Shown here: positions 1 through 43,088 of the stretch, one piece after another | Layout: every line of letters starts with the position of its first letter | Numbering within the stretch: the stretch's first letter is position 1 | IMG/VR virus record: IMGVR_UViG_3300033067_000992 | Location: 1 to 43,088 of that record | Length of the DNA: 43,088 nucleotides | From: a virus | Taxonomy: Duplodnaviria > Caudoviricetes | Reading direction: 5' to 3' (one strand) | Made by a program: the position numbers and the translations under genes | The notes under the pieces: generated by a model | The model's database searches: none | What the model saw: the letters and a program-made list of their open reading frames with translations, nothing else | Told to the model about the DNA's origin: nothing

Positions 1-110
1 GATTGGCCTCGAGATAGGCCCTGAGATGGTCCCTGAGATGGTCCCCGAGATTGGCCCCGAGATTGGCCCCGAGATTGGCCCCGAGATTGGCCTCGAGATT
101 GGCCCCGAGA
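1..110. repeat. 12-bp tandem repeat (GAGATTGGCCCC and variants), ~9 units, continuation of the array at the right end
   Basis: Directly visible; on the minus strand it encodes LGAN/LEAN/LGDH/LRAY tetrapeptides. Confidence 0.97.
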
Positions 111-328
111 CCAAGACCATTGAGAATCAGCTCCGCTTGCATCGGGCTCGCAAGCCGCAGCACCATTTCGGGCGCATCTATATCTATTGACCTGTACAGC
201 ATCCTGACTGCGCGCTCCGCCGCATCATAATCAGCACGCTCGGTGCATCGCCCTACAGCGAGCCACTCGACCGCCGCATCGCGAATGATGCGCTCGCGTT
301 CCGGCGTCAGCTCTAACAATTCATACAA
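1..328 (-). CDS. N-terminal part of DUF6745-like protein (continues at 43088..42004)
   Basis: Not in the ORF track. Manual translation from TTG at 328 (GGAG upstream) gives LYELLELTPERERIIRDAAVEWLAVGRCTERADYDAAERAVRMLYRSIDIDAPEMVLRLASPMQAELILNGLGLGANLEANL. The frame matches ORF 42004..42657 on direct circular joining. Confidence 0.8.
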   Translation of the reverse strand, partial: MYELLELTPERERIIRDAAVEWLAVGRCTERADYDAAERAVRMLYRSIDIDAPEMVLRLASPMQAELILNGLGLGANLEANLGANLGANLGANLGDHLRDHLRAYLEAN

Positions 329-364
329 CTAACAACGCTCCATTTCCGCTTAAAGTTAACAACC

Positions 365-919
365 TTAACGCCTCGCGCGCTTGGTGTCAAATTGCAAATC
401 GCGGCCGTCGCAATACTCCGCCAGCATCCGCATGCAACCCACGTCTGCGATCACCGCGACACTAAGGTCATAGGCCAGCGGGCCGAAGTCCTTGAGCAAT
501 CGCTCGGCGCCGATGCCCGTGGTGTAAATCCGGTTATGTCCGAATTGGCATGTCACCCCGCCCGCGAGCCAGCTTTTGACGTAGCCCTCGCCGCGCGCGG
601 TGCGCACGCGCTCAACGAATTGCATGACGATTCCGTCCGGTTTGTTATAGCGCCCGCCGCCAACATAGCTGGACGCGGCCTCTTCGCGCGCCGCATCCGC
701 CGCCAGCGTCGCGCACAGTCCGCGCAATTCAAACTCGGTCGGGAACCATTCTGACTGACGCGGCCAAGCGTCGAGCGCCCTCAGCGCCACCGCTTCAGGG
801 TATTCACTCAGCGTCGCGAACAAGCGGCGGGCGCCGGCCTCGATACCGCCTTCGCTTTGATCGGGGCGCGGGCGCGTCACTTGTGACAGCGCGCGGAAGG
901 CGTCGGCTAGCTTACTCAT
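365..919 (-). CDS. Replication-region protein, possible helicase loader/accessory
   Basis: 184-aa ORF downstream of the initiator; the W..QSEWFPT..EL motif resembles phage loader/P-like proteins. Confidence 0.5.
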   Translation of the reverse strand: MSKLADAFRALSQVTRPRPDQSEGGIEAGARRLFATLSEYPEAVALRALDAWPRQSEWFPTEFELRGLCATLAADAAREEAASSYVGGGRYNKPDGIVMQFVERVRTARGEGYVKSWLAGGVTCQFGHNRIYTTGIGAERLLKDFGPLAYDLSVAVIADVGCMRMLAEYCDGRDLQFDTKRARR

Positions 920-1395
920 TTCTCCGTCACTCCATCGGTCGTGGCGTTACGCAGAGCGTCGGTGCGCTCGTTAAATAGAGCCAACGCCTTTTCAACTGCG
1001 GCAGAGACAAGCGCGCTGTCTTTCGCCTCTACGGCTGCCGCCAAGGCATCGCCGCCGATTTCGCGAAAGGCGTCGTAACGGGCTTCGTGGAAGATGTCGG
1101 TCTGCTTGCCGATCTCGTCGTTGAGGTCCGCGAGCACCTTCTGAATGTCGGCCACGTCCTGCTCAGTGAGGGCGTCGCCGACCTTAAGCGCGTAGGCGCG
1201 GAAGAATGGGCCACCATCGTCCGTGTCAGCCATTTTCGGTTCGGCGGCGCGGAGGCGTTCGATTTCGTTCTCTGCGTCCGCAAGTCTATCGCGCAATTTA
1301 CTAGCCTCACCAACAAGGACAGCCCAGTCCTGTCCCGCTCTATCTAGTTCGGCGCGGAGGCGTTCAATCTCGGCGGCGGCTTCGTCGTCGTTCAT
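916..1395 (-). CDS. Hypothetical coiled-coil protein
   Basis: ATG at 1395 overlaps the upstream stop; internal EIERLRA duplication. Confidence 0.6.
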   Translation of the reverse strand: MNDDEAAAEIERLRAELDRAGQDWAVLVGEASKLRDRLADAENEIERLRAAEPKMADTDDGGPFFRAYALKVGDALTEQDVADIQKVLADLNDEIGKQTDIFHEARYDAFREIGGDALAAAVEAKDSALVSAAVEKALALFNERTDALRNATTDGVTEK

Positions 1396-1595
1396 TGTGT
1401 TTGCTTTCTTAGGCAAGGAGCGGGATAGGTGGTGCGGCGCTTCCTCCCGCTCGGATGGGTGTAGCTGCAAGTCACCGTTTCATACGGTGGCTCTGGCAAC
1501 GTTTCGCAGGGGTTGGCGCCCGGCCCCATGAGTGCGCCGCAGTGATCGCACCAGCTTTCGCCCTCAAGAAGAAAAAGCTCATCGGCGTCACTCAT
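1392..1595 (-). CDS. Small hypothetical protein with CxxC motif
   Basis: 67 aa, 4-nt overlaps with both neighbours, WCDHCG motif. Confidence 0.5.
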   Translation of the reverse strand: MSDADELFLLEGESWCDHCGALMGPGANPCETLPEPPYETVTCSYTHPSGRKRRTTYPAPCLRKQTQ

Positions 1596-2371
1596 TTCAG
1601 CCCCATCTCTGCTGCGATGCGATCAATGATCGCGGATGCGTCCGGGCGGCCGCCCCGGCGCGGTTGTTCAGTGACGGCGCCGGGCGCCGGAAGCCCGGCC
1701 AAGCGACGATCCCGGTTTTGCACGACGGCTTCCTCGAGCAGTTGCCACGTCGAGAACCGCTGCCCCCGTTTGCGAAAGCTGGCCGCGAGGCGATCCACCG
1801 CCGGCAGGATGTCTGCCTCCCAATCACAGCCGCCGCGAAGGAAACGGTTGAGGTCGGCCCCGTGGTGGACGCCGGGCGCTGTCGGGTCGCAGGCGTCGCC
1901 GGCTCTGGCGATCAACATATTGATGTCCTCTTTCGAGGCGATCCGCGCACGCGCCTTTAACGATACGACTTCCTCTAATGGTTCAATAACGGTTCTTGGG
2001 GCCGCACCTTGTGCGGCTGGGGGAGCCGCATAGCTATGCGGCTGGCCCCTGGGCAATTCTGCGGCTAGGTGCATTTTTGCACCCGCCGCAATATTGCGGC
2101 GGGGGAACACAACATATAGATTTGAGGTCCGGGCTTTGGACCCCTCGCGATCGCGCTTTTCCTTCGTCACTAGCCCCGCATCGCATAGCTCGGTAATGGC
2201 CCGGTCAACGGTATCGACGGAGCAATCCCCAGCCTCCGCGAGCGAGCGCCGGGAGGGGAACGATTGCCCCGTATCCTTGTCCGCGTTGTTCGCCAAGCCG
2301 ATCAGGATCAGCTTGGCGCGGGGCGATAGGCCGCGCACGGTCAGGGCCAGCGCCAAGGCTTCAACGCTCAC
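1592..2371 (-). CDS. Phage replication initiator, N-terminal winged HTH
   Basis: KLILIGLANNAD..G.SFPSRRSLAE..DCSVDTV.RAI..L...GLV...R...RTSNLY is typical of phage HTH initiators; internal iteron-like repeats. Confidence 0.85.
   Translation of the reverse strand: MSVEALALALTVRGLSPRAKLILIGLANNADKDTGQSFPSRRSLAEAGDCSVDTVDRAITELCDAGLVTKEKRDREGSKARTSNLYVVFPRRNIAAGAKMHLAAELPRGQPHSYAAPPAAQGAAPRTVIEPLEEVVSLKARARIASKEDINMLIARAGDACDPTAPGVHHGADLNRFLRGGCDWEADILPAVDRLAASFRKRGQRFSTWQLLEEAVVQNRDRRLAGLPAPGAVTEQPRRGGRPDASAIIDRIAAEMGLK
2001..2100. promoter_or_regulatory. Putative replication origin: five palindromic GCCGCA-N4-6-TGCGGC-type iterons
   Basis: gccgcaccttgtgcggc (2001), gccgcatagctatgcggc (2025), gggcaattctgcggc (2051), ggtgcatttttgcacc (2068), gccgcaatattgcggc (2085), all inside the initiator gene as in lambdoid origins. 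Confidence 0.7.
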
Positions 2372-2841
2372 GCCGCGACCGCCAGCGCGTCAGCTTCGGC
2401 CGCCTTGCTGGGCTGGTATACCAGCCGCGCGTGATCCTTGCACCATGAGCCCGCCAGCGTGCGGCGCCCGCATATCGGGGTGTCGTGGGCGTCGCGGATA
2501 TAGCGGCATTGATCCGCGTTAGCGTGCTCTATTGCGGGGCCGATCGGCTCCATTGCCGCAATCGCGCGCAGATGCTCCGGGGTGAGGGTTTTGGCCTTGG
2601 CGTACTTGGGGCGGCGCAGGACATAGACAGCGCCGTGGAGGGGCGCGGCGGGCTTTGGCGGGCGGGTTGTGCGGGCGGCCAGCTTTGGCCCGCACAGGCC
2701 CAGGCGGTGAACCTTGCCAATGACGGCGTTGCGGGTACAGCCAATCTTGAGCGCGATCTGGCCCGCGCTATGCCCGTTCGTCCATTCGCGGGTGACGATG
2801 GCTATGCGGTCTTCCGTCCAGGTGGTTTGGTGCGCGCTCAT
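2368..2841 (-). CDS. gcrA: GcrA-family cell-cycle regulator homolog
   Basis: N-terminal WTEDRI...W..G.SA.QIA...G.TRNAVIGKVHRLGL and C-terminal CRY...CG......WC..HAR..YQP. Confidence 0.9.
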   Translation of the reverse strand: MSAHQTTWTEDRIAIVTREWTNGHSAGQIALKIGCTRNAVIGKVHRLGLCGPKLAARTTRPPKPAAPLHGAVYVLRRPKYAKAKTLTPEHLRAIAAMEPIGPAIEHANADQCRYIRDAHDTPICGRRTLAGSWCKDHARLVYQPSKAAEADALAVAA

Positions 2842-2853
2842 TTTGGTGCTCCC

Positions 2854-3678
2854 TCAAAACGACAGTGGTTCTTGCGTTGGCTTCGTCCGTGGCTCCTCGA
2901 ATAGGCGGGGCTGCTTCCAAGCCTCCTCAATGCGGCGGCAGGACAATCCAAAATGCTCTGGATCAAGCTCTATGCCCACAAACCGGCGCCCCGACTTGAT
3001 CGCCGCAACGCCCGTTGAGCCGCCGCCCATGAAGGGATCGAGCACAACATCGCCCGGCTGGGAATGCAGCTTTATGAAGTGCGCCGCCAACGCTGGCGGC
3101 TTCGGTGTCGGATGATCATCGGCTTGCGGGATGATTTTCCCGATCCCGTAGGCGCCGGGACGGATGACGTTTTCGATCCGATCGGTTGTGTCGAACCACT
3201 TGCATGCCGCGCCGGGCTTTTCGCCCACAAGCACCGTTTCGTATGAGCGGCGATAATGCCAACCCATGCCCATCGGCCCCTTATCCCAAACCACCATCTG
3301 CTTGAAGTTCAGGTGCCCATCCAGCCATAGCGACCAGCGCGCGAATTGCGGGTCTGGTCCGCCGCCGCCGCCGCAGCAGCAGCAGCAGCTGCAGCCCCCA
3401 CTTCGGAGCAATCGCGCGAAATGCGGTAAAACAAAGCGAAACAGGTCATTTGCTTCCGGCCCATCGTTAGCGATGGGCCGGCCCACCGATGTATCACCAT
3501 CGGAGGGAGGGCGGCCTAGGGCGGCCTCCCACCGATGTATCAAGTCGCCGTTGTTGTTGTTGTGCCCGTAAGGCGGGTCGGTGAAAATAAAGTCCACCGG
3601 CTCCAGCGTCGGCAGTACTTCGCGACAATCACCAAGGATCAGCCGCGCGTCGTCGATGATCTCTTCGCGGAAGCTCAT
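2854..3678 (-). CDS. Orphan DNA N6-adenine/N4-cytosine methyltransferase (beta class)
   Basis: DPPY near the N-terminus, HPTPKP and VLDPFMGGGSTG near the C-terminus. Confidence 0.93.
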   Translation of the reverse strand: MSFREEIIDDARLILGDCREVLPTLEPVDFIFTDPPYGHNNNNGDLIHRWEAALGRPPSDGDTSVGRPIANDGPEANDLFRFVLPHFARLLRSGGCSCCCCCGGGGGPDPQFARWSLWLDGHLNFKQMVVWDKGPMGMGWHYRRSYETVLVGEKPGAACKWFDTTDRIENVIRPGAYGIGKIIPQADDHPTPKPPALAAHFIKLHSQPGDVVLDPFMGGGSTGVAAIKSGRRFVGIELDPEHFGLSCRRIEEAWKQPRLFEEPRTKPTQEPLSF

Positions 3679-3824
3679 GCCCGCACCCGCCGCATGGCTT
3701 CATGGTAAGCATGCACCCGCTCCGCCTCGCGCCGCAGCCGCGCCAGCCGCACCTTGGCGATGTGGTGCGCGCGCAGCGCCGCGACTGCGCCGATCAGCGC
3801 CAGCATAAACAGCACGGCGCTCAT
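3675..3824 (-). CDS. Small membrane-anchored protein (49 aa)
   Basis: Manual translation MSAVLFMLALIGAVAALRAHHIAKVRLARLRREAERVHAYHEAMRRVRA; ATGA overlap with the MTase start. Confidence 0.6.
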   Translation of the reverse strand: MSAVLFMLALIGAVAALRAHHIAKVRLARLRREAERVHAYHEAMRRVRA

Positions 3825-3928
3825 GTAGCGCACACTACGCAATGGGGATAAGTCTTGCGCGCGTCGCAGTGCGGCGCAATATAAGGCCCGAGGGCCGGGC
3901 GCTGGAAAAACGGGAAGGCCGGTAACAA
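3821..3928 (-). CDS. Possible 35-aa peptide
   Basis: TTG start after GAGGGAG RBS, ATGA overlap with the next gene; ends HCVVCAT. Confidence 0.35.
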   Translation of the reverse strand: MLPAFPFFQRPALGPYIAPHCDARKTYPHCVVCAT

Positions 3929-3969
3929 GCGGAATGCTCCCTCAAGCGTAAGCTGCGTTACTGTTCCTA

Positions 3970-4003
3970 GAAGGGGCCAGCGTTTGCCGCGCTTGGCCCC
4001 TTC
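3970..4003. terminator. Strong hairpin downstream of the Cro-like gene (tR1-like position)
   Basis: gaaggggcca / tggccccttc 10-bp stem; no clear U-tract on the minus strand. Confidence 0.4.
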
Positions 4004-4043
4004 GCTATTGTTGCGCCCTATCCGCGCGCAACGTCAAGCGGCG

Positions 4044-4253
4044 TTAAAGTCGTTTCAGCCCTGTGATTTTTTTGATCGCCTCGCCCAGCTCCGGGCTGAT
4101 TCCGCGCTTGCCTTGCAGGATCAGCGTAATCAGCGCCGGCGAGACGTTAAGCTGCTTTGCAAGCCAAGACCGCTTTTGGCGATTGGCCCAGAGCCAGCGC
4201 TCTAGTGGCGACTCAAAGGGCGGCGGCTTAATCATGGCGTCAGTGTCCGTCAT
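4044..4253 (-). CDS. Cro-like XRE helix-turn-helix regulator
   Basis: 69 aa; RSWLAKQLNVSPALITLILQGKRGISPEL..AIKKITG; first gene of the leftward early operon. Confidence 0.85.
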   Translation of the reverse strand: MTDTDAMIKPPPFESPLERWLWANRQKRSWLAKQLNVSPALITLILQGKRGISPELGEAIKKITGLKRL

Positions 4254-4259
4254 GCATCC

Positions 4260-4345
4260 CGATTAGGCCCGCGTTTACCCTTTGTCAATTATTTTTCCGC
4301 GCCCGCGTAAAGTCGCTTGACGGGGTTGGCGGCGCGCGGCAGGGT
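4260..4345. promoter_or_regulatory. Back-to-back early promoters
   Basis: Minus strand TTGACA(4288-4283)-N17-TAATCG just before the cro ATG; plus strand TTGACG(4317)-N17-CAGGGT (weak -10); GCCCGCGT repeated at 4267 and 4301. Confidence 0.55.
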
Positions 4346-4372
4346 GGGGTTAACGATTTGGAGAAAAAGCCC

Positions 4373-4645
4373 ATGACCCTATCCGAACAAGCCGCCGATC
4401 GGGCGACCATCGTGGGCGGGGTGATCGAAGATCACGCCGCAGCGCTGAAAGATGCGCTTTCCGACTTCGTGCATGATCTGAGCGAGGCCGGGTGCTTCCG
4501 TGTTCATCGCGGCTGGAGCACCTACGCCGAGCGCACGGCGGCGGTTGAGGCGGCGGTGCGCGCGGCGGTGCAGAGCGTGCTAACGAACGCCTGGGTCGAT
4601 CTGCCGGACGAAACCAAGGCGCTTTATGTGGAGCGGGCGCAATGA
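4373..4645 (+). CDS. Hypothetical early protein
   Basis: ATG at 4373 after GGAG; ATGA coupling to the next gene. Confidence 0.7.
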
Positions 4646-5163
4646 TGAAATATGAAGTAAAAAACCGCTTTAGCGGCAGCGTGCAGTTCACCGCCGAGAT
4701 TGAGTGCGCCGAAGACGCATCCGTTTCAATCAAGCTGGGATTGGCTGTGAAGTGGGCAATGGCGGCGCGCGCCAACCTCGCGGGCGCCTACCTCGCGGGC
4801 GCCAACCTCGCGGGCGCCGACCTCGCGGACGCCAACCTCGCGGGCGCCTACCTCGCGGGCGCCAACCTCGCGCGCGCCGACCTCGCGGGCGCCGACCTCG
4901 CGGGCGCCTACCTCGCGGGCGCCAACCTCGCGGGCGCCTACCTCGCGGGCGCCAACCTCGCGGACGCCAACCTCGCGCGCGCCGACCTCGCGGGCGCCGA
5001 CCTCGCGGGCGCCCGTAACCTTCCAGGTGGTGCGACGCAAACTGATCCGCCAGAACCATATGAACTCAAGCCCGCAGCGGAACGCTACACCGAACGCGCC
5101 GCGCGCTGCGCTGCTGAGCAGACCGCGAAAGCGGGCAACTCAGAGCAAAACAATGAGCGTTGA
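4642..5163 (+). CDS. Pentapeptide-repeat protein
   Basis: 16 A(N/D/Y)LA(G/D/R) repeats after the common phage N-terminus [18 protein letters not shown]. Confidence 0.92.
4771..5010 (+). repeat. 15-bp tandem repeat x16 (GCCAACCTCGCGGGC and variants)
   Basis: Directly visible. Confidence 0.97.
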
Positions 5164-5920
5164 ACCTCCTATCTCCGAGCCCGCGCGCGCCAGAGAGCCA
5201 ACCGCCCCCCACGTCATCCGCGCCATGAACGCCGTCACGGCAGAGCTTGCCGGCGAAGGCGTCAGCAAATCTCGCAGCAACCAGCAACAGGGCTATAAAT
5301 TCCGAGGCATCGACGAGGTGCTAAACGCACTCGCCCGCGTCATCGCGGAAAACAAGCTGGTCATCATTCCGCACGTGCAAACGCGCGAATTGACAGAACG
5401 CCAGACCAAAAGCGGCGGTGTGCTTTTTTTCGTTACAGTGCGCGTCGATTATACCTTCATTAGCGCCGAGGATGGATCGCGCGAAGCCGTTGGCCCGTTC
5501 GATGGCGAGGCGATGGACTCCGCCGACAAGGCCACCAACAAGGCGATGAGCGCCGCCTATAAATACATGGCCATTCAAACTTTCTGCATCCCAACCGAAG
5601 GGGATAACGACGCGGACGCGACGACACACGAAGTTGTCGCCGCTGCTGGCGGGGAGCGTGCCCCAACGCAAACCCCACCCCGCCAGCAGCTTAATTCATC
5701 GCAGGCCAAGAAGGCCGACGCATGGCCGCGCTTTGTGGACAAGCTGAAAAGCTTTGGCGAGCTAAGCGATTTGGAGGAATGGTGGGCGCGCGCCACAACC
5801 GCGCAAGCGGTCAGTGAAATGCCGAGTGCATGGCAAGAACAGGCGGCGGAGGAATACGAAAAAGCGCAGGAGCGCTTGGCTGAGAAACTGCGGCGGGAAT
5901 TGGAGGAGGCGCGGCGATGA
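5153..5920 (+). CDS. erf: ERF-family ssDNA annealing protein
   Basis: K...[13 protein letters not shown] and [21 protein letters not shown]...[11 protein letters not shown] motifs. Confidence 0.9.
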
Positions 5921-6069
5921 GAAGCACGGCTGACTACATGAGCGAGCAAGATCGCCAAGATTTGCGCGACGCTGGGCGCGGGCACTTGCTGGGGGAATAT
6001 CCCAGCGAGCTAGACCGCGCCGATGAAGAACGGAAGCGCCAGCGCGAGGAAGGCGATCCGCCGAAATGA
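5917..6069 (+). CDS. Small hypothetical protein (50 aa)
   Basis: [25 protein letters not shown]...; GGAGGAGG RBS and ATGA overlaps at both ends. Confidence 0.65.
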   Translation: MRSTADYMSEQDRQDLRDAGRGHLLGEYPSELDRADEERKRQREEGDPPK

Positions 6070-6533
6070 TCCGTCCGCCGATCCGCTTGAGCGGCCCGCT
6101 ACAGCGCCAGCTCGCCGCGTCCTATATTCTGGACGCGGCGCCGGCGGGGTGCGAAGTGCGGTTCGTGCAGGGCGACCGGCGCACGCCAGCGCAAAGCGAT
6201 GCGATGTGGGCCAAGCTAGATCAAATCGCCGCGCATGTGGTGTGGTGCGGCAAGCGCCTCACGGCTGAGGACTGGAAGGACGTGTTTACCGCGTCGCTCC
6301 GCAAGGCGCGCGTGGTGCCGACGATTGACGGCGACGGCTTCGTCCCGCTGGGAATGAGCACAAGCCGCATGACCCGCGACGAAATGAGCAATCTGCTGGC
6401 GCTGATCGACGCCTTTGCCGCCGAACGCGGCATAGTGTTCGCCGCGTCGGAAAGCGTTGAGCGGCTAGTGCGTCCCCGGCAGGGAAACCCCCGCCCGCTG
6501 CATGACAAGGATAGCGAACACGATGAGCACTAG
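6066..6533 (+). CDS. ninB: NinB/Orf-family recombination protein
   Basis: RT.AQ.D.MWA.L..IA....W.G..L..EDWKDVF...VP.IDG.GFV.LG.STS.M...EMS.L..LI.AF.AERGI.F. Confidence 0.9.
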   Translation: MIRPPIRLSGPLQRQLAASYILDAAPAGCEVRFVQGDRRTPAQSDAMWAKLDQIAAHVVWCGKRLTAEDWKDVFTASLRKARVVPTIDGDGFVPLGMSTSRMTRDEMSNLLALIDAFAAERGIVFAASESVERLVRPRQGNPRPLHDKDSEHDEH

Positions 6534-6647
6534 GGCCTCAACCACGCGCTTCAGCCACGGCGGTTGCGCCGGGAACGGGATGCGCTCAAGCGCCGTCATA
6601 ACGAGGGCGATGATGACGAGGATGGCTGCGAAAGTAACGAGGTCCAT
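6465..6647 (-). CDS. Small two-TM membrane protein (60 aa)
   Basis: Two hydrophobic helices separated by IPFPAQPPW; GGAG RBS; last gene of the late operon. Confidence 0.75.
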   Translation of the reverse strand: MDLVTFAAILVIIALVMTALERIPFPAQPPWLKRVVEALVLIVFAILVMQRAGVSLPGTH

Positions 6648-6659
6648 GATGTTAGTCTC

Positions 6660-8276
6660 CTATTCCGCCGCGATAAGCCGCTGCGGGTTGGTTTCAGGGG
6701 TGCGGCCATGATCGCCGTCCTCTGCATCGTCGTCAGCGTATGGGCTGGCGTGATCTTCTTGCGCCTCGGGCAGATAGTCGTCCTGCTCCGGCGCTGTTTG
6801 GGGGAGCGCTAAATGTATTTCGTCATCTGGCTCTTGTACGCCGCGCCCTTCGTCCTGTTGGGCTTCCTCTGGCTCTACGGCGCCACTTGCCTCGCCTACT
6901 GGCTCGGGCGGCTCTTCGCTAAACTCGCCGGACGCGACTAACAGCGCGGCGACTTCATCATCGGAAAGGGCTTCGTCTTGGATATCCTGATCGGCTTCGT
7001 CTTGTTTCTGCTCATCGCTGGCGGGCTGGCTTACGGGTTGAGCGAGATCGCTGACCGGCTCGGCCGCGCCCGCCGACCGTAGCCCATCGTCACCGCCATC
7101 GTTTTCCGCGCCGGTTTCGTCGGGCGGGATGTCGGGCTGAATGTCCACCTTTTGCGGCTTGCCCTTTTTCAGCTTGCGCCAGTGCGGCTTGACCTTCACC
7201 AGCTCCTCGCCGCTTTCCGCGTCGTACACCTTGCCGGTCGCGGGCTTCATCGGCTCGGCGGCGATAGGCTCTTCGGCTCGCAAATCTTCGATCCGGTGAT
7301 CCTCTGGCGCCCACCCGGACAGCGAGATGTTGTGGCGCGACATGGCCTCACTCAACCCAACCCACCACCACGTTCCGAAGATGCCGATGATCGTGCAAAT
7401 CAGCGCCACAAACGGCGGGCGGTACACGTTGGCGTAGGTCGCGAAGGTGTCGAGGCCGACGCCGGCGTGGTCCTCAACGTGCGCGGCAACGGCGGCTTGC
7501 GTCGGCGCGGCGGCTAATTGCGCCCGCAGCGCATCGCGGCGCGCACGGGCGTCGTCGGCCGCTTGCGCCGCGCCAAGCGCCCGCTCAATCATCGGCAAGC
7601 GTTCGTCGCGCGTGGCCCGCGCTTGGGCAATATAGGTGCTCTGCCACCGCGCCGCGCCAACCGACGCCGCCTGCGCCATGTAGGCGTTGCGGTTGTTGAA
7701 CATGGTGTTGAGATCGGCGGTAATGCCGTCGATTTGGGTTTGCAGTTGCGCCCGGCCTTGGCCCGCCTGCTGCTCGACTACTTGGCCGGCGCGGACTTGC
7801 TCCTGGCGGTTGCTATTCATCACCACCGTGCCGGACACGATCACCAGCGCGTTCGCCAACAGGCCCGCGACGATCATGGTGGTGCGCCGCCAGCGGCCCG
7901 TGCCGCGCGCCTTCATTTGCACCGGCAACCACACCATTGACCACATGACAATCGGCACGGTCGCGGCAATGAGGCCGATCAGCACCGGCACGCTGCGAAT
8001 GTCGAAGGCGAAGTGCCATGCGCCGGACGCGGCTTGGCCGGTTCCGAACGCTACCGCCCAATCATTGTCCAGCCGCCCCGTCGCCTGAATGCAAAACAGG
8101 ATTGCCCAATAGACCTCAACGAACGCCGCGCACAGCGTTGCGGTCGCCGGAATTGAGAGCAGCCAAAAGCGGCTTTCATGGCCGTGGCGCTGTTGCGCGC
8201 GCTTGGCGGCCTTGCGTTCCGCTACCCGTTCGCCGCGCTCCCGCAGCCAGACTTTTGCTTGCCCGAGTACATTCAC
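6660..8276 (-). CDS. Large membrane protein: three TM helices, coiled coil, fourth TM helix, acidic disordered tail
   Basis: 538-aa ORF; hydrophobic segments and an E/D/P-rich C-terminal ~200 aa are visible. Confidence 0.8.
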   Translation of the reverse strand: MNVLGQAKVWLRERGERVAERKAAKRAQQRHGHESRFWLLSIPATATLCAAFVEVYWAILFCIQATGRLDNDWAVAFGTGQAASGAWHFAFDIRSVPVLIGLIAATVPIVMWSMVWLPVQMKARGTGRWRRTTMIVAGLLANALVIVSGTVVMNSNRQEQVRAGQVVEQQAGQGRAQLQTQIDGITADLNTMFNNRNAYMAQAASVGAARWQSTYIAQARATRDERLPMIERALGAAQAADDARARRDALRAQLAAAPTQAAVAAHVEDHAGVGLDTFATYANVYRPPFVALICTIIGIFGTWWWVGLSEAMSRHNISLSGWAPEDHRIEDLRAEEPIAAEPMKPATGKVYDAESGEELVKVKPHWRKLKKGKPQKVDIQPDIPPDETGAENDGGDDGLRSAGAAEPVSDLAQPVSQPASDEQKQDEADQDIQDEALSDDEVAALLVASGEFSEEPPEPVGEASGAVEPEEAQQDEGRGVQEPDDEIHLALPQTAPEQDDYLPEAQEDHASPYADDDAEDGDHGRTPETNPQRLIAAE

Positions 8277-8644
8277 TGGCCACCTAAAAGGAAGCGCGTC
8301 CCTAGGACGCTGACAATCGCCACGGCTATCAGCCCTAGCGTGATGAAGATTGGCGCGGCGTTGCCGCCCCGCCGGCTTTGGTCGATCGCGTCGAGCGCCC
8401 GATGCAGCGCCAGCGCCGCCGCCGTTTCTTGCTGCACTGGCGCTTGCTGCTGTTGCGGCGCCCGAATGAGCATCTGCTTCACGTCCGTCACGTCTTGGCG
8501 AAGGCCGCTGACTTCGTGCAGCAGCGTCGCCTCGGTGGTCGCTTGGCGTTCGCGGATCGCAGCTAGTTCGGCCTGCGTCTTGAGTTGCGCCGTGGTGTGT
8601 TCGCGCACATGCACGTATCGGTCATCGAATCCATCATCTCCCAT
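8273..8644 (-). CDS. Coiled-coil protein with C-terminal TM anchor
   Basis: MGDDGFDDRY... heptad region, then IFITLGLIAVAIVSVLG. Confidence 0.7.
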   Translation of the reverse strand: MGDDGFDDRYVHVREHTTAQLKTQAELAAIRERQATTEATLLHEVSGLRQDVTDVKQMLIRAPQQQQAPVQQETAAALALHRALDAIDQSRRGGNAAPIFITLGLIAVAIVSVLGTRFLLGGQ

Positions 8645-8804
8645 GCGTTGTCCCCAGCGCGTCAATCTTTTGCTCGATCCGGTGCATTGTGTCGCCGCGC
8701 TCCCGGTTGCTCACCAGCAGCTCAAGCGCGATAGCGAAGATCAGTATGGAGAAAACCGCGCAGATCCAGCGCAGGATTGCCGGCGTCGCGTGATGTTCAG
8801 TCAC
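8634..8804 (-). CDS. Small single-TM protein (56 aa)
   Basis: Manual translation MTEHHATPAILRWICAVFSILIFAIALELLVSNRERGDTMHRIEQKIDALGTTHGR; overlaps both neighbours. Confidence 0.6.
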   Translation of the reverse strand: MTEHHATPAILRWICAVFSILIFAIALELLVSNRERGDTMHRIEQKIDALGTTHGR

Positions 8805-8877
8805 GGCCGCCCATCCACCAACACAGGAGCGCCAGCGACAGAGCGCCTGTCACGGCGAAGAAATAGAGCCAGGCCAT
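8797..8877 (-). CDS. 26-aa hydrophobic peptide
   Basis: MAWLYFFAVTGALSLALLCWWMGGRD after a GAGGGAG RBS; its stop overlaps the next start. Confidence 0.5.
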   Translation of the reverse strand: MAWLYFFAVTGALSLALLCWWMGGRD

Positions 8878-9365
8878 TCAATGCTCCCTCGCGAGATGCC
8901 CGAAAGAAAGCCATATACCTGCCGATTCCAAGTCGCATCAGCGAGCGCGTTGTGCTCGCCTTTGCCTTGTTCTGGAAGCACGACGTCGCCGAGCATGTCG
9001 GCCCACTGCTTGAGATCACGGCAGTACATCGGCCAACCAGCCGGCAGGTCCATCATCGTGCCGTAGAGCCAGCATAACGCTACCCAATCGTAATCGGCGT
9101 AATAGCCCCAAAACTCGGGCTTGCTCGGTGACGCATCCACGAAACGCTGAACGTGGCGCGCAATCTCGGCCTTCGTCGCGACTTGATGCTCCGTGCCGTT
9201 CAAGTGCGGCTTCACGTTGTCGAGAACCCACTGCGACGCGCGCGACCAATCGACTTCGCTGTTTTCATAGTAGATCGCACGCCCATCATCCGCGACGATC
9301 CCGATAGAGATCATGTCGAGATGGTTCGGCGCTTCGATAAATTCGGTGTCAAGAAAGTAACGCAC
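8850..9365 (-). CDS. DEDDh 3'-5' exoribonuclease (Rv2179c/RNase AS-like)
   Basis: MRYFLDTEF...ISIGIV.DDGR..Y, EFWGYYADYDWVALC.LYG.MMDLP.GWPMYCRDLKQ, EHNALADA.WN. Confidence 0.9.
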   Translation of the reverse strand: MRYFLDTEFIEAPNHLDMISIGIVADDGRAIYYENSEVDWSRASQWVLDNVKPHLNGTEHQVATKAEIARHVQRFVDASPSKPEFWGYYADYDWVALCWLYGTMMDLPAGWPMYCRDLKQWADMLGDVVLPEQGKGEHNALADATWNRQVYGFLSGISRGSIEWPGSISSP

Positions 9366-9368
9366 TAC

Positions 9369-9812
9369 CTAATGCTCCCTCGCCCATTGCGACGTTGCGA
9401 CAAACCGCCCTGTGCGGGGATCAACATTCGCGGTGTTCCGAAAGCGTACGCGCCCTTTAGCCTTGCAGTCCGCCATATTGTCTTTGCGCGTTCCAAGCCA
9501 AAGGTGCGCCGGGTTCACGCAGTGCGGATTATCGCAGGAATGACAGACATCAAGCGAAGATGGTGGAAGATTTTCTCCGTGAGCTAGCGCCCAGGACGCA
9601 CGATGCGCCGTTATCATCAGCGCCCCCTTAGAAGCCGTCGTCCACCCAAAGACGCCATATTGCCCCCTGACAACGCTGTCGCCTGGACGCGAGCGTCCGG
9701 GGTTTTTATGGCCGCCAATCCACAGCCAGCACTCGGTTTCGCTGCGCTTATCCACATACTTCCAAAATCTTTCAGCGCGCGTTTTGTTTGTCTGACTGGG
9801 CCATCTTGGCAT
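9369..9812 (-). CDS. HNH homing endonuclease
   Basis: RFWKYVDK...CWLW.G...YG...AHRASW...VCHSCDNP.CVNP.HL.LGT.KDNM.D...KGR. Confidence 0.93.
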   Translation of the reverse strand: MPRWPSQTNKTRAERFWKYVDKRSETECWLWIGGHKNPGRSRPGDSVVRGQYGVFGWTTASKGALMITAHRASWALAHGENLPPSSLDVCHSCDNPHCVNPAHLWLGTRKDNMADCKAKGRVRFRNTANVDPRTGRFVATSQWAREH

Positions 9813-10187
9813 TTAGCGCGGCTCCCGTTGTGTTCGGTCATACCACGTCGCGCAGGTTTCTTGCGGGATGCTGTTGCGCATCAACGCATCGCGGGCTTGA
9901 TCGCGTTCGCCAATCAATTGCGAGTCTGCCAGTTCCGCGCGTTGCGAGCGAATAATCCAATACGGCAGTTGGATAGCCGCAAGCGCATTATCCGCAGGGC
10001 GCGGCGGCAAAGCCGGCGCCGCAACAGGGTCAGTCGGGTCTTCCTGGGTCGGATGGAAGCCGCAGTCAGCGGGGGCCACCGGCGGTGGGGGCGGCGGTGG
10101 CGGGAGCGGATTGAACGGCACGTGCATCGTCCCGCAAGCCGAGGTCAGGAGGGTCGCCAATCCCATGCCTAATGTTCTCAATATCAT
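9813..10187 (-). CDS. Outer-membrane lipoprotein, Rz1-like o-spanin
   Basis: Lipobox LLTSAC followed by a Pro-rich linker; overlaps the 3' end of the i-spanin-like gene in another frame. Confidence 0.75.
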   Translation of the reverse strand: MILRTLGMGLATLLTSACGTMHVPFNPLPPPPPPPPVAPADCGFHPTQEDPTDPVAAPALPPRPADNALAAIQLPYWIIRSQRAELADSQLIGERDQARDALMRNSIPQETCATWYDRTQREPR

Positions 10188-10860
10188 GCTGCCTTCTCCG
10201 TTCTGCCGCCGCCGAGGCAGCCCGCAATTGTTCAAGTCGATGAAGGTTCGCGCTAGTGGCGGCAGAATCTCTCCGGGCGCTCTCAAGCAGTTCGCCCTGC
10301 CTCGTATAAGCATGTTGCCATTCGTCACGATTGTGAACAGCGGTGCGCAAATCACGTTGCGCGTCGGTCAAATCGTGCTTGGCGTGGTTCAGCCGTGCCG
10401 TCTGGATCGCCGCCGCGCCGGTGGTGAGCGCCATGCCCGACGCCAGCACCATCCACAGCCGAACACCGCCTAACATCCCTATAAGCCCAAGCGGCGCCCC
10501 TACAGGGCCAAACGCGGCCAGGCGTCGGCCGGCCATGTTTTCCGGGGTCGGATGGCGGCGGGCCTCGGCCTCGTCCAGGTCGCGCACGTTGCGGCGAAGC
10601 TGGCGCAACAGCAGCTCTTGGGAGCGATTGCGGTGCTCGGCCTGCTCGATCAGCTTGATTTGGGCGGTCCAGGCTGACCGTTGGTGCGAGGCTTGGATGT
10701 CGCCCTCTGGACTATCCAGGGCGACGGCAAACAGCGCCGTGCCCCCCTCCGCGCGCGCCTCACGGGCCGCTCGCCGCTCGCGTTGCCATTGCTCTAGGCC
10801 GGGCAGGCTGGAAACAAGGCGCTGGCCGCCGCGTTCGATGCGCTCGAGCGTGTTCAACAT
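10066..10860 (-). CDS. Rz-like i-spanin with long N-terminal extension
   Basis: TM segment around aa 120-152 followed by a coiled coil; overlapped by the lipoprotein gene. Confidence 0.65.
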   Translation of the reverse strand: MLNTLERIERGGQRLVSSLPGLEQWQRERRAAREARAEGGTALFAVALDSPEGDIQASHQRSAWTAQIKLIEQAEHRNRSQELLLRQLRRNVRDLDEAEARRHPTPENMAGRRLAAFGPVGAPLGLIGMLGGVRLWMVLASGMALTTGAAAIQTARLNHAKHDLTDAQRDLRTAVHNRDEWQHAYTRQGELLESARRDSAATSANLHRLEQLRAASAAAERRRQHDIENIRHGIGDPPDLGLRDDARAVQSAPATAAPTAGGPR

Positions 10861-11195
10861 TATGGGCTGTCCCCCGGTCGCGGCCCGTCGCCAGAAGGCG
10901 AAAAAGGGCCGACACTTTGACCCGCCGCGATTTGGGATTGCCGCTCATAATGGCGGGCGTTGAAGATTGGCCCGGCTATGCCGATCACCCCGGCCAACAG
11001 CGTCCCCAGCGAGCCGATGACGGCGGCGAAGCCCATGAAGTCTATTGGCTGACCATGCGCCCAGCGGTTCAGGCCAAGCAACAGCATGACCGCCACCAGG
11101 GCCGCGAACGCCACGCAGGCGATCACCCCCACCGCCGCGGCGCACATGATCAGCGGGCGCGGGGTGCGGTGCGCCCAGCCTTCTTTCGGCATCAC
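10860..11195 (-). CDS. Putative holin (two TM helices)
   Basis: GW....PRP N-terminal motif plus two hydrophobic helices, directly upstream of the spanins. Confidence 0.6.
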   Translation of the reverse strand: MMPKEGWAHRTPRPLIMCAAAVGVIACVAFAALVAVMLLLGLNRWAHGQPIDFMGFAAVIGSLGTLLAGVIGIAGPIFNARHYERQSQIAAGQSVGPFSPSGDGPRPGDSP

Positions 11196-11524
11196 GCGGG
11201 CGGGCTCCTGTCGGAGAGAAAAGACCCCACGGCGAAGCCGGATTCGTCCATCGCCACAAGCGGCTCGGTCAACCGGTGCGCGGCCTCGATTGGTGTAGTG
11301 TTCGCCTCACGCCAATTCACCGTTTGCAAATCACCACCGGGCGGCGTCCCCGCAATCTGGCTCCCATTACAAAACCGGCCCCAAGCCGAGCTTGGAACCC
11401 ATCCGCGCGCCGTGGCGTTTGCTTGCGCTTGCGCCGTCAGTACGTCCGCCATCCAATCCGGCAAGGGCCGGTCAGCGCCCCCGGAAGCTGCGCCTACCGT
11501 TATCGCGGTGCTCATTCCGGCCAC
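11192..11524 (-). CDS. Hypothetical protein
   Basis: 110-aa ORF overlapping both neighbours; no motif recognised. Confidence 0.5.
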   Translation of the reverse strand: MAGMSTAITVGAASGGADRPLPDWMADVLTAQAQANATARGWVPSSAWGRFCNGSQIAGTPPGGDLQTVNWREANTTPIEAAHRLTEPLVAMDESGFAVGSFLSDRSPPA

Positions 11525-12609
11525 CCTTCTTCAGGATTAAAGGCGGCAATGGCAGTGCGCCCCGCCTCGCGCGTATCTTCACCCTTGAGCAATTCGGCGT
11601 ACTGCTCGAGCTCGTCTTCGCGCTGGTTTTGATAGGCGTCGATTGTGTTCATGCCGCGTGAGCGCTCGCTGATGGCCAAGAAACGTGCCCGGCCTTCGGG
11701 ATCGTCTGGCGCTTCTTGGCGCTCGATACGCACAATGAGATTTTGCAGCGAAGCAAATTCGCTCACGGTCCAGCCGTCTTGCAGCAGCGCTTTGCGTTCG
11801 CGGGCGATTTCCGCGAGCCGCCCTAATTTAGCTAGGCGGGCGACGTGTATGTCGTCCCCAAAGTAAACCACGCCGCCGTGCGTATCGTATGCGCGCTCGT
11901 GTTCGACCGGATGCTCGCCCGCATCAACGGTGAGTTCTGGAAAGTCGCTCGCCTCCGCCGCTACGGCTTCTCTAATTTCCTCATAGTCGGCGTCGTAAGC
12001 ATAATCTCGGTCACTATCACTAGCGCTTCCATCGTCTCCGCTGGCAGTGCTTTCGTCTCCGCTATCGACAACACCCGCGACTTCTTCGGCCGCTTCGTCT
12101 GCGGCTTGGCTTTCAATGATGGCCACTTCATCGGGGGTTAGTCCCCTTGCTTCGGTTCCGGCATCAGCAAGGGCAGTGAGGATTGCTTCATCATCCACTG
12201 CGTCAATCCCGGCGTCGTCCGAAAGTGGTCCTGCATCTGGGTCGGCGTAATCTGGCCGCTGAGCCAACATTGACGGAGCATCGCCCACGCCGCCTGAGGG
12301 AAAGGTTTCGACTGTTCCGTGTGTCTCATCGCTTGCCTCCATGATCTCCGGCGCAATTTGCTCCGGTTCGGGGGCGCGTGCAACAAAATTAACAGCCAGC
12401 CAGGTCGCCGCCTCCTCCGCCGTGTCGGGTGTATCAGGCCCGTAATCGGGATGGCCCGGCGGGATTTTTGCCCAATCCTTGATATGCATGTTGCCGATCG
12501 GATCGACGCCACCAACCAATGTGCCATGCACAAAGACGCGCCGCCAGCCGGCGGCGGTTAACAACCGCGCCGCTTCCGCGCGGCTAGCGTTAAAATCAAC
12601 CTCGCTCAT
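11512..12609 (-). CDS. Tail-fibre-associated (assembly-like) protein with long acidic linker
   Basis: Located after the tail fibre genes; the C-terminus ...IAAFNPEEGWPE resembles tail assembly chaperones. Confidence 0.55.
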   Translation of the reverse strand: MSEVDFNASRAEAARLLTAAGWRRVFVHGTLVGGVDPIGNMHIKDWAKIPPGHPDYGPDTPDTAEEAATWLAVNFVARAPEPEQIAPEIMEASDETHGTVETFPSGGVGDAPSMLAQRPDYADPDAGPLSDDAGIDAVDDEAILTALADAGTEARGLTPDEVAIIESQAADEAAEEVAGVVDSGDESTASGDDGSASDSDRDYAYDADYEEIREAVAAEASDFPELTVDAGEHPVEHERAYDTHGGVVYFGDDIHVARLAKLGRLAEIARERKALLQDGWTVSEFASLQNLIVRIERQEAPDDPEGRARFLAISERSRGMNTIDAYQNQREDELEQYAELLKGEDTREAGRTAIAAFNPEEGWPE

Positions 12610-12911
12610 GCGCCCTCCTGGGCGGCGAGGCGCGCCTGCCATTGTACGTCTAGCGCGGTTAGCGCCGCCGCCGCCTCTTCGCGTTCCCGCACAATTTGGG
12701 CATTGAGACGCTGCACTTGCGCGCTGAGGACGATTGCCGCGTGATCCAACACTGCCGCCAACCCCTCCGGGGTAACGTCTTCCATGATTTGGCGCGCAAT
12801 GTCGCCACCAACAGGATCGCTAATTGTGTATCGGCGCAAACGCTGGAAGCTTTGCGGAGTATCGTTGGTGATGTCCATGATGATGATATATTGAGCGATC
12901 TGATCTGCCAT
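12606..12911 (-). CDS. Hypothetical tail-region coiled-coil protein
   Basis: 101-aa ORF coupled to the next gene. Confidence 0.65.
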   Translation of the reverse strand: MADQIAQYIIIMDITNDTPQSFQRLRRYTISDPVGGDIARQIMEDVTPEGLAAVLDHAAIVLSAQVQRLNAQIVREREEAAAALTALDVQWQARLAAQEGA

Positions 12912-12926
12912 TTTCGGTGCTTTCTG

Positions 12927-13610
12927 TTAAGTGTTTTGGATTACGCCGTAATGCGTAAAGCGATTGGTGGCAGCGGCGCCAAACGTGGCGGTTCCGCCGG
13001 TCACCGTTACAGGTGAGCTCGCAATTGCCGTTTGCAATTGCATGGTGAGATTTCCACCTGTCGCCGTGGAAAATTCCGCGACTGCCTCGGTGTAATCGAT
13101 TCCTCCGGTTTCGCCCGTGCAATCGCCTATGGTTGTGTTGGCCGCTCCCGAAAAACACAAAAAAATAAGCTCTAAACTACCCGTTGTCGCCATCGCCGCG
13201 CCTGTGATTGTCGTGCTAGAACCAGCGACAACGCCCGATCCGTTCGCGTAAACAGTACTGCCCCCGGTAAAGCTGTACATGCGCGCCGCACGCTGCGTAA
13301 CGCCCTGAGTAACGCTAACCGAAAGCGTTCCGCTTTCGGTTCCGTCCGCTATTTTCCCGTACATTAGCCCCAATGTCGTAGGCCCCGAGCCTGTCGTTGT
13401 TGAGCTTAATAGCGTCCATCCGCTCGGGGTGGATACAGCCGGGGAGGCGCCCGAATCGATGACATGAACATGCAGCAACAAATATTGTCCTGCCCCGATC
13501 CCGGCTGGATATGCGGGAGCGATGGCCGTTCCGGCCGTCGCCGTTCCGGCGCCGGCCGCCACAAAGGTTATTTGCGCGATTGAAGCGCCGCCGCAAAACA
13601 ATCCACTCAT
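12927..13610 (-). CDS. Putative tail fibre distal/receptor-binding protein
   Basis: T/G/A/S-rich beta protein with TPSGWT and Y.KIA.G.E.GT motifs; follows the tail fibre with an ATGTGA-type overlap. Confidence 0.65.
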   Translation of the reverse strand: MSGLFCGGASIAQITFVAAGAGTATAGTAIAPAYPAGIGAGQYLLLHVHVIDSGASPAVSTPSGWTLLSSTTTGSGPTTLGLMYGKIADGTESGTLSVSVTQGVTQRAARMYSFTGGSTVYANGSGVVAGSSTTITGAAMATTGSLELIFLCFSGAANTTIGDCTGETGGIDYTEAVAEFSTATGGNLTMQLQTAIASSPVTVTGGTATFGAAATNRFTHYGVIQNT

Positions 13611-14677
13611 GTGATGCCAACGCCTTCCGCAAACCAGGATGTTGCGGTCTGCTTCGTTAATGTCATTGAGCCGTTGGCGGCCAGCGAGCGCGAGCCGGTC
13701 GAAGCGTTCCACCGCAACGTGTCCGTTGTGATCGCGACAGTGACTACGCCTCCGCCATTATCATTGCGAATTTTGAACATGAAGCCGATCGGCAGCGCCA
13801 GATTGGCATTGCTGTCAATCGTGTATGTGTGGGCTGATGCGGACGTGTGGTAAAGCGTCTGGCCAGCGATGTTTGCGGCAATGGTGTAATTGGCGTCCTT
13901 CGCCACCAAGATCGTGCCGATATAGCCCACGGAAGCGGCGACGGGCGTGGTGACATCGGTGGCGCGCTGCAGGTCAATCGTCGTTGGCACAGTCAGGGCT
14001 GTGGCAGTAATATCCAAAACTTTAACGCCAGCAGCCGCTAACGCCCAGTTATTCGCGCCAATGTAATAAATGCCATTGTCTTGATCGGCGTTGAATGCAC
14101 ACGAAGGCGAAGTAACTGAGCCTGGCCCAATCAAAACGCCCTTGGCGGCAGGCGAGGCCAACGCCCCACCGGAATTAACCCGCCATTGAATTGTCCCTCC
14201 CGTTACAAAGTCCACAGTATCGGCAATGGTGTTGGCCAGTCCAGTGTTACTGTCGCCCGTGAACGTCAGGGAGGGCGCCCCAGCCGAACCGGTCCCTAAC
14301 GTCATGGACGTTACGCTCGGCGTCAGCGTTAGCGACAGAGTGTCCGCCGCCGTGAACTGAACGATCGGAGTTCCACTCGCCCAGGACAGCGCGGCCAGCG
14401 CTGTCAGCGTAGCATCAAGCGTTTGAAACACACTCGGCAACACTTGTTCATAGCGCACCGCGTCGCCCGCTGTTGTGGCGGCGCCCAGCCCTGTCGCTTT
14501 GAAGCCGCCGAACGGTTGATTGGCCGCAAAGGCCTTCGTGCCGGCCTTGTTGATTGAATCGGACAGCGCTGTCGCGATATCGTTCATTTCCGAATTGAAA
14601 TCCGTCGCGCTCGCTATGTCACCCGTGTTGGGCGGGGTTACGATACGTGAGAAATTTCCAGAGCCGTCGCGCGCCAT
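13607..14677 (-). CDS. Tail fibre protein
   Basis: MARDGSG...DFNSEMNDIATALS.S..K.G......GGFK.TGL.A.T..GDAV.Y.Q podophage fibre N-terminus; GS..APS..F.GD.NTG repeats. Confidence 0.85.
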   Translation of the reverse strand: MARDGSGNFSRIVTPPNTGDIASATDFNSEMNDIATALSDSINKAGTKAFAANQPFGGFKATGLGAATTAGDAVRYEQVLPSVFQTLDATLTALAALSWASGTPIVQFTAADTLSLTLTPSVTSMTLGTGSAGAPSLTFTGDSNTGLANTIADTVDFVTGGTIQWRVNSGGALASPAAKGVLIGPGSVTSPSCAFNADQDNGIYYIGANNWALAAAGVKVLDITATALTVPTTIDLQRATDVTTPVAASVGYIGTILVAKDANYTIAANIAGQTLYHTSASAHTYTIDSNANLALPIGFMFKIRNDNGGGVVTVAITTDTLRWNASTGSRSLAANGSMTLTKQTATSWFAEGVGIT

Positions 14678-14683
14678 TTAACT

Positions 14684-15856
14684 TTACTTTCTTGGAGGTG
14701 GGGATGGGCGCATGGCCCGTTGCGTTTGCAGATCGGCGGAGCGCCGCAAGGTGTGCGCCGTATCACTGACAGGCGCTCGCACATGGTTGGTTTCATCAAA
14801 AACGCGAACCTCGCCGCCCTTGCCATACTGATTAGGAGGCCATTCGACGCCAGTAATCCCGCGCTGCGCATATTCTTGCTGGATTTGCAGCGCGGCTTCT
14901 CGGTGGGTGACGCCTAGTTGTTTTGCTCGTTGTTGCACTTGGCGCATGTATGTAGGGCCATCCTCTAGCTGGCCGCGCATAAAGGCTTGATAGACAACGC
15001 CCCCGCCGCCTTCTGAGGCATAGATGTTTGCCTCAGCCCGACTTTTGCTAAACGACGTTCCATTGAATTGCTCGCTGCCCTGAAGCGACGGATTGCGCGC
15101 TATGCTTCCATTGGCTGCGGGACGCGTCATGCCGCGATAAAGCGGCTGATCGACGTTGAAGCCATCGCCGCGAAGCTGTTCAACGTCACTTCCTACATTA
15201 TGGGCGTTCCGCAGGGCGAACGGCCCACCGTCACTTCCTGCGCTGTGGGGCGCCGCCGCCTCGCGCAAGTCCTGCGAGGTCGCCGCCGTGGAGCGGAACG
15301 GCGTGCGCGGGCGGGCGCCGGTCGGGACGCCGGGGAACGGGAGAAAGCCGTCTGGAAATTCGCCGGGAACGGGCGCACGCACACGCGGCAATTCCGCCGC
15401 CACCCGGCCTTCGCCTGGCATCCCCGCGCCCAGCATGGCAAGATTGACTCCGCCGCTGGCGAAGTCACCGATGGCGTCACCAATCGCTGCCGTGCCGCGC
15501 TCGTCAATCCTAGGCGCGGCCAACGCTTCTCGCACATGCCCGATGCCGTGCGCGATCTGCGGCAGGCCGGTAAACTCGGTCGCGTCGCTCACAAGCTGTT
15601 GCGTCGGCGTGTAGCCGGGGCGGATTGTGCGCGGCAACGCCATCGCGCCGGCGCTTATGTCGCGCGCAGTGGCCTCGGGGCCAGACTGTTGCGCGGCCAG
15701 CGCTTGCTGTTGCTCGAACGCCTTCACGCGCGGCAAGTCCACGGTCGGCGCCCGCATCGGCGGGCGCGCGCGGCCGCGCATGGTGGTTGTGATTTGCGCC
15801 TCGTAGGGCGCGCGCTGGTGAATGACCTCATCAATAAGTTGCGCGAGCGTCGTCAC
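14684..15856 (-). CDS. Putative ejected protein with C-terminal ADP-ribosyltransferase-like (ART-PolyVal-type) domain
   Basis: GF.VD.PLYRG...G.SFS....EANIYA....GVVY..F.R...G.TGV......EVRVFD pattern. Confidence 0.65.
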   Translation of the reverse strand: MTTLAQLIDEVIHQRAPYEAQITTTMRGRARPPMRAPTVDLPRVKAFEQQQALAAQQSGPEATARDISAGAMALPRTIRPGYTPTQQLVSDATEFTGLPQIAHGIGHVREALAAPRIDERGTAAIGDAIGDFASGGVNLAMLGAGMPGEGRVAAELPRVRAPVPGEFPDGFLPFPGVPTGARPRTPFRSTAATSQDLREAAAPHSAGSDGGPFALRNAHNVGSDVEQLRGDGFNVDQPLYRGMTRPAANGSIARNPSLQGSEQFNGTSFSKSRAEANIYASEGGGGVVYQAFMRGQLEDGPTYMRQVQQRAKQLGVTHREAALQIQQEYAQRGITGVEWPPNQYGKGGEVRVFDETNHVRAPVSDTAHTLRRSADLQTQRAMRPSPPPRK

Positions 15857-15868
15857 GGTGACTGCCGT

Positions 15869-16378
15869 TTATTTAACATCTTTCCAGCGCTTTCTTGTTC
15901 GGACTTGCCAAATATGCTTTGGGTCAACACTGTACCGTTTCGCCAGATCACCCGACGATTCTTCGCTTGATCGAATTGCGCACACATCTTCAACCGTTAA
16001 AGTAGCCTTTTTGCCGTGATTGTTGCGGCCCTTTCTGGCTCGGTCTTTATTATTGTCTCCTGCGGTTCCCAAAAAAAGATGATTTGGATTAACACATTTT
16101 TTGTTGTCGCAGTGATGGCAAACAAGTAGCGCGCCAGGCGCCACTCCAAAAGCCAATTCATAAGATACTCGGTGCGCTAAATGCCGCTTATACAGAAACG
16201 ACATCTTTCCATATCCGTTGGGATAGTAAGGCCCCTGCCATTCGAGGCAGTCGCCATTCAACCTAGACCTATTTGAAAGTAAACACTTCAACGAACAGTA
16301 CATGCGCGGCGACCTGGGGAGCGCCATTACAACGCCGCCGCATTCAAGGCACGTCGTCATTCCGCGCTTGAATCTCAT
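15869..16378 (-). CDS. HNH homing endonuclease with N-terminal Zn motif and C-terminal HTH
   Basis: CLECG..YCS.KC; CLEWQG....GYG...AHRVSY...VCHHCDN..CVNP.HLFLGT..DN..D...KGR; visibly lower GC. Confidence 0.92.
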   Translation of the reverse strand: MRFKRGMTTCLECGGVVMALPRSPRMYCSLKCLLSNRSRLNGDCLEWQGPYYPNGYGKMSFLYKRHLAHRVSYELAFGVAPGALLVCHHCDNKKCVNPNHLFLGTAGDNNKDRARKGRNNHGKKATLTVEDVCAIRSSEESSGDLAKRYSVDPKHIWQVRTRKRWKDVK

Positions 16379-16572
16379 TTCAGCCTCCGGCTGATTTCCG
16401 CCAAAAGCTGCGCTTTCGTGAGACGTTTGCCGCCGCCAAGTTTCAGCGACCGCAAGCCCTCTTCAAGCGCCTTCGTTTTGTTGCCATCATATTCGGCCGC
16501 CAATTCATCGAGCAACGCGAGCCCTTCATCGGAAAGTCGAAACGACACTAGTTTTTTCAGGTTCTTGGCCAT
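16375..16572 (-). CDS. Ribbon-helix-helix DNA-binding protein
   Basis: MAKNLKKLVSFRLSDEGLALLDELAAEYDGNKTKALEEGLR has an alternating beta strand plus two helices. Confidence 0.8.
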   Translation of the reverse strand: MAKNLKKLVSFRLSDEGLALLDELAAEYDGNKTKALEEGLRSLKLGGGKRLTKAQLLAEISRRLK

Positions 16573-16589
16573 GCCGAACCTTAGCGCTT

Positions 16590-16662
16590 GTATTGCGGGG
16601 CGTAATGCGGCAATACGCCGCACCACAGGCCGCTATACAATCCGCCATACGTTCCGCTATAC
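16590..16662. promoter_or_regulatory. Operator array of CCGCWATAC-like 9-mers with 12-bp spacing between divergent genes
   Basis: Reverse copies at 16590-16598 and 16602-16610; forward copies at 16630, 16642 and 16654; the last overlaps a GCTATACT -10-like box. Confidence 0.75.
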
Positions 16663-16691
16663 TAAGCGCATTGGAAATGGAGACATCCCCA

Positions 16692-17324
16692 ATGCGCTCT
16701 TTGAAAATCACAGACCTGCTTCGCAACGCCCCGCTCGTCGCCCTCACGTCAGCCGTATTGCTGGCGATGGAAGGCTTCGGATGGAGCTACCTCGCCCAAA
16801 CCAATGACCCGCTGCATGCCGTGCTTATGGCCTGCGTCGTGTCCGGTACGGGCCTTGTCGGCCTCGTCGCCTCCTACGTGGGCGCCGAACGCCGCCAAGA
16901 CCCCCGCCACAGCGTCCGCAGCGGCGCTTGGGTGGCGCAAGTGCTGGCCGTCCTGATGATGCTCCCTGGCATCGTGTTGGCCGCCGACAGCCTCGCCTTT
17001 CCCACCCAAGTCGCCAACGCCCGCAGCTACCTTGCTTCCGAAGAGCACGCCGCTGACCTTCAGGCTCAGCGGCTTGCTCAAGGCCAGCAAGAAATGGCCG
17101 AGGTAGCCATCAACCTTTCTCGCGGCACTATCCCGACGCGAGCCAGCTTCGACCTGGGCGCCGTCATCGCAGCCAGCTTCCTCTACATGGCCAACATGTG
17201 GGCGGCCTCGGCTCTTTGGCGGGCAAAGCCGGAAACTGCAACGGAACGCAAGCGCCGCGAGGCGCGCGCCGCCCGAGCCGCGAAACGTCCACAAGACATT
17301 CGCAAGCAACTCAAGATCGCTTAA
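16692..17324 (+). CDS. Four-TM membrane protein with basic C-terminal tail
   Basis: ATG after GGAGA; three TM helices, a polar loop, a fourth TM helix and an R/K-rich tail. Confidence 0.8.
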   Translation: MRSLKITDLLRNAPLVALTSAVLLAMEGFGWSYLAQTNDPLHAVLMACVVSGTGLVGLVASYVGAERRQDPRHSVRSGAWVAQVLAVLMMLPGIVLAADSLAFPTQVANARSYLASEEHAADLQAQRLAQGQQEMAEVAINLSRGTIPTRASFDLGAVIAASFLYMANMWAASALWRAKPETATERKRREARAARAAKRPQDIRKQLKIA

Positions 17325-17327
17325 CCT

Positions 17328-17360
17328 AAACGCCCCATGCTAACCCGTGGGGCGTTTTTC
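17328..17360 (+). terminator. Rho-independent terminator
   Basis: aaacgcccca-loop-tggggcgttttt directly after the stop at 17324. Confidence 0.75.
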
Positions 17361-17373
17361 ATTGGAGGCCGCC

Positions 17374-17601
17374 ATGCGCGCCCTGTTTGCCCTAGTCCTG
17401 CTCGCCGCCTGTTCGCCGCACACCCAACCGATCGGCCCGCTCCGCAATTCCTGGGAGTGCGGCTGGGATGACGACACCGGAAACTATCAAACCCATATCG
17501 TCTATTACGCCGCGAGCGGCGAGCGTCTTGGTCATTCGGCCGGGGCGGGCGATTGCACGCCTATAACCGAGGCAACAGCGCACGAATTAACGCGGCCATA
17601 G
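17374..17601 (+). CDS. Small lipoprotein (possible superinfection exclusion)
   Basis: GGAGG RBS; MRALFALVLLAAC lipobox; antisense to the virion operon. Confidence 0.7.
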   Translation: MRALFALVLLAACSPHTQPIGPLRNSWECGWDDDTGNYQTHIVYYAASGERLGHSAGAGDCTPITEATAHELTRP

Positions 17602-18205
17602 GCATTCCGCCACCCATGTTCGCCATCGTATCCCGGTGGGCGGCCTGTGCGTTTGCCGCGTTAGTCCGCCCCTGAGCGCGTGCAATGGCGATGCGCTCTG
17701 GCAGATTGCGGAACGCAAAGGCCAGATCGCCATTGTCATAATTTGGCGCGGGCGGCGCGGCATTGGGCGCCACACCCGCATCAAAGTGGCCACGTTGGCC
17801 GGGTATGGTTGGCCGGTTCGGATCGGCCGATGGCATGTCCGCCGTTGTCACAAAGCGTTGACCCGGCCCCATGCCGAACAAAGCGGGGCGCGCATCGCGC
17901 CCGGCCTGCGGCACGGGCGCCGCCGCTGCTTGCGCCAGCGTCATATGCGGCGCGCGAGGTAGCGCCCACGGCGCATCAACCACGCCGCCCGGCCCGACCG
18001 GCTTTTGCCGTAGCCAATCTTCGTCATCGCTGATCGCCGGCAACGGACGGGCGCCGCGTCCAACATCCAGATAGTGCGCCACGCCCGGCTGTTCGCCGTT
18101 TTGAGTGCGCGGCATCGGCGTGCCGTAGGTCTGGTGCATCGCCGGATAGCGTTCGGGGTGCTTGAAATATTCCCACATATTAGGGGTATGCCTGCGATCG
18201 ACCAC
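17561..18205 (-). CDS. Hypothetical protein, ejection-gene region
   Basis: 214-aa P/A/G-rich ORF with GGAGG RBS. Confidence 0.6.
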   Translation of the reverse strand: MVDRRHTPNMWEYFKHPERYPAMHQTYGTPMPRTQNGEQPGVAHYLDVGRGARPLPAISDDEDWLRQKPVGPGGVVDAPWALPRAPHMTLAQAAAAPVPQAGRDARPALFGMGPGQRFVTTADMPSADPNRPTIPGQRGHFDAGVAPNAAPPAPNYDNGDLAFAFRNLPERIAIARAQGRTNAANAQAAHRDTMANMGGGMPMAALIRALLPRL

Positions 18206-18220
18206 GGCTATAGTTCCTCC

Positions 18221-18502
18221 ATGCGCGGACCCATGATGCTTTTGGTCACTTGCTTCGCCGTCATCCTGGCATCGGGAGGGGCTGGCCTGTTTGTGGCGCT
18301 AATCGGGGCAATTGTTGCGGTGGTGTGGTCTGAGAAGGCTCAGCTTCGGGCTGAGCGCGAGCTAGACGATTATAAACGGGCACAAGAGATGGATCGCGCG
18401 CCGCAAGCGCCGCGAGGTCGGCCAACCACCGACGCACGGCTCCTGCGGTTGCTCGCGTCTTCGCAGTCCGCACCAAAAGGCGGACGAAGCCGGGATTCGT
18501 GA
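18221..18502 (+). CDS. Possible antisense membrane protein
   Basis: Two hydrophobic segments then a charged tail; GCTATAGT -10-like box just upstream. Confidence 0.35.
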   Translation: MRGPMMLLVTCFAVILASGGAGLFVALIGAIVAVVWSEKAQLRAERELDDYKRAQEMDRAPQAPRGRPTTDARLLRLLASSQSAPKGGRSRDS

Positions 18503-20669
18503 GCGCGTAGCCGACGCCGTTCATGCCGGCCATGCCGGCAAGAACCCATCCCCACTGACCGCCAACGGTCGCGGCCGTCAATGCGCCACCAGTCACCACC
18601 ATATTATTAAGCTGCCGCCCGCTGCGCGAATTGTTGGCAAACTCCTCAATTGCTTTTTGGTGATTGGCGACCCGCCCAAGCGCATCAAGCTCTTGGCGCA
18701 ATTCGGGCGGGAAGAGATGGGCCTTGCCCTCCGCCGACAATTGATTCCAGTGCGTCGCGAAGCGTCCGATGCTGAAAGCGCCAGCATCGGACGCCGCCGA
18801 CGAACCGAACGTCGGGCTTCCCATTTCATGCAGCAAGGTCGCCGCCACAGTCCGCATTTCGTCAGGGTGCAAGGCTTCGCGAATGTAGGCCAGGTGCGCG
18901 GTATTTTTGCGCCCACCATCGCGCGCCAGCGTCCAGATGTGGTGGTAAACCTGATGGCCGCCGCCAATCCCGCGCCCCAGCTTGTTGATAGGTTCAAGCA
19001 CCGCTTCGATGTGACGGGCGTGGCGCCCATACCATTCGTCAACGCGGGCTAAGTCTTCCGACGCTTGGCCACCGATGTTGCGCGCGCTCTCGGCGATGTC
19101 CTTGGTGATCGCCGTGTAGGCCTGCTGAAGTTGTGCGCTTGACGTGTCGCCGCGCAGCCCCGGATCATTCATGCGCTCGCGCAATTGCGTGCGCCATTGA
19201 CGCAAATCGTCAAAGCTGAGCGAAAGGTTTTGAGGCCCCGAATCCGTCGCCAACGCTTCCCGCATCTGCGCGAGGAAGCCGCGCGGCGCCAGCGCTTCCC
19301 GCGAAGCCCCGCCGCGAATACGGCCAGCCATATTGTCAATCGCCGAAATCGTATTGTGCGCCACCACCACCGGCCCCTCGACATGGCCGGTCATTTGCCG
19401 CTCGTCATGCGCAAGCTGGTCGAAAATCGGCTGGTAAAGCGCCTCCGCCTGCGCGGGAAAGCTCCATTCGCCGATTGGCGTATGCATCGGAATGGCCCCA
19501 TGCGGCGCCGGCTGATCCCGGTCGGACGTGCTGCGCCGGATGCCGGCTTGCGCTTCCGTGCCCGCGCCTTCCGGCGATTGTACAAAGCCGGTGCGTTGCG
19601 CCAATTCCCGCGCCCGCAAGGCAATGTCTTCGTTGGCGCGTTCAACGCCGCGCCGTGCGGTCATGCCGCCCAGCCATGATTCCGAGGCCGTCTTGGTCAC
19701 GTCAGCCGCCGAGCCGCCATACACCGCCGCAGCCGACGGCCGCACCCGCGCCGCCTCGAAGTCCGCCAAGCGCGAGGCGGGCGTTTCCGATGACACCATG
19801 CCAGATGGCGCGCCCGTACCGGCGCGCAAGGCTTCGTCAGCCGCCGCGCCTTGCGGCGGCGGCGCGATCCGCCCCCGACGCGCGCTAGGGGACAACACCG
19901 CCCCCACCGCCGCGCCCGTTGCGGTATCCACCAAGGCTTGCGGCAGGCGCTCTTGCAGCGAGCCCTGGCCTTGGGCGAGCGCGTTGGGAAGCGTCAAGCC
20001 AGCGCCCAGTGCGGCGCCGCCAAGTCGCGTGGTGATCAGCGGCGCGGCCAGCGCGCCCGCCGTATTCGTCACAATGCCGCCCGTGGCGTTGACCGCATTG
20101 CCGGCTTCGCGATCGGCGCCCGCCTGATTGCCGCGCATGGCGAACACCAGCTCTTGATTGCGCGCTTCGTCGTTTTGCTCGAACGGCTGCGTGGTCATGC
20201 CGTGAACCAAGTCGGGAATATGCGTGAGCATGTTGCCGATGGCCTGGGGTGCGCCTTCCCAGGCACGCTGCCCCGCCGCGCCAAGGTCGCGGCCAAGGCG
20301 CGGCAGATCGAGGCTAGGAATTTGCCGCGCTCCCCCGATCATCCCTTGCACGTTGCGGCCAAGCGCGGCGCGCTGGCGCGGGTCGGAAAACATATGCGCC
20401 AACGGCTCGGAAACGTGACCCAGGCCCATCGGCACGAGATTGCGCTCAAACTCGCGCTGCATCGTGTCTGTCGCCACGGCGCGGCGCTCTTGTGGGGACC
20501 ATTCGGTGCGGCGCGGCGCGGCTGGCGCTTGCGTCAGGCCAACGCGGCGCGAAAAGTCCTCGAACGGGATGTCTGAGTAATAGCGGTCATGTAGCCCATG
20601 CGCGATTTGCGCATCGGTCATGTCATTGTATTCCGGATGCTGGCGGCGGATTTCCGCAATCGTGGTCAT
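18261..20669 (-). CDS. Large DNA ejection/internal virion protein
   Basis: 802 aa; MTTIAEIR.Q.PEY.DM.D...A..LH..YYSD N-terminus; NS.SG motif plus G/A-rich helices near the C-terminus; third gene in the ejection series. Confidence 0.75.
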   Translation of the reverse strand: MTTIAEIRRQHPEYNDMTDAQIAHGLHDRYYSDIPFEDFSRRVGLTQAPAAPRRTEWSPQERRAVATDTMQREFERNLVPMGLGHVSEPLAHMFSDPRQRAALGRNVQGMIGGARQIPSLDLPRLGRDLGAAGQRAWEGAPQAIGNMLTHIPDLVHGMTTQPFEQNDEARNQELVFAMRGNQAGADREAGNAVNATGGIVTNTAGALAAPLITTRLGGAALGAGLTLPNALAQGQGSLQERLPQALVDTATGAAVGAVLSPSARRGRIAPPPQGAAADEALRAGTGAPSGMVSSETPASRLADFEAARVRPSAAAVYGGSAADVTKTASESWLGGMTARRGVERANEDIALRARELAQRTGFVQSPEGAGTEAQAGIRRSTSDRDQPAPHGAIPMHTPIGEWSFPAQAEALYQPIFDQLAHDERQMTGHVEGPVVVAHNTISAIDNMAGRIRGGASREALAPRGFLAQMREALATDSGPQNLSLSFDDLRQWRTQLRERMNDPGLRGDTSSAQLQQAYTAITKDIAESARNIGGQASEDLARVDEWYGRHARHIEAVLEPINKLGRGIGGGHQVYHHIWTLARDGGRKNTAHLAYIREALHPDEMRTVAATLLHEMGSPTFGSSAASDAGAFSIGRFATHWNQLSAEGKAHLFPPELRQELDALGRVANHQKAIEEFANNSRSGRQLNNMVVTGGALTAATVGGQWGWVLAGMAGMNGVGYALTNPGFVRLLVRTAKTRATAGAVRRWLADLAALAARDPSLVPVYNRLARAQPEAEPSQTTPPQQLPRLAPQTGQPLPMPG

Positions 20670-21802
20670 CGAATGCCCAGCGGATCAGGCCGCGCCGTTT
20701 GCTGCGCCTGCGGCGGAGGCGGCACGTTTTCGGCGCCGAATTGCTGCACGTCCTGTTGATAAGCCGCCTGCAAGCGTTGCATGGATTCGGTATAGGTGCG
20801 CTCCAAATCGCTCAAATGTTGCAAGAATTGCGTTTGCGTTTGGCTTTGTTCCAAGCTGCCCAACACGTTTTGCAACAGCGCCGTTTCCCGATCAGACACA
20901 TTGCCGAGCGCGCCGCCGGTTGGTGAATTGGCGCGCATGTCGGCCAGCTTATCAAAGCCGATGTTAGCGCGAATGGTTTGCAGTTCATTGTGCAAAGCGT
21001 TGGCGTTGGTGGTCGGGACGCCTTGCAACGTATTTCCAATGACGCCGGTTGAACCGAAGCCATGCGCATAATCGCGCGCCCGCGCGATCGCGGTGAGCAC
21101 CGTGCGGTTTTGGCTCATCTGCGAAAGGATGCGCCCCGCGTTGCGGTTTGCCGTCGCCGCCGAGCGATCCGCCGCAGGACCGCCGGGGATTGGCTCTAGT
21201 GTGCCGTCCTGGCGATAGCGATAGCCCATCGGGGCGCGGCCAAAACCGCTTCCACCGCCAGCGCCGCCCTCTGTGGCGCGATGATAGCGCTGCTCTTCGG
21301 CCAGTCGCGCGCGGCCTAGATCAACATCGGCTTGCTGCGCGGAAGTGAGCGGTTGATGCGCGGCACGATAGGCTTGATAAGCCCCCGCTGGATCGACCTG
21401 CGCATCCGGCCCTTGCGCCGAGGCCCAATCGTTCAAGCGTTCGTTTTGCTTGTCTTCGGTATTCCATGCCCCTTGCTGGTGCTGTTGCAGCGTTTGCGCC
21501 CATTGGTTTTGCGCCTCTCGCTGCTTTTGAGCGCCCATGCGTTCGTCGTGCGCGGCGCGGCCACGGATGCCGCCCGCCAGCGCGTTGAGGATCGCTTCGC
21601 CCAGCCCATGGCTCTGCGGCATGTCTTGCATGGACGCCAGCATGGACGCCCAGTCAGCGCCCTGCGCGGTTGGCGGCGCGGCCTGATCGCTTTTTTGCCC
21701 CCCAAGCGCCGCCGCCAGTTGACGCGGGTCAATCGCCGTCTGCGCGCCCATCGTGGCGGCCGACCCCCATGCTTGCGGGGCGCGAGCATTCCAAACGGCC
21801 AT
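20666..21802 (-). CDS. DNA ejection protein
   Basis: P.GY.Y..DG.LEPIPGGPA, SPTGGALGNVS.RE...L....GSL.Q.Q and terminal DPLGIR motifs. Confidence 0.75.
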   Translation of the reverse strand: MAVWNARAPQAWGSAATMGAQTAIDPRQLAAALGGQKSDQAAPPTAQGADWASMLASMQDMPQSHGLGEAILNALAGGIRGRAAHDERMGAQKQREAQNQWAQTLQQHQQGAWNTEDKQNERLNDWASAQGPDAQVDPAGAYQAYRAAHQPLTSAQQADVDLGRARLAEEQRYHRATEGGAGGGSGFGRAPMGYRYRQDGTLEPIPGGPAADRSAATANRNAGRILSQMSQNRTVLTAIARARDYAHGFGSTGVIGNTLQGVPTTNANALHNELQTIRANIGFDKLADMRANSPTGGALGNVSDRETALLQNVLGSLEQSQTQTQFLQHLSDLERTYTESMQRLQAAYQQDVQQFGAENVPPPPQAQQTARPDPLGIR

Positions 21803-21803
21803 T

Positions 21804-22916
21804 TCAGAGCGCTCCGTAATCGACCATGAGCCAGCCCGCTGGATCGACGTGCACCGCATGCGCGGGCGCTTCCGTCGCCATGACGCCAAGCCGCAACGGC
21901 GCGGTCGCCGCATCCCAAAGGTAGCGATAATTCCACCACCTGAGCCCGTTTGCATCAGTGTGGTGATAGCTCACATCGCGCTTCAGGCGCGGATCAGAGA
22001 AGTGTGTAATCGCCGCCGCGCCCAAGTTCGACAGCGCGCTCCAAGGCCCGGCGGCGTTTTGATATTGCGCGTTATAGCGCGCCATCTGTTGCCCGAAGTT
22101 GTTGGCGTTTATGCCGGCGATGTCTGTCCCGGCCATCGTCGGGCTATTGGGTGCGCCAGGGTTGATGGAATTGACCTGATTGCCGTTCGCCAAGCCGATG
22201 ATGCGGTTGAGCGGATTGTCAATCGAGGCGTTCAGTTCGGCATTGTTGGCGCTGTTTTGCGTCTGCGCATCGCCCAAGTTCGTTCCGCGTTGACTCAAAA
22301 TCTCGGAGAGGTTTTGTCCTCGATCAGACATAGCCTGTTGCCGCGCCGCCAATTCATTGCCCGCATACGCATCGCCTACGCCCTTGGAAAAGGCCTGTTG
22401 CGACGAACCCCATGCATCGGACCCCGCGTTGATGCCTTGATTGGCCAACCGCGAATCCAGCGATTCCTGTCCGCGCGATGCCCACTCGCCAACGCCCCGG
22501 TTGAGCAATTCGCGCGTGCGCGCTTCGGAATCGGCCCCGAACCTGCCAAGCTGGCTGTTGATGTCGAGCGGCCCGCCCGTGGCCCCGTTCACGTCGAGGT
22601 GATGAGGATTGTAAGGGCCGCCAAGCAAGGCTGACGCTTGGTTTGTTTGATCAATGCCTAACTGCCCCAGCAAACTGCTTTGCTGCGTTTGCAGGTCCAG
22701 CAAGTGCTGCTGCTCGGGATTGAGCGTCGTGGTTTGCGTTGCTTGCCGGATACCGCCAGGGCCGGGCTGATAGCTGTAGTTCACCTGCCCGTAGGGCGAA
22801 TTGACGTTGGTGTTGCCATAGATTTGATTAGCGGCCGATGTCGCAAGGTTGCTGTTCGTTTGCGCTTGCGCGACGACATTGGGATCAGGCGGCCTGGGAA
22901 CGCTTGGCTTGCTCAT
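21804..22916 (-). CDS. DNA ejection/pilot protein with C-terminal intramolecular chaperone (peptidase S74-like) domain
   Basis: MSKPS.P.PPDP..AQ N-terminus, Q/N/G-rich; C-terminal FSDPRLKRD...Y.Y.WD.....GVMA.E....V.......VDYG.L. Confidence 0.8.
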   Translation of the reverse strand: MSKPSVPRPPDPNVVAQAQTNSNLATSAANQIYGNTNVNSPYGQVNYSYQPGPGGIRQATQTTTLNPEQQHLLDLQTQQSSLLGQLGIDQTNQASALLGGPYNPHHLDVNGATGGPLDINSQLGRFGADSEARTRELLNRGVGEWASRGQESLDSRLANQGINAGSDAWGSSQQAFSKGVGDAYAGNELAARQQAMSDRGQNLSEILSQRGTNLGDAQTQNSANNAELNASIDNPLNRIIGLANGNQVNSINPGAPNSPTMAGTDIAGINANNFGQQMARYNAQYQNAAGPWSALSNLGAAAITHFSDPRLKRDVSYHHTDANGLRWWNYRYLWDAATAPLRLGVMATEAPAHAVHVDPAGWLMVDYGAL

Positions 22917-23331
22917 AATACTCTTCGCGGAACCGGTGTGAAATAACCGCATCGTCAGTTCCGAATTGACGCGGCAAGATAGCTTCATAGGTGAGCCCCA
23001 GGGCCCGCACCAAACGCAGCGCGCGCTCATTGCTGCGCGGCGTTCGGCTCCAAATCTTTTGGCAATCGCAAGTCAAAAAGGCGTAGTCGTACATGGCGCG
23101 GATCGCCTTGCGCGCCAGTAGCCAGCGCGCATCCACAGACACCGCGCTCACTTCAATCGTGCCGTTCCAAGGCTCCCAGCTATGGAACGCGATCACGCCC
23201 AAAAGCTCGCCCGCGTCCGTCTCAACGCCCATCGCCGTCGCCGCCTCCGGGAACGGCTGCCCATGCATCGCCGGTATCTTCGGCGCGGCCCAGGCCAGCA
23301 ATTCCTCGCTGACGCGCGGCGACAGCTTCAT
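22885..23331 (-). CDS. GNAT-fold acetyltransferase of podovirus tail region
   Basis: Located after the nozzle; Y.F...C......P.SN.RAL.....LG...E..L...FG motif. Confidence 0.8.
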   Translation of the reverse strand: MKLSPRVSEELLAWAAPKIPAMHGQPFPEAATAMGVETDAGELLGVIAFHSWEPWNGTIEVSAVSVDARWLLARKAIRAMYDYAFLTCDCQKIWSRTPRSNERALRLVRALGLTYEAILPRQFGTDDAVISHRFREEYYEQAKRSQAA

Positions 23332-24887
23332 ATCTGCCCGTCGACGCTATAGCGCAGATTGACGCCGTTAATGTCCAGCGGCGACTGGTTGGCGCGCGCT
23401 TCCAGCACTAGCGAAACACTATGCCCGCTGCCGGAAATCGCCCGCCAGCCTTGCGTGGCGACGTCTTGGCCGCCCCACAAATTCGTGCCCCACCTACCCG
23501 TCCCCCATATGAGCGCGTTGGTGGTGGTGGTTGTCGGCCATGCGCCCAAGCCGGGGGTTGTCTGATATTCCGTGCGCGCGACAAGCCGGATCCCCGCCCG
23601 CGTCGTCGCCGTCACCACTACGCGGCATTCCAGCAGCGTTTTCGACACCGCTTTTTGCAACATGGTCCAGCCTTGCGACCACGCCGCAGTGATATCGCTA
23701 CCTTTGTCGGAGTAGCCGTCGAAGCACTTATAGACCACACCATCGGAACCACCGGCGTAAAGGTTGGCGCCGTACACTTCGAAAGTCTCGAAGTCCCAGC
23801 CCGTGAAGCGGCCAAAGCCGCCGGTCTGGCGGTAGCGCACCACTTGCCGCGCCGTGGTCGCGGTGATCGGCGCATTGATCAGCAGGATGTCGCGCGCCGG
23901 AAAAAAGATGCCTTCCCAGCCCGTGAACGCCCGCCCCGCATTGGATAGCTCTTGCCACCCCGTCGCGATGCGCTGGGTTAGCGGCAAGCTTTGCTGATCG
24001 CCCGTCGACATCACCGCCTTAACGGAGATCAGCCCCGCCACAGTGATGACGCCAAGATCATCGCCAAGGTCGATAAATGGCCGATCCCCGATCGGCTCGC
24101 CCACGTAATAGGTGCCGATCAGCGCCCAATTGGTAGGATCGCCCGGATTGGTTCCCGAATAGACCGCGATCTCGCCTTCGCTGGTGAGCGCCACGAAGTA
24201 ATGCGCAACGCCTGACCCGCCGTCCAACGCAAGTGATCCCATCGCGATCAGGTGGCCGCCAAAGTTGAACACCGCGCCGAGCGGGAAATTGGACACAGTG
24301 CCGGCGATGCTTTGCGTCGCGAAATACCCAAACGTCAGCGTATTCTTGAAGATGACGTAGAGCCGTTCGGCATGCGTCAACACGAAGCTGATTTGGTCGC
24401 TCGTGTAGGTCGTCAGCGATAGCGATGGAACGGTCCAGACCGCTCCGCTCCAATGCTGGGGCGCAACCGAACCGTTGCAAATCCACAGAAACGAACCACC
24501 GGACGTGGTGATATTGGTAAAGCTAAAGCGCGCGTTACCCATCGAGGTCAGCACCGCCGCCCCGATCGCACCCGCGCTGGACGCATCGTAAACGCTGGTC
24601 CCCGCCGCCGCGAACAGGAACGACGTGTTCGGCCCGCTATAGGCCATCAACGTCTCAACCGGCGTCGAGCCGCCCGTCAACCAGTTGGTATAGCCTTCCC
24701 GGATGCGCACCGAGACGCCGCGTGGCATCCAATTGTCGAACGTCCGCGCCATGGTAGCGGGCAATTCCGCTTCCGGCGTCGAGGTATCCCAGCCCCCCGC
24801 TGGCGCGGGAATGTAGCCTTCGTTGGCGCGGTAGCCGGGCCGGTTGAAAAGCCTTGGCCCGATGTCTTTCTTGATCGCCTGTCTCAC
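23328..24887 (-). CDS. Tail nozzle / packaged-DNA stabilisation protein (P22 gp10-like)
   Basis: 519-aa beta-rich protein; PAP.GGW, DNW.P, S.GE.AVY.G..P...W.L.G.Y and WG...WG...WG motifs. Confidence 0.8.
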   Translation of the reverse strand: MRQAIKKDIGPRLFNRPGYRANEGYIPAPAGGWDTSTPEAELPATMARTFDNWMPRGVSVRIREGYTNWLTGGSTPVETLMAYSGPNTSFLFAAAGTSVYDASSAGAIGAAVLTSMGNARFSFTNITTSGGSFLWICNGSVAPQHWSGAVWTVPSLSLTTYTSDQISFVLTHAERLYVIFKNTLTFGYFATQSIAGTVSNFPLGAVFNFGGHLIAMGSLALDGGSGVAHYFVALTSEGEIAVYSGTNPGDPTNWALIGTYYVGEPIGDRPFIDLGDDLGVITVAGLISVKAVMSTGDQQSLPLTQRIATGWQELSNAGRAFTGWEGIFFPARDILLINAPITATTARQVVRYRQTGGFGRFTGWDFETFEVYGANLYAGGSDGVVYKCFDGYSDKGSDITAAWSQGWTMLQKAVSKTLLECRVVVTATTRAGIRLVARTEYQTTPGLGAWPTTTTTNALIWGTGRWGTNLWGGQDVATQGWRAISGSGHSVSLVLEARANQSPLDINGVNLRYSVDGQI

Positions 24888-25597
24888 CCGAAACCAGTCT
24901 CGGGCACGTTGGGCATTTGGTCGGACAGGTTGTAGCTCTCGTTCGGCGCAATCGAGATTGTGCGCGCCGAGCCTATTTGCGACTGATAGTCGGCCAGCAA
25001 CGCCAGTTCGTAATTGCGCAAGTCCTCGGCGTAATCGCGGCCCTTGGACTGCTTATAGCGCCAGACAATCCCCAGCTTGAGCACGTCTTCGTCAAGCACA
25101 TAAGTGTCAGTGTCGACGCTAAACGCGGTCTTATAGGTGGTCCCATCGACCGCCAGAACCGGGGTGTTGACAATGTAGTCGTAACTGATCGTGGCCGCCT
25201 CCGTGGGCGTCGGGAAGATGTGCAGTCCGTCATAACGGAACATGACATATTGCGTGATCGAAGACGTGACCGATTGACCTTGCGCGAACGAGTATTCGCT
25301 TGAGCGCAGCGGCCCGCCCATTTGGCGATGCGTCGTGGTGTTCCAGAATGTTTCCGGGATCGCATACTTGAAGTCAGTCGCCTTGCCGCTCGATTGCAGC
25401 GACGCCAGCGAGGCGGTGAAGCTCTTGGTGCGCTGTAGCAATGGCCAATAGAACTCGCGCCGCAGCACTTCGGCGGCTTCCGAATTGGCCAGCGCATAGA
25501 GCAGGTTTTGCGTTTCCTGCCCATCGGCCACCACCGTCGCCGTCACCGGCAACGATAGCAGCCGCTGCGCGTTATTGACCGCCGTTAGCAGTGTCAC
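24884..25597 (-). CDS. Head-tail adaptor (tail tubular protein A-like)
   Basis: MTLLT.V N-terminus; F..D.D...LD......G..WR....KG.DYAE; P.TGFG C-terminus. Confidence 0.8.
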   Translation of the reverse strand: MTLLTAVNNAQRLLSLPVTATVVADGQETQNLLYALANSEAAEVLRREFYWPLLQRTKSFTASLASLQSSGKATDFKYAIPETFWNTTTHRQMGGPLRSSEYSFAQGQSVTSSITQYVMFRYDGLHIFPTPTEAATISYDYIVNTPVLAVDGTTYKTAFSVDTDTYVLDEDVLKLGIVWRYKQSKGRDYAEDLRNYELALLADYQSQIGSARTISIAPNESYNLSDQMPNVPETGFG

Positions 25598-26268
25598 AGC
25601 CGCAAATCATCCTCGGCCGGGGTTTCCAGCACTTCCTCGACCGCGACAGAGCGATTTTTGCGCGTCGGCTTGTCAAAGCCCATGTTGTTTTGCTTTTGTA
25701 GCAGTTGCTTCACTTGCTCTTGCAATTCCGCGATTTGCCCGTCTCGCTTGGCAAGCTCCCGCGCCAGCTTGGCGTTTTGCGCTTCGGTCTTGGCCTCGCC
25801 CAAATAGGCGATGGCCTTGGCGCGCCACTCGCGGCCGCCACGGCGGAAGCAGGACTCAATCTGTGAATCCGACAAGTCGGCCACCTGCTGCACCGTGTAC
25901 ACGTTGGACGCCTTCAGTTGCGCCACCAGCGCCACGTCCATCCCCGGCCATTGCTCAAGCGGGGTGCCGCGCTCGGATGGCGATTGCCCCTTCATCCAGG
26001 CCAGAAACGGCTCCTTGAAGCGCTGGTATGGACCCTCGTCGCGCTTGATCGTGCCGTCGTCCTTGGTGCGCTGAATTTCGTAAATCGGGCCATCGCCGCG
26101 CGAACCCGCGACAATCACCCGGCAATGCACGGCGCGGTCATAGACCGGCGGACCGTCCATTGAGGCTTTCTCGTCCTTGATCGCCACTTCCTCGAAGAAC
26201 AGCAGCAGCGGCGGCGTGCCTGGGGGCGCGTCGGCCTCGCGAAACGGGATCGGCAGGGATTCAGCCAT
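25594..26268 (-). CDS. Conserved head-region protein
   Basis: GTPL..WP......LK...V.TV.Q.A.LSD motif plus a C-terminal coiled coil. Confidence 0.7.
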   Translation of the reverse strand: MAESLPIPFREADAPPGTPPLLLFFEEVAIKDEKASMDGPPVYDRAVHCRVIVAGSRGDGPIYEIQRTKDDGTIKRDEGPYQRFKEPFLAWMKGQSPSERGTPLEQWPGMDVALVAQLKASNVYTVQQVADLSDSQIESCFRRGGREWRAKAIAYLGEAKTEAQNAKLARELAKRDGQIAELQEQVKQLLQKQNNMGFDKPTRKNRSVAVEEVLETPAEDDLRL

Positions 26269-27640
26269 TAACTCGCTCTACATAAAAGACCACATGGCCC
26301 GGATGATTTTCGGCGTAGCGGACGGCGCCGTAGTGCGCCAACAGCCGCTGCCACCAGTCATAGTCATGCACCGATAAGTGCAGCTTGTGCCCGATCAGAG
26401 CGCCGCACGCATCCTCGCCGGTATCAATGCGGAAATACACATGCCGCGCCGCCAGAAAGATGTTGCTCAACACCTTACTCACATCGCCGGGCGGGATGTG
26501 CTCCATGACATCGGTGCAAAAGCCGTACTCAGCTTGAACCGCCAGCCGCTCTGTCAAGTCATGCTTTACAAATGACAAGCCCAGCGCCGCCTCGTCGCGG
26601 GCGTTGGCCGCGAAATCCACCAGCACCGGATTGAGCCCCGCCGCCGCCATCGCCACCGAAGCCCGGCCAGTGCCCGCGCCAAAGTCCAGCACCCTCGCCC
26701 CGGCCGGCGGCTTTACCACGTCAAGGAACGTGCCCACCTCGATCTCGCCCGGCGCTACGGCGCGGTATTCGTCGCGCGCCCACAACGCCTCGTACTTGTC
26801 GCGCTCACTGGCGATGGCGTTGTAAGTGTCCGGCAACAGCCCGGTTCCATGCACCGTGATCGCGCAGCCCAATTGCTTCAGCTCATGGGCCACAGCGGGA
26901 AACACTTCGGCCTGCTGGCGCATGGTGAAGCTCGCCACATAGCGCTTGCCGTTGCGTTCCAAGGCGATGCACGGCTCGCCATCGTTCATGGGCTGGCTAA
27001 AGGCATGGGTCGCGTCGTCGCGATGCGACGAGTCGTAGCCAAAGCAGTGAATGTCGCGAAAGCCCATCGTGTAGGCCAAGCCCATCGCCACGTTGCCAAC
27101 GCTGGAATGGCCGATCACGATGGCGTAGTCCGTGTGGTGCTCGAATTGCGGCAAGCGGTCATCGCCCACATGCACCAGCATGGCGTCGTCTTGCGCCTCG
27201 AATAAAACCGGGTCGACTTGGCTGGCGAAGATGTGCTGCGACGCAGGCCCCAGCAAATCCACATTCTCAGGCCGTGCGTCGGCAATGAATTGGTACACCG
27301 GAATGATCGCCCGTCCGGCCAGGAAGCGCGCCGCGCCGTTGAGCGCGAACACCACCGCGCCAGCCCGCGCCAGGGCGCGAATTTTCTCAATATCGTCGCC
27401 AAGGCTAGGCCCTGACCCACACAGCACCGCTACGCCATTGTGAGCGCCTGTGCAGCGCACCCAAGTCTTCGCCGTCGCCGCGTTGGCGTTGATGTTGGCT
27501 AGCAGCCGATCGTCGGGCGTATTGCATTCCATAACGATCGGAATGAGCAAATCAGCGCTCGCTTGTGGGTGGCGCACCCGTGCGAGCATGTCGTGGGAAA
27601 GCAGCGGCGGGATTGCTCCCGCCGCCTTAGTTTCCTGCAT
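26261..27640 (-). CDS. Fusion of a DUF115/Maf (MptE-like) domain and a class I SAM methyltransferase
   Basis: N-terminal half LCGSGPSL, ALNGA, SSVG..A..LAY.MGFR.IH.FGYDSS; C-terminal half VLDFGAGTG and CTDVMEHIP. Confidence 0.85.
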   Translation of the reverse strand: MQETKAAGAIPPLLSHDMLARVRHPQASADLLIPIVMECNTPDDRLLANINANAATAKTWVRCTGAHNGVAVLCGSGPSLGDDIEKIRALARAGAVVFALNGAARFLAGRAIIPVYQFIADARPENVDLLGPASQHIFASQVDPVLFEAQDDAMLVHVGDDRLPQFEHHTDYAIVIGHSSVGNVAMGLAYTMGFRDIHCFGYDSSHRDDATHAFSQPMNDGEPCIALERNGKRYVASFTMRQQAEVFPAVAHELKQLGCAITVHGTGLLPDTYNAIASERDKYEALWARDEYRAVAPGEIEVGTFLDVVKPPAGARVLDFGAGTGRASVAMAAAGLNPVLVDFAANARDEAALGLSFVKHDLTERLAVQAEYGFCTDVMEHIPPGDVSKVLSNIFLAARHVYFRIDTGEDACGALIGHKLHLSVHDYDWWQRLLAHYGAVRYAENHPGHVVFYVERVNG

Positions 27641-28128
27641 CAAGTGACGCGGCCTTGCATATGTGGCCGCATCAAATTGACCTTCCCAGTGCCCACCGTG
27701 GCGGAGCAGATAGCCGCCGTCAGCGCTCCCTGGATTTCCTTACCCGACGCGCTTGCCGCGATCAGGCCGACCGTCTTGCAGCCAACCGCCAAGCCGGCGG
27801 CAAACGACAGCGCGGAGGTCTTTTTGAAGATCGCCACGCCGCTGATTTGATACCAGCCATAATTGGACGCCACGCACGCGCTCATGGCCACCGCCACCGG
27901 TTCGGGCTTGTTAGTCCCGACCGGCGCCAGCGCCGTGATGTGCGTTGACGGGTTGAAGGTGACAAGTGAGCCAACCACCGTTGAGGCGATGCCTTGCAGG
28001 TAGACGAACTCGCCTTCGCCATAGGTTGGGTCTTTGCCCTTGGTGATCGTGCCCAAGGGGAAGATTTGGGTGGTGCCGAAGCCCGTCAGATCGACGCCGA
28101 GGAGCTGGCCGGTTGCGTAATAAGTCAT
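27640..28128 (-). CDS. Capsid decoration/minor head protein
   Basis: Directly after the capsid gene; D...G.GEFVYL and YGWYQI.G motifs. Confidence 0.75.
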   Translation of the reverse strand: MTYYATGQLLGVDLTGFGTTQIFPLGTITKGKDPTYGEGEFVYLQGIASTVVGSLVTFNPSTHITALAPVGTNKPEPVAVAMSACVASNYGWYQISGVAIFKKTSALSFAAGLAVGCKTVGLIAASASGKEIQGALTAAICSATVGTGKVNLMRPHMQGRVT

Positions 28129-28133
28129 GGCCC

Positions 28134-29111
28134 TTACTCCTTGCCTTTGCCTTGCAGCTGACGATTGGAGACGGCCATGTTGCCCGCCCACAAGATCAGT
28201 TGCACGGTCGCGTCTTGGGAGACGCTTTGGCGCTCGCCGCCGACAATTTCCGCGTCCCGATCACTGTGCGTGATGTGGGCGAGATAGTCGGTGTTGAGCA
28301 TGTACAGGGTCGACGCGGCGGTATGCGTCCGGCCTGAGTTGATGATGCCGCCGTCGAGGATAACGTCGGAATTTACGAACTTGAGGCCAGTAAAGCCCGC
28401 CGTTGCATCGCCGTCGCCGGTAATGCGTTGGATCGACACCAGCGAGCCCCAGAACAAGTTGTAGTAAGCGTTGTCCATGGGGATCAGGTCGGGCTTGTCG
28501 TTATTGCGGATGCACGAAATCCACAACGTCCGCATCGCCGCCTGGATGTTCGATGATGTCGTAACGCCGCCGTTGGACGTAGAGAAGTCCAAGATTTGGT
28601 TACGCCACCAGGTATAGGTCGAGCCGGAAATGCCGCCTACCGTGTTAGTGTTGGTAAACGGCGCGATCAGTTCGAGGCCGCCGATTTCCTTACCGCCGGT
28701 GCCCGTGCCATCCGCATAGACCTGTGAGCCCATTTGGTTGACGAAGGTGCGCCGTGCGTTGTCGATCTTGGCGGTGAGCAACTTGATGACGGCTAGGCGG
28801 CCGCTGTTGCGCAACTGTTCGAGGCCGGAAATCGACACCGCGATCGACGCCTGTTTCCAGTCGAAAACCGCCGCATCAATGAAGTCGTTAACCGCAATAT
28901 TGAGCGTCTCATATCCGCTGTAGAATTGGAACGAGCCGTTTTCCGCGTATTGGAGGGGAAACACGATGTCTCGACCGCCGTCGAGCATCATGCGCGACTT
29001 CTTGCGAAGCCTGTTGTACAGGGCAACGTTGTCAGACATGGCGTCGCGCATTTCGCTTTGGCGATTACGCAACGTCGTGGTGAGTAGTTGCCCAATGTTT
29101 ACGTCTGCCAT
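28134..29111 (-). CDS. Major capsid protein
   Basis: 325 aa after the scaffold; TTTLRNR..E..D....N.AL..RL, GG..I..PL.Y, YSGYE.L, Y.DGT, YMLNT.Y and ILWAGN...NR.LQG motifs. Confidence 0.9.
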   Translation of the reverse strand: MADVNIGQLLTTTLRNRQSEMRDAMSDNVALYNRLRKKSRMMLDGGRDIVFPLQYAENGSFQFYSGYETLNIAVNDFIDAAVFDWKQASIAVSISGLEQLRNSGRLAVIKLLTAKIDNARRTFVNQMGSQVYADGTGTGGKEIGGLELIAPFTNTNTVGGISGSTYTWWRNQILDFSTSNGGVTTSSNIQAAMRTLWISCIRNNDKPDLIPMDNAYYNLFWGSLVSIQRITGDGDATAGFTGLKFVNSDVILDGGIINSGRTHTAASTLYMLNTDYLAHITHSDRDAEIVGGERQSVSQDATVQLILWAGNMAVSNRQLQGKGKE

Positions 29112-29145
29112 TGGGTTAAATTCCTAGGTAAGCCGCGTTGAGGCC

Positions 29146-30129
29146 CTACATCAGCCCGTCGAACCGGGCCGCAAGCTCCTCTTGCAGCGTCATGGTGGGT
29201 TTGCGTGCGGCCCCGTTAGTCTGAGCGCCGCCTCGCGGTGATGTCGCGCCGGCTGCTCTGGCCTTCGCAATCTCCGCCGCGCGCTGGTCCTCAAGGATGC
29301 GCTGGCGAAGTTGCGGGTGAGCGTGCAACGCGCTTTCATATAACTGGTCCAAGGTGGCCCCCCTGTTTGCCGGCGCTTGCGCGAGCGAAGCCATAAGCTC
29401 GCGCACATCGGCAAAGTGAGGCTTGTCCTTCGACCAGTCCTGAATTTGTGCTTCGAGCGCCGCGCGCTGCGCGTTCTGCCCTTGCTGTTTGTATTGCGAC
29501 AGCTCGCTCTTGATCGCCGCCAACTCTTGCTGGATGGGGTCAATCCGTTGCGGCTGCTGGCCGTTGGCGGCCATCCAATCGGCCAAGCCGATGATGTCGG
29601 TCTTGAGGTACGTCTGGCAAATCCAATTCATGGCCTCGACCGGATTGGTGCGCAGATAGTTGTCCGCGTTCACCAAGTTCTCAACGTATTGCTGCGGCGT
29701 TGACCCTGACGCGGCCAGCTCTTGCGCGTACGGGGCCAGCTTTTGGGCGAGCGGTTCCCACGCCTTGGCGGCCGTGGCGTGCTTCTCAATGCCCTGCATC
29801 GCCTCTTTTTCGCGGGTCTCAAGCGCCTTGCGGAACGGTTCGGCCAGCGTTTCCCACTTGCCGTATTCCTCTTTGTACCAAAGCGGCTTCCACTGCTTGG
29901 CGGGCGCATCGGGCTTGGGTTCGGTCTTCGCCTCAACGGCCGGCTCCGCCGCCGGCTCTTTCGGCTCCTTGGCGACAAAGCGGCGGCCTTCGCGAACGTA
30001 TTCGCGCTCAACTTTCTGCTCTGGCGTTTCGCCTTCGGCGGCGCCCTCTACGGCCGGCGGCTTGCCTGCCCCATCCAGCGCCGCATTCAGTTCGGCCAGC
30101 AGGTCGTCTTCGCTGCCTTCAATTTCCAT
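29146..30129 (-). CDS. Scaffolding protein
   Basis: Acidic, helical, upstream of the capsid gene; HF.DVR..M and TL.EEL.A C-terminus. Confidence 0.8.
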   Translation of the reverse strand: MEIEGSEDDLLAELNAALDGAGKPPAVEGAAEGETPEQKVEREYVREGRRFVAKEPKEPAAEPAVEAKTEPKPDAPAKQWKPLWYKEEYGKWETLAEPFRKALETREKEAMQGIEKHATAAKAWEPLAQKLAPYAQELAASGSTPQQYVENLVNADNYLRTNPVEAMNWICQTYLKTDIIGLADWMAANGQQPQRIDPIQQELAAIKSELSQYKQQGQNAQRAALEAQIQDWSKDKPHFADVRELMASLAQAPANRGATLDQLYESALHAHPQLRQRILEDQRAAEIAKARAAGATSPRGGAQTNGAARKPTMTLQEELAARFDGLM

Positions 30130-30526
30130 CGCCAACGTCCTCGCTATAATTGAAATTCTTCATATCGCACTCGGAACTCAGCCCAAGCTCATGCAGCGCA
30201 TCGTTGACGCCCGCCGCCGTCACTTCCGGGTCAAGCGGTACGTCATAGCGGCGGATGCTGGCGGCGTGTTCGTTGCCGACCTCGATACAGCCCGCCTCGC
30301 GCGTGGCTTGGCGATACGCCGCCTTGCTGTCGATCTTCTTGCACGCCGCGTGGTGGTAGAGGCCATTGACGCCGCCCGGCAGGCTGTCGCGGATCACATA
30401 GGGCGACGGCAGATCGGAGCGGTTCGGCTCCGGCTCCATGCAGTTATGCGGCCAGTTGCCAACTTCGTGCAGATCGCCGCAATAGCGGCAATGCCGCTTG
30501 CGGCTGACGACGCGGCCCTGGATCAT
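30119..30526 (-). CDS. Conserved pre-scaffold protein with Cys/His motif
   Basis: CRYCG.LH....P..C and SK..YR..TR..GC.EVGNE. Confidence 0.7.
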   Translation of the reverse strand: MIQGRVVSRKRHCRYCGDLHEVGNWPHNCMEPEPNRSDLPSPYVIRDSLPGGVNGLYHHAACKKIDSKAAYRQATREAGCIEVGNEHAASIRRYDVPLDPEVTAAGVNDALHELGLSSECDMKNFNYSEDVGDGN

Positions 30527-31077
30527 CGAGCGCGCCGCGCTCCGATATAGCCGTAAACCTTGAACGTGGACGTGGCGAACGTCGCCTTAGCCGATAGATA
30601 GACCGTGGTGGTGCTCGCCACTGAGATGCGGCGCTGCCCGACTGGATAGATCATGTTGCCGCCCGTGGTGATCGCAGTGGCGTTTTGCACGAACGCGCCC
30701 GCGTTTGGAATAGTCGGCACCGTGGCGCTGACCGTGTTGATCCAGCCCTGGAACAGCGTTGACGTTGTGGTGCCACCAAGGTCGGTGGCGATTTCCCCCC
30801 ACACATCCCAATCTCCCGCCGTCAGGGAAACCGTGGCGACATCGGCTGCAGTCCCTGTCGAAAGCGACACTTCAGCGCCGATCAGAACCGTAGTTTCCAG
30901 AATTTCGCTGACTGAGCCGGCCGCTGCGTTGTCATTGGTGGTCGTGCCGACGTTCATAAACGTCTTAAGCTGCGTCCCCGTGACCTTCTTAGTCGTGCCT
31001 GCCTCGTTGATGGGCAATTCATTGGCGCCCGCAGCGGCGCTCGCCGCCGTCAGCGCGGAAATCTTTGTATCAGCCAC
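30523..31077 (-). CDS. Putative virion fibre/decoration protein
   Basis: MADTKISAL N-terminus; SLTAGDWDV.G and Y.SA.A.F......YG.I.ARR.R beta-sandwich C-terminus. Confidence 0.65.
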   Translation of the reverse strand: MADTKISALTAASAAAGANELPINEAGTTKKVTGTQLKTFMNVGTTTNDNAAAGSVSEILETTVLIGAEVSLSTGTAADVATVSLTAGDWDVWGEIATDLGGTTTSTLFQGWINTVSATVPTIPNAGAFVQNATAITTGGNMIYPVGQRRISVASTTTVYLSAKATFATSTFKVYGYIGARRAR

Positions 31078-31320
31078 CTAGAACGTCTCCATCAGCAAAC
31101 GGTCGCCCGTTTCCAGCAAAATTGCATCGCCCGTTTCCATTTCGATGCGGCCGCCCCAAACGCTGCCATCATCTTGCACCAGGCAAACCCCTGGCGCGCC
31201 CGATGTTACTAGCGTGATCGGAGGCGCACCGCTTTGCACTGGCGTCATGGGCGCGGCGCCGCTCGCCACTTCCACGTAAGCAGGCGCTCCACTCGCGACG
31301 ATGACAACCGGCGTAGCCAT
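31078..31320 (-). CDS. Small repeat protein (SGAP repeats, ETGD tail)
   Basis: Four V.SGA(P) units, then METGDAILLETGDRLLME. Confidence 0.65.
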   Translation of the reverse strand: MATPVVIVASGAPAYVEVASGAAPMTPVQSGAPPITLVTSGAPGVCLVQDDGSVWGGRIEMETGDAILLETGDRLLMETF

Positions 31321-31568
31321 TAATTGGTCGGCCCCGGCGGGCGGTCGGCGTGATAAAGGCCGCGCGCCTTCGCCACCGACGACTTGAACACTTGCATGAT
31401 CGCTTCCGGGTCTTGGGCCGCTTCCGACGCCATCACCGCATCAAGCACACCCTCGAAGGCATCCCAGTCGATATAGGCCACCGCGTTCGGTTCGGCCCTT
31501 GCCACGTTGGCGACCAGCAACTCACGCGCGCGACGGCGGTCGTTTGATGTGAAGTTCATGCCGCCCAA
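31320..31568 (-). CDS. Hypothetical protein
   Basis: 82-aa ORF coupled to its neighbours. Confidence 0.55.
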   Translation of the reverse strand: MGGMNFTSNDRRRARELLVANVARAEPNAVAYIDWDAFEGVLDAVMASEAAQDPEAIMQVFKSSVAKARGLYHADRPPGPTN

Positions 31569-32236
31569 TCCAAAAGCATCAAGGTTTCCTCATCGTCTTC
31601 GTCATCATGCGCGACCGCCAATGCAGGCGATCGTTTAGCGGCAAGCTTGACAATCTCCACCGGCGCCGATGCCGGCTTCGGATGATCGAGCGGATTGCCC
31701 GCCTGCGCATCATAGGCCGCGCCAAGCTCGGCGCGGATATTTTCTTCAAGCCATTTGCCAGCCCGGCGCTTCCGATCTGAACCGGATTCCGGCCCCCAGT
31801 AACCGCTGCCCGCGTTGATAACCGCGCCACCGCTCGCAGCAAGCGCGTCATCCGCTTCCGTAACAGCCAAGTCGGCGGTTACGGTTGACGACACCAACGT
31901 TGCGTCAGCAGACAGCGCATCGTCGGCTTCCGTCGCCGACAGGGCCGCCGAAAGCACCAGCACCGCAGCGGCAGCAAGCGCGTCGTCCGCCTCGGTAGCC
32001 GCCAGAGTGGCGATCAGCAGCAGCGCCGCCGCCGCCGTCAGCGCATCGTCGGCCTCAGTGACCGCCAGCGCCGCAGAGAGCGCCAGCATCGACGTGGAGG
32101 CTAGAAGATCGTCCGCCTCCGTGACCGCCAGATTAGCGGTCAGCGCTCCGCCTATGTCGGCGGTAGTTGGATCATAGAGCCGAACGTCAGCCCGGTTTGC
32201 GTCGCTCGGAACTGACCTTAGAAAAATATCAGGCAC
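31556..32236 (-). CDS. Accessory virion-region protein with five ~21-aa TEADD.L repeats
   Basis: Repeats are visible in the translation; DDEDDEE.L.L C-terminus. Confidence 0.7.
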   Translation of the reverse strand: MPDIFLRSVPSDANRADVRLYDPTTADIGGALTANLAVTEADDLLASTSMLALSAALAVTEADDALTAAAALLLIATLAATEADDALAAAAVLVLSAALSATEADDALSADATLVSSTVTADLAVTEADDALAASGGAVINAGSGYWGPESGSDRKRRAGKWLEENIRAELGAAYDAQAGNPLDHPKPASAPVEIVKLAAKRSPALAVAHDDEDDEETLMLLDWAA

Positions 32237-32822
32237 TGGTTGGCGTCACCGTGTTGAGCGTGACGCCCGCCACATCGGGCGATCCCGGCTTATAAGCAAG
32301 CGCTTGATAGGCCGTATTGAGCGGCACGCCGATGGCAAAGTTGCCGGAGCCATCGGAAACAGCTTCCGCCACGACTGGCGCCGACGCCACTGCAATGCGG
32401 CCCGTTTCAAGCACCACAACACGGCACGCACCAAGCGCCGTTCCCACGTTGTCCCGAGTGACCCCGGTGATTTGCCACAACACACTCGCCTGCGTGTACA
32501 CATTCAGCAATGCATTGCCCCGAGTGAATGGAACTAACGCACCACAAGACGAGGATATGCAGGCATTGTTAGCGATTTGGGTTCCCGCAAATAAGTCTGA
32601 GTTGGCCGTATAAGGCGTATAATCAGGATGCATCGGCGGATAGTTTTGTTGCCCCGCGATTGTCGGCCAAGCTGATAATGCCTCGCCAGCGCTCACCTGG
32701 GTGCTCGCCATCATTGGCGCCACGCCGGCGTGAACCCCCATGGCAATAGCCGACAGCCGCATCTCTTCGCCTTGCAAAATCTGATCGGCTGGGTCGGCGG
32801 CAAGGGTACGAATAACCGGCAT
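32229..32822 (-). CDS. Protein with C-terminal Ig/prealbumin-like beta domain
   Basis: ITGVTRD..G..L....V.......V....SDGSGNF...AYK.GSPDVAGVT. Confidence 0.6.
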   Translation of the reverse strand: MPVIRTLAADPADQILQGEEMRLSAIAMGVHAGVAPMMASTQVSAGEALSAWPTIAGQQNYPPMHPDYTPYTANSDLFAGTQIANNACISSSCGALVPFTRGNALLNVYTQASVLWQITGVTRDNVGTALGACRVVVLETGRIAVASAPVVAEAVSDGSGNFAIGVPLNTAYQALAYKPGSPDVAGVTLNTVTPTSA

Positions 32823-33374
32823 TTACGGCGTCAATTGCTCAATCATAAACGAGTGTAGCGTCATCGAGCCGGTCGCAACCGTCTGCGTGAAAAAGAAGTC
32901 CAGCGTCAATGCTGACTGCGAATTAAAGCCCGTTCCGACAACAGGCGCGGTGTTGTATGGCAGCGTATTGCCGCCTGGCCCCGGCCCGGTCGCAGGCAAC
33001 GCCGTCAACAATGCCGCTTCTGAAAACCAATTGCCCTGTCCGATAAGATTCGCGCTGGTGCCAGAGCCTACCGCGCGACAAGTCAACATCACGTCCAGCG
33101 TCCAAGGCACGTTCGTTTTAGCCACGATGTTGAGCGGGATGGCGAGGGTGTCGAAGGCAACCACGCCACCAAGGCGCAAGTCCCAGCGCGCCGTTCCCGG
33201 TGTGGTGACGGCGCAAGAAATGCGACCGCGAGCCGTAAGCCGCCAAATGCGCCCAATTTGCCAATAGCCGGCCGGCAATGTGGTTGGAACGTAAGTCGGA
33301 ACGCACGACGCCGCTGCGGCGGCCGTTAGAGTTGGGCCGTCAGTGTAGGCGGAAGCAATAACCTGGGCTGGCAT
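32823..33374 (-). CDS. Putative virion accessory beta protein
   Basis: 183-aa T/A/G-rich ORF in a tightly coupled operon. Confidence 0.6.
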   Translation of the reverse strand: MPAQVIASAYTDGPTLTAAAAASCVPTYVPTTLPAGYWQIGRIWRLTARGRISCAVTTPGTARWDLRLGGVVAFDTLAIPLNIVAKTNVPWTLDVMLTCRAVGSGTSANLIGQGNWFSEAALLTALPATGPGPGGNTLPYNTAPVVGTGFNSQSALTLDFFFTQTVATGSMTLHSFMIEQLTP

Positions 33375-33763
33375 TAAGCATTACCTGCTGTGATGGTGAA
33401 TGTGTTGACCGTGACCGTCTGCCCGTTGGAAACGACCGTTGACGGGGTGAACGTCATCGCCGTGGTGTCGCCTTGGATATGACAGGTGGTCACGCCGCTA
33501 TCGTAAATCCGCCAAGACGCAATCGTCCCGCCTGCCGACGCCGTGCCGCTCCACACGCCGCTGAGCGCCTTGGTCCCCGCGCCCGCGTTGGCGAGGTAAT
33601 CCGCCGGCAGCGTGATCGTGCATAGCAGGCCAGCCGGGTCAGCCGCCGCGCAATTGGCCGGCAACGCTCCCGAAAACAGCTTGAGCACCGCCGATGCGCC
33701 GATGGTCGTTTCAACCGCGTCAAGCTTGGCGTTGCGGACCGCTACCCCGTATTGGTAGGCCAC
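33374..33763 (-). CDS. Putative virion structural protein
   Basis: VRNA.LDA....IG....L..FSG..PA, then GQTV.V..F.IT.GNA, a common phage structural family. Confidence 0.7.
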   Translation of the reverse strand: MAYQYGVAVRNAKLDAVETTIGASAVLKLFSGALPANCAAADPAGLLCTITLPADYLANAGAGTKALSGVWSGTASAGGTIASWRIYDSGVTTCHIQGDTTAMTFTPSTVVSNGQTVTVNTFTITAGNA

Positions 33764-36165
33764 TATTCAAAGCCCTCGACTTTGCCGTCCTTGCCGCGCT
33801 TGACCGTCTTGGGACGCGCCAGATACTTCAGCCCTTCGCCGATCGCCTTCAGCCCTTCGCCGATCGCCTCCCCGGACTTGTCTTCTTTCGGTTCGGGCGG
33901 CGCTTCGGCCTCCGCTTCGGCGGCCGCAGCTTTGCTCGACTCGCTGGCTTGGTGCTGAAGTTCTTTGTCCTTCATTGCGCCGGCGGCGTCGATCTTGTGG
34001 TGCTCAATCGCCGAACGGTCATTGATTTCTTGGCCGCGCAAATCCAACTCACGCTGCTTGATCTCTAGCTCCTTCGCCTTCAGCAAGGCGTCGATCCGAA
34101 GCTTTTGCTTATCCAACTCGAACCGCATCTTCTCGATCTCGGCGTTTTGAGCCGTCTCGCCCGCCTTCAACTGAAGCTCTTGGCCCTTCAATGCCTGTTC
34201 GCTCTGAGCCGTCACCGCGTTGGCTTGCAGCTCTTGGCCCTTCAAGGCCAGATCGCCCTTCGCCCGTTCGACTTCGGCCTGGACCTTCATCATCTCCGGG
34301 TCAGGCGGCGGCGGGCCCTTCGGCTTGGCGGCTGCCTCAACCGCCTGCTCAATCACCTGCTCAAGCTGATCGACCTTATCGAAGCGCCGCACCCCAAACA
34401 GCAGCAATTCGCCCACCAGCTTGGCCGCTTCCGGCGACGAAGACGCCATCGGCGCCGCCGCTTCCATGAATTGCACCATCGCCGTCATGAACTCGGTGGC
34501 GACCTGCTTCTCTTCCTGCATGTCGGGTTCGAGCGTCGAATCCGTCTCAACGTCGATGCGGAAATTACGTGACGCATCGTCACGCAGCAGCTTCTCAACC
34601 TGCGCCAAGAATTGCGCCACCATCTGCTGTTGCTGCTGCTGCGCGGCCTGCGCCTGCAATGCCTGTTGCGCCTGGGCCTGCATGGCCGCCACTGGGTTCG
34701 GCGGCTGGCCCGGTTGCTGTTGCTGGGGTGGCCCGGCCTGCGCCGGCGGCGCTTGGGGCGGCGGCGGTTGCGGGACGTATTTGGCGATCAACTCCGCGTC
34801 CAGGCCAGCCATCTGCGCAATGGTGCGGAATTGGAATTGTTCGCTGATCACTTCGGCCTTCAGCCGCATGATGTCAGCGGCGAACCGCATCACGTCTTTC
34901 TGAATACGCCGCACCCGCAGCGAGCCCCACTTGGCTTTGATGCCTTGTGCCGTCGCAGTCTCGTTGGGGTCCGTTGATCCCCGCAGAATGTCGCCAATCC
35001 CACTCACCTCGTAGAGCGTCTGCTTGGCTTGGTCGCGAACTTCGTAGAGGCCCTTGAGCACTTCCATGACGATTTCAACCGGGAAGAACTCAACCCGGCC
35101 CTTGGCCCCGCCGCCTTCCGCGAACATCGCCCAATTCTTCACCGCGATCATGCGGTTATCGGACGCTTCCAGCATGGTCGCCAACTCGGCGCTCTCGCTG
35201 GCGTATATGCCCACCACCTTGAGCGCTTTTTGCAGCACCCCGATGCGCTCGCTGCACCGGTTCAGCTCTTCGGCTTGGTCCTGATACAGCGCATAGTCCG
35301 GCGTCGGGATCAGGCTCTTGCTGGTGGTCGTCGCCAACAGCGGGCGCGGGCATGGCCAGAAGTCGCGGAACTTCACCGGCGGCGGACGCATCCCGATAAT
35401 GGCGTCCTCGTCGCTGCCCGGCGCGACATAGATGACTTGGCGGCTATCCTTGTCCCAGACTTCCCAAATCTTGCACTTGGAGCGCTCGTCCTTCAGCCCC
35501 TCTTGCGATTTGTCGCCTTCGTTGCTCACGTCCATCGTGAGCTTCGCCGCCACGCTGGGGTCTAGCTCAAGCTGTTGCAGCCATGCCCCAATCTCGCTGC
35601 GCGTCTTGTAGAACGCCCGCGCTACCCAGCGATTCTCATTCCAGGTCCGGCAAACGCTATGCAGGAAGTCCAGCCACGGCACATACTCAGCCGTCACGTC
35701 CTCATAGGCCAGATGCCCGCCCACGATTTGCGGCTCGTAGAATACCCACACCTGACCCCGGCCAGGCAACAGCCTGTCCCGCACCGCTTGGTCGATTTGG
35801 TTGTCGAAGTCGTAAAGCTCGCAGCTCGTCTCTAGGCAGCGCTCAAGCAGCATGGACGCCAGCCGCGCGATTGGGTCGCGGTCGTGGTAGCGCCGCACCG
35901 CGCGGGCCTTCGGGGTGTTCATGTACACCGCTGGCCGCAACGTCTCGACGTTGGACCACAGAATATTGAACTTGCGCGAGCGGTCAGCCGTTATGTCGCG
36001 CTCGTCGTTGTATATCTTTTCGACCTTCTTGGCGCGGGCCTCCCATTTGGCCTGCTGCTTCTGGCTCGCGGCGATCTCGGCGCACCATTTGCGCGCCAGC
36101 CCCGCCATATCGGCGGGCGGCTTGTCGAGGTCTTCGGTGCTTGCGGCCGGAACCTCGTCAGCCAC
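33763..36165 (-). CDS. Portal protein
   Basis: 800 aa after TerL; FNILWSNVE.L.PA.Y...P, WEVWDK, F.PCPRPL, ETATAQ.IK..W and FRIDVETDST motifs. Confidence 0.92.
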   Translation of the reverse strand: MADEVPAASTEDLDKPPADMAGLARKWCAEIAASQKQQAKWEARAKKVEKIYNDERDITADRSRKFNILWSNVETLRPAVYMNTPKARAVRRYHDRDPIARLASMLLERCLETSCELYDFDNQIDQAVRDRLLPGRGQVWVFYEPQIVGGHLAYEDVTAEYVPWLDFLHSVCRTWNENRWVARAFYKTRSEIGAWLQQLELDPSVAAKLTMDVSNEGDKSQEGLKDERSKCKIWEVWDKDSRQVIYVAPGSDEDAIIGMRPPPVKFRDFWPCPRPLLATTTSKSLIPTPDYALYQDQAEELNRCSERIGVLQKALKVVGIYASESAELATMLEASDNRMIAVKNWAMFAEGGGAKGRVEFFPVEIVMEVLKGLYEVRDQAKQTLYEVSGIGDILRGSTDPNETATAQGIKAKWGSLRVRRIQKDVMRFAADIMRLKAEVISEQFQFRTIAQMAGLDAELIAKYVPQPPPPQAPPAQAGPPQQQQPGQPPNPVAAMQAQAQQALQAQAAQQQQQQMVAQFLAQVEKLLRDDASRNFRIDVETDSTLEPDMQEEKQVATEFMTAMVQFMEAAAPMASSSPEAAKLVGELLLFGVRRFDKVDQLEQVIEQAVEAAAKPKGPPPPDPEMMKVQAEVERAKGDLALKGQELQANAVTAQSEQALKGQELQLKAGETAQNAEIEKMRFELDKQKLRIDALLKAKELEIKQRELDLRGQEINDRSAIEHHKIDAAGAMKDKELQHQASESSKAAAAEAEAEAPPEPKEDKSGEAIGEGLKAIGEGLKYLARPKTVKRGKDGKVEGFE

Positions 36166-37508
36166 TAGACGCGCTCTTCATCGTTCCTACGTCGCCCAAG
36201 TGGCCCCACAATATCGTTGAATGTTGCTGTTGACGGCGCGCCCACGATAAGCGTGCGCTCCGGTCGTTTTGCCGGCGGCGGCGGCGCCATCTCGCGCCAC
36301 GCCATCGCCAGATAGCGGAAAGCGTCCGCCGTGTGACTTGTCCAATCGTGCCGAGGCGCGTCCTTGAACGCCCGCGTCTTCTCATCGAAGTCGGCCCGGT
36401 ATTGCCGCAGCGCCTCGATCCCATCGGCGCACTTGAACCGGTCAAACCATACAATCGGCATGGTCAGCCGCGCGGCGTTGATGCCGTCGCCAATCTTGTG
36501 ATTGGGCACCAGCTTTGGCTTGCGCCCCAGCTCTTGCAGCGTCTCAATCCGCGTCCGGCCAGTGCCTAGCTCGCGCACCTTGGCGTCATGGGGAACCCAG
36601 TCGTCGCCCCAGCGGTATTTCAGCGCCGACAGCACTGCGGCGTAATGCGCCAGCCCGTGCCCATGCGCCTCGTAGTGGCCAATGACCCTGATCTCGCTGG
36701 CCACGACCTGGAACATCCAAATTGCCGTGCTGTCGCCTATGCCCAAATCCCAGGCCGTATGCACGGGTAGGTCTGGATTATAGGGCAGCTCGCAGACGCG
36801 GCCTTCTCGCTCGGCTTCCGCGATCTCTTTGCCGAAGTAGGCGCCGAGGATAGCCGCTTCGAAGCTGCATTCAAACTCTTGCTGATACTGCTCTGGCGTT
36901 GACGACCGCCTAGCGTCGTCAAGCTCCTCTTGCGGTAAGATGCCCGTCTCGGACGCGCGCAGTACGTCAAAAAACCAGCGCTCCGGGTCGCCCCTGGCCT
37001 CTTCGCACTTGTCGAAGAATTCGTTGTGGCCCTTGGGCGTGCCGATGAACGTTGCCCATCCGCCCCGATCAGCCAGCATTGGCCGGATGACCTCGCCCCA
37101 CACGCTTGGGCGCATGTCGGCATATTCATCGAGCACCACACCATCAAGGTAAGCGCCGCGAAGCCGGTCGGGGTTGTCCGCACCGTGAATACGGATGCGT
37201 GCGCCGTTCAGCAACTCAACCCAAAGCTCGCTCTCATTCTTGTCGGCGATGATCGGCTGAGCGAAGCGCTTCAGGTATTCCCACGCCACTTCCTTGGCCT
37301 GACTTAGGAACGGCGCGACGTAGGCGTAGCGACCGTGCGGCAACGTCAATTGGATGGCCCGCTTGATCTTATCGTTGATGCAGCCAACCGTCTTGCCGCA
37401 CCGGCGGTGCGCCACAATCGCCGCCCACCGCTGAGTGCGATTGTGATATGGGATAAAGACACCGCGCGGGCTGTACGGGAGAACTATCCGTCGCTGGGCG
37501 GCTGCCAC
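36165..37508 (-). CDS. terL: Terminase large subunit
   Basis: AHRRCGKT (Walker A), GVVLDE (Walker B), GTPKG, QEFECSF, AWDLG..DST and HDW.SH.ADAFRY. Confidence 0.96.
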   Translation of the reverse strand: MAAAQRRIVLPYSPRGVFIPYHNRTQRWAAIVAHRRCGKTVGCINDKIKRAIQLTLPHGRYAYVAPFLSQAKEVAWEYLKRFAQPIIADKNESELWVELLNGARIRIHGADNPDRLRGAYLDGVVLDEYADMRPSVWGEVIRPMLADRGGWATFIGTPKGHNEFFDKCEEARGDPERWFFDVLRASETGILPQEELDDARRSSTPEQYQQEFECSFEAAILGAYFGKEIAEAEREGRVCELPYNPDLPVHTAWDLGIGDSTAIWMFQVVASEIRVIGHYEAHGHGLAHYAAVLSALKYRWGDDWVPHDAKVRELGTGRTRIETLQELGRKPKLVPNHKIGDGINAARLTMPIVWFDRFKCADGIEALRQYRADFDEKTRAFKDAPRHDWTSHTADAFRYLAMAWREMAPPPPAKRPERTLIVGAPSTATFNDIVGPLGRRRNDEERV

Positions 37509-37939
37509 GTAACCACAAGCGCTCCGCCGCCCTGCCCGCTCAATTCATGCTCCCTGCGGTCGCGCCATTCATCGGGTCGGCGATTCTTCATCCAAAATAT
37601 CGCCGCCGTGGTATCCGGGGCGTGGTGCTCCACGTATTGCGCGTACACCGGCGTCTTAGCGCCAGCCGGCATGAAAATCTTGACCGCCTCAACCCGATAG
37701 CCAACCGCCCGCTCATACAGCGAGCGCTCTACTCGGTCGTCCGCCACCTCTTTGCCAGCCTTTAGGGCATGTAAAAACTCTTCGTGATCGTTCTTCCAAT
37801 TGTAGAGGGTGCGGACACTGACGCACAAAAGCTCCGCAAGCTCTTGGTCCGTAAAGCCAATCTGGCAAGCACGTCGCGCTATCTCGGCGAACTCTGGCTT
37901 GTAGGCGCTCGGCCGACCGTTGGGGTTAGGTTTTTTCAT
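37484..37939 (-). CDS. terS: Terminase small subunit
   Basis: GRPS.Y, TD.ELA....VS..TLYNWK..H.EF, VE.SLY.RA.GY and PDTTAAIFW.KNRRP..WRD. Confidence 0.92.
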   Translation of the reverse strand: MKKPNPNGRPSAYKPEFAEIARRACQIGFTDQELAELLCVSVRTLYNWKNDHEEFLHALKAGKEVADDRVERSLYERAVGYRVEAVKIFMPAGAKTPVYAQYVEHHAPDTTAAIFWMKNRRPDEWRDRREHELSGQGGGALVVTWQPPSDG

Positions 37940-38388
37940 TGGGGTTGCGCCTGGGGACACACGCGACCGTCCGCCAGGCGCTCGCCTGGGACGCAGCGTG
38001 TGGGTGGGTTGAGTTGTTGTGTCACCGCCCCCGTTATCGCCATCTCGTGTCCGTAGCTGGCGAAGTTTTGGGAATAGGTGGCCAGCCATATCGCGCCGGC
38101 CGCGAGCATCAGGGCCGCGCCTGTGATTAGGCCAACGGCTAGGCCCAGGTTGCGCGCCCCGTGCGCCACGGCTGCCTCGTGCTTGGCTGTGGGGCGGGTT
38201 TTAAGCTCGGCGCGGAGGTGGCCGATCTCGGTGGCCTCTTCCATTGAGCCCACGCCTAGGGTCTTACACCAGTCCGCCCGCTCCGCCACGCGGCCGGCCT
38301 TGATGGCGTTGGCGCGGATGGCGTCGTCGCGCTGCTTCAGCTTGGCGGTGGCGTTGAGCGCTTGCGGGAGGGGGGTGGGGTCGCTCAT
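37936..38388 (-). CDS. Hypothetical membrane-anchored protein
   Basis: 150 aa with one TM helix; 4-nt overlaps. Confidence 0.65.
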   Translation of the reverse strand: MSDPTPLPQALNATAKLKQRDDAIRANAIKAGRVAERADWCKTLGVGSMEEATEIGHLRAELKTRPTAKHEAAVAHGARNLGLAVGLITGAALMLAAGAIWLATYSQNFASYGHEMAITGAVTQQLNPPTRCVPGERLADGRVCPQAQPQ

Positions 38389-38744
38389 GAGGGCCGCTCG
38401 TCTGGCTGGCGCCCCTGGGACGCGACCACATGCGCCCACCCGCGCTCAAAGCAATGATCCGCCACGCGGCGCGCTTCGTCGACCGTCGCGCCGCCCGACA
38501 TTGCCTCTGTGCTGAGCATCGCGCAGCCGGTTATGATCACTTCCTCGCTGGGGCGAACAATGCCTTGATCATGACCCCATCGCATCCAAGCTTGGATTAC
38601 CGCCGTCAAAACATCGGCGCCGCTGATCGTTTCGGCTGGAAATTGCTCCGCCAAATCCATGCGCACAACGTCGAATATCACGGATAAGGCCGTGTCGCGA
38701 AGGTCTGAGTCAACCTTCTCTCCGCCAGGGGCAACGAGTGTCAT
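38385..38744 (-). CDS. Hypothetical protein
   Basis: 119 aa with 4-nt overlaps at both ends. Confidence 0.65.
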   Translation of the reverse strand: MTLVAPGGEKVDSDLRDTALSVIFDVVRMDLAEQFPAETISGADVLTAVIQAWMRWGHDQGIVRPSEEVIITGCAMLSTEAMSGGATVDEARRVADHCFERGWAHVVASQGRQPDERPS

Positions 38745-39082
38745 TCAGGCCAGATCAGCACAATGGGGACCACGGCCAGCGCTAGGCATACCAGCGCGCC
38801 TAGAGCGCCCCAGGTAAACGCCTCAGCGCGGGTCAAACTTGCACTGTAACGGGCGTTACGGGCCGGTGTTCGCCGCAGGCCATGACATCGGCGTTCGTGG
38901 GCCTGTTCGGCCAGTTGGGCGCGTTCGTCTAGAAGCGCTTGGTGGCGTTCGTTGGCGCGATCGAGCGAGATGCGGTCCGCTTCATGCACGGCGCCCGCGC
39001 ATTCGTCGATGACGGCGCGCGCCTGCTTGATCTCGCCGGCAAGGTCGATCGACCGTTGCCAAGTGGCGTTGGACAGGCTCAC
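38741..39082 (-). CDS. Hypothetical protein with C-terminal TM helix
   Basis: 113 aa; coiled coil then hydrophobic tail. Confidence 0.65.
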   Translation of the reverse strand: MSLSNATWQRSIDLAGEIKQARAVIDECAGAVHEADRISLDRANERHQALLDERAQLAEQAHERRCHGLRRTPARNARYSASLTRAEAFTWGALGALVCLALAVVPIVLIWPE

Positions 39083-39186
39083 CGCGAGCGGCCTGCTTTG
39101 GGAGCAACCTTGGGGGCGGCGCGCTTGGCGGCCTTCTTGGCGGCCTTGCGGCCATTTTTTCGCATTGTCGCAGTGAGTTTTGCCAT
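39079..39186 (-). CDS. 35-aa basic, histone-H1-like peptide
   Basis: MAKLTATMRKNGRKAAKKAAKRAAPKVAPKAGRSR; GAGAGGA RBS; GTGA overlap with the next gene. Confidence 0.7.
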   Translation of the reverse strand: MAKLTATMRKNGRKAAKKAAKRAAPKVAPKAGRSR

Positions 39187-39206
39187 GGTTTTTCCTCTCT
39201 GGTTGG

Positions 39207-39543
39207 TTCCAGCGGCCGGCGGAGCGGGAAAAGGGGCGGCTCCGGTTGAAACGGGCAGGATTTTGCCCTGAGCGGGATGCTCATGAATGCCGCCGGGCTT
39301 ACACCGCCGGTCGCTGGAATTGGGCGGAACGCGCCGTGCCCCCTCGTAACACGAGGCACGCATGGAGCCATCCTTACGCATCGGGCGAACCTTGGTTTGC
39401 CGATACGCGCGTTCCGCTTGGGTTTCGGCGGGCGAGCTGGACAGGTGCCTTGGGGTGAACCGTCTCTGTGAGGTTGAGACCCTGCCGCCGTCCGCCGAAC
39501 TGAAAAGGCGCGTCCGAGTGAGTTGGCTTGCCCCGGACGCGCC
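39207..39543. ncRNA. Putative multi-domain structured non-coding RNA (G-U pattern favours the plus strand)
   Basis: Four consecutive closed domains: 39207-22/39304-19, 39322-33/39408-19, 39424-34/39489-99 and 39507-16/39534-43; the first three contain nested hairpins. Confidence 0.7.
39503..39543 (-). terminator. Possible intrinsic terminator at the start of the late operon
   Basis: Perfect 10-bp GC stem ggcgcgtccg/cggacgcgcc followed by TTTT on the minus strand. Confidence 0.5.
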
Positions 39544-39585
39544 AAAGTGAGCTTGCCTGAACGTGGGGTGATTTGTGCCAGGGGG

Positions 39586-40584
39586 TCAAGCGGCATTTTG
39601 GGCCGCTTCAGGCTTGTAGGTCCGGGCGATCCATTGGCTCAACGCGAAGGGGATTTTGGCAATCTTGGCGCTGGCGGCTTTGCGGGCGGGGGATTTGCTG
39701 GACGTGACGCAGTGGTTGGCGTCAAACCATTCCGCGCCCGCGCCCTTGCGCCCTTCGCGCTTGGATTGCCCGCCCTGCCTTGAGGGGCTTGACGGATCAG
39801 AAAACCAATCGCCACCGTGTTTTCGCGCTTCGCGCAGCTCAATGCTGGTGAACCGCGCGCCTTCGCCGGGCGCGGTGCGGCGGTTATTGCGATCCGCTAT
39901 CGTGTTGAAGCCTTGCCCCGGAACGTGGCGGGGATCGTCGGGATGATACCACTTCAGGCCGCCAACCTTCACGCCCTCTCTGGCGCCGCGATCTTTACTG
40001 TCCGCAATCGCAAACCACGATCCGGTCCCGTGCGCTGTGCCGTCCGGGTTGAACTTTTGCGCTTGCAGCGTGTGCGGCATCAGCGCCGGCACATCGCCCC
40101 AAAGGTAATAGCTCCCGAAATTCCACTTTGCCCGCCCCACCCACGGAACCGCGCCGCGCACGTTCTCAACCACCAGCGGGATATGGCGCCCCGCCGCCGC
40201 GCTGGCCTCGCGCTGGATGCGGAAACAGGCGTTGAATAGCGCCGTTAGCTCCGCAATGGTACGCGAGCCTGTGTAGCCTACGGGGAAGTCACCCCGACCC
40301 CTCAGCGCCGCCGCGATTCGCTTCCCCCGCGTCCACGGCATCGCCATGTAGCTAAATTCCTGGCAGGGAGGAGAGGCGACGATTAGGGCCGCATCCTTGA
40401 ACGCCGCGCCGTCCAACGTCAGCACGTCTTGCAGCACCAGCGTCGCGGGGTATTTTTCCTCGCCGTATTCGTGCGCCTCAATATCGTAGCCGGTCACGGC
40501 GTAGCCTTCGGCCAATAGCCCTTCCGTCCAGCCACCTAACCCGGCGAAAAGGTCAATGGCGATCGGGCGCTCACCGCCGCGCAT
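39586..40584 (-). CDS. Orphan DNA (cytosine-5) methyltransferase
   Basis: IDLFAGLGG (motif I), SPPCQEFS (IV), VENVRG (VI) and a C-terminal AKIPFALS helix. Confidence 0.88.
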   Translation of the reverse strand: MRGGERPIAIDLFAGLGGWTEGLLAEGYAVTGYDIEAHEYGEEKYPATLVLQDVLTLDGAAFKDAALIVASPPCQEFSYMAMPWTRGKRIAAALRGRGDFPVGYTGSRTIAELTALFNACFRIQREASAAAGRHIPLVVENVRGAVPWVGRAKWNFGSYYLWGDVPALMPHTLQAQKFNPDGTAHGTGSWFAIADSKDRGAREGVKVGGLKWYHPDDPRHVPGQGFNTIADRNNRRTAPGEGARFTSIELREARKHGGDWFSDPSSPSRQGGQSKREGRKGAGAEWFDANHCVTSSKSPARKAASAKIAKIPFALSQWIARTYKPEAAQNAA

Positions 40585-41101
40585 TGTGCCGCTCCAGGCC
40601 CCGGTCGCAATCGTAGTAGTATCCAGCCATCGCCATGAGCACGAGGCGCGTAAACGGCTTGGCGGGGCGGGTGTCTGGGATCGGCTCGCGGCCCGGCCCC
40701 ATCTTGCGCCATACGCCCATGCCGACGGCGATCTCTGGCAGCGTGTGTAGCTGGACGATCCATTCGACGCACCGCGCCGCCAGCGTGGCGTTGGTGCGGG
40801 TCCAGGCGGCTTGGCGCAGCCCTTCCAGGGCGCGCACAGCGCTGACCTTGGCGGCGAGGCCGTAATCGGTTGAGCCTCCGTCCACGGGGATGTCATCGAA
40901 TTGGCGGGACATGCCGTCGAACGCCGCCGCGCAGTCGCGCACGGCGCGGCATCCGGCCAGCCACTCCTCTTCGCTGATCTCGCCCTTGAGCGCCTTCACG
41001 CACCACGCCTTGCGCGGGGCTTGCTTGCCCTCAATTAGCTCGTTGCCTTGCTCGCGGACCCGCTCCCATTCCAGATCGTAGGCCCGCTGCAGAATGCTCA
41101 T
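40571..41101 (-). CDS. DUF6456-like putative late transcription regulator
   Basis: L.G.IS...W.AG....D...VDGG pattern and late HTH-like segment; occupies the Q position before the late operon. Confidence 0.55.
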   Translation of the reverse strand: MSILQRAYDLEWERVREQGNELIEGKQAPRKAWCVKALKGEISEEEWLAGCRAVRDCAAAFDGMSRQFDDIPVDGGSTDYGLAAKVSAVRALEGLRQAAWTRTNATLAARCVEWIVQLHTLPEIAVGMGVWRKMGPGREPIPDTRPAKPFTRLVLMAMAGYYYDCDRGLERHNARR

Positions 41102-41511
41102 CGTGTTTGCCCCCTCAACGGCACGCCCAACGATCTCAACGCGGCAACGGCCTGGTCGAAGTCGTTGCATACCAGCGTAGGGATGCCACATGCGCCGAGT
41201 TGTTCAATCACGCTTTTCTGAGCATCGCTAACGCGCGGCTTGGCTTTCGAGCCGGGCTTGGGCGGGGCCTTTAGCTCGATGGCGATGACCTTAGCCGCAA
41301 TCCCTGGCCCGCCCAAAACCGGCCCATCGTGATGCCCGCATAGGATCAAATCCGGCATCCCCGCCAGCACGCCCATCGCCTTCAACACGCCGGCCTCAGC
41401 CTTACTCCGTCCGCCGCCGTTGGGGATGTGAAACACCATCCACGGCGGCGGCAAGGCAAGGCGCAGGAACGCCACAAGCTGGCGCTGGAGCGCTTCCTCG
41501 GGGCGGTTCAC
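41098..41511 (-). CDS. VRR-NUC domain nuclease
   Basis: E..LQ, FHIPNGG.R...EA..LK.MGVLAG.PDL, IELK and S.AQ motifs. Confidence 0.9.
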   Translation of the reverse strand: MNRPEEALQRQLVAFLRLALPPPWMVFHIPNGGGRSKAEAGVLKAMGVLAGMPDLILCGHHDGPVLGGPGIAAKVIAIELKAPPKPGSKAKPRVSDAQKSVIEQLGACGIPTLVCNDFDQAVAALRSLGVPLRGQTR

Positions 41512-41657
41512 CCTAGCCAACCAATCCAGCGGGCGACGATCACGCACACAACGACAAAAACAAATCGCCCGAAGGTTTCTGCGACGAACAAGACCGACTT
41601 CATCAACGTACTAGACACGCTCACTTCGCCCACACGCGCAGCTTGTTTGTAAGCCAT
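41508..41657 (-). CDS. Small membrane peptide (49 aa)
   Basis: Manual translation ends FGRFVFVVVCVIVARWIGWLG; TAATG and GTGA overlaps. Confidence 0.5.
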   Translation of the reverse strand: MAYKQAARVGEVSVSSTLMKSVLFVAETFGRFVFVVVCVIVARWIGWLG

Positions 41658-42007
41658 TAATCGGCCACCCGGCGCACTTGCTCCGCGAACGGATCGTATT
41701 CGCGGGCGATGCGAAATTCGTAAAACTGATCCGGCAAGTCAAAGCTCTCATGCGGCGTCGGCGCGTCTTGAATCAGTGCGCGCGGGAAGATGGCATAGAA
41801 AATCGCCATGCCGTTTGGCGCATCTTCGCGTTCCAGCACTTCGCCGTCCGTCACCACATGGTGGTGCCCGCTCTCGCTATGGCTGATGATGACTTGGCCA
41901 CGCGCGTTGCGATCGGTCGCGGGCTTGGTTTTGACGTTCGTGGGGATGGCGTCGATCTTGATGATCGTCACCTCGCCTTGCGCACCGATGATGGTTTTCA
42001 TTTTCAT
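41657..42007 (-). CDS. Conserved partner of DUF6745 proteins
   Basis: AQGEV, HSESGHHH, H....LP...Y....REYDP.....R.V.D; ATGA-coupled to the upstream gene. Confidence 0.75.
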   Translation of the reverse strand: MKMKTIIGAQGEVTIIKIDAIPTNVKTKPATDRNARGQVIISHSESGHHHVVTDGEVLEREDAPNGMAIFYAIFPRALIQDAPTPHESFDLPDQFYEFRIAREYDPFAEQVRRVAD

Positions 42008-43088
42008 GTTCTCCGTGGGGGGTGAGCATATTCGCTCTGTGGATCGCCAATGCGCCATGCCTGCGCGGAGATGGCGGTCTCGATGGGGAGATTGTCAATG
42101 TCGCTGATGCGCGGCACGCCTTCGACAATCAGGCCGTTGCGCGGGCATCGCGCTTTGAGGAATCGGCCTGGCTCGGGAAGGCCGGGAAGCGTCAACTCAA
42201 TCAGTTGGCCCACGTCTTCGCTGCCGCTGTCGTGGATCACTTTGGCTTCCAGCACATCCAGCATTTTGGCCCAACCGACAATGGCGGCGCCGGCGGCGCG
42301 CTGCTCTACGTTTTTGCAAGCGATCACTTCACGCGGATCTAGCGTGGCACGCCCCTCAATCCAATGGGCAGGCACTCTAGTCCCATGCCATGAATAGAGC
42401 GCGAATGAATCGACATAGCGCATGGCGGGTCCATTTTCGCTATGCAGCCTCCCGCCCTCATCGAGATTGAGAACATCCGGTCGGTCGCAGATAATTGCGA
42501 GCTTTTCGTAGAGGTATACCCAACCACACGATCGCACCAGCACCAAGTGAGCATCCAGGGCCGCTTCGTTTTCTCGCGGCCTCCACCCCACTCGTCTGCC
42601 GCAATCCAACCATTGCCATAGGTAATCCCATTGGCCGTAAAACCATGTGCCATACACACTAAGTCGATTGGCCCCGAGATTGGCCTCGAGATAGGCCCTG
42701 AGATAGGCCCAGAGATTGGCCCAGAGATTGGCCCTGAGATTGGCCCCGAGATTGGCCTCGAGATTGGCCCTGAGATTGGCCCAGAGATGGTCCCAGAGAT
42801 TGGCCCTGAGATGGTCCCAGAGATTGGCCTCGAGATTGGCCTCGAGATTGGCCCCGAGATTGGCCCCGAGATTGGCCCCGAGATTGGCCCCGAGATTGGC
42901 CCCGAGATTGGCCCTGAGATGGTCCCAGAGATTGGCCTCGAGATTGGCCTCGAGATTGGCCCCGAGATTGGCCCCGAGATTGGCCCCGAGATTGGCCCCG
43001 AGATTGGCCCCGAGATTGGCCCTGAGATGGTCCCAGAGATTGGCCTCGAGATTGGCCTCGAGATTGGCCCCGAGATTGGCCCCGAGAT
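42004..43088 (-). CDS. C-terminal part of DUF6745-like protein (begins at 328)
   Basis: The frame stays open through the repeat into GQWD..W, CGW...Y....IICDRP......GRLH.ENGPA..Y.D.F.LY.WHG.RVP and N.EQR.A......GW. Confidence 0.85.
   Translation of the reverse strand, partial: LGANLGANLEANLEANLWDHLRANLGANLGANLGANLGANLGANLEANLEANLWDHLRANLGANLGANLGANLGANLGANLEANLEANLWDHLRANLWDHLWANLRANLEANLGANLRANLWANLWAYLRAYLEANLGANRLSVYGTWFYGQWDYLWQWLDCGRRVGWRPRENEAALDAHLVLVRSCGWVYLYEKLAIICDRPDVLNLDEGGRLHSENGPAMRYVDSFALYSWHGTRVPAHWIEGRATLDPREVIACKNVEQRAAGAAIVGWAKMLDVLEAKVIHDSGSEDVGQLIELTLPGLPEPGRFLKARCPRNGLIVEGVPRISDIDNLPIETAISAQAWRIGDPQSEYAHPPRRT
42666..43088. repeat. 12-bp tandem repeat (~35 units) with a 108-bp higher-order period
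   Basis: GAGATTGGCCCC variants; the block starting gccctgagatggtccc recurs at 42803, 42911 and 43019. Confidence 0.95.

Follow-up and report, generated by a model that had tools for sequence, protein, structure and literature searches.

What is a G+C-rich block of inverted repeats, lying between two sets of genes, doing in a tailed phage, and on which strand would its RNA fold? We addressed this question for the virus record IMGVR_UViG_3300033067_000992 (Duplodnaviria; Caudoviricetes), of which the whole stretch of 43,088 nucleotides was analyzed and is referred to as the window. A first-pass annotation of this DNA had described the block as a large, multi-domain structured RNA that folds on the antisense (plus) strand, and had named a complex late-leader antitermination element as a second option. 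Gating of late genes by terminators and processive antiterminators is textbook knowledge for lambda, and in alphaproteobacterial phage-like elements such gating has been recognised only recently, i.e., for GafZ with terGTA and for BrrG. The second of the two options is the reading favoured here: the element is likely a variant of a known phage switch, and not an antisense RNA.

Results

Organization of the locus

The element is flanked upstream by replication/nin-like genes (VRR-NUC, methyltransferase) and downstream by a small basic open reading frame (ORF) and the genes for membrane proteins, terS, terL and portal, every one of these genes being encoded by the minus strand. It occupies the early/late boundary, as had been proposed. 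The stretch 39191-39580 is non-coding. ORFs within the gap had no Pfam or PHROG match, no homologue was found for a 71-aa ORF, and natural variants of the element differ by indels whose lengths are not divisible by three. The previous description of the region as the longest gap without a credible gene is correct in respect of coding, whereas its length may not be exceptional, gaps of similar size being present at 12912-13314, 15857-16374 and 21956-22375 on a crude gene map. The features of the locus are collected in Table 1.

Table 1. Features of the element and of its immediate neighbours (positions are those of the window)
Feature	Position	Strand	Inverted repeat	Remarks
Whole element, non-coding module, 390 nt	39191-39580	-		Follows the stop codon of the methyltransferase gene and precedes the first late gene with its Shine-Dalgarno sequence and start
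Shine-Dalgarno GAGAGGA (39194-39200) and 35-aa Lys/Ala-rich basic ORF (39186-39079)	39079-39200	-		
Domain 1	39207-39319	-	39207-39222 / 39304-39319, 16 nt, 94% complementary	16-bp closing stem, inner helices and two hairpins; most significant domain
Domain 2	39322-39419	-	39324-39334 / 39407-39417, 11 nt, perfect	Three abutting hairpins enclosed by a stem of 11-12 bp; folds as a four-way junction on the sense strand
Hypervariable tip of one domain-2 hairpin	39342-39354	-		From variant comparison
Domain 3	39424-39499	-	39424-39434 / 39489-39499, 11 nt, 91% complementary	Long irregular hairpin, 11-bp closing stem; from inverted repeat and fold
Domain 4	39498-39543	-	39507-39516 / 39534-39543, 10 nt, perfect	Terminator-like hairpin, perfect 10-bp G+C stem (12 bp in the fold), loop of 13-17 nt
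C5 DNA methyltransferase gene	39586-40584	-		Inserted module, separating the 176-aa gene from the element
Gene of the 176-aa protein	40571-41101	-		Predicted candidate late-gene antiterminator/activator; sigma-region-4-like helix-turn-helix

All four inverted-repeat domains were found where the first-pass annotation had placed them. The closing stems of domains 1, 3 and 4 were as drawn there, and the inner hairpins that it named were seen in the minimum-energy folds. Its 12-bp stem for domain 2 was recovered as a perfect stem of 11 bp, the version 39322-39333/39408-39419 requiring G-T pairs at the outer end. The domains are mutually unrelated in sequence, with no direct-repeat family and only short matches of 9-22 nt, and the ends of the element carry neither a terminal inverted repeat nor a target duplication. 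On the sense strand, domain 4 begins 43 nt past the methyltransferase stop codon and its stem is directly followed by TTTTCAGTT, while domain 1 ends 6 nt upstream of the ribosome-binding site. Direct repeats with the motif A(A/G)CTCACT occur before and inside domain 4; the motif itself is uninformative because it was derived from the very sites found with it.

The 35-aa basic ORF is the first gene past the element and overlaps the start of the next gene (GTGA). A comparable small basic ORF occupies the equivalent position in one relative (L074), and the 5' part of the 35-aa ORF is retained in a relative that does not have the element. Searches with small-ORF sequence patterns were either empty or returned 14 loci that were unrelated Ala/Lys-codon repeats. 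No viral relative was found for a 113-aa protein, and almost none for the other late-operon proteins.

Folding statistics and choice of strand

The region 39200-39550 folded to -179.9 kcal/mol on the plus strand (z -3.73) and to -172.1 kcal/mol on the minus strand (z -6.26). On neither strand did any of 100 dinucleotide shuffles fold as well, a control that the first-pass annotation had itself suggested. Taken singly, domains 1, 2, 3 and 4 had z-scores of -4.85, -3.91, -2.30 and -5.14 on the plus strand and of -6.03, -4.07, -2.68 and -4.90 on the minus strand, with hairpin energies of -25 to -64 kcal/mol per domain. We also scanned the genome in 300-nt sliding windows on both strands (n=856), with energy regressed on composition. 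By this measure, 39201-39500 on the minus strand was the most extreme of the 856 windows (z -3.83), the same window on the plus strand having a z-score of -2.19.

The antisense reading holds that a plus-strand RNA opposes the late leader and regulates the late genes or the methyltransferase. Consistent with this, the absolute energy is lower on the plus strand, and the minimum-energy folds contain 24 G-U pairs on plus vs. seven on minus. The non-Watson-Crick pairs seen in the first-pass annotation had been said to be G-U on the plus strand; among the five isolated mismatches that sit between helices formed on both strands, this is true of three, which are G-T on plus, the remaining two being a C-A and an A-A. 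However, the G-U excess of the plus strand accompanies its G+T-rich composition, and plus-strand shuffles fold ~20 kcal/mol better simply because that strand is G+T-rich. The z-score and genome rank of the plus strand are the weaker ones.

Natural variants of the element bear on the same question. In two near-identical copies, X3 and X4, all five substitutions outside the hypervariable tip fall at bases whose unpaired probability in the minus fold is at least 0.97; 31% of bases are unpaired in this fold, and five out of five would be expected by chance with a probability of ~0.003. Substitutions touch three G-U pairs of the plus fold, two of which are destroyed (at 39263 and 39321), while the third is converted to G-C by the X4 change 39363 T>C. 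This conversion, and two C>T changes in the X4 hairpin tip that form plus-strand G-U pairs, are the variants that suit the antisense reading. For domain 2, the predicted folds of the window, X3 and X4 versions all have the same four-way junction on the minus strand only, the plus-strand fold of the domain not being preserved in X3. Furthermore, the plus strand has no promoter that we could find and no U-tailed terminator, the only U-tailed hairpin of the element being on minus. Folding on the antisense strand is therefore not supported by terminator polarity, by the minus-strand z-score and rank, or by the variant substitutions, and we consider an antisense RNA highly improbable.

Distribution of the element

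The three near-identical copies X1, X3 and X4, which are metagenomic contigs from public runs, were the only homologues of the element in the collections searched. A search of the whole window against Rfam 15, whose families include group I/II introns, tmRNA, 6S, pRNA, Y RNA, riboswitches and ROOL/GOLLD, gave no match at the gathering score, and a search of 38900-39900 with E-values up to 10 gave three weak matches, all outside the element; ARAGORN predicted no tRNA or tmRNA gene in the window. The earlier statement that the element cannot be matched to a tRNA, a tmRNA or a riboswitch therefore holds. By blastn, the element had no match among phages and plasmids, and nothing inside 39191-39580 matched any of 115 viral loci (59 methyltransferase-anchored, seven terS and 49 terL). 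Searches for an exact 22-mer in viral, metagenome and genome collections, for the exact domain-1 arms in genomes and for the exact domain-2 arms in viral contigs each returned zero matches. The whole records of five relatives held no copy of the element domains, there was no second copy of any domain in the phage genome, and a single-sequence covariance model of domain 2 detected nothing but domain 2 itself when run on the window together with 99 of the 115 viral loci. The number of 11-mers shared with other intergenic regions was at about chance level. An apparent 11-mer match elsewhere was rejected, as it corresponded to a coding 12-nt array. A published catalogue lists 10,006 candidates for structured RNAs of viruses (PMC10690425).

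These results bear on whether the element is functionless or selfish palindromic DNA, i.e., a MITE-/REPIN-like inverted-repeat cluster or a scar left by recombination where mosaic segments join, whose conservation would reflect recent transfer. REPIN/MITE palindromic repeats and BIME-like clusters are multicopy families with shared arms. Like them, the domains are intergenic units of ~75-115 nt, each resembling two inverted arms around a spacer of 54-81 nt, arranged head to tail. Moreover, the element is optional and lies at a mosaic junction, the methyltransferase gene being likewise present or absent there, and its near-identity, loops included, is compatible with recent transfer. Unlike such families, however, its domains are single-copy, with arms of their own that differ among three domains, and they had no match in the five relatives, the phage and plasmid blastn or any other collection searched. 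Thus neither many copies, nor shared arms, nor a target duplication were found, although host copies with diverged arms would escape exact-pattern scans. Given also that the five substitutions spare paired bases and that there is no terminal inverted repeat, we regard this explanation as distinctly unlikely.

Natural variation and modularity

The element of X3 differs by 11 substitutions in 317 nt (3.5%), with none in 39385-39507 or in 39526-39580, whereas divergence is 5.8-16% in coding pieces of the same phage and 14% in the 153 coding bases next to the element. Domain 3 is unchanged in both X3 and X4, and the loops of the element are almost as conserved as its stems. In contrast to this invariant scaffold, the domain-2 tip exists in three versions in three phages, including indels of 1-2 nt. 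No site complementary to the variable tip was found elsewhere in the phage genome. The loop conservation and the hypervariable tip are not accounted for by a plain terminator.

The edges of the element are sharp. On the right, homology to methyltransferase relatives stops at 39581 and the flank of X3 differs from 39580 on; on the left, X3 identity falls off at 39190; and the contig of one relative skips 39191-39604. In X3, the methyltransferase gene is absent (joint 39580 to 40573) and the element adjoins the 176-aa gene, 17-19 nt past its stop codon, an arrangement supported by one 229-nt contig at a depth of 4.6. In a relative from which the element is wholly absent, the methyltransferase and small ORF are adjacent, so that the block is dispensable. 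The stretch 39191-39580 is a discrete, sharp-edged module that is optional among relatives.

Presence or absence among relatives, sharp edges, greater conservation than the neighbouring genes with loops included, and three tip alleles on one scaffold would also be expected of a stand-alone gene for a trans-acting structured RNA. Such an accessory, “moron”-like module would be made as a sense transcript or processed from the operon, and its RNA would have a target in the host or the phage, e.g., as a decoy or sponge against defence or as a regulator, with the tip as specificity determinant; the long closing stem on each domain is likewise a trait of many stable RNAs. However, we found no promoter belonging to the module itself and, for both strands, no 3'-terminal terminator; the terminator-like hairpin is located at the 5' end instead. 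With no tip-complementary target in the phage genome, no Rfam match and no copy found beyond this phage group, we judge a trans-acting RNA to be unlikely, while taking the possibility seriously.

Terminator and promoter signals

A strict scan of the whole 43-kb genome for a stem followed by TTTT, on both strands, yielded two sites, one of which is domain 4 on the minus strand; the other lies directly after a plus-strand gene. Domain 4 on the minus strand has the sequence features of an intrinsic terminator, i.e., a G+C stem-loop with an immediate U tract, downstream of a gene. A default terminator scan overlooked it because its loop is longer than 8 nt. We looked for a U tract after the stems of domains 1-3 and found none, so that domain 4 is the only textbook terminator of the four. 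Among terL-anchored relatives, a strict sense terminator was present within 3 kb upstream of terL in four of 34. The gaps upstream of the late genes in the relatives L074 and L080 were not unusually structured (z -1.15 and -1.88, respectively) and contained small ORFs.

No sigma-70 consensus promoter was detected in 38600-40000 or on the minus strand of 36000-43088, the scan being for this one promoter type. A hexamer, TTGACC, that overlaps the stop codon of the methyltransferase gene has no good -10 after it. Within the element region, we identified no antiterminator loading site, Q-binding element or boxA- or boxB-type motif.

The strand specificity of the domain-4 U tract counts against the suggestion that the element acts purely as DNA, with no RNA role, whether through late-activator binding sites or cruciforms or as a packaging, replication or recombination signal. 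The two strands fold almost equally well by construction, and this and the conservation of loops along with stems would suit a DNA site, as would the A(A/G)CTCACT direct repeats. The arms are nevertheless 54-81 bp apart, unlike those of operator or parS palindromes, and the element has neither iterons nor an A+T-rich unwinding region. Its location, ~1.1 kb from terS and away from the contig ends, and its dispensability in one relative also argue against such a role, which we consider very unlikely.

The 176-aa protein encoded upstream

When the 176-aa protein was compared with 48,161 chains using VIA-align, Q21 (6jnx_P) ranked first, with a Z of 5.9 over 115 aligned residues, followed by sigma region 4 chains at Z 5.0-5.4, and Q21 (6jny_B) was again ranked first by Foldseek against the PDB, with an E-value of 1.5; these matches are modest (Z <8, Foldseek E 1.5), helical models often reaching values of this order. 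Against BFVD, Foldseek ranked a phage DUF6456 protein second (E 0.009, TM 0.51/0.46 over 160 columns). The ESM Atlas returned DUF6456 clusters with a feature score of 0.93 and TM 0.57-0.60, which is under the tool's own bar. In the literature, gafA has been annotated as DUF6456 (PMC9765227; PMC9638019). At the level of sequence, the protein had no match in Pfam, NCBIfam or PHROG and no homology to Q proteins. The DUF6456 HMM (Pfam PF20057) matched nothing in the six frames of the window at an E-value of 10, although it did match the Caulobacter vibrioides genome used as a control. We predict from its modelled fold that the 176-aa protein is a candidate late antiterminator or activator.

Discussion

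The first-pass interpretation stands in so far as the element is multi-domain, non-coding, placed at the early/late boundary and without a known family; its antisense headline is not supported. Our preferred reading, which we put forward tentatively as the best of those considered, is that the element is a multi-hairpin terminator and leader block heading the late (lysis, packaging) operon, like lambda tR' or Caulobacter terGTA. Transcripts from the replication and methyltransferase genes would then stop at domain 4, and perhaps also at the U-less domains 3 to 1, and late expression would depend either on antitermination or on a promoter situated at the element's 5' edge. Read-through would be confined to polymerase modified by a phage antiterminator, for which the 176-aa protein, encoded just upstream, may be the factor. 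Once read through, domains 3 to 1 would constitute a stable structured 5' leader, its end separated by 6 nt from the ribosome-binding site with which the first late gene begins. By analogy, the logic would be that of Q and tR' in lambda and P21, of GafZ and terGTA in Caulobacter and of BrrG and its long leader in Bartonella.

The lambdoid systems (lambda, P21, Stx phages), which comprise the Q antiterminator gene, the late promoter PR', a short leader and the terminator tR' ahead of the lysis and packaging genes, are similarly placed, i.e., after replication/nin-type genes and before lysis, terS and terL. In these, PR' transcription is terminated immediately downstream unless antiterminated (PMC7547250). 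Both have a strong sense-strand intrinsic terminator guarding the late operon, here a predicted one, and in X3 the gene for a small helix-turn-helix protein, whose best solved-structure match is Q21, is directly upstream. Unlike the lambdoid arrangement, however, the present locus has no sigma-70-type promoter or Q-binding element that we could find, and the terminator comes first, with ~300 nt of further closed domains behind it. The 176-aa protein also differs from Q in lacking sequence homology to it, and its gene is separated from the element by the methyltransferase gene.

The terGTA block of the Caulobacter crescentus gene transfer agent is described as three 150-bp GC-rich repeats with imperfect inverted repeats that form a strong terminator, and GafZ as a Q-like antiterminator (PMC11150451; Tran and Le, 2024). 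Here too, tandem G+C-rich units, four in number and each with imperfect inverted repeats, are found near the start of the structural operon. The resemblance is that of a large (~400-450 bp), G+C-rich, non-coding inverted-repeat block near the start of the head-tail operon. In the Caulobacter system, to which GafZ/GafY belong, the block is bypassed by an antiterminator that has a sigma-like helix-turn-helix and comes from the GafA family (annotated as DUF6456), and DUF6456 clusters and models are the nearest named ones to the 176-aa protein. In contrast, the units of terGTA are direct repeats of 150 bp, whereas the four domains here are unrelated in sequence, and terGTA is reported to follow the first gene of its cluster. 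The DUF6456 HMM, moreover, has no match in this genome, and termination at the present element is a prediction from sequence.

BrrG, of the Bartonella BaGTA capsid operon, has been described as Q21-like, with an 864-bp terminator-bearing leader (bioRxiv 10.1101/2024.11.20.624540). The two systems would share a Q21-like antiterminator recognised only by predicted structure, a candidate in the present case, and a long non-coding leader with a terminator before capsid/packaging genes, the BrrG leader attenuating expression. The Bartonella leader differs in its length of 864 bp, its weak predicted terminator (-6 kcal/mol) and its mapped promoter, the hairpins of the present element being far stronger.

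The HK022 put RNA and lambda nut sites are short, spanning ~15-70 nt, and precede the terminators that they suppress. They resemble the element in being cis-acting structured RNAs of a phage operon leader tied to antitermination, as is proposed here, but in the present case the structured domains are downstream of the terminator and carry no boxA/boxB-type motif that we could identify. A bolder possibility, to which we attach little weight, is that the element represents a new class of cis-acting, multi-domain leader RNA, i.e., a self-contained, horizontally exchanged “late-gate” cassette that carries, besides a terminator of its own, three closed RNA domains together with the ribosome-binding site. 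Recognition of this RNA by an antiterminator or by a host factor would be made phage-specific by the hypervariable tip, a role that boxB loops play for N proteins. If recognition were indeed tip-specific, related co-infecting phages would be unable to open each other's late genes.

The strand of an orphan structured phage RNA may thus be readable from terminator polarity and a few natural variants. Should the preferred reading of a terminator and leader block be true, the stop block, the candidate antiterminator and the inserted methyltransferase gene would be separate, swappable modules, and the locus a compact natural example of them. Were the hypervariable tip to determine specificity, the element would amount to a regulatory RNA of a new kind.

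Gene context of the element

In the window, a complete virus record of 43,088 bp, all credible genes around the element lie on the minus strand. Since early genes precede the gap and late genes follow it in transcription order (see table), the gap lies at the early/late boundary, as the first-pass annotation had proposed. By terL, the closest named relative is Rhodoferax phage P26218 (47% identity). ORFs crossing the gap had no family match and no homologue, and indels in natural variants of the element are 1 and 2 nt long; the stretch is non-coding.

A small Lys/Ala-rich basic ORF heads the late genes both here and at L074, a locus from a viral relative (about 41 aa, ~3965-4093). The 5' part of the 35-aa ORF is also present in a cousin without the element, and in X3, a public sequencing run with a variant form, its first ~12 codons are far more diverged than the remainder. 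The genome carries two DNA methyltransferase genes and a methyltransferase-like domain in a structural-region protein (2854-3678, 26261-27643, 39586-40584). The 12-nt array probably marks the site at which the sequence joins up with its own start or at which assembly broke off; on the minus strand it is in frame with a DUF6745 gene (42004-42657) and would encode N-terminal xANL tetrapeptide repeats. The 104-aa ORF adjoins the divergent early region and would encode a pentapeptide-repeat protein; it had no family match except weak PHROG matches.

Features of the element, its neighborhood and repeats elsewhere in the window
Feature	Coordinates	Strand	Remarks
Replication O-like gene, other early genes		minus	First in transcription order
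VRR-NUC nuclease gene	41098-41547	minus	
Gene of 176-aa protein	41101-40571	minus	No known family
C5 DNA methyltransferase gene	40584-39586	minus	Directly before element
Shared methyltransferase segment	39643-39700		~50 bases near 3' end of gene
Element	39191-39580	minus	Non-coding
Domain 4	39498-39543		
Domain 3	39424-39499		
Domain 2	39322-39419		
Domain 1	39207-39319		
35-aa Lys/Ala-rich ORF	39186-39079	minus	Good ribosome-binding site; directly after element
Three small proteins		minus	After 35-aa ORF; two of three with membrane helix
terS, terL, portal		minus	After three small proteins
12-nt tandem array (GATTGGCCCCGA)	42666-43088 and 1-110		~35 copies at one contig end, 9 at the other
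15-nt unit (GCGGGCGCCAACCTC)	4765-5013		16.6 copies, within 104-aa ORF
104-aa ORF	4726-5040	minus	
126-nt unit	31913-32144		1.8 copies (75% matches), structural gene region
Second canonical intrinsic terminator	17330-17355	plus	Directly 3' of plus-strand gene 16593-17324, itself amid minus-strand structural genes

Folding and strand of the element

The four inverted repeats of the first-pass annotation were confirmed at their coordinates, and each of the domains was significant alone on both strands. The 39200-39550 fold reached -179.9 kcal/mol (z -3.73) on the plus strand and -172.1 kcal/mol (z -6.26) on the minus strand, with 0 of 100 dinucleotide shuffles equalling the native energy on either. 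When 856 windows of 300 nt were scanned genome-wide on both strands and energy was regressed on composition, 39201-39500 on the minus strand was the most extreme of all (z -3.83), as compared with z -2.19 for the plus strand. In the sliding scan, 16401-16800 was the second most structured window. Rfam 15 yielded no matching RNA family, and no tRNA or tmRNA was recognized, in keeping with the first-pass annotation; the element is outside every described RNA family.

An antisense RNA folding on the plus strand had originally been proposed on the basis of G-U pairs. The count is real: the plus fold has 24 G-U pairs, the minus fold seven. The helices shared by the two strands contain five isolated mismatches, three of which read as G-T on the plus strand. 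This excess is nevertheless weak evidence, because the plus strand is G+T-rich here and its shuffles also fold better, by ~20 kcal/mol. The z-scores and genome-wide rank favor the minus strand. Read on that strand, domain 4 has a 10-bp G+C stem without mismatches, with TTTTCAGTT directly after it, and begins 43 nt past the methyltransferase stop. A strict terminator scan of both strands of the whole genome (stem ≥7 bp without mismatches, ≥60% G+C, loop of 3-20, TTTT within 2 nt) returned only two sites, i.e., domain 4 on the minus strand and 17330-17355 on the plus strand.

Natural variants of the element

Relatives of the element were obtained only from contigs of public runs. X1 contains the window sequence itself and may be the run from which it came; X3 (a 756-nt contig spanning 38990-39507) and X4 (a 217-nt contig spanning 39271-39489) are variant forms. 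In X3, coding bases 39038-39190 carry 22 substitutions (14%), as compared with 11 (3.5%) plus four small indels in element bases 39191-39507; none fall in 39385-39507, nor in 39526-39580 on a separate contig. Divergence in further coding segments of this phage was 5.8%, 6.5%, 8.8%, 15% and 16%. The 13 bases 39342-39354, the tip of one domain-2 hairpin, account for eight of the 11 substitutions and for most indels; the three phages have three different versions of this tip.

All five substitutions assigned outside the tip (39260, 39263, 39296, 39321, 39363) are at minus-ensemble unpaired probabilities of at least 0.97; the chance of this is ~0.003, because only 31% of minus-ensemble bases are unpaired. 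On the plus strand, three of the five fall in G-U pairs, two of which are destroyed. The domain-2 four-way junction is predicted to be unchanged across the window, X3 and X4 forms on the minus but not the plus strand. The sample is small and the long closing stems are invariant, so the variants are no proof of covariation; their pattern argues for selection on pairing in the sense strand, and against an RNA specific to the plus strand. Plus-strand folding was thus not upheld, with domain 4 polarity, folding statistics and natural variation all favoring the minus strand, and an antisense RNA is the least probable of the readings considered. Action as a DNA-level site is scarcely more probable.

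Edges and arrangements of the module

Four methyltransferase relatives (L004, L005, L006 and L042) align with the window past the stop codon, up to 39581, beyond which the next gene follows immediately (…GCATGACCCCC…). The window retains a relic of that gene's start, with TTG replacing ATG, and the element starts right after. At 39581-39592, after the methyltransferase stop, the relatives have ATGACCCCC vs TTGACCCCC in the window, a change by which the start codon was lost and a TTGACC hexamer created. In X1-X3, 39643-39700 has high summed depth from many otherwise unlike contigs; it is 78-91% identical among methyltransferase genes whose proteins share only 40-55% identity.

The X3 flank switches at the same base: a single contig of depth 4.6, to be taken with caution, links 39580 to 40573 through 19 nt of other sequence. 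X3 therefore lacks the methyltransferase, and its element lies 17-19 nt after the 176-aa gene stop. At the left edge, identity to X3 falls sharply at 39190, 4 nt ahead of the start codon. A 42.6-kb X1 contig and a second contig in X2, another public run, match the small ORF (39115-39190) and the end of the methyltransferase gene (39605-39649) and skip the intervening 414 bases. From these joins and skips, three arrangements exist: 176-aa gene, methyltransferase, element and late genes (window); 176-aa gene, element and late genes (X3); and methyltransferase followed by late genes, the element being absent (in a more distant cousin). Neither the element nor any of its domains had a further copy in the window genome or in the phage, plasmid, viral, metagenome and genome collections searched, and its homologues appear confined to a narrow phage group. 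That the element is palindromic DNA, selfish or without function, sitting at a mosaic junction is improbable.

The 176-aa protein encoded upstream

Because X3 places its gene directly against the element, the identity of the 176-aa protein was examined. It had no match in Pfam, NCBIfam or PHROG and no relative in phage records or the genomes of five relatives; 38 relatives, none named, were present among 5.8 billion clusters. AlphaFold2, given a 10-row alignment, produced a fair model (pLDDT 80, pTM 0.71). Foldseek against solved structures gave no significant match, with phage 21 Q ranked first (6jny_B, E 1.5, TM 0.39/0.47). An independent all-against-all alignment also placed Q21 (6jnx_P) first of 48,161 chains (Z 5.9, rmsd 4.7, 115 residues), followed by a series of sigma-factor region 4 domains (Z 5.0-5.4). 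Amongst predicted viral structures, the top four matches had E 0.004-0.025, the second being a phage "DUF6456 domain-containing protein" (TM 0.51). Independently, DUF6456 clusters were nearest in the ESM Atlas by features (0.93) and structure (TM 0.57-0.60). The DUF6456 HMM had no match in this genome, even with the E threshold raised to 10. All scores are modest, and the predicted link to Q21/DUF6456 is a lead only, with about an even chance of being correct.

A possible role in late-gene control

Lambdoid phages have late gating of the same kind as that considered here, with Q, PR' and tR'. Their PR' transcription is described as stopping directly downstream unless antiterminated (PMC7547250). 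GafA, annotated DUF6456, is reported to activate the Rhodobacter gene transfer agent directly (PMC9765227; PMC9638019). Its C-terminal part has a Caulobacter counterpart, GafZ, with a sigma-like helix-turn-helix, which is described as loading between the -35 and -10 elements and enabling polymerase passage through terGTA, a strong terminator close to the cluster head built from three G+C-rich repeats of 150 bp that each contain imperfect inverted repeats (PMC11150451). Bartonella BrrG, recognized solely through predicted-structure likeness to Q21, is reported to antiterminate across an 864-bp leader ahead of the capsid operon (bioRxiv 10.1101/2024.11.20.624540).

The element resembles these systems in place, size, composition and build, and it also has a canonical, correctly oriented terminator (domain 4). 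On these grounds our preferred reading, held at a little short of even, is a sense-strand stop-and-leader block, a mechanism of an already known kind. Transcripts entering from the early genes would stop at domain 4, perhaps with help from domains 3 to 1, which have no U tract; late-gene expression would come from antiterminated polymerase or from an unrecognised promoter at the element's 5' edge. A stable leader would then be made up of domains 3 to 1, its end lying 6 nt ahead of the ribosome-binding site, which is open in the predicted fold.

Several findings count against a stop-and-leader block. Domains 1 to 3 have no U tracts, a scan for sigma-70-type promoters found none in or near the element, and no loading site was found. 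The link to the 176-aa protein is weak. A strict terminator within 3 kb upstream of terL was present in sense in 4 of 34 terL-anchored relatives vs 1 of 34 in antisense, and the gaps of two relatives were not unusually structured when folded. A cousin phage does without the element. The near-perfect loop conservation and hypervariable tip ask for more than a terminator would need. Among the alternatives, a trans-acting accessory RNA is unlikely, if less so than the others. On the boldest reading, which we regard as rather unlikely, the element would be a transferable "late-gate" RNA cassette, with phage-specific recognition set by its variable hairpin tip.
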